Origin: an uncultured Candidatus Poseidoniales archaeon
GTDB lineage: Archaea > Thermoplasmatota > Poseidoniia > Poseidoniales > Poseidoniaceae
DNA: 64,000 nt
Direction of reading: 5' to 3'
Assembly: GCA_964014545.1 (NCBI GenBank)
Contig: CAXGZX010000001.1
Location: forward strand, 9,279-73,278
The notes below the pieces were generated by a model. That model was not told where the DNA came from. It did not search any database and saw only the letters and a list, made by a program, of their open reading frames with translations. Of this stretch, positions 1 to 64,000 are shown piece by piece (the stretch's first letter is position 1; each line of letters begins with the position of its first letter). The position numbers and the translations under genes were made by a program.

Positions 1-1087
1 TTTGGTGTTCTGGTTTGAGAATTATTCTGTGAGCAAGAGCAAGTTCTGCAATTGCTTTAACATCATCTGGTGTGACGAAATCTCTGCCTCTAAGTGCAGC
101 TGCTGCTCTTGAAGTTTTCAATAACGCTTGAGAACCACGAGGCGATGCCCCGACAAGTACTCTAGGATCTTCTCTTGTTCTTGCGACTACTTCAACCATG
201 TACATTCTAAGTGCTGGATCGACATATACGTCTTCACAAGCTTGTTGCATAGCAATAACTCTTTGCGGGTCAGTAATTACATCGACATCTACTGCGTCTT
301 TTCCACGAGCGATACGACGGGAAAGAATCTCATCTTCATCTGCTCTGTCTGGATATCCTACAGACATCTTAAACATAAAACGGTCAAGTTGTGCTTCTGG
401 CAATGGATATGTTCCTTCTTGCTCGACAGGGTTCTGTGTAGCCATAACAATAAATGGTGCTGGTAGTTTGTGGGTCACAGTACCAATTGTAACTTGCTTT
501 TCTTGCATTGCTTCAAGCAAAGCTGCTTGAGTCTTTGGCGGTGCACGGTTAATCTCGTCCGCTAGTAGTAGATTACAGAACAATGGACCTGGTTTGAAAG
601 TAAACTCTCCCTTCTTAGCATCATAAATGTTAGTACCAGTAATATCTGCTGGAAGCAAGTCAGGAGTGAATTGGACACGCTTGAAGTCACAACCCAATGC
701 ATCTGCAAAGGTATTGGTCATCAGTGTCTTAGCCAAACCTGGATAATCTTCAAACAACAGATTACCGTTGGAGAGAATGTTAACCAATACGTTGTCAATA
801 ACGTGAGATTTACCAATAATTACTTTCTGTACTTCGGCACTGATTGCTTGGGCAATCGCACCGACGGCAGAAAGTCTCTCTCTAACTTCTGGGGTACTTT
901 GGTGCTTCGGCTGGGCCGGAGCGGCTGGCGCTACTGGGGCTGCTGGTGCAGGTGCTGCTGGCATTGGTGGTGCCGCTGGCGCTGGTGCTGCCGGCATTGG
1001 TGGTGCTGGCATAGGCGCTGCTGGTGCAGGCTGCGGTGGCATCCCTGGCTGCGCTGGCGCAGGCTGGGGTGGGGGGGCTGGTTGCAT
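1..1087 (-). CDS. MoxR-family AAA+ ATPase. Its 3' end is truncated by the window edge. It carries an ~85-aa Pro/Ala-rich N-terminal extension.
   Basis: The minus-strand translation from the ATG at ~1087 (GGAGG upstream) reads MQPAPPPQPAPAQPGMPPQPAPAAPMPAPP... Walker A-like LLFEDYPGLAKT, Walker B LLADEINRAPPKTQAALLEAMQE and sensor VMATQNP follow. The ORF is open to position 1. Confidence 0.85.
   Translation of the reverse strand, partial: MQPAPPPQPAPAQPGMPPQPAPAAPMPAPPMPAAPAPAAPPMPAAPAPAAPVAPAAPAQPKHQSTPEVRERLSAVGAIAQAISAEVQKVIIGKSHVIDNVLVNILSNGNLLFEDYPGLAKTLMTNTFADALGCDFKRVQFTPDLLPADITGTNIYDAKKGEFTFKPGPLFCNLLLADEINRAPPKTQAALLEAMQEKQVTIGTVTHKLPAPFIVMATQNPVEQEGTYPLPEAQLDRFMFKMSVGYPDRADEDEILSRRIARGKDAVDVDVITDPQRVIAMQQACEDVYVDPALRMYMVEVVARTREDPRVLVGASPRGSQALLKTSRAAAALRGRDFVTPDDVKAIAELALAHRIILKPEHQ
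905..1084. repeat. Imperfect tandem GCN/CCN-rich DNA repeat that encodes the PA-rich N-terminus of MoxR.
   Basis: Repeated units of the form ggtgctgctggcattggtggtgc / gctggcgctggtgctgcc. This creates the WCRW-rich artefact ORF on the opposite strand. Confidence 0.7.
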
Positions 1088-1105
1088 GTCTATTTCCTCC
1101 TAATT

Positions 1106-2695
1106 TCAATTACCCCAACGACGTATTTGCGGGATCACTTCCCGTAATTCTTCGTTGGAGTAGGAACGGTTAGAACTTATCAGTTCTACTAATCGCGGAT
1201 CTCTAACCATGTACATGATTTCCGCAGGTGTTTTGCGAGCGAACTCATCTCTAGTGAGATCGTTGAATTGTCTAACTTTAGACAAGAATGCTTCCCTGAC
1301 TCGCAGTTGATACTGGGAAGCATCAATTTTACTCGGGCGCTCTCTAAATCTGGTTAGATCAAAAACATGGCGCCAATTTTCCTTTTCAGGAACTACCATG
1401 ATAGCAATTGCTAACAAGGCAAAAAGATTCAAGATAATTAGCCATTTCAAAACATTGTCACTGGTCAGTAGAACAACCGCACCGATGGCTTCAGTGAATG
1501 GCGATGAAAGAGCGCTTGATACGTGTCGGCTTTCATCAAATACCAAATTGAATTCTCCTTCGTCACGTGTGACCTTAGTAGTAATTTCCTCGTTATCAAA
1601 TTCCATCATGTCATAGAACAAGGCTTGGAAATATGGGCCATTGCCATTCCATTCGACTTCTCCGCCACCAGAGGCAAATAGTGCACTATCCCAGCAGGCA
1701 TGTGAGTTGTCAAGCTTATTGTTGACATAATATGGTGAACTACACTGTTGCTTGCCTGTTTCTTCACCGACGGTTTGGTCCCATAGGTGATTAGCAAGTA
1801 CAGAGTGATCGGATACGAATACTATTGAACCAGTAACATCCACTTCTCCGAAATTATTGTTCGGTTGTTCTTCTAAAACCTCAATTCCAGGGAAATCCAT
1901 TCTGATGACTAGCCCGGTTTTTCCTTCACCAAGTGTTGGATTATTCAAATTATCAATGTTGGTGTCCTGTCGAGCGATAAACGCTGGAGTTGATGCATGA
2001 GCAAGGACCATTACCTCACGATTATCATCAACATCTTCATCCAATACTTGAATTGCAGTCGCCCTGTGAAACAAAACTGGCATCCTGCAATTATCAATTT
2101 GCCCGGAACCCAAATCAGATTCTGAACAAGGGACGTGTTTCTCGTCACCCATTTGAGTAACATCTCGATTGATACTCGCTGCAGCCCAGAGTTTTCTTTC
2201 GTCAGGGTTTAGTGGTTGACCAGTTTCATCTGTCACTTCATAAAATTGGAATGGGTCAACTACTGGGGCATCGAAATACTTTACACCAAACTCAGATGCG
2301 ACCAACTGAGCATTGGTTGAATTGGAGGCAAGAACTACTTTTCCACCCTTTTTTGTAACGAAGTCAAAAATTGCTGAAGCCTCAGCCGAATCAAATGGTT
2401 TTTCTGGAGCGGCAATCACTAGAAGAGTTCGATGGGGGTCTCGCCAATCATTTACCAGCATTGGAGTTGACATCGTGTTGGCTACAGTATAACCAACGCC
2501 ATCATCACCCAAACTATCACGCATTTCAGTTAATTGAATGTTGTAATATTCTGCGTCTTCTTCGTAAGGCGAGAATACGGTTTCTTTATTCATACTAAAA
2601 ATACCGATTAGTATAACTGAAAGAAGGACTGAAGCCATTAAACCAACTTTTAGCCATGTTTCTAGGCTAATCTTGGTTTTTGCTTCATCACTCAA
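1106..2695 (-). CDS. Membrane protein with one N-terminal and one C-terminal TM helix around a large extracytoplasmic domain. It is a putative MoxR partner with DUF4350-like architecture.
   Basis: TTG start. Hydrophobic segments LKVGLMASVLLSVILIGIF and LKWLIILNLFALLAIAIMVV. Lies immediately upstream of moxR on the same strand with an 18-nt gap. Confidence 0.5.
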   Translation of the reverse strand: MSDEAKTKISLETWLKVGLMASVLLSVILIGIFSMNKETVFSPYEEDAEYYNIQLTEMRDSLGDDGVGYTVANTMSTPMLVNDWRDPHRTLLVIAAPEKPFDSAEASAIFDFVTKKGGKVVLASNSTNAQLVASEFGVKYFDAPVVDPFQFYEVTDETGQPLNPDERKLWAAASINRDVTQMGDEKHVPCSESDLGSGQIDNCRMPVLFHRATAIQVLDEDVDDNREVMVLAHASTPAFIARQDTNIDNLNNPTLGEGKTGLVIRMDFPGIEVLEEQPNNNFGEVDVTGSIVFVSDHSVLANHLWDQTVGEETGKQQCSSPYYVNNKLDNSHACWDSALFASGGGEVEWNGNGPYFQALFYDMMEFDNEEITTKVTRDEGEFNLVFDESRHVSSALSSPFTEAIGAVVLLTSDNVLKWLIILNLFALLAIAIMVVPEKENWRHVFDLTRFRERPSKIDASQYQLRVREAFLSKVRQFNDLTRDEFARKTPAEIMYMVRDPRLVELISSNRSYSNEELREVIPQIRRWGN

Positions 2696-2870
2696 TACAA
2701 TCCCTCATTTACGCTATAAACTGGCGCAGTAATATTCCTTCGAAATTATCTCCACTCATAATGCTTGCTCAAAAATGGGCACTTTAATCCAATGATTTAA
2801 ACGGAATGAATGGTGATTTTGGTTGAAAGGGTTTGGCATAAAATAGCCGGTTGAGGGCCATTTTCTAACA

Positions 2871-3839
2871 TTATTTCCTATATCGGACCAGCAATGCAAG
2901 TATTGTTATTGAAAATAGTTCAAATGTTGACAAAAAGCTCAGAGTGTTGGCTTCAGTAATTTCCCCACCTGTATCTTTTTGACCATCATCTGAATTAGAA
3001 TTATCATTATTGTTTTGTTTAACCTCGTTCGAGTTGACTTGAATGTCAAACATTGAACTGCTTATTTTACCATTTCCCGCTGACTTAATCGATATTGTCA
3101 CTTCACACACTCTTTCTGGATGTGATTCAGACGCAACAATTCTTATGACAAATTCCTTGACTGTTGCGTTCTGAATTTCAGTGTCTTTAATCGCCTCTAA
3201 ACCTTCAACAGATAGACTAGGGCAAGATTTTACTGATGCTTCAGGCATTTTAATGACATCTTTACCGTTTCCGTTATTTGTCACTTTCAAGCCATATTCA
3301 ATGGATGAACCTGCGTAAAGAACTTCATCCATTGAGGAGTGACTTATTGTTAGATCATATACCGCTGGAACAGTAACTTCTGCATCGATTTCCTGACTAG
3401 ATACCGTTTGATCAAAAGACACCTCCTCTGCGAGTAATAGAAGCGTCATCGATTTATCTGGGGAACGTTCAAACGAGTACCCCGAAACATCTGAAAATTC
3501 TATTTCAAATGTTAAATTCTCTGAAGCAGCTACAGTAATTGACTCATCATAATCAAGTTCAATTGGGATATCATCGGACTCATCCCAAGTAAGCGTGATC
3601 TTTAGATTAAGTTCACCCATGCGCTGATTCTCAACAAAGAACTCGATCGAATCTAAAATATCATCTTCACCCGATAATTCAAGTTCATATGTCCCATCCA
3701 TATTAGTTTCCCAACCCAACTCCCATGAAGGGACTTCCACTTGATCTTGGGCAGTAGTCATTGGCACCATCATAAGCAATAGTCCACAAATAAAGCCTAA
3801 CGATTTCAGTTTAGATTTGACCATTTCATTCACACCCAA
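2871..3839 (-). CDS. Secreted acidic protein with a signal peptide and a C-terminal TM anchor. Its start overlaps the stop of the Mo-hydroxylase FAD subunit.
   Basis: N-terminal FICGLLLMMVPMTTAQ. C-terminal LSFLSTFELFSITILALLVRYRK. The likely true start is the internal Met at ~3824. Confidence 0.6.
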   Translation of the reverse strand: MGVNEMVKSKLKSLGFICGLLLMMVPMTTAQDQVEVPSWELGWETNMDGTYELELSGEDDILDSIEFFVENQRMGELNLKITLTWDESDDIPIELDYDESITVAASENLTFEIEFSDVSGYSFERSPDKSMTLLLLAEEVSFDQTVSSQEIDAEVTVPAVYDLTISHSSMDEVLYAGSSIEYGLKVTNNGNGKDVIKMPEASVKSCPSLSVEGLEAIKDTEIQNATVKEFVIRIVASESHPERVCEVTISIKSAGNGKISSSMFDIQVNSNEVKQNNNDNSNSDDGQKDTGGEITEANTLSFLSTFELFSITILALLVRYRK

Positions 3840-4803
3840 TATTTTTCAATGCTCTTTTGGTTAGGACTCTAACGACCGACTTGCGATAATTTGGGGGTAA
3901 TGCGGTATTATTTACCGGTTTTACCGATTTTCTAACCATCATTGATAATGTGTTAATCGATTCATCTTTCGACCAGCCTTCTGTGATGATGGAATCAACT
4001 TGTTCGAAGTGTAATTTTGGAATCGACTCCAAAGCAGTTGATGCTATTTTGAGAGTGTTATAATCTCCTTTTCGCCAAGTGATTGCGATGCCAGCTTCTG
4101 GAAAGTCCCATGATTCCCTGACGCGTAATTTTTGATAACTGCCGGTTAAGTCGAAGGCATCTTCTGGCAAGGTTACTTTCAAGAGAAACTCACCCTCCTT
4201 GAGAACATTCTTTTTCATCCCGTCTAATTGATAGAATTCTTGTAACGGAATTACTCTTTCTCCTTCCGGGCTAATCAAAGTTATAGTTGCCCCTAAAGCC
4301 ATAAAATTTGGCGCTAAGTCTCCTTGGTAGGTGGCTACACAAAGAGTATTTTGATTAGGAATTACCCGGCAATCTGCACCCGTGCCACAATCAGCTTTGT
4401 GACACCAATCAATCGAACGGCGCCAGTCTTCGCTTTGATTATACCAAAAACACCGAGTATCTAAGCAGAGATTGCCACCCACTGTTGCACTTTTTCTAAT
4501 CAAGGAAGAGGCTATTTTACTTGCTGCTTCGACAATTAATGGATGCATCCCATTGGCCTCTGTAAGCGAGGATAACGAAGTCATGCAACCAATCTCATAT
4601 GGTTCAAGTTGCTTTGCCTCTGGAATGTTAGCTAGAGAAATAACATGTGGTTTAGGATTTATTCGCCATTTGTAATTTGGTAAAACATCAGTTCCCCCAG
4701 CAACCCAATCAAAGGTTTCTCCTTCAGCAATAATGTTTGAAGCAATCGTTATGGCTTCTGCAATGGAGTTTGGATGGTGTAAAGTGAAAGGCGGCATCAA
4801 CAT
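3826..4803 (-). CDS. Molybdenum hydroxylase FAD-binding medium subunit (CoxM/CutM/XdhB-like).
   Basis: FAD-binding PCMH-type pattern AGGTDVLP, ...TVGGNLC..., and a CO-dehydrogenase flavoprotein-like C-terminal domain. Its start overlaps the large subunit stop. Confidence 0.8.
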   Translation of the reverse strand: MLMPPFTLHHPNSIAEAITIASNIIAEGETFDWVAGGTDVLPNYKWRINPKPHVISLANIPEAKQLEPYEIGCMTSLSSLTEANGMHPLIVEAASKIASSLIRKSATVGGNLCLDTRCFWYNQSEDWRRSIDWCHKADCGTGADCRVIPNQNTLCVATYQGDLAPNFMALGATITLISPEGERVIPLQEFYQLDGMKKNVLKEGEFLLKVTLPEDAFDLTGSYQKLRVRESWDFPEAGIAITWRKGDYNTLKIASTALESIPKLHFEQVDSIITEGWSKDESINTLSMMVRKSVKPVNNTALPPNYRKSVVRVLTKRALKNIGCE

Positions 4804-7613
4804 TAAGCATCATCTCCCATTTCCCGCTGAGTTTTCTTTAGCCAGGCTTTACCTGCAAGGCCTAACTCAGCCAATTGCTCGGGATCTGGTTCAGTCGCCA
4901 TCCTCCAGCCATCAACTTGGTCTTCTAGTGGAATATTAGGGTCAAACCCAAACAATACCCCGTTAACATAGTGAGAGGTGTCTTCTGTTCTTTGACGCGC
5001 CTTATCTCTAACTTTGTGTTCTGCTGCGCGTTGCATAAGTGGCTCTTGCATTGGACCGTATTCCAATCTTGGTGATGGTAGATCTAAACTATCTTCTAGT
5101 TTGAGCGATCTTCTCTTCCTCTCAATGCCTTTGAAAACTACATCAGGAGTGAGCGGTAAATCTCTGAAACGGACACCAACTGCATCGTAAACAGCATTGA
5201 CAACCGCAGGCAAAATTGGCAATAACGGCCCTTCTCCGGCTTCCTTGGCGCCAAATGGCCCTTCAGGATCACAAGATTCAATGATTATTGGTTCAACGTG
5301 CGGCATTTCGTGAATTGAGGGGATTTTATAGTCCAGTAAATTTGCGTTTTGTAGATGTCCAGTGCGCCCATAAACCATTTTTTCAGACAAAACTTGGCCA
5401 AGACCCATGTGGCATGACCCGATTATTTGCCCCTTTACCGCCAATGGGTTGAGCGCTTTTCCACAATCGTGAGCAGCCCAAACATTAGTACATTTTACCA
5501 AACCAAGTTCAACATCGACATCAACTTCGGCTACATATGATGAAAATGAATAAGCGGGAGCTAATCCTGCTGCGGCTCCTTTGTGGACACCACCCATTGG
5601 TGGTGAACGGTAAGCACCACTAGCAATCAGGGCACCCTTATCCTCCTGGGCCTTGTGCAACGCTTGAAGATAAGAAACACCAATTGAAGGGTCGTGTTTG
5701 TAGTAGATTCTACGGTCATTTAACACAAGTGTATTTGGGTGATATCCTAGCATATCCCAGGCTGCGTTTAGAATTTGTTCCCTGATTTCTAAAGCAGCTC
5801 TAATTGCAGCATTAGCATTCATGAAAGTCACTCTGCTGGAATACGAACCCAAGTCTACCGGTGAGGTGTCACTCTCATGACTTCTAACATGGATCATTTC
5901 AATTGGTAAAGCTAACACTTCAGCAACCACTTGAGCAACAGCTGTTGTTGAACCTTGACCAATATCTGCAGCACCAGTGTGAACCGTAACTCCACCATCC
6001 ATGTCGACTTGAATGTGAACAGTGGCATGGGGGAATCGGTTTGGATCCCAGTGAATTGGCAGACCTGAACCAGAGATGAAAAACCCACAACCGACACCAA
6101 TACCTTTGCCTAACGGCAATTTGCGGAATTTATTATCCCAATCTGAACCCTCTCTGACCTTTTCAAGTGCCTCTCTCATGCCATTGGAAGTGATTCTAAA
6201 TCCAGTTATAGTCCTGCTGTGAGGAGGTAGTAAGTTAGCCAAACGTAGGTCAATTGGATCAACCTGCATTTGCTCTGCCATCTCATCTAGACCGACTTCA
6301 ACAGCACAGCGCGTATTGACTGCCCCATGGCCACGCATTGCACCAGATGCTGGTTTATTTGTCCAAACTCTTGCACCCGTGTAATGAAATGACCCTAACT
6401 CGTAAGGAGCAGTTGCTAAAACACCATTGTAATACGATGTGACGTGGCCAAAGGAAGCAAATCCTCCTCCATCGATAAGTGCATCAATATCAAACCCTGA
6501 TATACGACCTGAGTCATCAGCAGTCATCTTAACCTCGATATCGCTGGGGTGACGACCACGATTTATCCAATACACTTCTTCACGGTCAAAGGTGATTCTA
6601 ACTGGCCTTCCTGACTTTCTTGACAAGATTGCAGCACACATCTCATGAGGGAATGGATCCGACTTACCACCAAAGCCGCCACCAACAAATGTTCTAATGA
6701 CGTTTATTTGATGCATTGGAACCTCTAGTACGGTAGATAGAGCACGGTGGGTGTAATGAGGAACTTGTTGAGGGGTGTAAAGTTGAAGACGTCCGTTAGG
6801 GTCCCAGTGAGCGACAACTGCATGTGGTTCGGTAAAACCGTGATGAACGCCTTCCATAGACCATTTACCATGTGATGCTGCATGTGGATTATCAACTAGA
6901 GAACGATCACCAAATTCTTGAAACACACGCTTCTGGACATTGGTTCTAGAAAGATGATACTTACCTCGCCAATGAATCGGTTCATCAACGTCTTCTAGGC
7001 CCTTCTTACGGTCAAATACTGGCTCTAAAATTTCCCACTCAATGTCAAATAAAGCAAGAGCCTCAATTGCTATTGCTTCAGTTTCAGCACATACACAAGC
7101 GACCAAATCCCCCATGTGTCGCACCTTTTCAACCGACATTGCGTGCTCATCCTTGGTAACGGGTAGAACGCCAAAACGATTTGTTGCATCTTGGCCGGTG
7201 GCGACTGAGATTACCCCAGGTAATGCTTCGACTCTAGTTGTGTCAATGGAAATTATCTTGGCATAGTGATGTGGTGAACGTAGAATTTTACCAATTGTTT
7301 CATTGGCCAGCCTAACATCATCTCCATACCATGCTTGCCCAGTTACTTTAGCGTTTGAATCAACTAACTGTAGAGGTTTACCAACTACAGTTCCAGTCCT
7401 AATACGATCGTGGATGTGTGAGCCCGCTGGTTGTGGCTCTTTACCTCCAACAGATTCTGGAATGAAATTGAGATCTCTTGGCTCCATTACAGGGTTCGAA
7501 CCACCTGAACCTGGTGGAGGAAACTTTTGCTGGCCAGCAACACGCTTGCCATCTCTTCTCTTACCAGAAGATTTACCCGGTTGTTGTCGATATCCGCCTG
7601 ACATAGTAATCAC
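4803..7613 (-). CDS. Molybdenum hydroxylase large molybdopterin-binding subunit (CoxL/XdhA family). It has a ~70-aa basic Gly/Pro-rich N-terminal extension.
   Basis: GGGFGGK motif, active-site-glutamate region KEAGEGP, and an a/b hammerhead-like start GKPLQLVDSNAKVTGQAWYGDD. ATGA overlap with the small subunit. Confidence 0.85.
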   Translation of the reverse strand: MITMSGGYRQQPGKSSGKRRDGKRVAGQQKFPPPGSGGSNPVMEPRDLNFIPESVGGKEPQPAGSHIHDRIRTGTVVGKPLQLVDSNAKVTGQAWYGDDVRLANETIGKILRSPHHYAKIISIDTTRVEALPGVISVATGQDATNRFGVLPVTKDEHAMSVEKVRHMGDLVACVCAETEAIAIEALALFDIEWEILEPVFDRKKGLEDVDEPIHWRGKYHLSRTNVQKRVFQEFGDRSLVDNPHAASHGKWSMEGVHHGFTEPHAVVAHWDPNGRLQLYTPQQVPHYTHRALSTVLEVPMHQINVIRTFVGGGFGGKSDPFPHEMCAAILSRKSGRPVRITFDREEVYWINRGRHPSDIEVKMTADDSGRISGFDIDALIDGGGFASFGHVTSYYNGVLATAPYELGSFHYTGARVWTNKPASGAMRGHGAVNTRCAVEVGLDEMAEQMQVDPIDLRLANLLPPHSRTITGFRITSNGMREALEKVREGSDWDNKFRKLPLGKGIGVGCGFFISGSGLPIHWDPNRFPHATVHIQVDMDGGVTVHTGAADIGQGSTTAVAQVVAEVLALPIEMIHVRSHESDTSPVDLGSYSSRVTFMNANAAIRAALEIREQILNAAWDMLGYHPNTLVLNDRRIYYKHDPSIGVSYLQALHKAQEDKGALIASGAYRSPPMGGVHKGAAAGLAPAYSFSSYVAEVDVDVELGLVKCTNVWAAHDCGKALNPLAVKGQIIGSCHMGLGQVLSEKMVYGRTGHLQNANLLDYKIPSIHEMPHVEPIIIESCDPEGPFGAKEAGEGPLLPILPAVVNAVYDAVGVRFRDLPLTPDVVFKGIERKRRSLKLEDSLDLPSPRLEYGPMQEPLMQRAAEHKVRDKARQRTEDTSHYVNGVLFGFDPNIPLEDQVDGWRMATEPDPEQLAELGLAGKAWLKKTQREMGDDA

Positions 7614-8224
7614 TTCGCATGGCCGGGTGGCATCGATGGTTCTCCAGGGCCGCTGGGATGTGGATCTGGATGTGGGTCGCTAGCTGCCTTTGGAGTAGCA
7701 TTCTCCCCGCGATGAATCTTAGCTGCTTCTTGGATTGAGTCGACAATCTGTTGGTAACCAGTACAACGGCACAGATTTCCTTCAATTGCTTCCGATATCT
7801 CATCATTAGAAGGACTTGGATTAGAGTCCAATAAGGCTTGAGAAGCAACTAGGAATCCAGGCGTACAAAATCCACATTGTGAGCCGCCAAATTTAGCAAA
7901 GCACGCTTGTATTGGAGCCAGATGTGCTCCGTCAGCCAAGCCTTCGACGGTAATTATATCACTGCCATTAACCTGACCTGCAAGACATAAACAGGATAGT
8001 CTAGGGTCGCCATCAACCATTACAGTACAACAGCCACAAGTACCTAAATCGCATCCACGTTTGACTCCAAGTGTGCCGACTTGATCTCTTAACACATCTA
8101 GCAAGACTGCGTTAGAATTAATCAGCAACTCTACATCCTTTTGGTTAACTTTTGATTGCCAGACGGTTTTTGGAGCACTTGGCGTCATTTTCACGTATTC
8201 GGTACCAACCACATGCTCACCCAT
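7610..8224 (-). CDS. Molybdenum hydroxylase [2Fe-2S] small subunit (CoxS/CutS-like). It has a C-terminal DPHPDPHP/Pro-rich tail.
   Basis: Cys clusters CDLGTCGCCTV and CGFCTPG...CRCTGY. The longest ORF runs to 8308 and adds a hydrophobic N-terminus that overlaps the upstream gene. The Met at 8224 or 8188 is the more likely start. Confidence 0.8.
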   Translation of the reverse strand: MGEHVVGTEYVKMTPSAPKTVWQSKVNQKDVELLINSNAVLLDVLRDQVGTLGVKRGCDLGTCGCCTVMVDGDPRLSCLCLAGQVNGSDIITVEGLADGAHLAPIQACFAKFGGSQCGFCTPGFLVASQALLDSNPSPSNDEISEAIEGNLCRCTGYQQIVDSIQEAAKIHRGENATPKAASDPHPDPHPSGPGEPSMPPGHAK

Positions 8225-8276
8225 CTCATCCTGCAAATAGATGCATATCAATATAGGGATGAATTGAATAATATTA

Positions 8277-9863
8277 CTAGCGCAGAGTAACGTGTTTGAA
8301 ATCATCATCCCCAGTTTGTGGCTCTTGCCATTCTGGGTCTCCTGGAAGTACCAAACTATTACCTAAACCGATCAACATACCGCCGATTTCTCTTTGCCGC
8401 TTTTGCAAACCGTCCCAATCCAACTCGTTTTGGCGCCAATTTTTCCATCGCTTCAGGGACCGCCAACTTCTTACTAATCTTGAATAGAGATTCATGTGCA
8501 TTTTCCCAGAAATAGGCCACCATACGAGTAATATGAGGAACATTAGTACTGGATTAATTTGGGTAAAGTAAGCCAATAACCAGTGTTTGTTGAGAAGTAT
8601 AAACAAAGGGCTTGAAGTTGCCAAAAATAGCACAGTGATTGATAATGATGCAAAAATCCACCAGATTGGAAACATTATAACTGCTGTAGCAATCTTCATG
8701 GTGCCATAAATTGATTGTGATATCCCTTTCCTTTTGAAATGCCACATAGTTAGGTAATTGGCTTGGTATGGTGGCACATTACCCAATACTGCGCTCCATG
8801 TCACCAATCCTAGCATCCAAGCCGCTGACCATATCCAAGCGGTTAGTGCAATTAGATAACCAAGCATAGTTGGTTTCTGGGGCTTGGCAGCAACATCAAA
8901 TGGAGTAATACCCATTTCTTCAAGTTCGGTAAAATGGAGTTTGGATTTTTCAACAAGTGGCGCTATTTCCTCTGGCTTATGATTGGACATATACTCCCAA
9001 CCTGCGCGTAATCTTCTAGCCCCAATGACTGACTCAGCAAAACTAGGACGAGTGATTTTATTGCCACTTTGAATCGCTCTTTCTGCATATACAACGCTTC
9101 TTCCTTGCCAAATCAATCGACGTTCTTCCCAGGAAGTTTTTGACAAGCTAGCCCTCTTAAGTTCTTCTTCTATAGATTCTGTAACTACCTTAGTCCAGGC
9201 GATGTCCAGTTGTTTTTGCTGTTCAAAATCTTCTACTGTATCTGGAATTTTAGGCAATTCCATTGGTCGTTCTAGGATTACTGCGCCTCTTTCTCTAAAC
9301 TTTTGTGAATTTGAATAATGTAATCCGACAGGCACTATTCTTGGCGGAGATTTATTTTGTAATTTAGCTTCTCTAAGGGCTATTAAAATAATCCTAGCAG
9401 CGCCAGTTTTGGCTTTACTGACCTTTGAATCAGTGTGAGTTTTACCTTCTGGGAACAATAGTAATCTTCCCCCATTGGAAATTTCTCGACCAACATCTTG
9501 AAGCATTTGCGAGTTTTTCATTCGTGATTTTTCGACATCATCACTATCAGATGCTCGATAGATTGGCAGGGCACCACCTGCTCTAATCATTCTTCCAAGT
9601 ATTGGAATTTTGAACAGTGTATGTTTAGCAAGAATAGAGAGCCTTCCTGGTAAAGAGGCATGTAATAAAATGGGGTCTATTAACCCACTAGGGTGCCAAG
9701 CAATGAACATAACACCGCCATTGTGCGGCATATTTTCATTATCAACCACATCTAATTCCCTAAACCAAACCGACATTAAAGAACGGGAAAACCTTCGTAA
9801 AATACGGTAAGTAAACCCTAACTTTGGTTGGCCATCGCCTTTAGGGTCACCCAACCACGACAT
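8277..9863 (-). CDS. LPLAT-superfamily (PlsC/GPAT-like) acyltransferase with a C-terminal polytopic membrane domain.
   Basis: Motif I-like WHPSGLID, motif II-like GRMIRAGG, motif III FPEG, motif IV RIVPVG. Three or four C-terminal TM helices. Confidence 0.65.
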   Translation of the reverse strand: MSWLGDPKGDGQPKLGFTYRILRRFSRSLMSVWFRELDVVDNENMPHNGGVMFIAWHPSGLIDPILLHASLPGRLSILAKHTLFKIPILGRMIRAGGALPIYRASDSDDVEKSRMKNSQMLQDVGREISNGGRLLLFPEGKTHTDSKVSKAKTGAARIILIALREAKLQNKSPPRIVPVGLHYSNSQKFRERGAVILERPMELPKIPDTVEDFEQQKQLDIAWTKVVTESIEEELKRASLSKTSWEERRLIWQGRSVVYAERAIQSGNKITRPSFAESVIGARRLRAGWEYMSNHKPEEIAPLVEKSKLHFTELEEMGITPFDVAAKPQKPTMLGYLIALTAWIWSAAWMLGLVTWSAVLGNVPPYQANYLTMWHFKRKGISQSIYGTMKIATAVIMFPIWWIFASLSITVLFLATSSPLFILLNKHWLLAYFTQINPVLMFLILLVWWPISGKMHMNLYSRLVRSWRSLKRWKNWRQNELDWDGLQKRQREIGGMLIGLGNSLVLPGDPEWQEPQTGDDDFKHVTLR

Positions 9864-9936
9864 ACATCATGGTCAATGCGTACTACTCTTTACTCCACCG
9901 CCGATGAGGCGGTAAAATTCTGAGTTTTGGCTGAAA

Positions 9937-11892
9937 TTAATCTTTTTCATATATTGAATTTGATTCTAGCTTTCTTTGGTTAACAAATAATGCGATAACA
10001 GATGCTACTGATACTGCCAAGAATGTGAAACCCGGTGCCTCCTCAGGCTCTTGAATAAATGCAGATGCTGTGTCCATCAACATGATATCAATGGTAACAA
10101 GCGGGGAAGACGAATGCCCGCCACTTGAGTTGGACTTAAGACCTCTAATTGATATTGTGTGGTTGCCATCCAAATCAATTCCCGGTAGGTGTTCAAGTTG
10201 GTGAATTATGTCGATTGCCGCTACGTTACCATCTGTATCAGTTTTTTCGTAGGAATGCAAGTTTGTCCAATCATCAACAATGTGATTGCTACGCCACTGG
10301 ATTGCATCAATTCCACCAGTGGTGGTAAACTTGATTGAATCTTTAGGAGTTAAATGGGTATGCGTATTGTCGTGAGTGGGATCATTTTCTATTGAAATTT
10401 GCATTGATGAATCGAAAATATAGTATTTTTCTGCGGCTGCCAAAACCGCTTCTAAAGCACGTACTTCTCCATGCCCATAGACATTGTTTTGTCGGTTTTT
10501 AGTGATGATGTTTTGAGCGTCATTGTCATCACAGCCATCAATGCCCGCAGCATCTCCCATGTATGTACATGCACGATACTCTGCTGTTTCTTGCATGAAA
10601 TTCCTAACTTCAAACGGACTTATGTCTGGGTTTGCTTGTAGCATTAGAGCAGCAACACCTGCTGCGCCGGGAGTAGCCATTGAAGTGCCTGAAAAGGCAG
10701 TATAGCCATCTCCGGTATTATGAGCAACTGACATAACATCAGAACCGACATAAGCAATATTTGGTTTGACTCTGTTCTCTTCTGTTGGACCTTGACTTGA
10801 GTAGGCGGCAATTGATGAGTCTTTATCCAGTGCACCTATGGTAATTGCATCTTCGGCACTACCAGGAGTACCAATGGTACCCCTACCAGCTGAGTTACCT
10901 GCAGCAATAAATAACGTAATATCGTTGTATACCATATCATTAGCCATTCTGTTTACACTGTCTTCTTCTGATGAGGTCCATTCAATTATGCCAAATGCTC
11001 CAAGTGACATAGAAGCCACCCTGATATTATACTGGTACCTATTATCTATGGTCCATTGCATTCCTGCCATAACTACTGCAAATGATCCAGAACCTCCCGA
11101 ATCCAACACCTTTACTCCAACGAGTTTTGCTTGGGGAGCCATTCCAGGATTCTCATAAGTTGGAGCTCCTGTTCCTGCAGTAGTTCCTGCACAATGAGAG
11201 CCATGACCTTGGTCATCATAAGGGAAAACTTCTGTTCCGTTAGTTAGACTTGGATTATTTACTGGATCGTAAAAAGCCACTACTTTGGGGTCATTGGTTT
11301 CTGGGTCATCATCTTGATCGTCAAGACTAGAATGTAAGCCATCGATACCTGTATCGATAATAGCAACTGTGGAACCTGACCCGTCATATCCGGTCTCAGC
11401 CCATGCTGTATCTACACCATGAAGGGCAACAGCATCTCCGTTTTGTATAGTCATTATACCATCAAGTTCGAGCATCACAACTCCAGGAAGTTTGGTTGCT
11501 TCATCTAATAGAGCAACCGGAACTCTTCCTGCGACAGCATCGATTGCTGGAAGGTAAAACTGATGTTCATAGTCGACTTGTTGTTCAAGCATGGTTACAT
11601 CTTTTTCGTCTGGAGTATGATCAAAATCAACGATAATTGGCAGTGTACCTTCGCTCAAAAGAATTGGATTATCTATGTGGCGTTCAATCATATCGCCAAT
11701 GCCGTTTTTATTTCTGTCAACAGTAGTCTCAACCCACCAACCTTCTTCGGTAGTCTCTGATACTTCAGCATCTACGGGTATAACTGCCCCTAACGATGGA
11801 ACCAACATTAAGAAAATCATTGCGATTGAAATTGTATTACCTAGTTTTGTCAAAACAGCACCAACTAATCCCAAAAGTTGCTGATTAATCAA
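9937..11892 (-). CDS. Secreted subtilisin-like serine protease (S8 family) with a C-terminal TM anchor.
   Basis: Catalytic D (IIDTGID), H (HGSHCAGT) and S (GTSMATPGAAG). N-terminal signal sequence and C-terminal anchor FTFLAVSVASVIALFV. Confidence 0.85.
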   Translation of the reverse strand: MINQQLLGLVGAVLTKLGNTISIAMIFLMLVPSLGAVIPVDAEVSETTEEGWWVETTVDRNKNGIGDMIERHIDNPILLSEGTLPIIVDFDHTPDEKDVTMLEQQVDYEHQFYLPAIDAVAGRVPVALLDEATKLPGVVMLELDGIMTIQNGDAVALHGVDTAWAETGYDGSGSTVAIIDTGIDGLHSSLDDQDDDPETNDPKVVAFYDPVNNPSLTNGTEVFPYDDQGHGSHCAGTTAGTGAPTYENPGMAPQAKLVGVKVLDSGGSGSFAVVMAGMQWTIDNRYQYNIRVASMSLGAFGIIEWTSSEEDSVNRMANDMVYNDITLFIAAGNSAGRGTIGTPGSAEDAITIGALDKDSSIAAYSSQGPTEENRVKPNIAYVGSDVMSVAHNTGDGYTAFSGTSMATPGAAGVAALMLQANPDISPFEVRNFMQETAEYRACTYMGDAAGIDGCDDNDAQNIITKNRQNNVYGHGEVRALEAVLAAAEKYYIFDSSMQISIENDPTHDNTHTHLTPKDSIKFTTTGGIDAIQWRSNHIVDDWTNLHSYEKTDTDGNVAAIDIIHQLEHLPGIDLDGNHTISIRGLKSNSSGGHSSSPLVTIDIMLMDTASAFIQEPEEAPGFTFLAVSVASVIALFVNQRKLESNSIYEKD

Positions 11893-11924
11893 TAATTGGT
11901 TTACAAGTTACTAATGATAAACCA

Positions 11925-13259
11925 TCAATCTCGCCAAGTGGCATATTCTATAGAAATGGCTTGGATTACGTTGACAGGTGCGCTTGGATATGCGCCCCAA
12001 TAGGATTCTCTAAGGTCTTGATTGGCCGACATACATGCCTCAACATCGGCTGGTCTGTCGGGCAATTGCTCCGATTGATTTAGATGGGAAATTATCGGTT
12101 GGATATTGGAAAGATTGACTAAGCCCCATCCTGTTTGAGTACACGGTAGTACCGGTGAGATTGGCATAGTGCCAGATGTTGGATCCCAGCCCAGGTTTGG
12201 ATACCATGCTGAGAGGTTGATTGCTTCTCTAACTTGAGCGTTGGTGACTGTGAAATTCATTCCATTCACTAAATTGCCACCACGCTCTTGTGATGCACCT
12301 GAACCATTATCGGAAAATTCGCCGCGCAAATCTTGTAGAATAAAAGAGATAATCCCAGCAGTTCTTGGGGTTGCAAAAGACGTCCCAGAGGTTTCATGAT
12401 AGCCGTCAATATCGTCATGGTTTGGCAGTACTTGTGTCCAATCAGCAGAGATATCAGGGTATGAACCAGACATTATTTCCTTTTGATCGTCGCCTTCTTC
12501 AGCATATCCGGCGATTCCAATAGACCATGGCGGTCCAGCTGTAGCGTCTTGTATAGCAGGGGATGGTGAGTTATCAGCAGCACCAGTGTGCAACTTGTTA
12601 TGGTCGACCACCGCAACTTTAGTTGCGTCTTCAATACCTGGAACTGGAATAGACCCTATTGCGCCAAATGAGGTTGTTATGACATCGACTAATGGCTGAT
12701 TTGCTGCTGCGAGTACGGCCTCGGAACTAAATCCTTCGACAAAGAAAATGATCGCTTCTGGATTGGCATCTAGTACTGCACCAGTAACTGCCGAACCATG
12801 TCCGTCAGAGGGGTCGTCTAGAATCAATATGTCACTATTACCGTCGGGTGATGTTCCGATGATTTTTGTTCCAGGGAAGTATACAATATCTGTTGCATTA
12901 AGAGTATCCCAACAATCTGCTTTGTCTGCATCATAGCGTTCTTGCCATGTACCATCAAGAGTGATATTACATACTTTGTTGACTCCCAAATCATCAAGTA
13001 ACCATTGTGGATAAGTCTCATTGGTTCTAAAATGGTCGTGATAAACGTTGATTCCAGTATCGATAGGTGCAATTACTGAAAAAGGTCGCCAATCGTTGGA
13101 AGCGACAGACTGCGCAACTGTTGAATCATCTTTAACGGATGGTGAATAAGCAAAAGCAATGAAAATAGCACTGATAATTAGTGTTGCAATAAGCAAAGAA
13201 GTCATGAATTTTGTTGACGATGGCTCGTCGAACAACTCAGCTTCCAAGACCTCCGCCAT
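11925..13259 (-). CDS. Second subtilisin-like serine protease (S8) with an N-terminal signal anchor.
   Basis: DTGINVYHD, HGSAVTGA and GTSFATPRTAG. The ORF is open to 13382, but the internal Met at 13259 (or 13205) precedes the signal anchor MTSLLIATLIISAIFIAFA. Confidence 0.8.
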   Translation of the reverse strand: MAEVLEAELFDEPSSTKFMTSLLIATLIISAIFIAFAYSPSVKDDSTVAQSVASNDWRPFSVIAPIDTGINVYHDHFRTNETYPQWLLDDLGVNKVCNITLDGTWQERYDADKADCWDTLNATDIVYFPGTKIIGTSPDGNSDILILDDPSDGHGSAVTGAVLDANPEAIIFFVEGFSSEAVLAAANQPLVDVITTSFGAIGSIPVPGIEDATKVAVVDHNKLHTGAADNSPSPAIQDATAGPPWSIGIAGYAEEGDDQKEIMSGSYPDISADWTQVLPNHDDIDGYHETSGTSFATPRTAGIISFILQDLRGEFSDNGSGASQERGGNLVNGMNFTVTNAQVREAINLSAWYPNLGWDPTSGTMPISPVLPCTQTGWGLVNLSNIQPIISHLNQSEQLPDRPADVEACMSANQDLRESYWGAYPSAPVNVIQAISIEYATWRD

Positions 13260-13325
13260 GGTTAATTGTAAACGGCTTGTTAAATCAATATAACTAACTA
13301 ATGAGCCCGATAAAATTCGGGTATA

Positions 13326-14486
13326 TTGAAGCAACGACACATACTGGCCAAGAACATGGAAGATGGTTTTCGAGCAGATCATCTACCTTTTCCAATGCCT
13401 AAGCGCAGGCACACTTTAGACCAAGAGTGGCGGTTTTTGACATTCATGCATTGGCGTGTTGATATTGAAAAATTAAGACCCCATGTCCCTGAAGGTCTAG
13501 AAATTGATACTTTTGAAGGCTATGCGTATATTGGCCTTGTTCCGTTCATGATGAAACATGTTCGACCAAGTTGGTTTGTAAGCACTCCAGGAATCTCTAA
13601 CTTTCCTGAATTTAATATTCGAACCTATGTTAAGAAAGACGGCATAGCAGGAGTATTTTTCCTTACCTTAGAAGCCAAAAGTTTGGTCACTTGTAATTTT
13701 GCCCCTAGAACTTATGGCTTACCGTACCGTTACGCAAAAGGTAGTGTCAAAAAATCCGGTAACATTTGGGGATGGAGGAGTTCGAGGAATAAGGGCCAGT
13801 TTAAACTCGCTGGAACAACAGAAGTTATTGGTGAGCAAATGCAAGCACAACCGGGTAGTTTAGAGGAATTCTTGTTTGAGAGATACAGCCTATATACCAG
13901 CCATAGAGGGAGTCTAAGAAGAGGTTATACACATCATAACAAATGGAAATTTCAGCAGGCCAAGGTTGAGTTGACTGAAAATTCATTGACTGAAAGTTTC
14001 AATTTGGGAATTGAACAACCACTAACACCAGAACTTGTTCATTATTCCGATGGAGTGAGAGTAAGAACCTTTTCTATAGAATTAGCAGAGCGTATTGGCA
14101 CCGATATCAATCGAGACTTTTTGCTGTTGGATGGAGACTGTGGACTCTGCCATAGACTTGCCACATTCCTTGATAAACGCATGAAGTCATCAGCCAATTT
14201 AGGGTACCGACCAAATAGCTCCGAAGGTGCACAGCGGTTAATCCAAGCAATGCCCAAGAAATACAGTGAATCTGATACAGTCTACCTAGTCAGGAATGGT
14301 CAACCATATATGCGCTCAAGTGCTGCCATTCGCTGTTTATTGTACATGAAGTGGTATTACCGAATGTGGTATCCGCTTTGTTGGTTAATCCCTTTGCCGC
14401 TTCGTGATATTGCTTACCGTATAGTTGCTAAGTATCGCCACAAGGTGTTCAAAAAACCCAAAGTTTGTACCTTCAGAGTAGATTAA
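13326..14486 (+). CDS. Fusion protein: DUF2071 (YqjF-like) N-terminal domain plus a DCC-family thiol-disulfide oxidoreductase (DUF393) C-terminal domain.
   Basis: WRFLTFMHWRVDIEKLRPHVP...GYAYIGLVPF is typical of DUF2071. LLLDGDCGLCHRLATFLDKR matches the DCC motif. The true start is probably Met at 13356 or 13395. Confidence 0.55.
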   Translation: MKQRHILAKNMEDGFRADHLPFPMPKRRHTLDQEWRFLTFMHWRVDIEKLRPHVPEGLEIDTFEGYAYIGLVPFMMKHVRPSWFVSTPGISNFPEFNIRTYVKKDGIAGVFFLTLEAKSLVTCNFAPRTYGLPYRYAKGSVKKSGNIWGWRSSRNKGQFKLAGTTEVIGEQMQAQPGSLEEFLFERYSLYTSHRGSLRRGYTHHNKWKFQQAKVELTENSLTESFNLGIEQPLTPELVHYSDGVRVRTFSIELAERIGTDINRDFLLLDGDCGLCHRLATFLDKRMKSSANLGYRPNSSEGAQRLIQAMPKKYSESDTVYLVRNGQPYMRSSAAIRCLLYMKWYYRMWYPLCWLIPLPLRDIAYRIVAKYRHKVFKKPKVCTFRVD

Positions 14487-14488
14487 TG

Positions 14489-15697
14489 TTAGAAAGAAAC
14501 TTCGAAAACCATCAGCAAGACACCAACAATTAGTGCAGGTATTGTAGTATGAATTGTCGCCCAAAGGCTTGCCGCTCGATGTCTTACTAGTAGTGGGAAC
14601 AGCGCATCCCCATCTTGACTAATTGCGTTGGCAGTGAGTGCAGGAAATGATAGGAGATCCTTGGTATATGCAGTAATTGCAATAATTTGTGGACCACATC
14701 CGGGAATTAGTCCAATGAATGCTGCAAGAACCACGGCAATTAACCCATCACCATATCGTGCTAAATCGGCTTCAGTCATGCCCGAAAACAGCATTGAAAA
14801 CTCGAACACAAGGTATGCTGCCATAACCCAAAAAGTGACAAAGGCAGTCTCACTTGCTGAGTGAATCATTGTTTCACGCATCGAATAGAGCTTGTCACCA
14901 ATCGATGCCTCCGTATCATCTCTAATCCAATTCTTTTGCGTGATGTAGAGGATAACAGATAGTGAAGTTCCAAGCAAACCAATCCACGTAATGAAACCGT
15001 GGAGAGTCAACGGGTTGTAATCAATTTCCAGATTAAAGTCTGCATCTTGAGCACTCCATACTAGTAGTAAAACAGCAAATATCAAACCAATTGCCGTGAC
15101 CATCCACCAAACAGTATAGCCTTGATGGAGAAGGAAATATCTCCAGCCACCTGCTTCTTCTCTACCAAGGTCATCGATGATTTCATGAGACTCTAACTCG
15201 TCAGATTCAACAGGACTTTCTGGCGGATTATCGTCTTTAAAAGTTGGACCAAATTTACCCAATGGATTGCGCGGTGTGATTTTCAAACCGTCTACAAGGT
15301 AACCCCAAAAGACACCGACAATAAACGAAATTAGGTGAACTGCAATGACTGGAGCAATGAATGAGGAATCAGTTACTGCAGCGCCGATTAAGACGAATGC
15401 AGCATCTCCTAATGTCGCGATAAGGGTTGCAATTACCGTCCCGTAAGTAACATATCCACGAGCATACATTGGCATCATGACAATGGCCCCACCGCAGCCT
15501 GGAGTAATCCCCATAAGCGCCCCAATAACAGGTTGCCAACGCTTATTCGCTCGAATTGCATCAACAAACTTTCCAGCAGTAATATACTGCAACCAACTGA
15601 ATAGAAGAACCATTGCGGCAACAAAAACAGTTACTGCAAGAAACGCGTCGCGCATACTGACGACAATCACTTCGAGGACTTCCGAGGATGTTACCAT
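14489..15697 (-). CDS. Polytopic membrane protein with an internal two-fold repeat. It is a putative divalent-metal transporter.
   Basis: Duplicated motif GITPGCGGAIVMMP / GLIPGCGPQIIAIT in two halves of 5-6 TM helices each. A 1-nt overlap couples it to the upstream DtxR-family regulator. Confidence 0.45.
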   Translation of the reverse strand: MVTSSEVLEVIVVSMRDAFLAVTVFVAAMVLLFSWLQYITAGKFVDAIRANKRWQPVIGALMGITPGCGGAIVMMPMYARGYVTYGTVIATLIATLGDAAFVLIGAAVTDSSFIAPVIAVHLISFIVGVFWGYLVDGLKITPRNPLGKFGPTFKDDNPPESPVESDELESHEIIDDLGREEAGGWRYFLLHQGYTVWWMVTAIGLIFAVLLLVWSAQDADFNLEIDYNPLTLHGFITWIGLLGTSLSVILYITQKNWIRDDTEASIGDKLYSMRETMIHSASETAFVTFWVMAAYLVFEFSMLFSGMTEADLARYGDGLIAVVLAAFIGLIPGCGPQIIAITAYTKDLLSFPALTANAISQDGDALFPLLVRHRAASLWATIHTTIPALIVGVLLMVFEVSF

Positions 15698-16353
15698 CAG
15701 TTTTCCACCTCAAAAGAAATTTTTACTAAACTGGCGATTGATGAAGAAATACGCTTTTTTATTGCACCAATTTTGACATTGAGACCGCCATCAAACTTAT
15801 CTCTAGAGATTATCTTTAATTCAGTACCAGGGTGAATACCATTATTTTCTAGCCATGATAAAATACTCGGATCATCATCAGGAACTTGCATAACTGTCAA
15901 AGACATATTAATTGGAGAATCGCATAATGGAAGGTCTCTTTCATTGTATAATTCTCCGTTAGGTCCTGGAATTGGATGACCGTGAGGGTCACGAGTAGGA
16001 TTGCCCAGATACTCGGCTATTGCCATTTCTAAATTCTTTGATAGAGCATGTTCAAGCTTTTCCGCCTCATCATGTATTTCTTCACGGCCTAAACCTAGTG
16101 TTTGGGAAAGAAAAGTCTCCAATAACCGATGTTTACGCACGATTGAAAGTGCTTCTAACTCGCCTTTTTTTGTTAAAGATGCACCCTTGTAAGGAATATG
16201 ATCTACTAATTCCTTTTCTGCTAGCCTTAGAATCATTTTTGTTGCAGAAGCTTTGCTGACTTGAAGATTATCGGCAAGTTGCTTTGTTCCAACGTTATTG
16301 GGACCGAGTTTCCAAAGAGATTTTAGGTAGTCCTCTACGGCTACTGAGTACAT
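15697..16353 (-). CDS. DtxR/IdeR-family metal-dependent transcriptional regulator with a C-terminal FeoA/SH3-like domain.
   Basis: N-terminal wHTH VEDYLKSLWKL...LQVSKASATKMILRLAEKELV. Dimerisation and metal-site region HRLLETFL..., and a C-terminal SH3-like tail. Confidence 0.8.
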   Translation of the reverse strand: MYSVAVEDYLKSLWKLGPNNVGTKQLADNLQVSKASATKMILRLAEKELVDHIPYKGASLTKKGELEALSIVRKHRLLETFLSQTLGLGREEIHDEAEKLEHALSKNLEMAIAEYLGNPTRDPHGHPIPGPNGELYNERDLPLCDSPINMSLTVMQVPDDDPSILSWLENNGIHPGTELKIISRDKFDGGLNVKIGAIKKRISSSIASLVKISFEVEN

Positions 16354-16362
16354 GTGCAGCGG

Positions 16363-16376
16363 TTAGCCATGGCTAA
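16363..16376. promoter_or_regulatory. Perfect 14-bp palindrome TTAGCCATGGCTAA, with two further GCTAAC half-sites downstream. It is a candidate DtxR-family operator between the divergent regulator and orn genes.
   Basis: Seen directly. It lies 10-23 nt upstream of the regulator start codon. Extra half-sites are at about 16393 and 16405. Confidence 0.4.
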
Positions 16377-16433
16377 TATAAGGGTTTGTCAAGGCTAACT
16401 TTTTGCTAACATTCCATTACAGAATCATGTTAA

Positions 16434-17009
16434 ATGTGTTCTCTATTACGGACGGACATGGACGCCAAAGACCAGCGAATGGTATGGATCGATTTGGAAA
16501 TGACTGGACTGGACGAGAAAAAGGAATCGATTATTGAAATCGCCACGGTAATTACCGATGGAGAACTGAATATCTTAGCCCAAGGCCCAAATCTTGCTGT
16601 TACCGTTTCAGAGGAGTTAATTGCCGGAATGGATGAATGGAATACAACTCATCATCACCGCAGTGGACTAGTAGATCGAATACGAAATAATGGTGTCAGT
16701 ATCGCTGAGGCAGAACAACAAACTCTTGAATTCTTAAAGCAATGGGTTAGTCCAAAAACAGCCCCGCTATGTGGCAATAGCATATGGAATGATCGGAAAT
16801 TTCTCGATAAGGAAATGCCACTTGTTGCTGATTACTTACACTACCGAATGATCGATGTTTCAACTGTCAAAGAACTTGCTAGAAGATGGTATCCGAAGGT
16901 AGAAAAATACCAAAAGAAACTCTCTCATTTAGCTTTAGATGATATACTAGAATCAATAGAAGAGTTAGCATATTTTAGAACAGAAATTTTCAATGCTCAA
17001 GAAGATTGA
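16434..17009 (+). CDS. orn: Oligoribonuclease (3'-5' DEDDh exoribonuclease).
   Basis: Near-colinear with bacterial Orn: MVWIDLEMTGLD...IIEIATVITD...CGNSIWNDRKFL...HYRMIDVSTVKELARRW...ALDDILESIEELAYFR. The likely start is Met at 16458. Confidence 0.85.
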   Translation: MCSLLRTDMDAKDQRMVWIDLEMTGLDEKKESIIEIATVITDGELNILAQGPNLAVTVSEELIAGMDEWNTTHHHRSGLVDRIRNNGVSIAEAEQQTLEFLKQWVSPKTAPLCGNSIWNDRKFLDKEMPLVADYLHYRMIDVSTVKELARRWYPKVEKYQKKLSHLALDDILESIEELAYFRTEIFNAQED

Positions 17010-17872
17010 CGCCAATTCTTATCTTCAGGTGAAACTCCCTTGCTAAGAGATAGTATCTGTGCGGTTACCGCAATAGCAATTTCTTCAGGTGATTCTGCAC
17101 CGATGTTAATTCCGATTGGACAGACCACTGAATCTAACAAGTCTTGCTTGATTTCCTGTGCTAATGCTGATTTACAGAAAGAATTCCACTTACTGCGACT
17201 ACCAATAACACCTATGCGAGGGAATGTTTTTCCATCCGGCAGGCAATTGTTTTGCTGGCAAATTGCCAATAGACCGAGCAATCTATCTTGATCCTCTGAC
17301 CAATCATGACCGAGCAACAAAATGTCGGAAAACCGAGTTATTGAATCAAATGATTCAGTTGCCAAAAATTCTGCTACGCTAGATGGAATTAGTTCGGTAG
17401 CTTGGGGGAATGACTTTTTGTCACAGTATTCTATTCTTGAGTCAGTGACTGAATGATGCCAATTTAGTGAATTGATAGTTTGGGACAAAGCATTGGCACA
17501 ATGACCTCCACCCATCATGAGTACGTGAGGGGATGGCATGATTACTTCTATTGACAAGGTAACTCGGCCCCCACATAGAGAATCTAAAGGTTGTACTTCA
17601 TAGCCCTTCGCACCCTTATTTAGACCATATGTGTGCATTTCACCATATGGCTCCCAATATTCACTGAGCAATTCTTGGCAACGTAGTAGTACTTTCATTT
17701 CTAAACCAGCACCACCCACAGTTCCATGGAAACCTTCCTTACCCTCAGCAACCGCTAGTTTAGCTCCAACCTTACCAGGAACGCTACCAGAAGTTTGGAT
17801 AACACTGGCAATTACCACACGACGTCTTTCCGCCAGCCGCTCTAAAGCCCAAGCCAACGTGTCATTCGACAT
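16997..17872 (-). CDS. XdhC/CoxI-family molybdenum-hydroxylase maturation (cofactor insertion) protein.
   Basis: N-terminal XdhC_CoxI domain (ALERLAERRRVVIASVIQTSGSVPGKVGAKLAV) and a C-terminal Rossmann-like domain (RIGVIGSRSK). Confidence 0.7.
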   Translation of the reverse strand: MSNDTLAWALERLAERRRVVIASVIQTSGSVPGKVGAKLAVAEGKEGFHGTVGGAGLEMKVLLRCQELLSEYWEPYGEMHTYGLNKGAKGYEVQPLDSLCGGRVTLSIEVIMPSPHVLMMGGGHCANALSQTINSLNWHHSVTDSRIEYCDKKSFPQATELIPSSVAEFLATESFDSITRFSDILLLGHDWSEDQDRLLGLLAICQQNNCLPDGKTFPRIGVIGSRSKWNSFCKSALAQEIKQDLLDSVVCPIGINIGAESPEEIAIAVTAQILSLSKGVSPEDKNWRQSS

Positions 17873-17910
17873 GTGCTGCGCTACTGGTCTTTACCAATAC
17901 CATTTACGCA

Positions 17911-18501
17911 TCAAAGTTCAACAAAAAAACCTGCACTTTCTCTTAATCTTGCTTTATCCTCAGGTGTGTCTATATTCAAAGATAATAGAGTATTATCGAC
18001 TGCAACTGATTCAAATCTCACAATATCCTTCAATGGCACATCATCATTTGCCGCCATTATAGCAAGTAAGTCATCCTTTACTAAAGCCACAGGATGACCA
18101 TTTACCGAATTATCTGTTAAGCAACACGACCTGTCAGTTTCAGTTAGTTTACCAATATGTGATGCTTTCCATCCCGGCCTATCCACTGGACACATTATTG
18201 CCTTATTGGGCATTCTGCCTAATTCTGCTAACACTGAATTAAGCCCAACTTTTAGGCTCCCAGTCCGCCCATTTTCTGGTGATTTATTGACCACTACCAC
18301 TGCTCCATTAGAGACCATTAGTGCGTCAAATTGTAATTCTTGATTGACCACAACAATTACTGGAGTGCAGCCTGCATGTTGTAATTTTAATATAGCGTGC
18401 TCAAGAAGAGTTTTACCTGCTACTTCTACCAGTGCTTTGTGTTCTCCAAGCCGTTTGCTGTAACCCGCGCTCAATATGATTGCTGGTGTTGTTTTGACCA
18501 T
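17911..18501 (-). CDS. MobA-like NTP transferase. It is probably a molybdenum-cofactor cytidylyltransferase (MocA-like).
   Basis: AIILSAGYSKRLGEHKAL is a nucleotidyltransferase glycine-rich loop. 196 aa. Lies adjacent to xdhC. Confidence 0.6.
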   Translation of the reverse strand: MVKTTPAIILSAGYSKRLGEHKALVEVAGKTLLEHAILKLQHAGCTPVIVVVNQELQFDALMVSNGAVVVVNKSPENGRTGSLKVGLNSVLAELGRMPNKAIMCPVDRPGWKASHIGKLTETDRSCCLTDNSVNGHPVALVKDDLLAIMAANDDVPLKDIVRFESVAVDNTLLSLNIDTPEDKARLRESAGFFVEL

Positions 18502-18520
18502 GCTTTAGACACCATTAAAA

Positions 18521-19669
18521 TCAGAAATCTTTAGTAATCTCACGGCCAATTATCATTTTTTGAACTTGAGATGAACCTTCATAGATCTGCATTACTTTTG
18601 CTGCTCGCATTAATCTTGCAACTGGGTACTCTTCAGAGTAACCATAGCCACCAAACACTTGAACGGCATCGGTAGATACTTCCATTGCCGTATCTGCAGC
18701 AAAGCGCTTTGCGTGAGCTGCTGATTCCGTATTCCTTATACCGTTATCAGATTCAAATGCAGATTTCCAGGTTAGCATACGAGATGCTTCAATCTTAGTT
18801 TTCATATCTGCAAGCATGAATTGAATCGCTTGATGCTGGTGCAATGGTTTGCCAAATGTCGTTCGCTCGTTTGAATATTGTAATGCATGCTCGTAGGATG
18901 CTCTTGCAAGTCCTGTTGCGTGAGCGGCAATATTTGGTCGACTAACATCAAACGCCTTCATTGCATTCATCCACCCACCAGATTCACTACCCCCAACCAA
19001 TTGGTTCTTGTTAACACGAACATTATCAAAGACAATTGACCTAGTATCAGAACATCTCTGGCCCATGTTAGATTCTTTTTTGCCCAGTGAAAAGCCTTCA
19101 GCGTCTTTCTCAACAATAAATCCAGACATGCCACGATATCCTGCATCGATATCGGTTTTTGCTAAAACAAAGAAAAAGTCAGAATAACCGGCACCTGTAA
19201 TCCACATTTTCTCACCATTGATGACATATTCATCACCATCAAGGGTGGCTGTAGTTTTACAAGCAGCAACATCGGAACCGGCTCCGGGTTCAGTAACTGC
19301 ATATGAAGCAAGATGGCCTTCCTCAGCCACTCTTCTGAGCCAAATTTCCTTTTGCTCTTCAGTAGCACCGGTAATTAGTGGTGCACAAGCTAGTGCTGTA
19401 GCATAAGCGGCTGTTGCAAACCCAGGGTCACCCCATGCCAATTCCTCGTTAACTAGAACCTCTTCCATACAACCCAATCCCAAGCCGCCATATTTTTCGG
19501 GAATATGTAAATTTAGAATACCCATATCATGGGCTGCAGTGATGGCATCTTTGGGATACTCAGATTCTGCGTCCCAATGTTCTGCCTTTGGCCTAATTTC
19601 ATCGACAGCAAAATCATGGGCTAATTCTTTCAAACCTTCTTGCATTTCATCAAGTTGGAAGTTGACCAT
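18521..19669 (-). CDS. Acyl-CoA dehydrogenase.
   Basis: Three-domain ACAD organisation, a FAD-binding segment, and a C-terminal catalytic region YEGSSQVQKMIIGREI. Confidence 0.85.
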   Translation of the reverse strand: MVNFQLDEMQEGLKELAHDFAVDEIRPKAEHWDAESEYPKDAITAAHDMGILNLHIPEKYGGLGLGCMEEVLVNEELAWGDPGFATAAYATALACAPLITGATEEQKEIWLRRVAEEGHLASYAVTEPGAGSDVAACKTTATLDGDEYVINGEKMWITGAGYSDFFFVLAKTDIDAGYRGMSGFIVEKDAEGFSLGKKESNMGQRCSDTRSIVFDNVRVNKNQLVGGSESGGWMNAMKAFDVSRPNIAAHATGLARASYEHALQYSNERTTFGKPLHQHQAIQFMLADMKTKIEASRMLTWKSAFESDNGIRNTESAAHAKRFAADTAMEVSTDAVQVFGGYGYSEEYPVARLMRAAKVMQIYEGSSQVQKMIIGREITKDF

Positions 19670-19706
19670 GATACTCCGAGGAGGCCGAGGGTTAAGATTT
19701 CATGGT

Positions 19707-20831
19707 TTAGAAACCGGCTCTTCTGAAATATTCGCAAACGGCTAGGAATATGAAATACACCACAATTAAGGTAATCCCTTCCCATTTCTTAAACTCATAA
19801 GAAGTTCTCATCAACAATAAAGCAATGGCGGTACTGATTATGGTTGCTGGTAAAATAACTAACATTATCATATCAGAGCCAGCATCAGTTAGATAAAGTG
19901 GATGGACCATTGATGCTATTCCAATTGACAACAATGGATCTGTTATATTCGAACCAATTAAAGTTCCAATGGCAACTCCTTGACTTCTTTTAGCAGCCAT
20001 GAAAGCAATAGTAAGTTCAGGTAAAGAAGTCCCTAGACCAGATACTACTGTACCTATTATGGAGTGAGGAATGTTCATTTCATAAGCCAAATCGCTAGCG
20101 TTTACCACCAAATGGTGAGCAGCAAATACAGCTAGAGCAAGACCAATAATCACCATAACACAGTATGCCGCACCTGACCATGATAGACTTGACATGTCAA
20201 TATTCTCGGCATCATTACCACCCTCATTATCCATTATTTCCTTACGGTTGTAAAGCAGCCATGAAATATAGGTGATGTAAAGCGTTGATAAGATAAATCC
20301 TTCAATTCTAGTTATCCCTTCGTCAGTAAGTAGGAATAATGCCATCAGCAATAGAGACAACATCATTATCAAGCCGTCTCTCTTAAGCCATGACGGTCTT
20401 ATCTTCAAACCCTTAGCAAGCGCAACAAAACCTAAAATCAAGGTTATTTGAACCAACACAGAACCTAATATACCGCCAATTGCGAAATCTGCTACCTCGG
20501 GGTTTTTATCAACATTCAATGCCGATGTAGAGGTGACTAGAATCTCAGGAAGCGAGGTGCCAATTGACACAATTGTCAACCCAATAACCACCTCAGGTAT
20601 CCCGCCTCTGCGGGCTAATCCTTTGGCGCCTTCAATAAAAAAGTCAGCTGAAACCACAAGTAAGCCCAAAGCTAATAGTAATATGAATACTGAAAACAAA
20701 ATTCCATTACCACCAAAGTTGGTCGATAATACTTGACTGGCAATTATTGCTAGGAAAAGGGCAGCCAACATCAATAGGGTATTGAACTGAAGAAGTTGGG
20801 GGATTCCCATCAACTTATTTCCCCGCGCCAT
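19707..20831 (-). CDS. CaCA-family cation/Ca2+ exchanger (YrbG/NCKX-like).
   Basis: Two alpha-repeats bearing GTSLPE(I/L). About 10 TM helices. Confidence 0.8.
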   Translation of the reverse strand: MARGNKLMGIPQLLQFNTLLMLAALFLAIIASQVLSTNFGGNGILFSVFILLLALGLLVVSADFFIEGAKGLARRGGIPEVVIGLTIVSIGTSLPEILVTSTSALNVDKNPEVADFAIGGILGSVLVQITLILGFVALAKGLKIRPSWLKRDGLIMMLSLLLMALFLLTDEGITRIEGFILSTLYITYISWLLYNRKEIMDNEGGNDAENIDMSSLSWSGAAYCVMVIIGLALAVFAAHHLVVNASDLAYEMNIPHSIIGTVVSGLGTSLPELTIAFMAAKRSQGVAIGTLIGSNITDPLLSIGIASMVHPLYLTDAGSDMIMLVILPATIISTAIALLLMRTSYEFKKWEGITLIVVYFIFLAVCEYFRRAGF

Positions 20832-20909
20832 GCGCTTGCCAACCAGTATGACTTATTCACGATTATGTTTACCTATATTCCATAGGATAAATGAATTAAC
20901 CTTCTCGAA

Positions 20910-21527
20910 TTGGCACTAAACATGCGCACTGAATTCTTATCCGAGTTGATAGGAACTTTTGTGATGGTATTTATTGGATGCTATTCAATAAAGGCTGGCT
21001 ATTCACCAGCAATAATTTCTTTTTCTTTTGGTTTTGCAGTATTCATGGTTATTTTAATTTCAAGAAAATACAGCGGCGCACACATTAATCCGGCTGTTTC
21101 AATCGCTTTTTCAATAACTGGCCAATTAGATAAAAAAATGTTAATGCCGTATCTAACTGCTCAATTTATTGGAGGAATTGTTGCTGCATATCTGGTCGGT
21201 GGTTTTGGTGCTACAGAATTTTCAGTAAATACCAGCACAGGCATTGGAATTGAGATCTTTATCACATTTGTTTTAATGATGAGCATTTATCTAACAATTT
21301 TCAGAACAGATAGTGATTTTATTGTCGCCTTGGTAGTTGGTTCAGTAGTAGCCTGTTTAGCATTTATTTTTGGCAGCCACACCGGGGCTTCAATGAATCC
21401 AGCAAGGACACTAGGCCCTAACTTAATCTCTAATTCCATAAGTGTGATACCAATTTATTTAATTTCAACAATTTTTGGTTCTTGCCTTGCAGCATTGGCA
21501 ATAAAGAGAATAAACAGTAATAGTTAA
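20910..21527 (+). CDS. MIP-family aquaporin (AqpM-like).
   Basis: Two NPA boxes: HINPAVS and SMNPART. Six TM helices. Confidence 0.85.
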   Translation: MALNMRTEFLSELIGTFVMVFIGCYSIKAGYSPAIISFSFGFAVFMVILISRKYSGAHINPAVSIAFSITGQLDKKMLMPYLTAQFIGGIVAAYLVGGFGATEFSVNTSTGIGIEIFITFVLMMSIYLTIFRTDSDFIVALVVGSVVACLAFIFGSHTGASMNPARTLGPNLISNSISVIPIYLISTIFGSCLAALAIKRINSNS

Positions 21528-21566
21528 CCAATTTTTATTGGCAATGTATTCAAAAGATAGATTGAT

Positions 21567-21848
21567 TTGGGCAGTGCTATGTCAGAGAAGCGAATCATGC
21601 GTAAATTGAACAAACTCGCTTCAAGAATTCACTCTAAAATAGAGACCGTCAGAGATGAAATGGACGACCTTGAGATAGAGTTTGAACTCTTGCAGAAACA
21701 AATCCAAAGATTACAAGCAAAGACTAGTAGTAAGGTAACTGCAGCAGATGAAGTAGAAGTTATCTTAGAAGTAGATGAGGACGAAGGTGATGAGGAAATT
21801 GATTTAGAGAACACATCAGCGGTAAATATCACACCGAAAAAATTCTGA
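21567..21848 (+). CDS. Small acidic coiled-coil protein of unknown function.
   Basis: Heptad-like LEIEFELLQKQIQRLQAK followed by an Asp/Glu-rich tail. No recognisable motif. Confidence 0.4.
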   Translation: MGSAMSEKRIMRKLNKLASRIHSKIETVRDEMDDLEIEFELLQKQIQRLQAKTSSKVTAADEVEVILEVDEDEGDEEIDLENTSAVNITPKKF

Positions 21849-23030
21849 TTAATTCTCTGACAGCGTTGTTGCCAATCTATTAGCAATCATGTCACCAACT
21901 TGGCTACATGATGAATCTCCACCTAAGTCATAGGTTAGATGTTTACCCTCTGCTAGGTGTTGAGCCACACAGGTTTCAATTGAAGAAGCAACGTCAAGTA
22001 ATTCTTGGCTGCCATTTTTCCTTCCTAGCCAATCCATCATCATTTGTACTGAATTAATTGAGGCTATTGGGTTAACTTTGTTCATACCAGCATATTTTGG
22101 TGAAGAACCGTGAACTGGTTCGAAGAAGGCGTGTTTATCACCAATGTTACCCGAGCCTGCCATACCCATTCCACCCTGTAAAACAGCAGCAAGGTCAGTG
22201 GCAATGTCACCAAACATATTTGAGGTTACCACTACATCATAATGCTCAGGAGTTCTTGTTAACCATTGCGTAAAAGCGTCTATGTAACCGTAGTCTGTGG
22301 AAATACCTGAGTAATTTGCAGCAACTTGATCAAACGTTCTACGGAATAATTGACAACCCCTGGTTACGTTACTTTTGTCAATACATGATACTCTTTTGAC
22401 ACCATCTGAAGGAGCCCCATTGCGGGTTTTACAGATTTCGAAGCCCATTCTAACCAATCGCTCGGTTCCGTGTGAAGAAATCGGTCTTGGATCATATACG
22501 ACCTCACCCTTTAAGCCTGGAAATTCAACTTCTGGAATGACATAATCTTCCAGCCCTTGCGCTCTATTAGAAGCCCTCTTTAGCAGCGAGTGATATAACC
22601 CCTCTGTATTTTCTCGCAAAATTGTCATGTCTACCATTTCAGGCTCCCATATTTGCCTGAATTTTCCGTGAACTTTGTGCATGACACCATTAAAAAGCTT
22701 GACCGGACGAACGTTTGCGTACAAGTCTAGACCGCTCCTAAGTCCCAAGATTACCGAGCCCCCTGCAAGGTCACCGTTAGGCAAGTAAGCCCCGGGGTGA
22801 CCGATTGCGCCAAGGAATATTGCGTCTGAATCATCCCGGCAAAATTCAAATGAACCTTCTGCCCATTCTTGACCTGTTTCTTTGTAGAGTTGTCCACCAC
22901 AGGCAATTTCAGTTAAATCAAACCCAATGTTGGTATTTTCTGAGATTGTGTTGAGAATTTTAGATGCTTCAATGGCGACTTCCCTCCCTGTCCCGTCGCC
23001 CGGAAGTATTGCTATACGGTAGTCGCCCAT
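21849..23030 (-). CDS. Isocitrate/isopropylmalate dehydrogenase-family NAD(P)-dependent beta-decarboxylating dehydrogenase.
   Basis: N-terminal IAILPGDGTGREV and the family signature NMFGDIATDLAAVLQGGMGMAGSGNIG. Confidence 0.75.
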   Translation of the reverse strand: MGDYRIAILPGDGTGREVAIEASKILNTISENTNIGFDLTEIACGGQLYKETGQEWAEGSFEFCRDDSDAIFLGAIGHPGAYLPNGDLAGGSVILGLRSGLDLYANVRPVKLFNGVMHKVHGKFRQIWEPEMVDMTILRENTEGLYHSLLKRASNRAQGLEDYVIPEVEFPGLKGEVVYDPRPISSHGTERLVRMGFEICKTRNGAPSDGVKRVSCIDKSNVTRGCQLFRRTFDQVAANYSGISTDYGYIDAFTQWLTRTPEHYDVVVTSNMFGDIATDLAAVLQGGMGMAGSGNIGDKHAFFEPVHGSSPKYAGMNKVNPIASINSVQMMMDWLGRKNGSQELLDVASSIETCVAQHLAEGKHLTYDLGGDSSCSQVGDMIANRLATTLSEN

Positions 23031-23110
23031 GAATTGGCCACGGGCAACTGGTAAATGAACGAAACCCTAACAAAAAAATACAAATTAAATTGGCTTTATA
23101 AATGACTTAT

Positions 23111-25711
23111 TTAGTTGTAATATGATGCTTTTAGAATCTCAACTACATGTTCTAAAGAAGGTAGTGTATGATTTTCTAATGGTGGAGAAAAAGGCACTGG
23201 AGTATCCAAGGCACCAATTACACAAGGTGCTGACTCCAATGAATAAAAACAGGATTCTAGTATCCGACTTTGAATTGTGTGACCAAGTCCACCGCTCCAT
23301 TGACCCTCTTGTAATATAACCAACCTTCCAGTTCGCATGACTGAATCAATGCATGTTTGCGCATCGAATGGAATAATTGTCCTCAAATCAATTATTTCAA
23401 TTTCAATGCCTTCATCACTAAGCAAATCTGCTGCTTGTTGAGCGATATGGAGCATTGCTCCCCAAGTAATCAACGAGATATCACGGCCTCCTCGCACCAC
23501 TGAAGCCTTGCCAATCTTGTAATTTTCTTTCGCCTCAATCGCTGTAGTCACGCTTTTTGTGTCTACTTTTTGATTAATATTTTGACCCCATCCGGTTAAT
23601 CCACCTCGCAAACCATACAGGCCAATATGCTCGAGCATAATCACTGGGTCTGGTATTTCTGCTGCTTCCACCAACAAATCATATGCGTCCTGAGGCGTTG
23701 CTGGAGCCAAAACGATAATTCCAGGATCATTAGCAAACCATGATTCAATCATATTAGCATGGAATGGCCCTGACCTTGTTTTTGCACCTAAAGGTATACG
23801 GATAGTCATAGGGCAATCTGCTCCCCAGCGCCATCTTAGCATTGCTGCATTGTTAATTAGCGCATTGAATCCAAGTGCAGCAAACCCACCAAATTGGATT
23901 TCAACCATCGGGCGCATTCCAGATAGGGCAGCACCGATTCCAGTATGGACAATAATTGCTTCACAAAGCGGCATATCGATTAATTTCTCATCATGTCCTG
24001 CATTTTTCAGTGCGATATTCATACCAAAGGCACCAGCGACTTCCATATCTTCACCAATAAATACGCAATCATCTCCGTATCTGTTGGCAATATCAACCAT
24101 GGCTTGTTGAATTGCTCTGGCATAGGTCCATCCACCCGATTCAGCATAACTCAATGTTGAGATGCCGACTGGAAGTGCTGCTGCTTCATAGTTTGAGGTT
24201 GGATTCGAAAGTCGGTTGAGGTGGTCTTGATGAGATTCAGCGTCAGAAATACTAGTAATTCCTTTAGTTACCGTTTCTGGATTTGGCCAGTCCATGGCTA
24301 AAAGACTATCATAATCAGCCTCAACCAATTGCTTTTCTTGATTTTCCAACTCAATTATATCATCTTCACTGACGCCAAGGTTTAGCAATAATTCTCGATG
24401 GGTACTAATCGGATCTTTTGCCGCCCAATAATCCAATAATTCCCGGTCTACGTAACCGGGAGGGGTGCCTGATTCGCTACCTAAATAGAGATCATCGTGG
24501 TGGTGGGCATGTCCACAGCCTCTCATTGTTTCCACATGAATTAGGGTCGGGCCTCCGCCCTCTAAGGCAAATTCTCTAGCACATGCTACGCTTGCATACC
24601 ATGAAGCTGGATCTGAACCATCGATAGTCCAACTAGGGAACCCCATTGCTGAGGCCTTATCTGCCCAAACCTCGACTCCTGATTGATTATTAGTTGCCGT
24701 ATCCAATGCGATTTGATTATTTTGTAAAATGTAAGTTATCGGTAAACCCCGTGTTCCGGCTAAGTTCAACGCTTCCCAAAATTCCCCTGACGAAGACGCC
24801 CCCTCGCCAATACAAGCAACATGAAACCGCGATAACTTTTGTTGCCATGCAGCAAATGCCAATCCGGTCATAGTAGCACTAGCAATGGGTAAAGGCGCAG
24901 TAGGAGGTAAAACGCCCACATGCCAAGCTCCGATGTGTAAATCTCTTCCACCAGCGTCATCAAAGCCACCATTTTGATTGGAACCAACCTTACCTAGATT
25001 TGCTGCCATAACACTTAGCGGTGTATCTCCCATTGCCAATGCAAGACCAACATCACGAATCATTGGAGCAACTAAATCTCCTTGGTAACCGTTTCCGGGA
25101 GTCGCAGACAAATCAGCATTCGGATTGCTTTTCAATCCGCTAGCAACCGCAACAACGGCTTCTTGCCAAGTTGAGCGAAAACCTTTACCGCCAAATTTAC
25201 TACCGTCTGGAGTTTCAATACCATTAGTAAAAATTTCTTTCAACACCTCATCCATATATCTCGTTCGAGTCATATGACTTTGCCAATCAAGTCTTTGCGC
25301 CACGGTAATAGACATGTAGTGGGCAAGCCTCCTTAACATCAGTTTCATATCAAGTAAAAAGTGAGTGTTTCTTCTAGTAACATAAGTTTCAACATCCCTT
25401 CTTGGGATTACTTCTGATTGCTTTTCTTCCGCCATTTTAGAGTTAAGTTGAGAGATTAAACCTTTACTTAAGCCGTCAATGAAACGCTTGGAATATTTGC
25501 TCCATGAGGGTGCTTCAAACTGTTTGGGCTCAGAGGTGATTAAGTGATCCCAAATATCGGCAACAAGGGAGATTTTACCATCGTGTTGTTGGGTTACGAA
25601 TAACAAAACTTCTCTTCTTGCTGCTATCGCTAGAAGAGGTTGAGTAAAATCTAATTTTGCTTTTGGCACCCAGTCTGAGCCAAAAATCTCTGGTAACTCC
25701 CCCTGCGCCAT
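23111..25711 (-). CDS. Fused 2-oxoacid dehydrogenase E1 component. TPP-binding alpha and transketolase-like beta halves sit in one polypeptide, preceded by a ~250-aa N-terminal extension.
   Basis: Alpha-like GEGASSSGEFWEALNLAGTRGLPITYILQNNQIALD. Beta-like VFIGEDMEVAGAFG...RLIDMPLCEAIIVHTGIGAALSGMRPMVEIQFGGF. Confidence 0.75.
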   Translation of the reverse strand: MAQGELPEIFGSDWVPKAKLDFTQPLLAIAARREVLLFVTQQHDGKISLVADIWDHLITSEPKQFEAPSWSKYSKRFIDGLSKGLISQLNSKMAEEKQSEVIPRRDVETYVTRRNTHFLLDMKLMLRRLAHYMSITVAQRLDWQSHMTRTRYMDEVLKEIFTNGIETPDGSKFGGKGFRSTWQEAVVAVASGLKSNPNADLSATPGNGYQGDLVAPMIRDVGLALAMGDTPLSVMAANLGKVGSNQNGGFDDAGGRDLHIGAWHVGVLPPTAPLPIASATMTGLAFAAWQQKLSRFHVACIGEGASSSGEFWEALNLAGTRGLPITYILQNNQIALDTATNNQSGVEVWADKASAMGFPSWTIDGSDPASWYASVACAREFALEGGGPTLIHVETMRGCGHAHHHDDLYLGSESGTPPGYVDRELLDYWAAKDPISTHRELLLNLGVSEDDIIELENQEKQLVEADYDSLLAMDWPNPETVTKGITSISDAESHQDHLNRLSNPTSNYEAAALPVGISTLSYAESGGWTYARAIQQAMVDIANRYGDDCVFIGEDMEVAGAFGMNIALKNAGHDEKLIDMPLCEAIIVHTGIGAALSGMRPMVEIQFGGFAALGFNALINNAAMLRWRWGADCPMTIRIPLGAKTRSGPFHANMIESWFANDPGIIVLAPATPQDAYDLLVEAAEIPDPVIMLEHIGLYGLRGGLTGWGQNINQKVDTKSVTTAIEAKENYKIGKASVVRGGRDISLITWGAMLHIAQQAADLLSDEGIEIEIIDLRTIIPFDAQTCIDSVMRTGRLVILQEGQWSGGLGHTIQSRILESCFYSLESAPCVIGALDTPVPFSPPLENHTLPSLEHVVEILKASYYN

Positions 25712-25755
25712 GACAAAGCCACCGGAATCTTACATACAAATTGAACGATTAATGT

Positions 25756-26490
25756 TCAGTTTACATCTACCTTAGATTCAAGGGTTTTCATCGTAACTCT
25801 AGCCACGACTATTGTAGCCAGAATTGAGGCAATAATGCCGATAATCAAGAGGATTGAGCCACTTGGAGAATCCTTGAATCCATCCATCCCCCCGCCAGAT
25901 AGAACAATTTTACCCGCAGCATGACCAAAGTAAGCATAGGCAAGTGAATATATCACGCTTGAAAGGTTTGAGATGAAGAAAACCCTTGTACTAACTGGAC
26001 TGCTGGCCATAATGTAATTTAGCCATTCATCAGGAATAATTGGCGATAATCTTACTAATACAGAGATTTGCATCGCTTCTTCATTAATTGCTAGTTCAAG
26101 ATTTTTTAACCGCTCATCTTTAGCGACCATTTCCTCAATTCTCTCCCTAAACAACCATCTTCCCAGAAGGAAAGCTAAGAGTCCCCCAATTACTGAGGCA
26201 AAGAAATTAACCACTACTGCAATCCAATAAGGAAATATTGCACCAGAGGCAACTTTCAAAATTGGGGTAGGGAACAACAAAACTACTGCAAAAGATACCA
26301 TTATGGCATAAAATATTGGCGCTAATGGCCCCAAATCTTCTACCCAATCTATAAAATCTCCAACATCTTTGAAAGCATAATACCCTACTACAAGCCAGAG
26401 TGAAACTACGCCAAGGCTGATGAATAATCTAATACGACCTGCTTTACCTTGCTTGATTTTTATTCGGCTAGTCTTTTTTGAGGAAGACAA
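25756..26490 (-). CDS. DedA/TVP38/TMEM64-family membrane protein.
   Basis: The re-entrant loop signature FPTPILKVASGAIFPYWIAVVVNFFASVIGGLLAFLLGR is characteristic of DedA proteins. Confidence 0.7.
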   Translation of the reverse strand: MSSSKKTSRIKIKQGKAGRIRLFISLGVVSLWLVVGYYAFKDVGDFIDWVEDLGPLAPIFYAIMVSFAVVLLFPTPILKVASGAIFPYWIAVVVNFFASVIGGLLAFLLGRWLFRERIEEMVAKDERLKNLELAINEEAMQISVLVRLSPIIPDEWLNYIMASSPVSTRVFFISNLSSVIYSLAYAYFGHAAGKIVLSGGGMDGFKDSPSGSILLIIGIIASILATIVVARVTMKTLESKVDVN

Positions 26491-26493
26491 TAT

Positions 26494-27594
26494 TCATTCC
26501 TCCTCATCGGCTATACCCACGATATTATCTACTGTGGGAAAAGAGTCTAAAACATCGCTTACCATTTGCGTTATATCTTCAATTTGTGTGATTAAGGTGA
26601 TGTCTTCCACAGTACCTGGCCTACCTAAACTCCACATCAATTCGTAAACCAATTCATTGGTCAGGCGGGTCAATTTCAAAACTTCTGGGTCTACTCCAAA
26701 AAGTTCATCCTCAGGCCTCAAGGCAACTAAATCTGGTTTTTCGTCCAAAACATCATCCATTATTTCCGCAACTTCATGTTCAAGAGACTCTGCTTGTTGC
26801 TCAAGAATATCTTCCATTGTGGTCATACCACCTTTGAGTTTGGTCGAACGAGCATTACCGCTACCCAATTTCTCACTCTTGGTGATTTCATTTAGGGTGG
26901 TAGAAGTTGCCTGATTGGATTGATTATTTTCAGCTTGCTCGGGATTACTAGGCAAAGAATTAGGGTCAACATCTTGAACTAGGTTGTTTAGGGCAATTCT
27001 AAGCATTGCAGCCATAGTTGAAGGGTCAAACATATCTTGTACTTCGATTCCTTCTTCATCCATTTGAACTAAGATTTCATCAATAAAACCCGGGTTGATT
27101 TTCTCTGGTCCAACCAAACCTTTCAACATAGGTAAGGCCCAAGTCGAGTCTCCCATGAGCATAGCAACATCAAAACTCCCTCCACCAGAATTTGGCCCTG
27201 CTACATCAGCAGGTGGTGGTACAAACTGCTTTCTTGCATGTTTGTTTAATTGCTGAATTAAAATGTTCATATCTATCGGTTTGGTTATCACTTCAGAAAT
27301 TCCGGCTTTGGCGGCTGATACCATGTATTCTTGACCTGAATTTCGAGACAGCACTACGATTCTGCACTTGAAAGCAAATTCAGGGTCTGCCATCAATCTT
27401 TGAGCTGCGTCAATTGCATCGCCAGATTTCCATTCTCCATCGATTAATACAACCTCTGGCATTGTTGCTAATGCCGTCCCCTCTGCTTGCCTAAGGGTTC
27501 CTGCCCTAGTGATTTCAAAGCCCTCACGCTCCAACGTGTTGGCAAGTAGGGTACGTCTACCTTCATTCTCGTCTGCAACGATAACCTTAGCCAG
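26494..27594 (-). CDS. CheY-like receiver-domain protein with a long acidic C-terminal region and no recognisable output domain. The start codon is non-canonical or missing.
   Basis: Receiver residues are present: the ADE acidic pocket, VVLIDGEW (phospho-Asp), VVLSRN and ITKP. The first ATG/GTG/TTG lies downstream of beta-strand 1. The in-frame upstream region reads (L)AKVIVADENEG starting at the CTG at 27594. The stop TAA is at 27607-27609. Confidence 0.6.
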   Translation of the reverse strand: MAKVIVADENEGRRTLLANTLEREGFEITRAGTLRQAEGTALATMPEVVLIDGEWKSGDAIDAAQRLMADPEFAFKCRIVVLSRNSGQEYMVSAAKAGISEVITKPIDMNILIQQLNKHARKQFVPPPADVAGPNSGGGSFDVAMLMGDSTWALPMLKGLVGPEKINPGFIDEILVQMDEEGIEVQDMFDPSTMAAMLRIALNNLVQDVDPNSLPSNPEQAENNQSNQATSTTLNEITKSEKLGSGNARSTKLKGGMTTMEDILEQQAESLEHEVAEIMDDVLDEKPDLVALRPEDELFGVDPEVLKLTRLTNELVYELMWSLGRPGTVEDITLITQIEDITQMVSDVLDSFPTVDNIVGIADEEE

Positions 27595-27707
27595 TTCAAG
27601 CCCCCCTTAAGTAAGGAAAACTAAGTCGGACATTTGAACCTCATGCTAAATTTTCTAGACAGAAGCCAAAATAACTAGACCTCATAAATTTTCGAATACT
27701 GCGGAAT

Positions 27708-28862
27708 TTACTCGACATCTGCGGGTAGAGCATTATTCCAAGCCATTATTCCACCATCTAAATTGTATAATTTATTACCATCATAACCCACATTCATCAA
27801 GTACATAGCTGCCATTTGAGACCTCATCCCACTACGACATAGCAATATTACATCACTATCTTTGGGAATTGAATCTACTTTTGACAATATGTCCTCATGA
27901 TTCACCTGCAGATCTGTGAAAGAGATGCGCATTTGAGAATATTCCATATCTGATCGGACATCGAGTAAAAATGGTTGCCATCCAGACTCTTTCCTACCCT
28001 TATACTCAGACATTGACAAGTGTTTGAACATAACACCTCCAGTGTTAATCGGTTCTTGAATATCTCCTTTTCCAGCAACGGCATTTTTGCACCACCCATT
28101 TTCCTCAAACATAGCTCTTACTTGATTTATGTCAACCTCGGGTGTCGCTGCATTTTTGGCATACTTTAGCGTTCTAAAGTCCATTGATTCCGCATCATAT
28201 AGCAATAGTCTGCCAGATAACGTTTCACCATTGCCGATTATGATTTTCAGCACCTCTGTAGCTTGTATTGAACCAATGACACCAGGTAAAACACCAAACA
28301 CTCCGCCTTCAGCACAAGAAGGTATTGAGTTACTAGGAGGTGGTTCGGGGAATAAATCACGGTAGCAAGGACCGTTGTTATAATTAAACAAACTTACCTG
28401 TCCTTCAAATCTATAGATTGAACCATAGACCCATGGGATGGAGTTAATTCTACACATATCATCGATTAAATAACGAGTTGGTATGTTATCAGTCCCATCT
28501 ACAACGATGTCATAATCAGAAAATATTTCTTTAGCATTATCAGGAGTTAGCCTTTGATTCCAAAACTCAACCTTGATAGTTGGGTTTAATTCCAAGACTC
28601 TGTTTTTTGCCGATTCTGCCTTACTTTGACCGAGTTTGGATTCAGCATGAATTACTTGTCTTTGAAGATTAGAGAGTTCAATATTATCGTCATCAATTAT
28701 ACCAATTTTACCAACACCAGCAGCAGCTAGGTAAAGTATAACCGGACTACCAAGGCCTCCAGCCCCAATAACCAACACCTTTGATTGAGATATTTTTTCT
28801 TGCCCCGCATGGCCAACACTGGGTAAGGAAATATGTCTAGCATATCTCTGCAAGTCGACCAT
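27708..28862 (-). CDS. MoeB/ThiF-family E1-like adenylyltransferase fused to a C-terminal rhodanese domain (MoeZ/UbaA-like).
   Basis: GAGGLGSP Rossmann motif, IDDDNIELSNLQRQ, and C-terminal rhodanese LLCRSGMRS. The longest ORF (to 28928) overlaps trxB. The Met at 28862 is the more likely start. Confidence 0.8.
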   Translation of the reverse strand: MVDLQRYARHISLPSVGHAGQEKISQSKVLVIGAGGLGSPVILYLAAAGVGKIGIIDDDNIELSNLQRQVIHAESKLGQSKAESAKNRVLELNPTIKVEFWNQRLTPDNAKEIFSDYDIVVDGTDNIPTRYLIDDMCRINSIPWVYGSIYRFEGQVSLFNYNNGPCYRDLFPEPPPSNSIPSCAEGGVFGVLPGVIGSIQATEVLKIIIGNGETLSGRLLLYDAESMDFRTLKYAKNAATPEVDINQVRAMFEENGWCKNAVAGKGDIQEPINTGGVMFKHLSMSEYKGRKESGWQPFLLDVRSDMEYSQMRISFTDLQVNHEDILSKVDSIPKDSDVILLCRSGMRSQMAAMYLMNVGYDGNKLYNLDGGIMAWNNALPADVE

Positions 28863-28903
28863 GCTTAGCCGAGGAAACTCTGATTCATCAATTAGAAGGT
28901 TGT

Positions 28904-29833
28904 TCAATGAACATATTCTTCCAGCCATTTTTCTGCATCCATGGCTGCCTGGCAGCCCATTCCAGCAGCAGTAATTGCTTGTTTATACCTGGTATCGACT
29001 ACGTCTCCTGCGGCAAACACTCCGTCAACAGAAGTCATAGTGTGTTGTTTGTGGACGATATATCCGTTCTCATCTGTTTCAATTTGTTCTCCAAGGAAAG
29101 CCGTTATCGGTTTGTGGCCAATCGCAATAAAGGCACCAGTGGCACTGATTTCTTCTAGTGAACCATCTCTTGGATCTTCAAGTATTGCGCCTGTTAAACC
29201 GTTTTCATCAGCCTTCCATTCTTTGACTTGACTAAATGTCTTAATTTCGATTTTATCATTATTGGCAGCTCTCTCATACATTATGGTACTGGCTTTGAAT
29301 ACATCCCGGCGGTGAATCAGTGTTACTTTAGATGCAAATCTGGTCAAGAAGGTAGCCTCTTCGCAGGCTGAATCGCCACCACCAATTACCAAAACCTCTT
29401 CATTTTTGAAAAATGCACCATCACAAGTAGCGCAAGTTGAGATTCCTCGACCTTTTTGTTCTGCTTCCCCAGGAGCATTAAGCCATATTGATTCTGCACC
29501 TGTTGAAATAATGATACTGTGAGTTAGAAATTCTTCTCCTTCAACAGTTACCTTGTAAGGTCGCTTAGACAAATCAACGGATTCTACATTGCGGTCTTGC
29601 ACCTCCAAACCAAACCTTTCGGCTTGAGAACGCAATTCCATCATCATTTCAGGACCGCCAATACCCTCTGGGTAGCCAGGAAAGTTTTCAATATCAGAAG
29701 TCAACATGAGTTGCCCACCAGACATGTAACCGGCGAACATCAAAGGGTCAAGCATGGCTCTAGCAGAATATAACCCCGCAGTATAACCTGCTGGCCCCGA
29801 ACCAATAATTACTACATTCCTAACCTCACTCAT
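28904..29833 (-). CDS. trxB: Thioredoxin reductase.
   Basis: VVIIGSGPAGYTAG FAD site, CATC redox motif (CATCDGAFF), and NADPH site VIGGGDSA. Confidence 0.9.
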   Translation of the reverse strand: MSEVRNVVIIGSGPAGYTAGLYSARAMLDPLMFAGYMSGGQLMLTSDIENFPGYPEGIGGPEMMMELRSQAERFGLEVQDRNVESVDLSKRPYKVTVEGEEFLTHSIIISTGAESIWLNAPGEAEQKGRGISTCATCDGAFFKNEEVLVIGGGDSACEEATFLTRFASKVTLIHRRDVFKASTIMYERAANNDKIEIKTFSQVKEWKADENGLTGAILEDPRDGSLEEISATGAFIAIGHKPITAFLGEQIETDENGYIVHKQHTMTSVDGVFAAGDVVDTRYKQAITAAGMGCQAAMDAEKWLEEYVH

Positions 29834-29911
29834 TATCTCACCGACAAGTCAAATAGGCAATAAGCACCTATTGAATCTTTACATCGTAAAATTATAATTT
29901 AGCCAGACGTT

Positions 29912-30313
29912 CTACAAATTATTCATAGTAACCACAGCATTGACTGCGGCTCTAGCATGAGGCTCTAATCTTGGTTCAATATGACGCTCCTCCGCGCCAG
30001 GACCAATAATTCCTAGGCCAATTGGTTTGTTAAATTCAAGTTGCAGTTCAATAATTGTTTGAATCACGCCGTGACCCATTGCTGCGCCGTGTTGGGTTTC
30101 ACCCTTTTCTATAATACCTAAACAGATTGCACCTTCAAGTTCAGCATTCTGTGTTAGTGCTCGTTTTAGTGCTAGGGGCACTTCCATTGAACCCGGTACC
30201 CACACGATTTCACTAATCTCTAGAGAATGCATAGCAGCTTCTTCTTTAGCATAATCTAACATCATTTCAATCTCAGTTTTGTGATATGAACCACAAACAG
30301 CAACTATTCCCAT
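29912..30313 (-). CDS. ribH: 6,7-dimethyl-8-ribityllumazine synthase family protein (lumazine synthase, or an archaeal-type riboflavin synthase paralogue).
   Basis: VPGSMEVPLA and GIIEKGETQHGAAMGHGV match the lumazine synthase core. 133 aa. Confidence 0.6.
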   Translation of the reverse strand: MGIVAVCGSYHKTEIEMMLDYAKEEAAMHSLEISEIVWVPGSMEVPLALKRALTQNAELEGAICLGIIEKGETQHGAAMGHGVIQTIIELQLEFNKPIGLGIIGPGAEERHIEPRLEPHARAAVNAVVTMNNL

Positions 30314-30921
30314 TATTCAACACCTCTGTCCTTCATCAATCGCTCAATCGTTTCTACGATTAATTGAGTATTACTATCAATTTCTAAATTTACTACATCA
30401 CCAATTTGTTTGGAACCAAGAGTGGTAAGACGAAGGGTTTCAGGAATTATATGAAGATGGAATATCCCATTCTCAACTTTTCCAACTGTCAATGAAATCC
30501 CGTCAATAGCGATGTAGCCTTTCTCTGTCAGATACTTGTGAGTGGATGGCGATGCTAGAATACTAAAGGTCATTTGATCTCCTGATTGGGCTCTAGAACT
30601 AATGATCCCAGTTGCCATTATGTGACCCGATAAGATGTGGCCGCCTATTTCATCACCAAATTTCAGTGAACGTTCAATATTTACCAGGCTTCCAACGGAC
30701 AAGTCTCCTAAATTTGTCCGATTTAACGTCTCAGTAATTATGTCAAACTTGACTTCCCCTCCATTAATGGAAACAACTGTCAAACATACCCCATTGATTG
30801 CTACACTAGCACCAATTTGTAAAGCCTCGACATTAGGTAAGTTAATACTGACTGAGGTCACTGTGTTAGATTCACTAACTGAAACAATTTCGGCAACTCC
30901 CTGTATTATTCCAGTAAACAT
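30313..30921 (-). CDS. ribE: Riboflavin synthase of bacterial/eukaryotic type (two lumazine-binding repeats).
   Basis: MFTGIIQG...INGVCLTV in repeat 1 and GHIMATG...IDGISLTV in repeat 2. Confidence 0.85.
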   Translation of the reverse strand: MFTGIIQGVAEIVSVSESNTVTSVSINLPNVEALQIGASVAINGVCLTVVSINGGEVKFDIITETLNRTNLGDLSVGSLVNIERSLKFGDEIGGHILSGHIMATGIISSRAQSGDQMTFSILASPSTHKYLTEKGYIAIDGISLTVGKVENGIFHLHIIPETLRLTTLGSKQIGDVVNLEIDSNTQLIVETIERLMKDRGVE

Positions 30922-30930
30922 GTTACAACC

Positions 30931-31380
30931 TCAGTCCTGATTTTGTGATAATTGTAAAATTCTAGCAATTATTTTCCTAGTGCCATCAAGGTCATCAGTC
31001 AAACCTTCAACCCTTGTGACTTTGATATTTTGATACCCTAGTTGAGCTAGCTTTTGTTTTATTGAATCCTCAGCATGTTCTTGATCATACCCTAGCGCAA
31101 TGACATCTGGATTGACAATCGGCAGGATTTCAAAGATGGAAACGTCGGGTGAATTACCAACAATTGCCTCATCGACTGGTTTCAAACCTTCCACCATTCT
31201 TCTACGAAGGTCGTGGTTGGTTACTGGTTCATGTTTTCGGATTCTAACTGTATCATCATGAGCAACTACAACCGTAAGGTGGGTACCTAGGCTTTTGGCT
31301 TGTTCAAGGTAATGCAAATGACCGGCATGAAGTAGGTCAAAAACTCCAACTGCCATAACCTTCATTGGATTCTCTCCCAT
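30931..31380 (-). CDS. ribL: Archaeal FAD synthetase (CTP-dependent FMN adenylyl/cytidylyltransferase RibL).
   Basis: VMAVGVFDLLHAGHLHYLEQAKSLG...VVVAHDDTVRIRK is the cytidylyltransferase HxGH-type motif. About 145 aa. The likely start is Met at 31365. Confidence 0.75.
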   Translation of the reverse strand: MGENPMKVMAVGVFDLLHAGHLHYLEQAKSLGTHLTVVVAHDDTVRIRKHEPVTNHDLRRRMVEGLKPVDEAIVGNSPDVSIFEILPIVNPDVIALGYDQEHAEDSIKQKLAQLGYQNIKVTRVEGLTDDLDGTRKIIARILQLSQNQD

Positions 31381-31415
31381 TTAGTCCAGTAACCCGCTAC
31401 TGATGATATTACCGA

Positions 31416-32168
31416 TTATTCCGCTTGATGAATTGCGCTGATGATTTCTGCACCTTCGAGAAAAGGAATGCCCCTTTGCTCTGCCCAAATTCTTGCCTCA
31501 CTTACCGAAAGTGCATGATCTCCATCTGGTTCCAACATTTCTGCACCGATGACAACTGGTGTCACATTAGATAATCTTGCTAATCCTACAGCCAATTCAG
31601 TATGACCTTGCCTTCTGAGTAAACCTCCTGCGGTTTCTCGACACACAGGTATGTGACCTGGAGTACGGAATTCTTTACCAAGTAATTGTTTAGCCGCTCG
31701 TGTGTCAATATTACCATAGAATATTTCCTTGGTTAATTCGGCAAATCTGCGGGTAGTTAATGCTCTATCCTTGTCGGTGATACCGGTATATGTTTCTCGG
31801 TGGTTCAGCGAAAGAGTAAACGCTGACCTAGCGTCATATCTTAGGTCATTTGTCACCAGATGAGATAACACTGCATATTCACTGGTTAGCGCTTGATTGG
31901 TGTGAAGGTCCTGCAGGAAAGGTAGTTCAAAACGCTCGCCAACCTCATCTCCGATAGCGAGGAATAACAGACCACCGCAATCTTTTCTCAATTGACGCAT
32001 TGTTTCTGGTTTTGCATACTCTGCGGCGAATAGTAAATCTGTTTCACCTTCTCGCTTTTCCGAGTCAAAAAGACAAACTGGCATGCCTTTTGCAAATGCT
32101 TTAATCGCCGCTTCTATGGAATTGCCCATGAGTGTTGGGTTGAGCAACTCATTGATGAAGTGTCGCAT
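31416..32168 (-). CDS. ribB: 3,4-dihydroxy-2-butanone 4-phosphate synthase.
   Basis: REGETDLLFAAEYA and the acidic active-site loop DSEKREGE. Monofunctional length (250 aa). Confidence 0.75.
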   Translation of the reverse strand: MRHFINELLNPTLMGNSIEAAIKAFAKGMPVCLFDSEKREGETDLLFAAEYAKPETMRQLRKDCGGLLFLAIGDEVGERFELPFLQDLHTNQALTSEYAVLSHLVTNDLRYDARSAFTLSLNHRETYTGITDKDRALTTRRFAELTKEIFYGNIDTRAAKQLLGKEFRTPGHIPVCRETAGGLLRRQGHTELAVGLARLSNVTPVVIGAEMLEPDGDHALSVSEARIWAEQRGIPFLEGAEIISAIHQAE

Positions 32169-32265
32169 ATCATCACAACATAGAAATTAGCAGAATTGAG
32201 GTTTTTTCTAATCATTTAACAGAAAGGTGTTATCATAGGGTGACCCTTGGCCTGTAACTGCGGGA

Positions 32266-33471
32266 GTGGGATGTATGCCAATTAAATTAGGACCTGCTGG
32301 AATTCCCTTGTCATGCAAAGGAAGAACCATCGTCGAGGGAATGGACGACATCATCTCACTTGGACTAGAGACAATGGAAGTTCAAACTGTGCGCATGATT
32401 GCTCCACAACACTTTGAACAGTACTGGCAAGCAGGTGTTTTGGCCAACAAAACTGAATTTGAAATGAATATTCACGGACCATACTACTCTGAACTATTAG
32501 GCGATAAAGTCGAAAGAGGTCGTTCGTTGACAAAAATAGAATCAACTCTACAGGCTGCTAAAACAATCAATGCAAGACACATTACTCTCCACGCTGGCCA
32601 TTACGGTGATATGGGCCGAGGCGTACAGGCTAACGAACAGTTGGCCAATATTTTTGCCGGAATTGTCGAAAGAGTCCACGAGATTTGGCATGATGATGAA
32701 GACATATATCCGGTATTTCCATGGCTTAAAGATGGAACTCCATCAAAGATCGGCATTGAAACTTCTGGAAGACAAGAATTATGGGGCAGCCTAGAAGAAG
32801 TCTTAGAGGTGGTAAATCACGTTGAAGGAACAGTTCCTGTCCTCAACATTGCTCACATTCACTCTAGAGGACATGGCAGCATGAGAACCTCGGAAGATTA
32901 TGGGGAAATGTTTGACCAAGTTAGAGAATCCATTGGGACAAAGGAATTTTATTGCCACTTTTCTGGTGTAGAGCACCGAACCGGTAACGCAATGCACTAC
33001 ACTCAAATAAAGAAATCAGACCTTAATTTTGAACCTCTTGCTGAATTTATTGTTGAAGAAGGTGGTTGGCTAGACATTACTTTGATTTCAGACTCTCCGC
33101 TGCTAGAACATGATGCAATGTACATGTTACAAAACATCGAAAAGGCAAGACACAAGCAATTAGAGCGCAAAGCAAGAGAAGACCGTAGAAGAAGCCTAGC
33201 AGCCCAAACCGGTCGTTCTACTGAAGAGATTGCGGCAAGAGAATTAGAAATCGCAAATGCAAGGCAACAAGCCCCAGAACCAACCCCTGAAGTGGCAAAA
33301 GTTGTTGAACCTGCAAAACCAGTAGAAACGAAACCTGCTAAAGCAGAAAAGAAACCTGCTTCCAAGGCAAAAAAAGCTAGTAAGTCTGCTAAGAAACCTG
33401 CAACAAAGGAAGATAAGAAGGCCGATGCTGATGTCTTTGATTTCGAAGAAGAAGATGAAGATCTTTTCTGA
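32266..33471 (+). CDS. AP endonuclease family 2 / endonuclease IV-like TIM-barrel protein with a ~110-aa Lys/Ala/Pro-rich (histone H1-like) C-terminal tail.
   Basis: HGPYYSEL (cf. Nfo HAPYLINL), TLHAGHYG, IGIETSG and LNIAHIHSRGHG metal-ligand blocks. The tail reads PEPTPEVAKVVEPAKPVETKPAKAEKKPASKAKKASKSAKKPATKEDKK, followed by an acidic end DFEEEDEDLF. Confidence 0.6.
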   Translation: MGCMPIKLGPAGIPLSCKGRTIVEGMDDIISLGLETMEVQTVRMIAPQHFEQYWQAGVLANKTEFEMNIHGPYYSELLGDKVERGRSLTKIESTLQAAKTINARHITLHAGHYGDMGRGVQANEQLANIFAGIVERVHEIWHDDEDIYPVFPWLKDGTPSKIGIETSGRQELWGSLEEVLEVVNHVEGTVPVLNIAHIHSRGHGSMRTSEDYGEMFDQVRESIGTKEFYCHFSGVEHRTGNAMHYTQIKKSDLNFEPLAEFIVEEGGWLDITLISDSPLLEHDAMYMLQNIEKARHKQLERKAREDRRRSLAAQTGRSTEEIAARELEIANARQQAPEPTPEVAKVVEPAKPVETKPAKAEKKPASKAKKASKSAKKPATKEDKKADADVFDFEEEDEDLF

Positions 33472-33557
33472 CCTCGTAATTTTCTAGACATAAGCAAAAC
33501 CATATTTTTCTCGCATATCATCGGTAACTAACATAAGCGCGATACAAAACGCAAGTT

Positions 33558-34565
33558 TTGGTCATCATGGCACACATCGCGATTCTTGGTCTTGGAAATT
33601 GGGGTACTGCGGTCGCAAGAATGTGGCTTTTGGAAGGTCACAAAGTGAAAGGCTGGACAATTGAACAAGAAGTCTATGAGTCTATTACCATGGACGGAAT
33701 CAACAAAAAGTACCTGCCAGACCATTCTGTAGAAGGATTAGAAGCAACTATGCGAATAGAAGAGGCACTTGATGGCGTAGAAATTGTCGTTCTTGCTGTG
33801 CCTTCTTCAGTGATACTAGACGTGGTTGATGACATAATACCCCATCTAAGACCTGGGCATGTTCTCATTGACTTGGCAAAAGGTCTTGCACCAGGAAAGC
33901 GGCTAATTTCTGAGGCTATTAACGAGAAATTAGTGGCGGCAAAAAAGAGTAACACATTGGCCGTGGTTACCGGTCCAACTATTGCCCCTGAAGCTGCTGG
34001 TGGAGTAATAACCACCGCACTTGTTGCTAGCGAGGATGAATCTGTAGCAAAGCGTCTTGCTGAAACCCTAACCACACAGACGTTCATTCTTCACTCGGCA
34101 TCAGATCCTGTTGGTGCAGAACTCTGGGGTGCATTCAAGAATGTCATAGCCCTAACTTGTGGACTTGTTGACGGCCTCAAAAAGATTGGAAGTTTAGGCG
34201 GTGACAACCTCAAAGCCGCGATTTTCATGGCTGGTTTCAAAGAAGGATGCTTATTATTACCGCAACTTGGAGCTAAGGCTGAGGTTGCCTTTGGTCCGGC
34301 GGGACTTGGCGATTTGTATGTTACCGCAACTTCCCCATACGGCCGAAATAGACGAATGGGTGAAAAATTAGGCACTGGTTTAACCGTTGATGAAGCATTA
34401 GCAGAGATGACTATGGTTGCCGAAGGCGTTAGAGCAGCACGAATGTTCATTCGAAGAGCTGAGGACGAAAGTATCGAAGTTCCGTTTACCACAGCAATCA
34501 ATACTTTACTTGATGGCGAAATCGATGCAGAAGAATGCTGCAGAAGAATCGTTGGCCTAAATTGA
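33558..34565 (+). CDS. gpsA: NAD(P)H-dependent glycerol-3-phosphate dehydrogenase.
   Basis: IAILGLGNWGTAVA Rossmann motif, an internal catalytic Lys region, and a length and order colinear with bacterial GpsA. The likely start is Met at 33570. Confidence 0.85.
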   Translation: MVIMAHIAILGLGNWGTAVARMWLLEGHKVKGWTIEQEVYESITMDGINKKYLPDHSVEGLEATMRIEEALDGVEIVVLAVPSSVILDVVDDIIPHLRPGHVLIDLAKGLAPGKRLISEAINEKLVAAKKSNTLAVVTGPTIAPEAAGGVITTALVASEDESVAKRLAETLTTQTFILHSASDPVGAELWGAFKNVIALTCGLVDGLKKIGSLGGDNLKAAIFMAGFKEGCLLLPQLGAKAEVAFGPAGLGDLYVTATSPYGRNRRMGEKLGTGLTVDEALAEMTMVAEGVRAARMFIRRAEDESIEVPFTTAINTLLDGEIDAEECCRRIVGLN

Positions 34566-34614
34566 CCGCTTTTTGAGTCGGTGTTGTTTTGTATATCATC
34601 ACCATCAGGGTATC

Positions 34615-34830
34615 ATGGCGGATGATTTGACCGAACTTGAAGCGAGACTCTTTGAGTGGATTAGACAATCTGATTTCGATACTATGCCATGGTCTACTGC
34701 AAGCGCAGCAAAGGCGTTTAAAGTAAAAAAGGACGAAATATATGAAGCAGTGGCCGCTTTGACAAGAAAGGTTCCTGAAAGAATTCAAGTATTCTACAAA
34801 GAAGGCTCGGTTCACATCGCCGCCGAGTGA
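34615..34830 (+). CDS. Small hypothetical protein (~72 aa).
   Basis: The ORF is open from 34573. The Met at 34615 (MADDLTELEARL...) is the likely start. No recognisable motif. Confidence 0.35.
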   Translation: MADDLTELEARLFEWIRQSDFDTMPWSTASAAKAFKVKKDEIYEAVAALTRKVPERIQVFYKEGSVHIAAE

Positions 34831-34844
34831 TTGTTTAGTGAAAG

Positions 34845-34860
34845 TTTAGGATGTCCTAAA
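34845..34860. promoter_or_regulatory. Inverted repeat TTTAGGA-tg-TCCTAAA located ~43 nt upstream of the PhnD-like gene. It is a candidate operator.
   Basis: Seen directly. 7-bp perfect arms. It has the TTAGG...CCTAA character of DtxR-type boxes. Confidence 0.3.
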
Positions 34861-34902
34861 TTATATTAACAAGCAGTTTTAGGGCAACCTCAAGGTGATT
34901 GT

Positions 34903-36132
34903 TTGAGGGGACCCAAAATTTCTATTTTTGCAGTATTAATTATGCTGATTGCTAGCATACCAGGGTGTATATTTGACCCCCTAGAGTTTGACAAATGTGA
35001 AGACGAAGATAATTGTTTGACCATTGCTTTTGAAACTAAAGAAGAATATCGAAATTCTGATGAGAACCCGCAAAAACTTGCAGATCGGCTTGAAGAGATA
35101 ATGGATGTAGAGGTTGAAATCTACACTGTGTCTGGACCTGCTGCAACGATTGCTGCCCTTGAATATGGTAAGGCTGACATAGGATTCCTCGATGGTGGAG
35201 CGGCCTGGCTGAGTGCTGAAACAAGAGGATTCGAAATAGCCGCTGCCGAACAAAAGGGAGATGGAAGACCATACTACAATGCAGTTGCATGGGTACACAA
35301 AGACTCAGATATGGCAATCGCAGACAAGGCGGGCGAAGACCCATATGCGCTAATGGCTGGGAAAATTTCCTGCCACACCTCTCCGCTTGGAAGTTCAGGA
35401 ATGTTACTGCCAATGGGATGGATGATTTCAGAAGGTTATGTTGACGTTGTTGGAGACCCCAATTTAATGGATTCACTCTACTCAACAGTTAGAAATCACT
35501 TCTCAGAAGACTCTAGCATCCCAGATAGCGGCACACTATATCGTGGCTATGGCGGCTCACTTAGATGCTTGGCAGAACATAGTTTAGGTGATGCTACAGA
35601 TTACATTTCGTTTGCCAAGGACCCAACGGTACCTGATTACTGTGGTGAAGATCCAAGTTCGTGGTGTTTTACCGGAGATTTCACTAGCACAGAAGATTTC
35701 TATCCACTTGGTGGCTATAATGAAACAACAGGTGAGATTAACAGCTTTGGCAGAGCACCAAGCCATCCAGTAATGTACAATCCTGAATACTTTAGTCAAG
35801 GCGAAGTCGACTCACTGCGTGCAGCATTTGAAGTAATGAACGGCAATGATGATGACTTGGAAATATTGGATGATGTTCTTGGAACCCCTGGAATCACCAT
35901 CACCAATACTGAAGATCACATTGGTGACTACGGAGACGCTATCGAAGATGTCCCAGGCATTGCAGCCTACCTCAATGATAAAGTCAATAAAACCTCATCT
36001 GATGATAGTGGTTCTGATATTATTATTTATGGCGGAGTTGCAGTAGTTGCAATAGCATTGGTTACCGGTGCTATATTCCTTAGAAATAATAAGAATCAAA
36101 ATTGGGAAGCCGAAGCAGAGGAATCAGAGTAG
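34903..36132 (+). CDS. phnD: Phosphonate/phosphite-type ABC transporter substrate-binding protein (PhnD/PtxB-like) with a lipobox-like signal and a C-terminal TM anchor.
   Basis: Type-2 PBP fold blocks LTIAFETKEE...YGKADIGFLDGGAAWL and SCHTSPLGSSGMLLPMGW. The signal ends ...ASIPGC. C-terminal anchor IIIYGGVAVVAIALVTGAIFL. Confidence 0.55.
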   Translation: MRGPKISIFAVLIMLIASIPGCIFDPLEFDKCEDEDNCLTIAFETKEEYRNSDENPQKLADRLEEIMDVEVEIYTVSGPAATIAALEYGKADIGFLDGGAAWLSAETRGFEIAAAEQKGDGRPYYNAVAWVHKDSDMAIADKAGEDPYALMAGKISCHTSPLGSSGMLLPMGWMISEGYVDVVGDPNLMDSLYSTVRNHFSEDSSIPDSGTLYRGYGGSLRCLAEHSLGDATDYISFAKDPTVPDYCGEDPSSWCFTGDFTSTEDFYPLGGYNETTGEINSFGRAPSHPVMYNPEYFSQGEVDSLRAAFEVMNGNDDDLEILDDVLGTPGITITNTEDHIGDYGDAIEDVPGIAAYLNDKVNKTSSDDSGSDIIIYGGVAVVAIALVTGAIFLRNNKNQNWEAEAEESE

Positions 36133-36197
36133 TTTCAGTAAATTTAACGATAAAGCACTTTGCGTTATTATTGATATATATTATTCTCTACGCCTAA

Positions 36198-37424
36198 TTG
36201 GTGCTGAAATATCTAGGAGTGAAAAACATGAGGAAAACTAATGCAATACTAGTAATTTTAATGATGAGTCTAGTATGCCTGTCCGGTTGCTTTGGTGAGG
36301 ATGAAGAGCCAAGATTTCAATGGCCTGAGATGGTTGAAATCGAATGTGAGCCTGATTCTGTATCATATCAATGCGATTTTTATGCCAAAGTCGGCTCTAC
36401 AGTGACAAAGACCCTGTTACACCCTTCTGATGGCTCGGTTTGGATTGCTGAGTTAGACGGCAAAATTACCTCATGGAACGGTGAATTCACTGTTGAAATA
36501 GGTAATTTGAGCCAGCAGATTTCTAGATGCCACAATGAACAAGGATTGTTAGGGTTTTCTTTTACTCATGATTTCAATAACAGTGGCGAAATTATCCTTT
36601 CATATACTGATAATATGGATTGTGAGGGACCTGCTGACCTTTCCGGCATAGTCGTCGCAGCAGCTGATATTGTCGATGGTAAAATAGACCTTGAGTCAAT
36701 AGTTGAGATGAGGAGAATTAGTAAGGAAAACCGAAATCACAACGGAGGAAACCTACTATCCCTTGGTGATGGGACATATCTGTGGTCTATTGGCGATGGT
36801 GGCGGCTCAGGAGACCCAAAAGAAAATGGTCAAAACATTCACACACCATTAGGTACAATTCAATATTTCACTTACCACAATAAATCTGTCCAACCGGTAT
36901 TTGACCTGTATGGTAATGACACCGATTATGTATTACATTACGGCCTTAGAAATCCTTGGAAATTTGACATTGATAATAGTGGGCAATTATGGATTGCTGA
37001 TGTTGGACAATATTGCTATGAAGAGATAAATCTAGTGCCAATTTTCGACCAGAGTAACTTTGGTTGGTCACAAAGAGAAGGAATGCACAATTATGACCCA
37101 TCTGATGATTGTACAAGTGCAGCAACTACTCCTGATGATAATAATCTTACAGATCCAATTGTCGAGTATGCACATACTGGCGGAAACTGCTCCATTACCG
37201 GTGGTTTTTGGATGGATTGGGGGCCAAATTCTCTTCAAGGTGGCTATATCTATGGTGATTTTTGTACTGGTGCAATATGGAAAATTTCCCTAAGCAATGG
37301 CAATTGGGAAGCTAATTTCATTACCTCAGTTGGCACATACATTACTGGTTTTGGCCAGGGAATTAATGATGAACTATTGATATTCAGCTGGACTGGTGCA
37401 ATATATTCGCTTGCAGATGCTTGA
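36198..37424 (+). CDS. Soluble quinoprotein glucose/sorbosone dehydrogenase (GSDH)-like beta-propeller lipoprotein.
   Basis: HNGGNLLSLGDGTYLWSIGDGGGSGDPKENGQNIHTPLGTI matches the GSDH HNGG...GDGG...DP..NAQ signature. The signal LVCLSGC looks like a lipobox. Confidence 0.6.
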   Translation: MVLKYLGVKNMRKTNAILVILMMSLVCLSGCFGEDEEPRFQWPEMVEIECEPDSVSYQCDFYAKVGSTVTKTLLHPSDGSVWIAELDGKITSWNGEFTVEIGNLSQQISRCHNEQGLLGFSFTHDFNNSGEIILSYTDNMDCEGPADLSGIVVAAADIVDGKIDLESIVEMRRISKENRNHNGGNLLSLGDGTYLWSIGDGGGSGDPKENGQNIHTPLGTIQYFTYHNKSVQPVFDLYGNDTDYVLHYGLRNPWKFDIDNSGQLWIADVGQYCYEEINLVPIFDQSNFGWSQREGMHNYDPSDDCTSAATTPDDNNLTDPIVEYAHTGGNCSITGGFWMDWGPNSLQGGYIYGDFCTGAIWKISLSNGNWEANFITSVGTYITGFGQGINDELLIFSWTGAIYSLADA

Positions 37425-37430
37425 TTATCA

Positions 37431-38348
37431 TTAATTCTTCTTATTCCTTTGATGGAACTTTTGCGCTAAACTAGCCGGTAGTAAAACTGTGAATATAGAA
37501 GATTCACCTAATTCTGATTCATCTGTGACAAATGACCTGATAAATAGTGACAAGAAATCAATTATCACGATTACTACGAAGATGACAATTAGATAGGTCA
37601 TAACATGATTGTACAAGTCTAATTCCATGGCTCTGTCTATATGAAGACCAATTCCTCCAGCGCCGACTAAACCTAGAACAGTACCGTGTCTGACATTGTA
37701 CTCAAACATAAACAATATTTGACTCAAGAAAGTATTGCTAGATTCTGGAATTACCACCTTGGATACAATTTCAGTGTGACTAAGACCCATTGCTCTTGCT
37801 GCCTCTAACGGCTCTCGGTTAATCCCCTCTATTTCCTCATACTGAAGTTTTCCAAGATAGCCGATAGTGTAGAGCGTCATTGCTAAGACACCGGCTAGAG
37901 GGCCAATACCAACGACAATAACAAATACAATTGCCCATATTATGCTTGGCAGGCATCTAGTGAAAGATAGTATCAACCTTGTTGGTACTAGAACCGACTT
38001 GGGAACCAAATTCTTTGCCGCAAATGACGAGAGAGCAATTGCCCCAATAAACCCGAAAATAGTTGCGACAAAGGCCATTTTCAAAGTTTCAAGCATCCCA
38101 GTATATGCTTTAGAGCAGAAAAATTCAATGTTAACGTTGCATTTTGGCGGCTCGGACTGTGCCTCAAAAATAAGCGCCCACTCAGGAGGCCAAAGTTCGG
38201 TATTCCAGAACTTTACTAGGTTACTAAAACCACCAGTTAAATCTCCCCAATCACCTCTGACAAGGTTATTTAGAATTATAAAAGCCAAAATAACTAAGCT
38301 AAAAGAGATGACAGAAACCTTGTTGATTTTTGTTGACATAAGGCTCAC
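37431..38348 (-). CDS. phnE: Phosphonate-type ABC transporter permease.
   Basis: EAARAMGLSHTEIVSKVVIPES is the PhnE/BPD EAA loop. Six TM helices. Confidence 0.65.
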   Translation of the reverse strand: MSLMSTKINKVSVISFSLVILAFIILNNLVRGDWGDLTGGFSNLVKFWNTELWPPEWALIFEAQSEPPKCNVNIEFFCSKAYTGMLETLKMAFVATIFGFIGAIALSSFAAKNLVPKSVLVPTRLILSFTRCLPSIIWAIVFVIVVGIGPLAGVLAMTLYTIGYLGKLQYEEIEGINREPLEAARAMGLSHTEIVSKVVIPESSNTFLSQILFMFEYNVRHGTVLGLVGAGGIGLHIDRAMELDLYNHVMTYLIVIFVVIVIIDFLSLFIRSFVTDESELGESSIFTVLLPASLAQKFHQRNKKN

Positions 38349-39013
38349 TCCGCTTCATTTAGATTAACATCAAAGTCACCTAAGTCAACTATTCTATCGG
38401 CTATTTGATTAGCCCTATCCAGATGATGTTCCACCAGTAGCATTGCAGAATTATTATTTTTGACATAATCTCTCATTAGTCTGATAATAGAGTCTGCATT
38501 CTCCTTGTCTAACTCACTTAGAAATTCGTCTGCTAAAATTAATTCAGGGGATTGAGCGATGGCACGAGCAGTTGCTACTCGACGTTGTTGACCGCCTGAC
38601 AACCGTCTGATTGGTTCGTTTATTTTTTCAGTAAGACCGACTAATTTTACCGTTTCATGGATCAAAACAGATTTACGTTTTGACCAATTGAGAATATTGC
38701 CTAATTCATCGTTGACCTTGATGCCACATCTTGCGCCTAACTCGACATTATGATACACGCTTGCATGACGGACTAGTCCAAGCCTTTGTGGGATGTAACC
38801 AATCCCGCCACGCCTTCTTACATTACCAATTATTTTGCCAGATAATTTTGGAATCAATCCAGCAATTGTGCGCAATAGCGTAGTTTTCCCAAGACCAGAT
38901 ATGCCGACTATTGCGACTATTTCACCTGGTTTTATTTCAAGGTTAAATCCACTAACTAGAGGACTGTTATAGCCCACAGATAAATTCTTTATTTTGACAA
39001 TTGGTTTAGCCAT
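38345..39013 (-). CDS. phnC: Phosphonate-type ABC transporter ATP-binding protein.
   Basis: Walker A GISGLGKTTLLR, signature LSGGQQRRVATARAI, Walker B LILADE. Confidence 0.7.
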   Translation of the reverse strand: MAKPIVKIKNLSVGYNSPLVSGFNLEIKPGEIVAIVGISGLGKTTLLRTIAGLIPKLSGKIIGNVRRRGGIGYIPQRLGLVRHASVYHNVELGARCGIKVNDELGNILNWSKRKSVLIHETVKLVGLTEKINEPIRRLSGGQQRRVATARAIAQSPELILADEFLSELDKENADSIIRLMRDYVKNNNSAMLLVEHHLDRANQIADRIVDLGDFDVNLNEAE

Positions 39014-39071
39014 CTTACAACCCCACCAATAGTAGTAGCCTGTCCTATAGTTTAGTAGTTAAGAATATATC

Positions 39072-39914
39072 TCAGCGGGCTTTTATTCGAACTCTAGCCT
39101 GCTTTACCAATCTAATAATAGCCACCCTAAGTTCATCCTCAGCAATTGTCTTGCCAAACGGAACATAAAATGAATGGGTTGAATCTTGGCATTGTAAGAA
39201 CACTCCTCTTGAATCAAGGTCGGTCATTATGACACTGCTAGAGGTCTTACCATGATAGCCATCATAGATATCGACCATAGCATCTACATGATCTTCATTC
39301 ATATGTTCAATTGATTCCAGTTTACTAGACTGAAATGTTGGATGAATCTCGTTTGACAAATATTCATCACCTTCAATCCAACAGATTCTACCAAAACCGG
39401 CGATATACCTTATTTTTATGATATCATCCATTAACCAAAATGAAAAGTTATGTGTTTTTAGATACGCATCAGCATTTGGAACTTGGGCTCGATATCTTGT
39501 GAGCATCACATCTTCTTCTGAAGCTGTTACTATCACCGTATTGCCTGAATCTGTTCCTTCCTCAGCAGGTGCAGTAGCGGTTCTGACTTCCTTGAAATTG
39601 CCAATAATAGATGCCCGCCAAAAAGACTGTGGATCACCTTCGGGATTTGGATGGGAAATGAATAATGTGGATTTGTTATTTTCCATTAAATTCTTTGTGT
39701 GAGCTGCGATTCCGGCAATGAGTATGTACGGTTTACCTTCAGGAGTTATAGCAAATGGGACTACCGACGAGATTGGGTAGTCTTCAGTTCCCTTATTTGA
39801 TGAAATAGTAGATAAAACTCCATGCCCGGTTTCTACTAACCATTGAATCACATCCGAAGGGGGATTGGATTTATCTCTTGAATTTCTCTCTGCCAAGTCG
39901 ACGTCATTGCTCAA
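39072..39914 (-). CDS. Pyridoxamine-5'-phosphate-oxidase-like split-barrel protein with a DUF2470-like C-terminal domain (HugZ/HutZ-like heme-utilisation candidate).
   Basis: N-terminal split-barrel pattern VIQWLVETGHGVLSTIS...PISSVVPFAITPEGKPYILIAGIAAHTKNLMENNKSTLFI, then a second ~120-aa domain. Confidence 0.5.
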   Translation of the reverse strand: MSNDVDLAERNSRDKSNPPSDVIQWLVETGHGVLSTISSNKGTEDYPISSVVPFAITPEGKPYILIAGIAAHTKNLMENNKSTLFISHPNPEGDPQSFWRASIIGNFKEVRTATAPAEEGTDSGNTVIVTASEEDVMLTRYRAQVPNADAYLKTHNFSFWLMDDIIKIRYIAGFGRICWIEGDEYLSNEIHPTFQSSKLESIEHMNEDHVDAMVDIYDGYHGKTSSSVIMTDLDSRGVFLQCQDSTHSFYVPFGKTIAEDELRVAIIRLVKQARVRIKAR

Positions 39915-39918
39915 AATA

Positions 39919-40377
39919 TCACTTCCATGTTTCGTTGAATAAATTCAATGTATCTTCAATCCATGCCTCTGCATCATCTTCATAATCGACATCGCAATCT
40001 ATTCTTTCATGAATGCGGTTACCGCCTTTCTCCTGGAGAATGTTATCCCATTGAATACCTGCCTCACAGAATAGATCGAACGCAGTGTCTCCAAGAGCAA
40101 GAACTGCAAAACCTACCTCAGCCATACTCCCGTCGTCAGAGCCTTCCACTGAATCGTATAAATCAATTGCATTATCTGGTTGCTCGCCATCCCCCCAAGT
40201 GCTACAAACAATAAGCACATTTCCATTCTCTTGTATATCTGACAAAGTAATTTCATCCATACCATTTATGGTAACGTCAAATTCTAAATCCTTAGCAAGT
40301 TTTTCTGCATCCATCGCCAGTAATTCAGAATTGCCAGTTTCGGTGCCATAAAGTATCAATATTTTCTTATCACTCAT
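39919..40377 (-). CDS. Flavodoxin.
   Basis: KILILYGTETGNSE FMN-phosphate loop and CSTWGDGE isoalloxazine loop. 152 aa. Confidence 0.85.
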   Translation of the reverse strand: MSDKKILILYGTETGNSELLAMDAEKLAKDLEFDVTINGMDEITLSDIQENGNVLIVCSTWGDGEQPDNAIDLYDSVEGSDDGSMAEVGFAVLALGDTAFDLFCEAGIQWDNILQEKGGNRIHERIDCDVDYEDDAEAWIEDTLNLFNETWK

Positions 40378-41186
40378 CTTTTATCCGTCCTATTTGTTTT
40401 TATCACATTTATTTGTGGAATGTGAGGGTCGTCTGGATATAACACATCAACAGCCACTCCGTAGACTTTGGAAATAGTCTCCCGACTTAAGGCAGTGTAG
40501 GGTGTGTCATAGCAATATATTGAATTATCATCGATTATCATGATTTTATCAGCAAATTTAGCTGCTAAATTAATATCGTGCATTGCCACTAAAGCGCTAC
40601 AGATTCCAGTTTTATCATCTACTAAATTTTTTATTTCTTGTAAAATTTCAAATTGACTACTTAGGTCCAAATTACTTGTAGGTTCATCGAACAGATATAA
40701 CGTTGGATTTTGGACTATGGCTTTGGCAATAATTACGCGTTGTTGCTCTCCTCCAGAGAGTGTATGGAATTTACGAAATATGAACTCACTAAGCCCTAAT
40801 CGCATGATAACACTTTGAACAATCTCTCTGTCTTGTTTACCTATTCTCCAGCCAATGTAAGGTCTTCTACCCAGTAATATAACGTCATAAACATCCATTG
40901 AAAATCCAGTAGAAACACTCTGTGGAACGTATGCAACTAGTTTAGATAAGTCCATGATTGAAGTATCTGATAGAGGATTGTTGCAAACTTTAACAGAGCC
41001 TGAATCAAAGTTAATTATTTTATTTAGACATTTTATGAGGGTTGATTTACCAGCCCCATTAATCCCTAAAACTGCGACAAATTGATTTGGTTGTACTGAA
41101 AAAGTCAGGTTTTCCAGAATTTTTTTGTTCTTATAGGCAAAACTTAGATCTTTTACCTCAAGAATATTTTCCGCAGTTTCATCCAT
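40374..41186 (-). CDS. Iron-complex/cobalamin-type ABC transporter ATP-binding protein (FepC/FecE/BtuD-like).
   Basis: Walker A LGINGAGKSTL, signature LSGGEQQRVIIAKAI, Walker B LYLFDEPTSNLD. The ORF is open to 41237. The Met at 41186 avoids overlap with the permease. Confidence 0.8.
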   Translation of the reverse strand: MDETAENILEVKDLSFAYKNKKILENLTFSVQPNQFVAVLGINGAGKSTLIKCLNKIINFDSGSVKVCNNPLSDTSIMDLSKLVAYVPQSVSTGFSMDVYDVILLGRRPYIGWRIGKQDREIVQSVIMRLGLSEFIFRKFHTLSGGEQQRVIIAKAIVQNPTLYLFDEPTSNLDLSSQFEILQEIKNLVDDKTGICSALVAMHDINLAAKFADKIMIIDDNSIYCYDTPYTALSRETISKVYGVAVDVLYPDDPHIPQINVIKTNRTDKR

Positions 41187-42300
41187 ATCTCTCACTCCTT
41201 CTTGCCAATAAAAGGTAGAGGAAAAACGGACCTCCAAGTATCGAAAGCATTACTCCTACTGGAATCACTATTGGTGCCACAATTGTCCTGCCAATTGTAT
41301 CAGCAATAAGTACTAATAAAGCACCTATTAATGCAGAACAGGGTACTAATTTACGATAATCATTGCCAATTACCAACCGGCCAATATGTGGTGCAGCTAA
41401 GCCGACAAAACCAATTAATCCAGTAAATGCGATTATGAGGGAAGTTATTAATGCTGAAATTATCAATATATTTTTCCTCACTGCTGCAGGATTTACTCCT
41501 GTTGAGATTGCAAAATCATCGCCTCCTAGTGCTAATGTGTTGAGGTCCCAAGAATACCTCATTAATGCCGGAAATATTCCACCAAGAACAACTCCAACCC
41601 ATAGCACTGTTGCTAAATTGGGTCTTGAAACACTACCAAATGACCAGTGTGTTAATTGGGCAAGTTGTTGATCTGTTGCAAAATAAGTTAATGTTGAGAC
41701 TATTGCACCTGCAATGAAGGTAATGGCAATTCCCACTAAAATGTATGATTCTGCTGAGACCCCTCTTACTTGACCTAGTTTGAGTATTATGAACACCACG
41801 ATTAGTGAAAAAACAAATGTGTTTACCACTAGAATTGTATTAGGAATAATGTCGGCAAAAAATGAGTCACCATCACCAATAACTGAAAATCCAAGAATAA
41901 TCGCTAATGCAGCACCCAAAGATGCACCTGAGGCGACTCCGAGGGTAAGGGGAGAAACCAATGGATTCCCTAAGCTTCCTTGCATTAATGCTCCTGCTGT
42001 AGCAAGTGCTGTTCCTGCGAAAATAGCCATTAAAATCCTCGGAAGGCGAATTTCTAGCAAAATAGCGGACTGAATATCGGTTGGCTCATCTAATTGTAGA
42101 ATTATTCTAGTTGTTTTCCAAAATCCCAGAGACTCTGATGAGCCAATTCCTAAAGCAAATATTGCGGCAGTAAGCGTTGCAATACCAATTGTGACAAGGT
42201 AGAAAAAATGCTTTGAGTCCCTTTCCTCGACTAACTCTTCTAGATTAATTTGTGTTGGATTTTGGCTTTCGAAGTTTTCATCCAAACCCCACACAATCAA
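41179..42300 (-). CDS. FecCD-family ABC transporter permease (BtuC/FepD-like).
   Basis: About 9-10 TM helices and the typical FecCD glycine-rich core LGGDDFAISTGVN...RLPRIL. TTG start. Confidence 0.8.
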   Translation of the reverse strand: MIVWGLDENFESQNPTQINLEELVEERDSKHFFYLVTIGIATLTAAIFALGIGSSESLGFWKTTRIILQLDEPTDIQSAILLEIRLPRILMAIFAGTALATAGALMQGSLGNPLVSPLTLGVASGASLGAALAIILGFSVIGDGDSFFADIIPNTILVVNTFVFSLIVVFIILKLGQVRGVSAESYILVGIAITFIAGAIVSTLTYFATDQQLAQLTHWSFGSVSRPNLATVLWVGVVLGGIFPALMRYSWDLNTLALGGDDFAISTGVNPAAVRKNILIISALITSLIIAFTGLIGFVGLAAPHIGRLVIGNDYRKLVPCSALIGALLVLIADTIGRTIVAPIVIPVGVMLSILGGPFFLYLLLARRSERYG

Positions 42301-42304
42301 TCAC

Positions 42305-43393
42305 CTAAGGTTGGCAGACAAAGGTACCGACTCTGTCTGTATTATGGAATTCTGAAAAATATTCATCTAAGTATGTATTAGTGTCAATATCTTCGAATAA
42401 ATTAGGGTGCAAAATCTTAGCAAGAGTTGGTAATCCGTGTATCATCATTGGACCGGCAAATTCACCAGCCATAACTAACAGGTTATTGTCTTGAATCGCG
42501 GTTATTTCATCAAATCCCGGCCTTGTTTTGATAAAATCGAAATGTGCGGGACACTTGTCATCAGGGTCATAGGAATCATACCCAATTTCAAAGGTAATTC
42601 CATCAAACATCAAATAATCAGGATTAGCGTCTAATATTGCCTCCATATCTACATGAGTTGTGTGCCCTGGCTCATCCTCAAACACATTAATTCCCCCAGC
42701 CATTGAAATTATATCGTTCCATTGGGAGGTCCCAGTCAGAACAACTGGATCTCTGGTCAATGAAGCATGGTGTTCCATAATTACACTAGGTCTCTGTTCT
42801 GTTGTCAAATTACTAATTCTTTGGTCGACCATTTGTTCTATCACGTCAAATTCAGCCAATATAGTAGACAATTGTTGTTGTTTATCAAATAGATTAGCAA
42901 GCACTGACATTTCTGACCTCAAGGAGTCATATTTATAGAAATCAAGCGCTAAAACCCGAATTCCAACAGGTTCTAATTTATCTCTTATTGCGTCTGTGTC
43001 GACCATCCCATTGGTAGCAAATACGATGTAAACTTCAGGTTGGGTATCAAATAGTGCTTCGTAATCAATCTCCGAATGAGCTGAATTCTGGATAATATCT
43101 TTGCCTTGTAGTTCAGGCCACAATGATGAATCTTGAAAATCACCAGACATCCCAGTTACTACTGAAAAATTTATTTCAAGCATCCTCATTACTGTGGCAG
43201 CATACGTATTAGTTATAGCAACGCTTTCTGGAGGAGATTCAAAGTAATGAGTCACACCATTAGAGTCAATAACCTTGATACTACCATTATCATTATCTTC
43301 TGATGAATTTATTTCTGAGATATTGTAAGCAAAAAAACCAAGGATGATTAGGATGACCAATTGCAATGCAATTATTTTTCGCTCACCAATCAT
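42305..43393 (-). CDS. Class-III (FecB/BtuF-like) periplasmic-type substrate-binding protein with an N-terminal anchor.
   Basis: Signal anchor ALQLVILIILGFFA followed by the Peripla_BP_2-like bilobal pattern VAITNTYAATVMRML...PEVYIVFATNG. Confidence 0.7.
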   Translation of the reverse strand: MIGERKIIALQLVILIILGFFAYNISEINSSEDNDNGSIKVIDSNGVTHYFESPPESVAITNTYAATVMRMLEINFSVVTGMSGDFQDSSLWPELQGKDIIQNSAHSEIDYEALFDTQPEVYIVFATNGMVDTDAIRDKLEPVGIRVLALDFYKYDSLRSEMSVLANLFDKQQQLSTILAEFDVIEQMVDQRISNLTTEQRPSVIMEHHASLTRDPVVLTGTSQWNDIISMAGGINVFEDEPGHTTHVDMEAILDANPDYLMFDGITFEIGYDSYDPDDKCPAHFDFIKTRPGFDEITAIQDNNLLVMAGEFAGPMMIHGLPTLAKILHPNLFEDIDTNTYLDEYFSEFHNTDRVGTFVCQP

Positions 43394-45708
43394 GATACTA
43401 ACCTTCTATTTTGAAAGAATATTACCGCTAGTGTAATGGTAGAAAGGATGCCAAACAATGGTAGGAAAGGTAAGAAGTTGTCATTATTACTTTCTTCAGG
43501 GTCATAATTCACATATGAAGAATTTGACAGTTCAGAATATTTCCCATCGGTAATTCCTGCTTGGATTCTGAATCTGTTTTGACCTTCATCTAAATCATCG
43601 AACATGTACGATGTAGCACTGCCGTTATACACCTCAGTCATCGAACCATCTGACCCTGAATGCAGCACTGAATACCAGTCTACATTATCTATCGACGTCC
43701 AACTAACTAACAATTCATTATCATCAGTTACATTTTGTGTGTAAGGCATAGTCAGTATCGGGAGTTGTATAATGTATTCAACCTCTATAGTTATGATTTC
43801 ACTTAATAATTCAGCTCCAGATGGCAATACTACCTTCACTTGGTATTGATATATTCCATCATCTTTATTCATCAATTCTAAACTCGATTCATTTCCTTGA
43901 TAAACTTCAATGCCGTTTTCTAACAGTGTATAAGACACTGCTCTGCCAAATTCGCCCCATTCTAACTGAACATTTTGAAAATTAATAATGCTTGACTGGG
44001 TAACAAATTGTGGGATAGTAGGTACGCCTGAATGATTGATTAGATGATAGGTGACTGCTTCTGAGTGTGAACCTGGCAGTCTATCAATAATTTTTACCCA
44101 GTTTCTAACAGTCTCATTATACCATAACTCCCATGAATCAATATTATCATTCAAATCTGTGATTTTAAAGTATGTTGTTAGATAACTACCACTTGGAGTA
44201 TTAACTGTTACATTTTCTGTCACTTCAATGATATTATTCGTGTCATCATATCCATTAGGGTGTCCAGGGACACCAATGATATTTGTACGATTAAAATGAG
44301 CATTAACAGGATTACCGGAGAATAGATTTGTCCCCAGTCCATTTTCGGTAGTGAAATTCCAACCCATACTGCCTGCAACGAAGTACTCTAAGGTTTCTGA
44401 ATACGTTTTCAAGCGCAAGAGATTGACGCTATCAATCCAATAATATCTAATCCGATCTGGTGAATCATAAATATCCTCGACACGCAATAGATAACACTCT
44501 TGTTCTACGCCAAAGGTATCTTCGATAACCTCTGTACCAATGGCAGTCATGGTTAATTCATGAGTCCCGTTGGTACTTTCGGGAAGATAATCAACTGCAT
44601 ATTGCCAACTCATTCCAACATTCCAGAAACTATCTTCAGAAGGTGATAAAACCACGGCACTAATCTTTTTTATTGCCGCAATCGAGCCGTTTAAATTTAT
44701 TGCCGTCAAACTAAATTCAAATGAACCAACCTCGGATGGCGTGAAATCAAATTGAGTGCTTGATCCACGATAGATGACCTCGCTATCTAAAGAGAGTTCG
44801 AAATAATCTGTGTAATCACCTTTAGTCCACTGAATCAGTTTTGAATTATCATCATCGATTTGAATATCAAAAGAGGAAGTCAGGAATTCTGGTGCAATCG
44901 GCATTTCAGGAGTTATTTCTGAAGTAAGATTGTGCCATCCTAAGCTATCCTCTATCATGATTTGATGAGTGGCAATGATTTCAATTTCATTTTGATAAAC
45001 TGAGAGGTTTACTGTTTCACCAATGTTCAAGCCGTTTATTAGGAAAAATCCATCCGAATTTGTCCTAGACATATGTTGTCCAATTTGAACATCTACGTTG
45101 GGCATTGAATTGCCAAGCATGTCACTTAGGTAACCATACTTGCTGGTGGTTCCTTGGTTCATTACTAGGTAATTTACCATAGGTTCTCCTGCCGAACCAC
45201 CTTGTAACTTTAACATCGCTGTTTGGTTTAAGCCATTATCATAAAATGCTGTCACGTTGTAGTATTGATCCATTTCATACGGTCCAAATTCTAATAATTC
45301 TGCATGTGGTTTATTCTCTTGAATGTTTTCACCAGAAATAGAGAAAGTAGCAAGTTGATCATCGCTACTAACAGTAATCCAGTTATTGTCTACTATCCAA
45401 TCTAATTGCAAATCAGAGTTTATGATTATTTTTCGATAAGCCACATTATGCCCGTCATTCATGAAATAAGCCCGTATAATGTGCTCACCACTTGCTATGT
45501 CAGTGTATTGATAATCTCCTGCTGAATCTGTCCAGACCGAGTCATACCCAGTGATTTTAATCGAGGTAGAACCAGCAACTTCCCCGGACTGGTGGAGGAC
45601 TTTACCAGTCACAGTGAAAGTATCTTCTGGTTCTGTTGCTTGACTTATATCAATTGGTAATGTTGAAAAACAAATTAGAAAGACAATAATTGGTGCTATC
45701 TTTTTCAT
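43390..45708 (-). CDS. Large (772 aa) secreted cell-surface protein with a CarboxypepD-reg-like beta-sandwich N-terminal domain, Ig/FN3-like repeats and a C-terminal TM anchor.
   Basis: Signal MKKIAPIIVFLICFSTLPIDISQA. N-terminal TGKVLHQSGEVAGSTSIKITGYDS...GDYQYTDIASGEHIIRAY. C-terminal FLPFLPLFGILSTITLAVIFF. A 4-nt overlap couples it to the binding-protein gene. Confidence 0.6.
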   Translation of the reverse strand: MKKIAPIIVFLICFSTLPIDISQATEPEDTFTVTGKVLHQSGEVAGSTSIKITGYDSVWTDSAGDYQYTDIASGEHIIRAYFMNDGHNVAYRKIIINSDLQLDWIVDNNWITVSSDDQLATFSISGENIQENKPHAELLEFGPYEMDQYYNVTAFYDNGLNQTAMLKLQGGSAGEPMVNYLVMNQGTTSKYGYLSDMLGNSMPNVDVQIGQHMSRTNSDGFFLINGLNIGETVNLSVYQNEIEIIATHQIMIEDSLGWHNLTSEITPEMPIAPEFLTSSFDIQIDDDNSKLIQWTKGDYTDYFELSLDSEVIYRGSSTQFDFTPSEVGSFEFSLTAINLNGSIAAIKKISAVVLSPSEDSFWNVGMSWQYAVDYLPESTNGTHELTMTAIGTEVIEDTFGVEQECYLLRVEDIYDSPDRIRYYWIDSVNLLRLKTYSETLEYFVAGSMGWNFTTENGLGTNLFSGNPVNAHFNRTNIIGVPGHPNGYDDTNNIIEVTENVTVNTPSGSYLTTYFKITDLNDNIDSWELWYNETVRNWVKIIDRLPGSHSEAVTYHLINHSGVPTIPQFVTQSSIINFQNVQLEWGEFGRAVSYTLLENGIEVYQGNESSLELMNKDDGIYQYQVKVVLPSGAELLSEIITIEVEYIIQLPILTMPYTQNVTDDNELLVSWTSIDNVDWYSVLHSGSDGSMTEVYNGSATSYMFDDLDEGQNRFRIQAGITDGKYSELSNSSYVNYDPEESNNDNFLPFLPLFGILSTITLAVIFFQNRRLVS

Positions 45709-45797
45709 TTTTTCACCGTTACTACATCATAGATGCCAACGGGGTACACTCTCACACTGGGTGAATGATGAGAGCGTAGCCCCGCCAGCGATGAAGC

Positions 45798-45818
45798 TTA
45801 GTTAGTGATACTAACTAA
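45798..45818. promoter_or_regulatory. 21-bp perfect inverted repeat TTAGTTAGT-gat-ACTAACTAA, resembling a DtxR/IdeR iron box. It is a candidate metal-regulated operator for the downstream transporter operon.
   Basis: Seen directly. It lies 12 nt after the stop of the 418-aa lipoprotein gene and ~90 nt upstream of the 772-aa gene start. There is no T-tract, so it is not an obvious terminator. Confidence 0.4.
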
Positions 45819-45829
45819 TGCTAATTTGA

Positions 45830-47086
45830 TCAGGCATAGGTTCCGATATCATCGGAAGTTATACCGTAGTGGTCCCATACTGGTTGCAACCAAGCCGTGA
45901 CATCGTAAGATGTACCTAGTTGGGTAGCGTCTGTCAAATCCAAGACGTTATTCATCAAGGTAGCAGCGTAGTTGTCCTGGTAATAGTTGGATGTGTATCC
46001 ATCGCAGCCTGCTTTGTCAGTAGCATCAGTAGAAACCATGTGGTTTACTGTGTTGTAGCATGTGTCGTTTGCTCCGTTAGAATCCATTGAACCGTTTGTC
46101 CAGATGAAAGCGTCACAAGCAGATGCGTCGATTTCTCCCATCATCATTACTTTGTGACCGACAGCCATGTTGTAACATCCGTCATGCATGTGTGGCGCAG
46201 AGTATGCTTCCATAACCTTCCAGAAAGCGTATGCTTCTGCTTGGTATTTCTCTCCACTGTCTGCGTTATCCATCTTTGATGTGTACTTCAGTACAGCTTG
46301 TGAGTATGCTGTGATAACGTTCTTGACAACGGTGTTTGCTGCACTGGTGTATCCAGCAGAATCTTCTGCTTGAAGAGCAGTTAGACCAGCAACCATTGCA
46401 TCTTCAATAGCAATGAAGGTGTTGGAAACGCCGTCGGTTTCAGTTCCAAAGTCAGCGCCTCTCTTGTTTAGAGTAGCGACTGGACCACATGAATTGTCTT
46501 CATCAGGTCCGTGGAAGAATGCCCAGCCTTCGTCCCAGTTGTGTGGTGCTCCAGAATCGTCATCAACATTGCCTGCATCAGCCTTAGCAATTGCCGCATT
46601 TAGTTCGTGAATTGTGTATCCAACCATTCCCATGTTAGCGGTTAGTTTTGCGACACCTTGGTATCTTACTGTGTCACTGGTACCTTCGAAGTCACCTGTT
46701 CCATCTAGCGCTGCCATAATGTGAGCACCGATTGATCCAGTTTGGTTGTAGTAGGTATCGTAGTTGTGGTTCTTTCCTTCAGCTGCAGCGAATCCTGCAA
46801 GAGTTCTAAAGGAATCATCACTCTTTTGTGCATTCTTACCATTGGTGTAAATGTCTTTTGCAGTTGTCCAGTCATATGCACTGGCTGCTGTTTTTATGTC
46901 ACACAAGTCTTTCATCAGACTTCGGTGATTGTCAACATTTGAAGCATAGGTGTAGCCACCATCAGCAGCATCCATTGTGCTTGCTGTTTCATCATCTTCG
47001 TCGTCGTCTGTTCCCAAGCAGCCTGCTAATCCAGAAACTGCCATCAATGCTATCAATAATAATCCTTTTACTTTCTTGTGGTTCAT
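45830..47086 (-). CDS. Highly acidic secreted lipoprotein of unknown function (Asp/Tyr/Thr/Ala-rich, several Cys).
   Basis: Signal plus lipobox-like LAGCLG followed by TDDDEDDE. No catalytic motif recognised. Confidence 0.55.
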   Translation of the reverse strand: MNHKKVKGLLLIALMAVSGLAGCLGTDDDEDDETASTMDAADGGYTYASNVDNHRSLMKDLCDIKTAASAYDWTTAKDIYTNGKNAQKSDDSFRTLAGFAAAEGKNHNYDTYYNQTGSIGAHIMAALDGTGDFEGTSDTVRYQGVAKLTANMGMVGYTIHELNAAIAKADAGNVDDDSGAPHNWDEGWAFFHGPDEDNSCGPVATLNKRGADFGTETDGVSNTFIAIEDAMVAGLTALQAEDSAGYTSAANTVVKNVITAYSQAVLKYTSKMDNADSGEKYQAEAYAFWKVMEAYSAPHMHDGCYNMAVGHKVMMMGEIDASACDAFIWTNGSMDSNGANDTCYNTVNHMVSTDATDKAGCDGYTSNYYQDNYAATLMNNVLDLTDATQLGTSYDVTAWLQPVWDHYGITSDDIGTYA

Positions 47087-47168
47087 AATATACCCTCGGT
47101 TTTGGCCTCCCTAAAAACCACCCCTACATATAACTTAGGTTACCCTAAACTTTCAATTTATGCCGGTA

Positions 47169-48062
47169 CTAAGCGTCAATCCATTGTGCTGTTAGGCTTT
47201 CGACATACCTGTCTTGGTCAATACCAGTATGCCCAATTGGACGGACCACAACTAGGAGATCCAATTCCCCGCCCCATGTGCCTTTTGCTACACAGAATAC
47301 CTCTCCTACTTTGACACCATCGGGATTTGAACTCAAAGTCAAACTCCGTAAGTCATACAATCTAATATCCAATTCATGATTACCTGTTGCTGTTTGAAAG
47401 GTATGTTTAGCTTTATCTTCAATGGCTAATAATTTCATCTCCTCAGGGTCGATGTTGAAGACAATTTGTTCGTCTAGTAACTCAATTGCTTGATCCATTC
47501 TTGATTGCTGCATGTTGAATACATCGGCAATATTTAGCGTTGAAGAGGCAAGAGATAATTTGGAAAACTGATGCGATGTCCTGATGGTCAAGGATTGGAC
47601 AATCTCTACATTTAATCCGCCCTCATCAGGTAGCATTAGCCAAGTATATTGCTTGCCAGCAGGATAAATTGGGGCATTGGGGTTTTCTGTAAAAAGTGGC
47701 TCGCCCCATTCATCAGGCGATTTCGGTTCGGATGTTGGAACAAAGCCACCCATCAACAAAACCACCACCATAGATACTGCAGCATAAGTTCTTATTTTGC
47801 CAAATTTTTTCCATGAAGCCCGGCCTGCAGGGCTTATTGACGATAGAATTAGCACCAGAGGTATAATGACCAGAATGCCATAAGGAACAATCCACAAAAA
47901 GATTACAACGCCGATCAAAAATTCGATTCCATATTGTCCGTAAGCATTGCGATAATCTAGGTCAGAATCATCGTTTGAATATCTGTGTTTAAGATAAACA
48001 ACAGCATAGACCACAGCCACCATGGACAATGAAACTAATACTGAACCAAGCACCTTAATCAC
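47169..48062 (-). CDS. Membrane protein with three N-terminal TM helices and a C-terminal soluble domain. Function unknown.
   Basis: Hydrophobic segments VLVSLSMVAVVYAVVYL, FLIGVVIFLWIVPYGILVIIPLVLIL and AAVSMVVVLLMGGFV. Confidence 0.5.
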   Translation of the reverse strand: MIKVLGSVLVSLSMVAVVYAVVYLKHRYSNDDSDLDYRNAYGQYGIEFLIGVVIFLWIVPYGILVIIPLVLILSSISPAGRASWKKFGKIRTYAAVSMVVVLLMGGFVPTSEPKSPDEWGEPLFTENPNAPIYPAGKQYTWLMLPDEGGLNVEIVQSLTIRTSHQFSKLSLASSTLNIADVFNMQQSRMDQAIELLDEQIVFNIDPEEMKLLAIEDKAKHTFQTATGNHELDIRLYDLRSLTLSSNPDGVKVGEVFCVAKGTWGGELDLLVVVRPIGHTGIDQDRYVESLTAQWIDA

Positions 48063-48150
48063 CTAAAGGATTTGGTTTTAAGGGAAGAAGGTTTGCTTTG
48101 ATTGAGATAATATACGGTAGTTTGTCAAGCATGAACAGATTAGCGGTGTC

Positions 48151-49179
48151 ATGGCGGAAGCAGCACTCGAGTTAATCGATGTAACATTTCGCCACAAAAT
48201 TCCAGCCCCCAAATTTTTGAACCCTTGGAATAAGCGACGAGGACCCGGAGTATTCTCGTTGAATCTCACCCTACCTAAAGGCGAAATTCTCGGACTTGTT
48301 GGGCCAAATGGCGCCGGCAAGACCACCTTGCTGCGAGTATTAGCAGGAGTAATACCCTTAGACAGTGGCACGATTAGACTCAACGGCGACGACCTAAATC
48401 AAAGCCCTGAAGCGATTGATTATTTATTGCGCTGTAATGTTGGACATATGCCAGAACAAGTCAGATGGAACGGTTCTGAAAGCGTGTTGGAAACCGTAAA
48501 GTCATTTGCTGAAATGCAAGAAGGCGATGTCGACTCAAAAAAATTACTCGACTTAGTAGGTCTTTCTTCTAAATTAAATGATGGATTAGACACTCTGAGC
48601 CAAGGAATGCGTCAACGGCTTAGCCTAGCAATTTCATTAATGAGTTCACCCAAAATATTGCTTCTGGATGAGCCTTTCAATGGACTCGACCCAGTTGCAG
48701 CAAAGTCTGTTGAAAAGATGGTTAAGCAACTCGCTGAAAATGGAGTAAGTATCATTATTTCATCGCATCATGTTTCTGGCATGGCAGGTTTTGTTGACCG
48801 CCTAGCATTAATTCACAAAGGCCAAATTGTCGCTGAGGGTCAAATTTCAGAAATTGAACGTGATTTAGGGTTAAATGATAGAGTTGAAATTGGCGGAAAA
48901 GGCGAGTTACCTGAATTTGAGAAATTACTCCATAAGAACAGCAAATTGATTTCATCAAATTACACGGACAATAACTGGAAGGCTATAATTTTCCAGCCAG
49001 ACTCTAAACTAATGTCTAGAATCTTAGGTAATGAGCATACCATCGATTTTTGGCAACCAAAAGCACCAGACATCGTCGAGATGCTGTGCAATGCAACTGG
49101 CTTAGAAATAGAAGAAATTGGCATGGACATTAATCAGGTTACAATGCTTCCTTTGAAAATTAGAGGTGAGGAAGAATGA
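48151..49179 (+). CDS. ABC-2-type transporter ATP-binding protein with a ~100-aa C-terminal extension.
   Basis: Walker A LVGPNGAGKTTL, signature LSQGMRQRLSLAISL, Walker B LLLDEPFNGLD. Confidence 0.8.
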   Translation: MAEAALELIDVTFRHKIPAPKFLNPWNKRRGPGVFSLNLTLPKGEILGLVGPNGAGKTTLLRVLAGVIPLDSGTIRLNGDDLNQSPEAIDYLLRCNVGHMPEQVRWNGSESVLETVKSFAEMQEGDVDSKKLLDLVGLSSKLNDGLDTLSQGMRQRLSLAISLMSSPKILLLDEPFNGLDPVAAKSVEKMVKQLAENGVSIIISSHHVSGMAGFVDRLALIHKGQIVAEGQISEIERDLGLNDRVEIGGKGELPEFEKLLHKNSKLISSNYTDNNWKAIIFQPDSKLMSRILGNEHTIDFWQPKAPDIVEMLCNATGLEIEEIGMDINQVTMLPLKIRGEEE

Positions 49180-50009
49180 TGTTAATTCCAGCTGAAATTT
49201 ATGCCATTGCCCGGCGAATTTGTGTTGCAAAATGGAAATCTAATCGAATGATAATCATGTTACCAATCCTTATTTTGTTTATTCCCGGCATGGCATGGGG
49301 TTTTTCAGACCCGGATGTAATGCTCCCTGGAGGAATTACTCCGGATAATGTTCCTGAAGTTTTGTTTTACACTAGCCTAGGTGTAGTTTTTGCTGGCACA
49401 ATGTGTGGCGTATTACTGTCATTTGATGGCATAAGTCGAGACAGATTTAGTGGTGTTTTAGAAGTTAAACTATCTCAACCAATGCCGCGAAGTAGCCAGT
49501 CTATTGGCATCGCATTGGGCTATTGGGCTGCAATATTAATTCCAGTCTGGACTCTATGGCTAATCTCTACAATAATTGCCATGTATCGTTTGGATGCATC
49601 AATAGAAATTATTGACTTAATTATTTCCTTTACCGGTGTTGCTTTGGTTTTGCTGTGGTATGTTTTGTTTAGCTTGATTGCTTCAACATATTCCAAAGAT
49701 CAGGGTACTTCAATCGCCTTTGGCGTAGGAATGTGGTTTCTGTTTACCTTTTTGTGGGCATTAGTCACCTCTATGGTCGCTTTTGCCTCAGGAGTTGAAA
49801 TTGGCGAAGTAAATAATACTGAGATGGTTAAACTCGAAGGTTACCTCGACCTTCTTTCGCCAAATGGCGTGTTTCACCATTTATTGGAAACTACACTAGA
49901 TGACGTTGACCGTGGAGTCCCTAGGTTGATTTCTTGGTTATCTGCGTTGATTTGGACCTGTATACCTTGGTATTGGTTCAAATTCCGCCTTAACCAAATC
50001 AAACCATAA
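49176..50009 (+). CDS. ABC-2-type transporter permease.
   Basis: Six predicted TM helices. A 4-nt overlap couples it to the ATPase gene. Confidence 0.65.
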   Translation: MMLIPAEIYAIARRICVAKWKSNRMIIMLPILILFIPGMAWGFSDPDVMLPGGITPDNVPEVLFYTSLGVVFAGTMCGVLLSFDGISRDRFSGVLEVKLSQPMPRSSQSIGIALGYWAAILIPVWTLWLISTIIAMYRLDASIEIIDLIISFTGVALVLLWYVLFSLIASTYSKDQGTSIAFGVGMWFLFTFLWALVTSMVAFASGVEIGEVNNTEMVKLEGYLDLLSPNGVFHHLLETTLDDVDRGVPRLISWLSALIWTCIPWYWFKFRLNQIKP

Positions 50010-50069
50010 AGGGCTATTTGTCATTATGTAAGCCAAAGAGTATTAGACAAGCAGACCATACCGATAGGC

Positions 50070-52043
50070 ATGGCAGCAAGACGTAACTATGTTCCCGCCA
50101 CCGCGATTACCATGTTCATTCTAATGCTCTTAATGAGCATGAGTTCAGCTATCAGCAGCAATGAACTAACAGTTAACGAAACTCAAAATACTGAAGGAAG
50201 GCAAGGCAGTGATGGCCTTTCCGATGTTGACTGTTCAGGATATACCTTCGAAGATTTATTCGATTACAATTTTGCTTTATTCAACATCGATATTGAAGAG
50301 GATTGGGCTAATGCTGGGATGACAGCAACCGCTTACGTAAACGGTAGTAATTCTGCAACAGTGCGTGATAACCTAGATGAATTGTTTGATGGCGCTCCAG
50401 GCGGCAATAACGGATGGCTTAGCACTGATGAGCGTGAGGCTGTAAGAGAGATTGGCCCAATGTGTATCGAAGACATGGATACTAGGCTAGGTGTAAGAGA
50501 GGGCGTCCCCCACCGAACTGCCAGTGGCGTTGATTGGAATGACATGGAATTCGTCGAATCTGGAATCGCTCTTGATGAAGTCGATTTGATTGCCCCTAAC
50601 CACCCTGAAGAACGTCAATGCAGCAACTTTGGCGCATCAGCCGACTGTCGAGAGATTCCAACTTATGCAACTGACGATTTGCAGATAAGTATGTTTGTAA
50701 AAAGTGGTGAAGAAACAAACATGAGGTTTGATCAACTACCAAATAAAGGTGTTTCAGACTTTACCTTGGCTCTTAATGTCACTAATATGACCAATGCTGA
50801 ATTAGTCTTGACCTTCCCCGCATTACAAGGACTTAGAATTGCTAACTATTCAATGGAAGATGATGGTGTAGCATTACAAGAAGGAGTTGACTATGTTGCT
50901 CCTACTGAAGAATTCCTGCCCGATGGCAAACTAAGAATATACCAATCTGTCGATTATGAAAAATCTCTTTGGCCAATGGGTCGTAACCTATTCATTGACT
51001 TTACTACTGCTGAACCGGAGTCTAACGATTTACCACAATGGACATCTTATCATCCAAATAATAATTCAATAATTCCGTTAATGACTGGAACCGAATACCT
51101 TACTGTTGCGGCAGACGATTTAGCAGACTGGGCTACTGATTCCAACGGTTGGAACCTAGACTGCACATTTACTGATGCCGGATGGAGTGCAAGACAAGAT
51201 GAAACTGGTAACCTACTGGTTACCTCTCCATCTGGGACCGCTTCAACAGTGGCAACCTGTGGAATTGTCGACCCATTTGGCGCTGTAGCCGTGGAAACTC
51301 TTGATTTCACCTTTGGCCAACCATTTACTGCAACAGCGGACATCACCGATGGTGAAAACATCGACTTTACTGTGACCCCAACTGGATTAGTGGCTGAAAT
51401 GACTGTTAGTGCTCATGCTCATCAAGACGGAAATATGGGCTCTATGAGATCTTCAATGGCTAGTAACCAACCGGTAACTATTGCCTTACCCATGGACGGC
51501 TTAAAGCCAGGAATGGTAATGGTAATGGGTTCTGCAAGTGCCAATAATATGATGAACTTTGACTATATGTTAGACTATGGATTAGAGAAACAAAGTCTTC
51601 CACCAACTGTAACGCTTAAGATGAGTTTTGATGGAATGAATGCAACATGGGATGCAACAGGATTACAATTCACCCTAAAGGGAACGGTTTCAGACCCTGA
51701 TGGCGAGCAAGTTTCAATGTCCCTTCAATTGTGTGGGGCTGAAGCAACAGATTTCACCAAAGTTGGAATTAATTGGGAGATTGATGTTTCAATAGCTACT
51801 TGTGTACTTCAAGAAATTGCCACATATGACATAATCATCACTGCTACAGATGAATCATCGGTAGTCACTACCCTAGAAATAAATGTAGCAGACCCTAACG
51901 CTGTTGATGATTCTAATGACGGATCAACAAGCGACAGTGATAGTGGAGATGACAGTAGTGCACTACCAAGTGTATCGCTGTTAGCAACACTAAGCGTCAC
52001 TCTTCTTGGCGCTGCATTTGCTAGAAGAAAGCAGGAACTTTGA
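50070..52043 (+). CDS. Acidic secreted surface protein (657 aa) with an N-terminal signal anchor and a C-terminal TM anchor. Function unknown.
   Basis: N-terminal ITMFILMLLMSMSSAISS. C-terminal LPSVSLLATLSVTLLGAAFARRKQEL. No PGF-CTERM motif. Confidence 0.55.
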   Translation: MAARRNYVPATAITMFILMLLMSMSSAISSNELTVNETQNTEGRQGSDGLSDVDCSGYTFEDLFDYNFALFNIDIEEDWANAGMTATAYVNGSNSATVRDNLDELFDGAPGGNNGWLSTDEREAVREIGPMCIEDMDTRLGVREGVPHRTASGVDWNDMEFVESGIALDEVDLIAPNHPEERQCSNFGASADCREIPTYATDDLQISMFVKSGEETNMRFDQLPNKGVSDFTLALNVTNMTNAELVLTFPALQGLRIANYSMEDDGVALQEGVDYVAPTEEFLPDGKLRIYQSVDYEKSLWPMGRNLFIDFTTAEPESNDLPQWTSYHPNNNSIIPLMTGTEYLTVAADDLADWATDSNGWNLDCTFTDAGWSARQDETGNLLVTSPSGTASTVATCGIVDPFGAVAVETLDFTFGQPFTATADITDGENIDFTVTPTGLVAEMTVSAHAHQDGNMGSMRSSMASNQPVTIALPMDGLKPGMVMVMGSASANNMMNFDYMLDYGLEKQSLPPTVTLKMSFDGMNATWDATGLQFTLKGTVSDPDGEQVSMSLQLCGAEATDFTKVGINWEIDVSIATCVLQEIATYDIIITATDESSVVTTLEINVADPNAVDDSNDGSTSDSDSGDDSSALPSVSLLATLSVTLLGAAFARRKQEL

Positions 52044-52064
52044 TTTGACAAAGGATGTTTTATA

Positions 52065-53126
52065 ATGTTCATTGGTTCAATTGATTCACATAGCCACGAA
52101 GGTGGTTTACTCGCCTCATTTAGTGGTTCCTCACCAGCACTTGGTTCAATAATTGTTAGTTCTGATGACGGAACTTACATTGGTAAGATTGACGCTGTTT
52201 TAGGCGGTACTGAATCCCCTATCGCCCATATTGCTCATCTTGACCGTAAAATGGATGCTAGCCAATTCATCGGTATAGATGTCAAAATAAGACCCAAAGT
52301 AGAACGGGAGGATCGCTTTGATAGATCTCGAGGCGACCGAAACGACAGGCGTCGTAATGATGACAGAGGCGGGAGAAGAGATGATAGAAGAGATTCTCGA
52401 CGAGATAATCGCAGAGACTTCGGCAGAGACAATCGACGTGACAATTACAGGGATAACCGTTCTAGAGGAAATGACCGCAGAGATTCCCATGGAGACAATG
52501 ATTGGGATTGTCCAAAATGCAACAATTCCAACTTTGCTAGAAGAGTAGAGTGTAACAGATGTGGTGCTCCAAAGCCGGGTGGGGGCGACTCTGGTGACAG
52601 AAGAAACTCTCGGTATGACTCTCGACCGCCAAGAAGAGATAATCGTCGAGACTCTAGAGACCGTAATTTCAATAGACCTGAGAGAAAAACGTTTACTGAC
52701 AATGATTGGGAATGTAAAAAGTGTAATAACTCTAATTTTTCATTTAGAACAGAATGTAATAGATGCGGAGAACCCAAACCAGGTGGTGGAGGCAACAGCA
52801 GAGACCGCGGACCACGCAGAGACGACCGTCAAAGACGAGATAATCGAGGTGGCGGCAGAGACCGTGGACCACGCAGAGACGACCGTCCTAGAAGAGAGGG
52901 AGGTGCACGAAGAGAACGCGGACCACGCAGAGAGCGTGGACCAAGCAGGGATAGTCGTGGAAGTGACAGAGAGCGTGGACCAAGAAGAGAAGGAGGCGGT
53001 CGCCAAGAGCGAGACCCAACCGTTCGTAAATTCCGTCGCGCTAGAGGTAAATCATCTGGTCATGCGCACAACAGAGGACCCCAACCCCTTGATACTCGTC
53101 CACTAAAAAGAAATAGAGATGATTAA
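52065..53126 (+). CDS. Gar1-like beta-barrel N-terminal domain fused to an Arg/Asp- and Arg/Gly-rich low-complexity region containing two RanBP2-type zinc fingers. It is a putative RNA-binding protein.
   Basis: N-terminal IGSIDSHSHEGGLLASF...PALGSIIVSSDDGTYIGKIDAVLGGTESPIAHI aligns with archaeal Gar1 (LGKVLH...LIV...P.L...VVD...IG.V.DVFGPV..PY..I). ZnF1 is WDCPKCNNSNFARRVECNRCGAPKP (~52503-52580). ZnF2 is WECKKCNNSNFSFRTECNRCGEPKP (~52707-52785). Both fit W-x-C-x2-C-x3-N-F-x5-C-x2-C. RDxRR and RGPRR repeats run throughout. Confidence 0.6.
   Translation: MFIGSIDSHSHEGGLLASFSGSSPALGSIIVSSDDGTYIGKIDAVLGGTESPIAHIAHLDRKMDASQFIGIDVKIRPKVEREDRFDRSRGDRNDRRRNDDRGGRRDDRRDSRRDNRRDFGRDNRRDNYRDNRSRGNDRRDSHGDNDWDCPKCNNSNFARRVECNRCGAPKPGGGDSGDRRNSRYDSRPPRRDNRRDSRDRNFNRPERKTFTDNDWECKKCNNSNFSFRTECNRCGEPKPGGGGNSRDRGPRRDDRQRRDNRGGGRDRGPRRDDRPRREGGARRERGPRRERGPSRDSRGSDRERGPRREGGGRQERDPTVRKFRRARGKSSGHAHNRGPQPLDTRPLKRNRDD
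52300..53030. repeat. Imperfect tandem DNA repeats that encode the RD/RG-rich low-complexity region. For example, ggaccacgcagagacgaccgtc occurs twice about 57 nt apart.
   Basis: Seen directly at ~52807 and ~52864, with further degenerate copies (ggaccacgcagagagcgtggacc). Confidence 0.6.
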
Positions 53127-53151
53127 GTGATTCACTCACGAGCGTAGGTAT

Positions 53152-54210
53152 ATGAGTGCTGAAGATCACTACCTTGATGCGTTAGAAGCTCTTGATAATG
53201 GTAACAAAGAAGAAGCTTTGATTCAAGCATACAAAGTAGTAAAATTGGATCCTGAACATGCTGATGCATGGCAAGTGATTTCTGACTCTCATCTAAATGC
53301 AAAAGGACAGGCAGATAACTTAATTGAGGCTTCTAAATCACTGAGTGCCGTCAAGAAAATAGTGAATTTAGACCCTTCCAGAATTGATATGTGGGTAAGA
53401 GGGGGTAGATTACTTGCTGATGAATTAGGATTGATGATCGACGCCCTTGAATGGTGGCAAGAAGTTCGCCATCACGCTCCAGGTGAAGTTACTCCATTAA
53501 TTGAACAAGCTACCATCATGGCTGATTTGGGGCTTTATGAGGAGGGTAGGGAAAGAATTGAGACTATATTGAACGAAAATATGGATGTAGCAACCAGCCA
53601 ATACGGCAGAGTCCACCAATTGCTTGGACTATTCAATTCGGCCATACAACAAGATCAAAATCAATATTTCAAACCCTGGGAAAAGCGTCACCCTGGTTGG
53701 CTAGCAATCGAATCAAAAATGCGCAAACCACCAGTTTCTGAAACCTTCATATTCATGTTAGTTACTGTACCGATTCTGTTTGGTGTCGTTGTTTTATCAA
53801 ACATGTTAGCAGGAGAAGGTTTTACTGCCTTTTGTCTAACCTCAATCGTTATCTTTGTTGCCGTGATTGCCGGGATGAGATTTACCAAGAATATGTTTCG
53901 GAGCATCAACCGACCTGCATTTAACCTACTTAGAGCCATGAATTTTGAGTCTTCCACTGGCTATTCAGTTATTTCTGAAGATATTAAGACCTCAGTACTG
54001 TATATGTATATACTGCAGCGCAAACCTATCGCTTGGCAGGAAAGAATGCTATTGATTGTTGAAGAAGACACTACGCTACCTAAAAACTGGAAGTTGGAAC
54101 TGCCTGATTTTGAGTCACATTTAGATGACTTAGGCTACATTGAAGATGGTGATGAACAATCACCATTCTGGGAAAATGGCGAAGTAGCAGAACCCCATGA
54201 AGAAGAATAA
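53152..54210 (+). CDS. Protein with an N-terminal TPR-like helical domain, a central block of 2-3 TM helices and an acidic C-terminal tail. Function unknown.
   Basis: Helical repeats AEDHYLDALEALDNGNKEEALIQAYKVVKLDPEHADAW. TM helices FIFMLVTVPILFGVVVLSNML and FCLTSIVIFVAVIAGM. Confidence 0.5.
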   Translation: MSAEDHYLDALEALDNGNKEEALIQAYKVVKLDPEHADAWQVISDSHLNAKGQADNLIEASKSLSAVKKIVNLDPSRIDMWVRGGRLLADELGLMIDALEWWQEVRHHAPGEVTPLIEQATIMADLGLYEEGRERIETILNENMDVATSQYGRVHQLLGLFNSAIQQDQNQYFKPWEKRHPGWLAIESKMRKPPVSETFIFMLVTVPILFGVVVLSNMLAGEGFTAFCLTSIVIFVAVIAGMRFTKNMFRSINRPAFNLLRAMNFESSTGYSVISEDIKTSVLYMYILQRKPIAWQERMLLIVEEDTTLPKNWKLELPDFESHLDDLGYIEDGDEQSPFWENGEVAEPHEEE

Positions 54211-55476
54211 TCACGTTCCTGCGTTGTAATCGTCTAAGTAAGCAACTTGCTCGTCAGTCAATGAATCAATATCGAAACCTAGTGTTGCAAGCTTAGTAGT
54301 TGCGAGACCTTGGTCTTGTTCAGTTGTGATATCATACACTATCGGTTGCATATCCTTGCCTTCTTCAGCTAGACGGCAAAGTGCTAGATATTGGTTGGCA
54401 AACGACATATCCATTACTTCTGATGGATGTCCTTCTGCTGCTGCAAGATTAACTAGGCGACCGTCTGCAAGCAGGAAGATTTTCCTACCATCATTCATAG
54501 TATATTCATTATTGTTATCCCGAATGGTTCGCTTACTTGCCGCTAATCCCTCTAAGTCTTCAATATTTATTTCGCAATCATAGTGCCCAGTATTGGAAAT
54601 TATCGCACCATCTTTCATCGAGGCAAAATGTCGCTCAACAATTACGTCTTTCATACCAGTAGCTGTACAGAATATGTCTCCTAAGGCTGCAGCTTCATCC
54701 ATCTTCATGACTCTAAAACCGTCCATTATTGCCCTTAGAGCAGGTAGAGGGTCTATTTCAGTGATAATTACATTGGCACCCATTCCTTGAGCCCTCATAG
54801 CGACACCTTTACCGCAATGTCCGTATCCAGAAACAACAAATGTTTTACCGGCAATTAACACAGAAGTGGCTCTAAGTATCCCATCGATGGTTGATTGACC
54901 AGTTCCGTAAACATTGTCAAAGTCCCACTTTGTGATAGCATCGTTAACTGCGATAACTGGATATTTCAAATCTCCAGCCTTACCCATTGCCCTTAATCTG
55001 TGGACTCCAGTCGTAGTTTCTTCAGTGCCGCCAATAACTCCTGCAGCATATTCTTCCTTTTCGCCGTGAACACGAACGATTAGATCTGCACCATCATCAA
55101 GAGTCAGAGTCGGATTAAACTCTAGTGTCTTGTCGATACACCAGTAGAAATCATCGACGCTTTGACCATGCCATGCATGGATGGAATATCCTTCTTTAGC
55201 AAGCCATGCGGCAACATCATCTTGAGTTGATAATGGATTACAACCAGACCAAGAAATTTCAGCACCTGCGGCGGCTATTGTTTCAATCAATACTGCGGTT
55301 TCTTTGGTAACGTGAAGACATCCAGCAACTCTCATTCCTGCTAGTGGTTTGGTCTTTAGCGCCTCTTCTTTTAGCGCAGCTAAAACTGGCATTCTGGCTC
55401 TTGCCCAATCTACTCTTAATGACCCGGATTCTGCCAGATTCATATCTGCTACTGTGTACTTGTCAGTCTTGTCCAT
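54211..55476 (-). CDS. ahcY: S-adenosyl-L-homocysteine hydrolase.
   Basis: An NAD-binding GYGHCGKGVA-type Rossmann motif and conserved N-terminal and C-terminal AhcY blocks. 421 aa. Confidence 0.9.
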   Translation of the reverse strand: MDKTDKYTVADMNLAESGSLRVDWARARMPVLAALKEEALKTKPLAGMRVAGCLHVTKETAVLIETIAAAGAEISWSGCNPLSTQDDVAAWLAKEGYSIHAWHGQSVDDFYWCIDKTLEFNPTLTLDDGADLIVRVHGEKEEYAAGVIGGTEETTTGVHRLRAMGKAGDLKYPVIAVNDAITKWDFDNVYGTGQSTIDGILRATSVLIAGKTFVVSGYGHCGKGVAMRAQGMGANVIITEIDPLPALRAIMDGFRVMKMDEAAALGDIFCTATGMKDVIVERHFASMKDGAIISNTGHYDCEINIEDLEGLAASKRTIRDNNNEYTMNDGRKIFLLADGRLVNLAAAEGHPSEVMDMSFANQYLALCRLAEEGKDMQPIVYDITTEQDQGLATTKLATLGFDIDSLTDEQVAYLDDYNAGT

Positions 55477-55543
55477 GGGCGACGCTACAACCGGTCACTT
55501 TTGAACTCATTGACTAATTGCCAAATCAGTTTCAAAAATGATG

Positions 55544-58500
55544 TTATCCTTGTTGTTGAATGTATGCTGCTGCATATTGTTGTGCATAAGCCGCAGCAGT
55601 CTGCTCATCATAACCTTGAGTGATAAACTGCTGGTAGTATTGTTGATACGCAGCATCCATCGCAGGGTTGGTGGCAGCTGGTGTTGCTGCTTGAGCGGCT
55701 TGTTGTGGTTGAGCGCCTCCGCCAGCTAGTCCCGCTTGAGCTGCATATTGTGCTGCATACGATCTTGCTGTATCTTCAGGATATCCTTGTGCGATTAGTT
55801 GTTGGACATATTGCTCAACAGGGTCTTGTTCTTGGAAAGCCCCAGTTAGGCTGAAGTCTTTGTAATCTCCATCCATGCCATCTCCTCCGCTTCTTCGTAG
55901 GAATAATAGCGTTAAGACGACTATTAAGACTAAGATAACAGCTCCAACACCTATCAGCATGATATTACTGTCAGACTGAGCACCATCGCCTCCATCATTG
56001 GATGATGGAGCAACCCATTCACCATTTTCTAGAGAATACTCGCCGTCCCAATCACATGCACCATTGATGAAAACCCATTGGCCATCAGGGTCTGCTAATA
56101 TCACTTCATCTGGAACCGTCACTCCACGACAAATTGGTAATGATAATGTGATGGTACTTGGATTGTATAATTGCACATAGTCTGGATCATTTAGCGGGAG
56201 TTGTTGTTCTGCATTCCAGCGTTTTTCTGAATCTTTGGAAGGATCAAATTCGAAAACTCTTATGTAAATTATGACGTCTACCGGTGTATTCGAGTGGAAT
56301 CTATCAATATCTAGACTCAACTCAAAAGAGTCGCCAGTTCCAACCGGAGTCTTTAGAACTGCTAATTCCTTTGTCCCCTTGGCAGTTTCTAATACCCTTG
56401 CGTCAGTTTCGTCTAGTAGAGATTCATTCCAAGTTATTTCCACGTACGTATCACTCTCATCTGAACCTGACACGACAAATCCTGAAAGGTTGTAGAATGA
56501 ATTAGTGTAACCTTGTTGGTCGTCCCAGTTGGTGAATTCAATAACTGGAGGTTCATCACCAAAACCTTGCGGTTTTACATCGAAACAGAATTCCATATCA
56601 TCATCCCATTTACCAGATTTATCGTACACTGTTAACTTAATCTTAATTGGTTGGATTGGTGATTCTGTATTTGGGTTGTAGGTGAGATTTCTACCCGCAT
56701 ACGATTCTCCATTTTCATCAACACCATAACCACCAAAGGTATATTGCCAAACACCCAAACTTGATTCGTATTGGATGTAGGTATTTGCATTGACATTAAT
56801 TGCCTGATCCCACGGCTTATCAAACAGTACTTCCCATTCATACCTCTCAATTCCGTTACCTTCTAGAGCATCAGGATCTGTTGAGTTAAAGGCATTGAAA
56901 TCAATTGGTAGTTGGCCACTTTCATCAAGAGTGATCTCATATTTAGGATAATTATCTAGGCTCGAACAAGTTCCAACATACTCGATGTTGTCTGCATAAC
57001 TGTCTTTCATAACCACATAAGCATCGGCAATTGGGTTGAATGCGTCAGCATTTGCATCATTAGTCTCGACTGTCACTGACAACATTCTTGAATGACCGTT
57101 ATCATCATGCAGCCAAAGAGTAATTGTCCATTGCTCTCCTTGTTTACATTCTCCTTGAGTCCCAATTGACTTACAGAAGTCCATTACTGGTGAAGATTCT
57201 GTTTCAAACAATGGGGATGTGTAATGGTCAATTTGACCTGGAGCCATGGTTCCTAAATCCCAAGACGTTGGTCCAGAAATCAGCCAATCGGTTTGCAAAC
57301 TTACTTGTGCATCTGATTGGTAACTAAAGGTTAGTTGTGCGTTACTCTTCATGTACACAGTTGCATATCCGGCACCTAATGCAGGATCAGGAACTACACC
57401 ATCAATCAAGATATCAGTTCCATCTCTCATTTCACCAAATGGATTTGGATAATCATTTACTTGATATGCCAGGACGTTACTGAGTAAAGCAAAGTCCGAA
57501 CTTGATGCATTACCTGACTTTGCTTCCAAGTCGATGGTGGAAATAATCATTCCACCTTGTCCATAGCTACAAATCCCCAACAGAACATCTTCAATGCTTG
57601 TTGAATCACGAATAATTGGTTGGAAACTTGCAACATTTTGGTTACCTGAGCAAATCTTAGGCACATCAGAAGTAGCCTCGCTACCGATATCTAGTGCTGA
57701 ATTGGCTACTGGAGTGAATACCTCAAAGTTATCCTCATCAATGTTATTCATAATTGGATGGAATTCATCGTATACTTCCATGTCAGCATAGGTTATTTCC
57801 GCACCGTTCGTTTTGTCATCAATCACCAAGCCTAGAGGTAATCTTGGTTCAACATTTGTTTGAAGCCCGTAGGTTTGAGCCCCATGTGGTGCCAAATGCG
57901 CTTGAATTGTACCACCACTGCTCATGAAATTAACTAACACTTGCTTTCGGTCAACATTGCTAACTGTATCAGATATAGTCTTGTAATATGCTTTCCCATC
58001 ATCCTTTGCAGTGTTGAAATCTTGCCACGGCAAGATAATTTTATCAAAGTTAGTAAACCAATTAGTCTTGAAATAATCATCCCAATCATTCATGGCAAAT
58101 TGAGTATAAGACATACCATTAGCCGCAATATCTTCGATGATTCTAGAGGTGCCGCTGGTCTTATCAGATAGTATTGCAATATCGACTTCATCGGCAAATG
58201 TTGCATGGAAATATACTGGATCTCCTGATGGAGTACCATCATCTAGTTGAGCACGGTAACTGATGTTGTATGTGTGTCCATCCTGATATCCGGCCCAAGG
58301 AGTAAACGATAAGGCAATTCTTTCACCATTCAACAGAGATTGGGCTGGTCCAGCACTGACACTGTGGGCAAGAGAGCCTGTGGTCTCGTCAAACACTTCC
58401 ATATAGAATACATAGTCCCCTTCAAGAACTCCATTTGTTGCCGTCATCTCCCAATTATGAGTCAAAGAACTATCAATTGGCAGAACACAATTTTGCCTAA

Positions 58501-61500
58501 CCTCATCCAAACAAGCTAACCTCTTAGGTTGGCTCAAAACAATGTCGACTGATTTTACGTCAAATATAACACGCTTGATGTTATTTGCCGTTGATAATTC
58601 GTCGTTTCCATACCAGTTGGTACCAACTGTGGTATTGTCGAAGATAGTCTCTACTTCAATCATGTATACGCCGGACACGAAATCGTGCTCAGCAATTAGA
58701 TCAGTTGAAGAATCTTCAGCATCTACAGAGGTTCGGCTTATTGAATAAGAGTTATCCTCGACGAAAGTAAATTCCTTCAAAGTGATATTGTTTATTCCAA
58801 CACCTTTGAAACCATCATTTATGCCATTTCTTCCATCATCATCTGAGAAGAAATCGAAGTTTAAGTCAACTGTTGAGTCTGCTAGTGAGATACATTGTGT
58901 ATCCCACTCACCAGAGTCAGGAGAGGTTGTATTCAGAACATACAAATGAGTCAAATCAAGAGTCGTAGTTTTGACCAACCTGTCGGAATTAAAGAATACA
59001 TTCCAATTACCGCTTAGTCCATCGGTCGTTCTTGGGTCGCCAATGTATTCAATCTCCTCAAAGTCGATTGGATTAGTTTCGTTGACTATCCCGTTTCCAT
59101 CTTCATCTATTTGGCAGGTTCCATCTTCATTGTAATCATTCCATTGACCGTAAACAATAGCAGTATTATCAGTAGAATCCTTGGTGAAATCGACCGTCAC
59201 GGCCATGTAATCGCTCGGTTCAATATTGCCTTGTGAGTCTACTTCAAAGAAGGTATCAGCATAATACTCGAATGATAGAGATACGAAATCGCTTTCTAAG
59301 TCTTCAAGGTCAATATCTGTGATGGTCATTGTTTCATTTTCCCATGCGTCACCGTATCCCAGTGTTGCTGTCTGGCAAGGGTGGCCAAACCAGTATGAGT
59401 TACTGTTGAAAACTAAATCAGATGGGCAATCCAAGGTGTCGTTGTATGTTGTACCCTTTGGATTGTTACTTTGAGTATATCTAGTTCCGTCTGTAGAATT
59501 ATCAAACGTGATAATACAATCAGAACCTGGGTTTCCACATTGTACTGTGTCGGGGTCGGCAGTGAATACTGTTGCAGTGACATCAAAGTCAACTATTGTG
59601 TTACCATAGTTGTTAGTGGTAGCTGAAATTGGATATGTTCCTTGAGCGTAAAGCTGACCAGGTTCGAAATAATCTATCGATTCAAGTGCCGGATCATACA
59701 AATTAAACGGCGTCACGTAACCGACAATTTCGTCGTTTAGTACCTGTTCATCCCAACCGTTATTTGATAATACTGCAGAAATACGATAGGTCGTATCATT
59801 CAAAAAGTTGGCTTGCAAATTTGCAACGTATTCTTGACCAGGACCCAAGTTGTTGAGTTGAATTTGAGTTTGTTGGTTTTGTACGTTAGGGAAGAATGCA
59901 GTATTCTGCTTGAAGATGGTCAAGTTATCTACACCAAATCCGTCATTTCCAGTCCAAGTTGATTCATTATCATCTGAAATTGAACCTTCAAAACCGGTTC
60001 TAAATCTGAAACGCAAATCAACTGTCTCTCCAGCCCAAGGGCTTAGGTCAAAGGTGCCTAGTCCGTCATCAGTGAAATTATTCCAGCCGTAGAAAGTATT
60101 GAATGAATATATTCCGTAATAGTAAAGTCCTTCAGCATATCCACCGTACGCATTTTCTTTGAATACTCTATCTAAGTCAAATCCACCCCACATCGAGGTA
60201 CGCGACCAGCAAGCGCCTTCTATGTAGGCAGTTACTGGGCAGCTGATAGTAGACCATCCAGTTTCTTCACTACCAACCTCAATCATTGCTAAATCATCCC
60301 AAACATCACCAACGACAAATCCGTTGGTATCAGCACTACCAAGAGCACCAAAGCCAAGATCTTGGAATAATTCAACACTCATGAAAGCACGGTCTGAACC
60401 TGTCAAATCAACATCTCTTAGCACCATTGCTTCGTCCCAGTTTGCCCCATAGCCAGTCCATTCTCCACCAGTGCTGTTGGTTTTTGTTTCGCCCGACCAC
60501 ATGAAATGAGATGGGTTTAGGTAATTGGCAGAGTAATCTGCTTGCGATTCATCCGGGTCAGTACCAGACCCGCTAGATGGTGTTGTTTGTTCGTTCCAGT
60601 GGTGATTTCCATCGACATAATCGATGTAATCCCAAGTACATCCAGAGCCGCAAGCGCCCACATTTTCAGGAGTATCCCAATCATTAGCATACACGGTTTG
60701 ATTGGTTGAATTGAGTTCATCCACTACCTTTAGTTCAACATCCAAAGTCGCGCTTTGACCATTAAGAACATTCATACCGGTATTGGTTACTGTTACGTTT
60801 ATGTCTCGAAGACCTTCACCAACAACCCCAAAAGAGCGGTCTACTGGAGAAATCTCAATGCCCGAAACGGACAAGTCTTGGCTATCCATCTCAATGACAG
60901 AAATTGTATCATATTGACCATCCCAGCCAAAGTTATCTCTCCAACCACCAAATCTCCAGTTCTTGTGTGCAACAACTATGTCTGGCGCAGAGTTTGCGCC
61001 GCCTGCCAACTGTCCTACTTCTGCTGTGTGCGGTCTTCGGCCAGCAGCATATGACAGAGGACTTAGATGACCCCCACTACCGTCTGAAAGGGTAACTTGG
61101 ATCGAAGTAGGGTAATTAAGGAAGAAATTGGATGAAGTACCTCCAGCGGAGTCGGTGGAATTTTGCTGATACGCAAGCGTTGGGTTGATGAAATCGGGTT
61201 GCTGGTCGCCGTTTAAGTCAGCAACAGTCAAAGTCCATGAAATGTAAGGGCCAAAATAGGCCTTTTGCGGAGATGTCCATGTACCTGAAGTCGATGATGT
61301 GACGTAGGTCACATTCTCGATGTCGGCATCATTTAATGCCAATACATCTGCAGTACCATCGCCATCTAAATCGGCAACTGCCAAATCAGATGAGGTTTCT
61401 GTTTGCATGTTAATCACGTGCTCTCCTACACCAGGAGTGGTGCTGAAAGTGTAAGTTAGTGGGAAAGTATTGGTTTGGCAATTAAATTCAACAATTGACA

Positions 61501-62371
61501 CGTTGTCATCATGACCGGGATTGGTGACTTGTCCGGTAGCATAGTCTAATCCTGCAGATCTAAGCAGCCACATGTCGCTGTCGAAACAGGTTCCGCCGCC
61601 ACCAAGTCCACCGCCAACTTGTGATTCGCCCCAATCTCCGGCAGTAAATGCGCGGTAGGTGTTTTGTTGAGCAGGCCCTAAGTTAGTGATGATACCTTGT
61701 GTGTTTGAGGTAATTGGGCCAAGATAGGTTACGACTCTTTGGGTAGTAATATCTGCTTGTAGGTCTAATACCATAACGTCATCATTACCGTCGTCGTTGA
61801 GATCAGCAACTTCTAGGTCCCAAGCCCAAAAGTGAGTAAATCTTGCCCCAATTGACCAAGTCTTCTCATTGCATCCGCCGTTTTCAATAATAGTTACGTT
61901 ACCTGGTTCACCAGCTGGCGAGCCATCCTCATTAGTTTTGAACGGATTGTTTCTTTGGAAGATAACTATGTCATCAACACCGTCGTTGGTAAAGTCACCA
62001 ACTTCGATAAATTGTACATTGGAAAATTCATCCCAATCTGCATTACGGTCTTGATTAGCAGTAACCCAAATATCTTGTCGTTCGGAAAAATCACCGTTAC
62101 CATCATTCCACAAAACAGTAATCGTATGAGTACCATCTGTGGCAATCGCAATATCGTTGTGAGAGTCACAATTGAAATCGCCAATAGCAACATCGTGTGG
62201 GTCACGATTTGTGGTATACGTTCTTGCTTGGGATGCACTTGCTGTGGTTGCTAAAGCGGCAGTTGTTGATAATACCATAAGTAAACAAAGCATAATACTT
62301 CTTGCGCGGGCCTTGAAGAGATTGTCTTGGGAAAACATCGTCATCACTTGTTGAGCCATATTAACTACCAC
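55544..62371 (-). CDS. Giant (2275 aa) cell-surface protein. It has a signal peptide, N-terminal FG-GAP/integrin-alpha-like repeats, a very long beta-rich ectodomain, a single C-terminal TM helix and a ~120-aa cytoplasmic tail with a tandem Q/A/Y-rich repeat.
   Basis: FG-GAP-like Ca-binding loops DFNCDSHNDIAIA, DFTNDGVDDIVI, DLNDDGNDDVMV, DLDGDGTADVLA and DLNGDQQPDFIN. TM helice IMLIGVGAVILVLIVVLTLLFL. Tail repeats IAQGYPEDTARSYAAQYAAQ and ITQGYDEQTAAAYAQQYAAAY. Confidence 0.8.
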   Translation of the reverse strand: MVVNMAQQVMTMFSQDNLFKARARSIMLCLLMVLSTTAALATTASASQARTYTTNRDPHDVAIGDFNCDSHNDIAIATDGTHTITVLWNDGNGDFSERQDIWVTANQDRNADWDEFSNVQFIEVGDFTNDGVDDIVIFQRNNPFKTNEDGSPAGEPGNVTIIENGGCNEKTWSIGARFTHFWAWDLEVADLNDDGNDDVMVLDLQADITTQRVVTYLGPITSNTQGIITNLGPAQQNTYRAFTAGDWGESQVGGGLGGGGTCFDSDMWLLRSAGLDYATGQVTNPGHDDNVSIVEFNCQTNTFPLTYTFSTTPGVGEHVINMQTETSSDLAVADLDGDGTADVLALNDADIENVTYVTSSTSGTWTSPQKAYFGPYISWTLTVADLNGDQQPDFINPTLAYQQNSTDSAGGTSSNFFLNYPTSIQVTLSDGSGGHLSPLSYAAGRRPHTAEVGQLAGGANSAPDIVVAHKNWRFGGWRDNFGWDGQYDTISVIEMDSQDLSVSGIEISPVDRSFGVVGEGLRDINVTVTNTGMNVLNGQSATLDVELKVVDELNSTNQTVYANDWDTPENVGACGSGCTWDYIDYVDGNHHWNEQTTPSSGSGTDPDESQADYSANYLNPSHFMWSGETKTNSTGGEWTGYGANWDEAMVLRDVDLTGSDRAFMSVELFQDLGFGALGSADTNGFVVGDVWDDLAMIEVGSEETGWSTISCPVTAYIEGACWSRTSMWGGFDLDRVFKENAYGGYAEGLYYYGIYSFNTFYGWNNFTDDGLGTFDLSPWAGETVDLRFRFRTGFEGSISDDNESTWTGNDGFGVDNLTIFKQNTAFFPNVQNQQTQIQLNNLGPGQEYVANLQANFLNDTTYRISAVLSNNGWDEQVLNDEIVGYVTPFNLYDPALESIDYFEPGQLYAQGTYPISATTNNYGNTIVDFDVTATVFTADPDTVQCGNPGSDCIITFDNSTDGTRYTQSNNPKGTTYNDTLDCPSDLVFNSNSYWFGHPCQTATLGYGDAWENETMTITDIDLEDLESDFVSLSFEYYADTFFEVDSQGNIEPSDYMAVTVDFTKDSTDNTAIVYGQWNDYNEDGTCQIDEDGNGIVNETNPIDFEEIEYIGDPRTTDGLSGNWNVFFNSDRLVKTTTLDLTHLYVLNTTSPDSGEWDTQCISLADSTVDLNFDFFSDDDGRNGINDGFKGVGINNITLKEFTFVEDNSYSISRTSVDAEDSSTDLIAEHDFVSGVYMIEVETIFDNTTVGTNWYGNDELSTANNIKRVIFDVKSVDIVLSQPKRLACLDEVRQNCVLPIDSSLTHNWEMTATNGVLEGDYVFYMEVFDETTGSLAHSVSAGPAQSLLNGERIALSFTPWAGYQDGHTYNISYRAQLDDGTPSGDPVYFHATFADEVDIAILSDKTSGTSRIIEDIAANGMSYTQFAMNDWDDYFKTNWFTNFDKIILPWQDFNTAKDDGKAYYKTISDTVSNVDRKQVLVNFMSSGGTIQAHLAPHGAQTYGLQTNVEPRLPLGLVIDDKTNGAEITYADMEVYDEFHPIMNNIDEDNFEVFTPVANSALDIGSEATSDVPKICSGNQNVASFQPIIRDSTSIEDVLLGICSYGQGGMIISTIDLEAKSGNASSSDFALLSNVLAYQVNDYPNPFGEMRDGTDILIDGVVPDPALGAGYATVYMKSNAQLTFSYQSDAQVSLQTDWLISGPTSWDLGTMAPGQIDHYTSPLFETESSPVMDFCKSIGTQGECKQGEQWTITLWLHDDNGHSRMLSVTVETNDANADAFNPIADAYVVMKDSYADNIEYVGTCSSLDNYPKYEITLDESGQLPIDFNAFNSTDPDALEGNGIERYEWEVLFDKPWDQAINVNANTYIQYESSLGVWQYTFGGYGVDENGESYAGRNLTYNPNTESPIQPIKIKLTVYDKSGKWDDDMEFCFDVKPQGFGDEPPVIEFTNWDDQQGYTNSFYNLSGFVVSGSDESDTYVEITWNESLLDETDARVLETAKGTKELAVLKTPVGTGDSFELSLDIDRFHSNTPVDVIIYIRVFEFDPSKDSEKRWNAEQQLPLNDPDYVQLYNPSTITLSLPICRGVTVPDEVILADPDGQWVFINGACDWDGEYSLENGEWVAPSSNDGGDGAQSDSNIMLIGVGAVILVLIVVLTLLFLRRSGGDGMDGDYKDFSLTGAFQEQDPVEQYVQQLIAQGYPEDTARSYAAQYAAQAGLAGGGAQPQQAAQAATPAATNPAMDAAYQQYYQQFITQGYDEQTAAAYAQQYAAAYIQQQG

Positions 62372-62387
62372 TTTAATTCCTTTGGGC

Positions 62388-62404
62388 TTTTGTCTTTGAC
62401 AAAA
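62388..62404. promoter_or_regulatory. Inverted repeat TTTTGTC-ttt-GACAAAA, 17-33 nt upstream of the giant-protein start codon. It is a candidate operator or promoter element.
   Basis: Seen directly. 7-bp perfect arms in an AT-rich leader. Confidence 0.25.
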
Positions 62405-62462
62405 CGGCGCACATGCTTCGCAGTAAGGCGAAAAGATGTTTACAAACTCTATTTGCTCAAAT

Positions 62463-63137
62463 TCAGACTTTACCTGCTAGCCAGCGGGGAGAGGGCCCCC
62501 AACCAACGGCGTCCCCACCATGCACTTTGACTAGTTTTCCAGCAGTGAATAACGATTCTAACCAAACCTCCAATGCAGTACCTTCACGCTTGCCCAGTTT
62601 GCTACTGGCTATTTCTTCAATATCGGAAGTTTTCAGAGCGGTAAAGCCATAGTCCCTGACTACTATATTCATCAGTTCACGAAGCCAAGCCTCAGCCATT
62701 GGATCGATACTCAAAGTCCCTTGAACAGGTAATGGCTCATCTAATTCAGAAAAAATCTCCATCAACTCTATTGGATCTGGTTTAGTTAAGTCATCAAGCC
62801 CCAGAGCGCGTAACTCTTTACTCAAATCTAATTCACCAATCGGTCTTCTAACTATGGGAATTCTTGACGGGTCTGGCTCTGGACCCATATCTAGGGGTTT
62901 CTCACCCAAGGAGTCATCATCCAGTTCGTTAGCTGAGCCGGATTTATTTTTGTTAGAAACTCCCGAGGTATTTGATGCTTTTACTTCCGAGCCCAACGGC
63001 ATCATCCAGCCAACGCCTTGCAAACCTAATTCGGATACTTTTTTGCGCACCCAATCAGCATCACCACGAAGTAAAACCTCAGCGTCATTTTCGTCGGAAC
63101 GAAAGCGATATTGGACAAATCCTTTCAACTCCGCCAT
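62463..63137 (-). CDS. Hypothetical acidic protein (224 aa).
   Basis: ORF with plausible coding composition. No recognisable motif. Confidence 0.4.
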   Translation of the reverse strand: MAELKGFVQYRFRSDENDAEVLLRGDADWVRKKVSELGLQGVGWMMPLGSEVKASNTSGVSNKNKSGSANELDDDSLGEKPLDMGPEPDPSRIPIVRRPIGELDLSKELRALGLDDLTKPDPIELMEIFSELDEPLPVQGTLSIDPMAEAWLRELMNIVVRDYGFTALKTSDIEEIASSKLGKREGTALEVWLESLFTAGKLVKVHGGDAVGWGPSPRWLAGKV

Positions 63138-63176
63138 GGTTATTCCTCGAACTTTCTTGCCTTCAAATTGGCGATG

Positions 63177-64000
63177 TTATTTTGCTAGTTGCCGCAGAAC
63201 AGTATGCAATATACCACCATTACGATAATAATCAACTTCTACTGGAGTATCAAGCCTTACTTGTGCCTCAAAGGTAAGCGAAGTGCCGTCAAGTCTTGTT
63301 GCTGTTATTGTCAACATTTGCAATGGTTGAACATCATTTGTTACTGGAATATCATACAGTTCAGAACCATCAAGGCCTAAAGTTTCATGGCTTTCGCCTT
63401 CTTTGAATGTTAATGGCAATACACCCATTCCAACCAAATTAGAACGGTGAATTCGTTCAAATGAAGTGGCAATTACTGCTTTAACTCCAAGCAAATAGGT
63501 ACCCTTTGCCGCCCAATCTCTAGATGAACCAGTACCATATTGCGAACCGGCAAGAACTACTTTTGGACCATCATAAGCATTAGCTGCATCAAATACTGAA
63601 ACAATTTCTCCTGATTGTGGGTGTTTGGCAAACCCTCCCTCTGTCCCTGGTGCCATTTGATTACGAATCCTAACATTGGCAAAGGTTCCACGCATCATTA
63701 TTTCGTGATTACCGCGTCGACTACCAAAGGAGTTGAAATCTCCTCGTTCAACCCCCCGCTCAACCAACCACTTTCCCGCAGGGCCACTAGCCGGGAAGGA
63801 GCCTGCTGGAGAGATGTGATCGGTAGTAATTGAATCCCCAAGTTTTAGCAGAACTGCTGCTTGTTCAATCGATTCTATCGGCGATGGTTCGGCAGATAGA
63901 CCGGAAAAGAAGGTTGGCAACCGGATGTAGGTTGAGTCGGCTTCCCATGGATATAATGGAGTATCTTTTGCCGGTATTGAATCCCATCTTGGCTCATTCA
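63177..64000 (-). CDS. acnA: Aconitate hydratase (AcnA-type). Only the C-terminal part lies in the window (swivel domain 4 and the preceding region). The gene continues beyond the window end.
   Basis: [37 protein letters not shown] and [19 protein letters not shown] are aconitase domain-4 signatures. The reading frame stays open upstream of 63920 (..[11 protein letters not shown]..) to position 64000. Confidence 0.85.

Follow-up and report, generated by a model that had tools for sequence, protein, structure and literature searches.

A probable iron-uptake locus with DtxR/TroR-type boxes and two predicted uptake routes in a marine Group II archaeon

We analyzed a 64-kb stretch of DNA from a marine Group II (Poseidoniales) archaeon, hereafter the window, and found a gene cluster that very probably serves iron uptake under DtxR-type operator sites. 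The region is likely the main iron-acquisition locus of this archaeon, with DtxR/TroR-type boxes for repression, two uptake routes, putative iron substrates and presumably iron-responsive expression; functional assignments across the locus are predictions from sequence. A previous sequence-only reading had described positions 37431–48062 as ten co-directional genes forming an iron-acquisition island tied to a DtxR-type regulatory system. All ten open reading frames were present there on the minus strand, separated by short gaps or 4-nt overlaps, and profile searches matched Peripla_BP_2, FecCD, Flavodoxin_1 and the split barrel plus DUF2470, while the iron interpretation was strengthened by the FEA1 and HOZ assignments and by conserved DtxR boxes. 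The genes of the locus and the regulator were:

15697–16353, minus strand: DtxR-family regulator, TroR/MntR branch (wHTH, dimerisation and FeoA/SH3-like domains)
34903–36132, plus strand: transferrin-like substrate-binding protein, Tf-like SBP (PF00405, 30.3 bits, cutoff 20.3; PF12974)
36198–37424, plus strand: GSDH-like beta-propeller lipoprotein (PF07995, E = 1e-19)
37431–38348, minus strand: PhnE-type ABC permease, type I importer (TIGR01097, 230.6 bits, cutoff 216.7)
38345–39013, minus strand: PhnC-like ABC ATPase (TIGR02315, 133.8 bits, below the cutoff of 266; PF00005)
39072–39914, minus strand: HOZ-type heme-binding protein, split barrel then DUF2470/DRI (PF13883, CREG-type; PF10615)
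39919–40377, minus strand: short-chain flavodoxin, CysJ-FMN/MioC-like (PF00258, Flavodoxin_1, 7e-28)
40374–41237, minus strand: ABC ATPase of the FecCD-type importer (best NCBIfam model heme ABC ATPase, 212 bits, below 261)
41179–42300, minus strand: FecCD-family (type II) ABC permease (PF01032, E = 9e-78)
42305–43393, minus strand: class-III substrate-binding protein with N-terminal membrane anchor (PF01497, Peripla_BP_2)
43390–45708, minus strand: Surf772, a 772-aa C-terminally anchored all-beta surface protein (AF2 pLDDT 81)
45830–47086, minus strand: FEA1-related lipoprotein, phytotransferrin-related family (NF038033, 311.6 bits, cutoff 250; PF07692, 2e-29)
47169–48062, minus strand: 297-aa membrane protein (no family match)

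The core order Surf772-SBP-FecCD-ATPase-flavodoxin-HOZ was retained in ~40 loci, and the FEA1, PhnC/PhnE and Tf-like SBP genes stayed linked in related loci despite rearrangements. The gene for the 297-aa membrane protein, which matched no family in profile searches, adjoins the FEA1 gene in the same orientation but lies upstream of its boxed promoter, lacks a box and was conserved in close relatives only; it probably lies outside the functional unit, to which it had earlier been assigned.

Judged by motif and conservation, the operators of the locus are 14-bp TTAGG-N4-CCTAA boxes beginning at 47135 and 47101 and at 34846 and 34879, arranged in tandem around a TATA box at two promoters, and not the 21-bp palindrome discussed below:

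34846–34859, unstranded: box O1 of the Tf-like SBP promoter, TTAGGATGTCCTAA, directly followed by TATA-like ATTATATTAA
34879–34892, unstranded: box O2 of the Tf-like SBP promoter, TTAGGGCAACCTCA, one mismatch
47101–47114, unstranded: box O2 of the FEA1 promoter, one mismatch, between TATA box and start codon
47135–47148, unstranded: box O1 of the FEA1 promoter, TTAGGGTAACCTAA on the minus strand

Exact TTAGGNNNNCCTAA sites occurred only twice in the 64-kb window, once per promoter, each with a second, one-mismatch site 33–34 bp downstream. At the FEA1 promoter, O1 abuts a TATA-like TTATAT (47128–47133), while at the Tf-like SBP promoter O2 lies 33 bp downstream of O1, with the TATA box on one side and the start codon on the other, and the O1 position was also boxed in relatives. 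Across 43 related loci (598 kb) we found 38 exact boxes against 0.6–0.8 expected, 32 of which preceded a FEA1, Tf-SBP, PhnC or Surf772 gene by ≤200 bp. The box-TATA-box layout was conserved in relatives. In related loci, boxes preceded FEA1 genes 19 times, Surf772-led operons wherever FEA1 was absent upstream, and PhnC where it was divergent from the Tf-like SBP gene. A metagenome-wide scan placed a box plus TATA ahead of Tf-like SBP genes eight times and Surf772 homologues three times, and also ahead of a DtxR-family gene, an FTR1/EfeU permease and an ArsP_2-like permease. The motif is that of the redefined IdeR/DtxR consensus (PMC8464063) and of archaeal TroR as defined by ChIP-seq (PMC10783522). 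The DtxR-box-like operator proposed for the region was borne out, at other positions than the palindrome.

In every lineage, two covarying RNA-type hairpins lay 3' of the FEA1 gene. In the window these were:

45735–45789, minus strand: hairpin 2, long and GC-rich, with a conserved UCACCC loop motif
45798–45818, minus strand: hairpin 1, the 21-bp palindrome, 12 nt 3' of the stop codon of FEA1

The stems covaried across three sequence classes, hairpin 2 (dG = −35.8 kcal/mol) ranked second in stability among 12,786 windows, and an Rfam search gave no match to the element. Downstream of FEA1, the hairpins may stabilise the 3' end of the mRNA or serve as an attenuator. No promoter was identified in the window for the eight genes that follow, and read-through into them was therefore assumed.

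Hairpin 1 had previously been read as an iron-box-like palindrome. It is indeed a perfect 9-3-9 palindrome (TTAGTTAGT-gat-ACTAACTAA), unique in the window (0.01 expected by chance), built of TTAG/CTAA repeats and 90 bp upstream of Surf772, as a DtxR operator of the downstream transporter genes might be. However, it did not fit TTAGGNNNNCCTAA even with one mismatch, differing in base and spacing. When its conservation upstream of iron-uptake genes was checked, the sequence was retained only in relatives with ≥87% identity, and other lineages carried unrelated palindromes in its place (AGTTAGC..GCTAACT, ACTGC..GCAGT), always with the second covarying hairpin. It also trailed the FEA1 stop even where the next gene differed from Surf772, such that an operator role is highly improbable and hairpin 1 of a two-hairpin element is the preferred reading. 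The DtxR-family gene that had been connected to an iron regulon is present ~30 kb from the cluster and is a candidate binder of the boxes. Its metal site is of TroR/MntR type, with a Mn-type Asp8/Glu signature, MntR as best curated model, and MntR, SloR and ScaR as best matches; therefore, iron specificity is not readable from its sequence, and this part of the connection was not supported. The boxes might then answer to manganese or zinc, the locus being a general divalent-metal regulon of an MntR-type DtxR homologue, which would also agree with the ArsP_2 metal permease (14489–15697) that shares the regulator's operon and with a boxed ZIP permease fusion in related locus L024. We consider this quite unlikely, given that the boxed FEA1, transferrin-type SBP, FecCD/HOZ system and FTR1 permease belong to iron-specific families, that Haloferax TroR, on the same branch and with an identical motif, is the primary iron regulator (PMC10783522), and that further DtxR paralogues may lie outside the window.

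The first predicted route begins with the acidic lipoprotein earlier proposed for ligand capture, which its curated-cutoff match now places in the FEA1/phytotransferrin-related group. It carries a lipobox (LAGC), has at least 886 related clusters and would capture Fe(III) at the surface. PhnC and PhnE had been listed as ABC components of the island; their families stood, while their status as a loose appendix did not, as they are linked to a Tf-like SBP encoded outside 37431–48062, also in rearranged loci in the case of PhnE. This protein is the previously missing partner of PhnC/PhnE and putatively binds Fe(III). It carries a signal/lipobox-like PGC at its N-terminus and is anchored by a TM segment at its C-terminus, and its gene is always followed by the co-directional GSDH-like gene in a conserved pairing. 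Its closest solved relatives were transferrin and lactoferrin lobes (E = 3e-12, compared to 4e-3 for PtxB), and the top Foldseek match of its moderate AF2 model (pLDDT 68) was the ovotransferrin N-lobe. Residues D97, Y125, T159, Y216 and H288 were invariant, and all 36 one-lobe proteins kept the Asp/Tyr/Tyr/His ligands, as did essentially all of the 166 lobes of two-lobe (duplicated) relatives.

The second predicted route comprises Surf772 and the FecCD-type system, for which the earlier assignment of a FecB/BtuF-type binding protein, FecCD permease and ABC ATPase was upheld. Surf772 was modeled as a string of beta-sandwich domains with an invariant block (residues 471–549); its matches were generic Ig/FnIII apart from a weak CarboxypepD_reg, and no recognisable ligand-binding fold was found. 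Its gene is always directly upstream of that of the class-III SBP, with a 4-nt overlap of stop and start, making it a candidate ligand-capture receptor. In PDB comparisons the class-III SBP ranked 9ht5/9hrj before YiuA, an Fe-hydroxamate binder, IsdE and finally BtuF, and its substrate would be an iron chelate, with heme favored. The flavodoxin stayed inside the cluster in ~35 loci, next to the transporter and HOZ genes, and may donate electrons to HOZ or for ferric-chelate reduction. The HOZ-type protein, a predicted agent of cytoplasmic heme degradation and iron release, matched PA4388 (5e-19), AtHOZ1/PtHOZ1 (2e-15) and MSMEG_6519 (9e-13), which places it among the heme-binding HOZ proteins and apart from generic FMN enzymes. 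H72, H204, H209, R100 and R169 were invariant in 36 orthologues, with roles for H72 and the DRI HxxxxH pair H204/H209 as described in PMC11602992.

Other substrates were weighed for both routes. For the FecCD-type system, it appears unlikely that a ferric siderophore is imported instead of heme (xenosiderophore piracy), with flavodoxin and perhaps the split-barrel protein in reductive iron release. YiuA (iron/siderophore) and the Fe-hydroxamate binder are the closest named solved relatives of the SBP, on which the NCBIfam ferrichrome/ferrioxamine model outscored IsdE, and HOZ-like genes elsewhere adjoin siderophore-interacting proteins (PMC11602992). Yet neither a siderophore-interacting protein nor an FhuF-type reductase occurs in the cluster, the heme-site histidines are invariant, and the best ATPase model is that for heme. 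Import of corrinoids (B12), with flavodoxin and the split-barrel protein processing cobalamin, would fit the best curated model of the permease (BtuC) and the second-best of the ATPase (corrinoid), and bacterial flavodoxin reduces cobalamin. This is very unlikely, as all these scores fall far below cutoffs, BtuF was a more distant match to the SBP than siderophore and heme binders, no cobalamin riboswitch was found in the window, the Surf772-led operons carry DtxR boxes, and HOZ-family members bind heme (PMC11602992). The PhnC/PhnE system has been taken for phosphonate transport and counted as a core MGII trait (PMC6336850), and an importer of phosphonate, phosphite or another oxyanion, placed here incidentally or through co-limitation, would be compatible with PhnE exceeding its equivalog cutoff, with PF12974 outscoring PF00405 on the Tf-like SBP, with the missing carbonate Arg, and with PhnD, PtxB and AioX, which interleave with transferrins as near-equal fold matches. 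Such a role appears unlikely: the SBP failed curated PhnD models (34.8 vs. 261, and 52.6 vs. 112 for the broader subfamily), its tetrad was invariant among relatives of 33% to 100% identity and in each lobe of the duplicated ones, tandem DtxR boxes marked its promoter across many lineages and again in the metagenome-wide scan, and its linkage to FEA1 and the heme/siderophore system survived rearrangements.

Under the preferred iron-uptake reading, a metal-loaded DtxR-family repressor would bind the tandem boxes bracketing TATA and block initiation at the FEA1 and Tf-like SBP promoters; the boxes are present and conserved, and that they are bound and respond to iron is expected by analogy with IdeR and with TroR of Haloferax. 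For inorganic Fe(III), the presumed substrate of a route whose ligand set and genetic linkage are observed, the FEA1-related lipoprotein would concentrate the ion at the surface and the membrane-anchored Tf-like SBP would receive it and hand it to the PhnE/PhnC-type importer. For chelated iron, Surf772 would capture the chelate, most likely heme, and pass it to the class-III SBP and the FecCD/ATPase importer, after which the HOZ-type protein would free the iron with electrons from the adjacent flavodoxin. Observed here are the membership in these families, the conservation of the heme-site residues and the fixed order of the genes, whereas the substrate and chemistry are predicted. The two stable hairpins, whose structure and covariation are evident, probably make the FEA1 message more stable or cause its partial termination, which would keep production of the FEA1 binding protein above that of the eight genes reached by read-through.

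Compared with known systems, the tandem spacing of the boxes (33–34 bp) matches the arrangement of TroR sites ~30 bp apart (PMC10783522). The domains and heme link earlier recognised in the split-barrel protein were retained, while the HugZ/HutZ architecture was not: barrel then DUF2470 is the order of HOZ/PA4388, in contrast to HugZ (DUF2470 then barrel) and HutZ (barrel only). Similarly, Flavodoxin_1 is present as proposed, but the long-chain IsiB/FldA type known to replace ferredoxin is not, as long-chain FldA models scored weakly on this short-chain CysJ/MioC-like protein. The four residues with which animal transferrin binds iron are all retained in the Tf-like SBP of the window, whereas the carbonate-anchoring Arg of transferrin is replaced by Gly.

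We conclude that the gene cluster at 34903-47086 is very probably an iron-acquisition locus under DtxR-type boxes. All ten minus-strand ORFs of the sequence-only reading were present (10/10), and Pfam and NCBIfam upheld its calls of PhnE, a PhnC-like ATPase, a split barrel with DUF2470, flavodoxin, an ABC ATPase, a FecCD permease and a Peripla_BP_2 binder; the 772-aa surface protein and a 297-aa membrane protein matched no informative family in either collection. The membrane protein (47169-48062) was dropped as a member, having no family and no box and occurring only in the closest relatives. A further gene, annotated 'PhnD' and here called the transferrin-like substrate-binding protein (SBP), lies outside the range originally read. 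The features used below are as follows.

34903-36132 (+), transferrin-like SBP, annotated 'PhnD'
37431-38348 (-), PhnE permease
38345-39013 (-), PhnC-like ATPase
39072-39914 (-), split barrel plus DUF2470 protein (HOZ-like protein)
39919-40377 (-), flavodoxin
41179-42300 (-), FecCD permease
42305-43393 (-), class-III binder
43390-45708 (-), 772-aa surface protein
45830-47086 (-), FEA1-related lipoprotein (FEA1)

Synteny was assessed using tblastn of the window proteins against 43 Poseidoniales loci. The order surface protein, class-III binder, FecCD permease, ATPase, flavodoxin, HOZ-like protein was retained in ~40 loci, down to 30-60% protein identity, while FEA1, PhnC/PhnE and the convergent 'PhnD' stayed clustered despite altered gene order. 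'PhnD' lay between FEA1 and the surface protein in L019, L039 and L044, and was divergent from PhnC in L016, L023 and L043, where flavodoxin had relocated beside FEA1. A linkage of FEA1, PhnC/E and 'PhnD' that outlasts rearrangement speaks well for a function in common. The window comes from a marine Group II archaeon of the order Poseidoniales; its FecCD permease was 93-96% identical to those on Poseidoniales MAG contigs, and an identical HOZ-like protein with unchanged neighbors recurred in TARA and other marine assemblies. The flanking housekeeping genes (G3P dehydrogenase, AP endonuclease and DHBP synthase) keep their synteny throughout the order; the cluster is therefore a core locus, and we ruled out an origin as a mobile 'island'.

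Some observations accompany this survey. G+C content at 38000-46000 is slightly reduced (0.37-0.40 compared to a window mean of ~0.42) despite the order-wide synteny. Two NZEQ01 contigs labeled 'Verrucomicrobiales bacterium ARS100' (L031 and L036) carried the archaeal cluster at 57-63% identity and in archaeal gene order, and their label probably reflects binning contamination in that MAG. Elsewhere in the window, a 353-aa protein (52065-53126, +) contains two RanBP-type zinc ribbons, which are better known from eukaryotes, and a giant 2275-aa ORF occupies 55544-62371 (-).

The IdeR/DtxR target has been redefined as the 14-bp TTAGGNNNNCCTAA (PMC8464063). ChIP-seq of Haloferax volcanii TroR, an archaeal member of the DtxR family, gave the motif TTTAGGC-NNN-CCTAAA, with tandem sites ~30 bp apart that flank the TATA box of iron-uptake promoters, either copy by itself sufficing for iron-dependent repression (PMC10783522). 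We found that the window box (TTAGG-N4-CCTAA) is identical to the former and also fits the TroR motif. The window holds exactly two exact boxes, 57 bp 5' of the 'PhnD' start (34846-34859) and 5' of FEA1 (47135-47148), each with a one-mismatch partner 33-34 bp downstream (34879 and 47101). The two promoters share one layout, found again across lineages, in which a TATA-like TTATAT adjoins the first box and the second box is placed between TATA and the start codon. Scans for bacterial sigma-70 promoters and intrinsic terminators returned chance levels only, as expected for an archaeon.

Across 598 kb of related loci there were 38 exact boxes compared to 0.6-0.8 expected, 32 of them 5' of cluster genes (FEA1, 19; 'PhnD', 7; PhnC, 3; the surface protein, 3, in loci where it heads the cluster). 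Two of the six boxes elsewhere, both in L019, are also FEA1 promoter sites, the FEA1 N-terminus being longer in that locus. Another of the six, an exact box at 11624 in L024, stands 31 bp 5' of a gene (9275-11593, -) for an M28 peptidase-like ectodomain fused to a ZIP metal permease, a likely further member of the regulon. As a less biased test, a metagenome collection covering all biomes was scanned for a box plus TATA. Among the 80 loci returned, the gene behind the signal was a transferrin-like SBP in eight and a homolog of the surface protein in three. Single loci had an FTR1/EfeU iron permease, an ArsP_2-like permease or a gene of the DtxR family, and the remainder looked like chance matches. 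The DtxR-family gene has the Cys102-type iron signature and the FTR1/EfeU permease a REALE motif (L118 and L140), each gene standing directly behind box and TATA, and the ArsP_2-like permease is on an unrelated contig (L128). A one-mismatch box in the window at 9841-9854 (TTAGGGTCACCCAA), located where a 528-aa ORF begins that heads a CoxS/CoxL-like cluster (4803-9863) of the molybdo-iron-sulfur dehydrogenase type, could be there by chance, as ~1.5 such sites are expected per window.

A DtxR-family regulator is encoded at 15697-16353, with wHTH, dimerization and FeoA/SH3-like domains. Its best structural and curated matches were MntR, SloR and ScaR-type proteins, and it has Asp and Glu in place of DtxR Met10 and Cys102, an established signature of an MntR-type metal site. 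The Haloferax TroR precedent shows that the MntR-like branch can include iron regulators, and the window regulator is a candidate binder of the boxes, with iron or another metal such as manganese. In an apparent operon (14489-16353, -), its gene runs into the beginning of a gene for a 10-TM permease of ArsP_2 type.

A 21-bp palindrome at 45798-45818 had been taken for the iron-box operator. The palindrome is real and unique in the window, but it does not fit TTAGGNNNNCCTAA even allowing one mismatch, its inner element being TTAGT-N3-ACTAA, and only relatives that are at least 87% identical keep it; we reject it as a DtxR operator. The spacer 3' of the FEA1 stop codon folds in all lineages into two hairpins, first a short one and then a long one that is GC-rich. 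The palindrome is the window's short hairpin, and other lineages have AGTTAGC..GCTAACT or ACTGC..GCAGT in its place. This two-hairpin element (45735-45818, -, and the equivalent spacer in L008-L055) is always 3' of FEA1, irrespective of the next gene. The long hairpin (45735-45789) falls into three sequence classes whose stems differ with clear compensatory changes, for example CATACTTC/GAAGTATG vs. CATGCTTC/GAAGCATG and GGCCAGCA/TGCTGGCC vs. GGTCAGCA/TGCTGACC, and conserves a closing GGCGG(G/A)G...C(C/T)CCGT and a UCACCC loop motif, which resembles the 16S anti-Shine-Dalgarno sequence. Folded sequence by sequence, energies ranged from -29 to -49 kcal/mol (z-scores -2 to -7), and the long hairpin was the most stable non-repetitive 70-nt fold among the 12,786 tested in the window; the most stable overall was a GCTGGTGCT-type coding repeat at 961-1030.

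Our case for the hairpins rests on these individual folds and z-scores rather than on RNAalifold, which gave a weak consensus on a crude MAFFT alignment of the spacers (-4 kcal/mol; six of nine predicted pairs compensatory) because the three classes are mis-registered there. Rfam searches of the whole window at the gathering threshold, and of 45600-45950 at a relaxed E-value, detected no hairpin family and no riboswitch. Conservation of pairing while the sequence changes indicates an RNA structure and not a protein operator. The hairpins may act as a 3'-end stabilizer or partial terminator, which would raise FEA1 output over that of the downstream genes. No box occurs between FEA1 and the surface protein in the window, and the simplest account is therefore that read-through from the boxed promoter of FEA1 expresses the eight downstream genes; in lineages without FEA1 upstream, the surface protein has its own box.

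The 'acidic lipoprotein' of the sequence-only reading is a lipoprotein (lipobox LAGC at residues 20-23), with a sharper identity as FEA1-related (NF038033, 311.6 vs. a cutoff of 250; PF07692, 103.1 vs. 25). The PF07692 family includes the low-iron-inducible algal FEA1 and the diatom phytotransferrin ISIP2a. A PDB sequence search with FEA1 found no match, and hhalign of FEA1 against the transferrin-like SBP profile aligned nothing beyond the signal/lipobox, hence a common origin of the two is not visible in profiles.

The transferrin-like SBP matched both PF12974 and PF00405 (30.3 bits vs. a Pfam gathering score of 20.3; 96.7 bits for the two-lobe protein of L019). The closest solved structures by sequence were lactoferrin/transferrin lobes (E = 3e-12), with PtxB at 4e-3. 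It fell below the curated cutoffs for PhnD (TIGR03431, 34.8 vs. 261.1) and for the phosphate/phosphite/phosphonate SBP subfamily (TIGR01098, 52.6 vs. 112.05), and only residues 10-182 matched PhnD models. Transferrins bind Fe(III) through Asp, two Tyr and His, while Thr and Arg hold carbonate. The HMMER alignment to lactoferrin registers these ligand motifs with the SBP, where D97 (LDGG), Y125 (YYxAxAWV), T159 (CHT), Y216 (Y-x-GSLRCL) and H288 (APSHP) do not vary among family members. The Fe(III) ligand tetrad was present in 36/36 one-lobe proteins and about all of the 166 lobes of two-lobe forms. The carbonate Thr (CHT159) is likewise invariant, and the carbonate-Arg position is Gly in one-lobe forms, including the window protein, and Lys in 166/166 lobes of two-lobe proteins.

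At 90% identity, the family resolves into at least 617 clusters, each of which carries both Pfam domains; forms of ~410 aa and ~702 aa occur. The long forms are tandem duplications with ligands retained in both lobes and appear to be an independent parallel to the bilobal animal transferrins; they include L019:3707-5812, P0024, P0030, P0060 and ~80 more clusters, from marine Group II (MGII) subgroup MGIIb and from MGIII archaea. An AlphaFold2 model of the window protein was of moderate confidence (pLDDT 68), and a fold search with this predicted structure placed melanotransferrin and the N-lobes of ovotransferrin and human transferrin first, with PhnD-family binders interleaved. The SBP is anchored in the membrane at its C-terminus. 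A lipoprotein with a GSDH-like beta-propeller (PQQ-dehydrogenase fold; 36198-37424, +) is always encoded just downstream, and this constant place suggests that its gene is probably within the boxed transcription unit. Between the G3P dehydrogenase gene and the SBP promoter lies a 71-aa ORF (34615-34830, +), which is called as a gene on the independent metagenome contigs L001 and L002 and has no family match.

PhnE passes the curated phosphonate permease model (TIGR01097, 230.6 vs. 216.7), and published work on MGII treats transport of phosphonate as one of their core traits, with the PhnC/E system labeled so (PMC6336850), both of which count against an Fe(III) role. No C-P lyase or phosphonatase genes were found nearby. 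The boxed promoter and the linkage to FEA1, taken with the ligand set, make delivery of Fe(III) to the PhnE/PhnC-type importer the likeliest role of the SBP, and we lean modestly toward the Fe(III)-transferrin reading of the 'phosphonate' system. We hold it somewhat probable that the one- and two-lobe proteins of MGII and MGIII are true transferrin homologs, serving as membrane-anchored Fe(III) binders of a PhnC/PhnE-type importer beside a phytotransferrin-like FEA1 lipoprotein.

The remaining genes suggest a chelate route. The split barrel plus DUF2470 protein had been assigned the HugZ/HutZ architecture; both domains are there, but the barrel precedes DUF2470 as in HOZ/PA4388, the reverse of HugZ, and the HugZ model matched the DUF2470 part alone (TIGR04109, 48.4 vs. 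240). HOZ-like matches were PA4388 (5e-19), AtHOZ1/PtHOZ1B (2e-15) and the heme-degrading MSMEG_6519 (9e-13). Three residues, H72, H204 and H209 (the latter two in HMNxDH), are invariant in 36 archaeal orthologs; H72 is equivalent to the heme-site His of AtHOZ1 (H135) and HugZ (H136), and H204/H209 to the DRI pair H201/H206 of PtHOZ1B (PMC11602992). The same paper remarks in one sentence that prokaryotic HOZ-like genes adjoin transferrin-like, BPD and FecCD genes, and it mentions neither archaea nor flavodoxin. Flavodoxin had been read as the classical ferredoxin substitute, which does not fit a 152-aa short-chain protein with best matches to the CysJ FMN domain and MioC-type proteins that fails the long-chain FldA/IsiB model (TIGR01752, 33.6 vs. 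146.75). It is fixed between the ATPase and the HOZ-like protein or shifted elsewhere inside the cluster, and this place together with its short-chain type leads us to read it as an electron donor for iron release, though low-iron co-expression would be compatible with either role.

Cobalamin was an alternative substrate considered for the class-III binder. The protein fell far below the BtuF cutoff (NF002894, 19.3 vs. 234); BtuF scored lowest among the six SBP models and also ranked last in the PDB search. The binder is nearer siderophore and heme binders, while also falling below their cutoffs (IsdE TIGR03659, 32.3 vs. 298.65; ferrichrome/ferrioxamine, 37.4 vs. 374). The surface protein is C-terminally anchored and predicted by AlphaFold2 to be confidently all-beta (pLDDT 81), with a strongly invariant central block. 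Its stop overlaps the start of the class-III binder, consistent with translational coupling. Foldseek of the model returned generic Ig/FnIII strings only (TM ≤0.17), with no NEAT or other ligand-binding fold, and its position makes it a candidate capture receptor.

MGII are the most abundant archaea of the surface ocean, where iron limits productivity, and how they acquire iron is, to our knowledge, essentially undescribed. No paper connecting MGII with Fea1, transferrin or a low-iron-inducible protein emerged from the literature that is searchable, nor did any description of the locus, and standard iron-gene annotators such as FeGenie lack models for SBPs of transferrin type and for proteins of the FEA1 and HOZ types. 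The components are of known kinds: DtxR boxes, FEA1-related lipoproteins, HOZ proteins and FecCD importers. The combination is new in having a boxed iron regulon in MGII, an SBP with transferrin ligands and two-lobe relatives that is predicted to serve a PhnC/E-type importer, a dedicated flavodoxin-HOZ pair, and a conserved RNA structure 3' of FEA1. If these readings are true, MGII possess an iron regulon in a core locus of high conservation, its operator is simple and can be searched for, and its genes could be used at once as metatranscriptome markers of iron stress in archaea. The 'phosphonate transport' core trait of MGII would be iron uptake, and estimates of phosphonate use would need revising. 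The archaeal SBPs would be a prokaryotic link from PhnD-type binders to the eukaryotic transferrin family, which would gain a prokaryotic branch with a full iron-ligand set and its own lobe duplication. A PhnD-to-transferrin transition has been proposed (McQuaid 2018, as summarized in PMC7676907), and would become experimentally testable.

Compared to the Haloferax TroR regulon and IdeR, the core motif is identical, the boxes stand in tandem around the TATA box at intervals of ~30-45 bp, the predicted targets, as for TroR, are genes of iron uptake, and the genome encodes a DtxR-family regulator with a C-terminal FeoA/SH3-like domain. Poseidoniales are a different archaeal order, however, with predicted targets of FEA1 and transferrin type rather than siderophore biosynthesis, and the nearby regulator gene in the window has no box of its own. 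FEA1 belongs to the curated prokaryotic FEA1-related lipoprotein family (NF038033) and is surface-exposed, and its place behind an iron-type operator parallels the low-iron induction of algal FEA1/ISIP2a; it differs in being an archaeal lipoprotein beside ABC importers, rather than working with endocytosis or Ftr1. With eukaryotic transferrin and lactoferrin lobes (PF00405), the SBP shares significant sequence similarity, motif contexts (LDGG, (T)HYxAxAVV, CHT, Y-x-G-A-L-R/K-C and AP-S-H), the complete set of four Fe(III)-ligand residues with the Thr that holds carbonate, and relatives with duplicated lobes. Unlike transferrins, which are soluble carriers taken up by receptor endocytosis, it is a membrane-anchored, putative Fe(III) binder partnered with an ABC importer, its carbonate Arg is replaced (Gly in one-lobe forms, Lys in two-lobe forms), and its N-terminal half is still PhnD-binder-like. 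The likeness to PhnCDE lies in a PhnE above the curated cutoff, a PhnC-like ATPase and an SBP whose N-terminal half matches PF12974, and the difference in an SBP below the PhnD cutoffs, with transferrin Fe ligands, a C-terminal anchor and a boxed promoter.

As in the HOZ family (AtHOZ1, PtHOZ1B, MSMEG_6519 and PA4388), which is related to HugZ/ChuZ, the barrel precedes DRI/DUF2470, the His that contacts propionate is kept along with the two His of the DRI domain, and FecCD, BPD and transferrin-like genes are neighbors; unlike described HOZ proteins, and distinct from HugZ, the window protein has a fixed flavodoxin partner in an archaeal setting. Some HOZ members are non-enzymatic sensors rather than enzymes, and the window protein is a predicted heme binder. 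The Gram-positive Isd/Hts systems consist of a surface receptor, the lipoprotein IsdE, the FecCD-type IsdF, and cytoplasmic IsdG/I with the reductase IruO. The MGII locus has no NEAT domains, a putative heme-degrading protein of another fold family and a novel all-beta surface protein; like Isd/Hts, in a cell without an outer membrane, it would lead from an anchored surface protein to an anchored class-III binder and a type II ABC permease, and then to a cytoplasmic, predicted heme-degrading protein with a dedicated flavoprotein reductant, all under a metal repressor.
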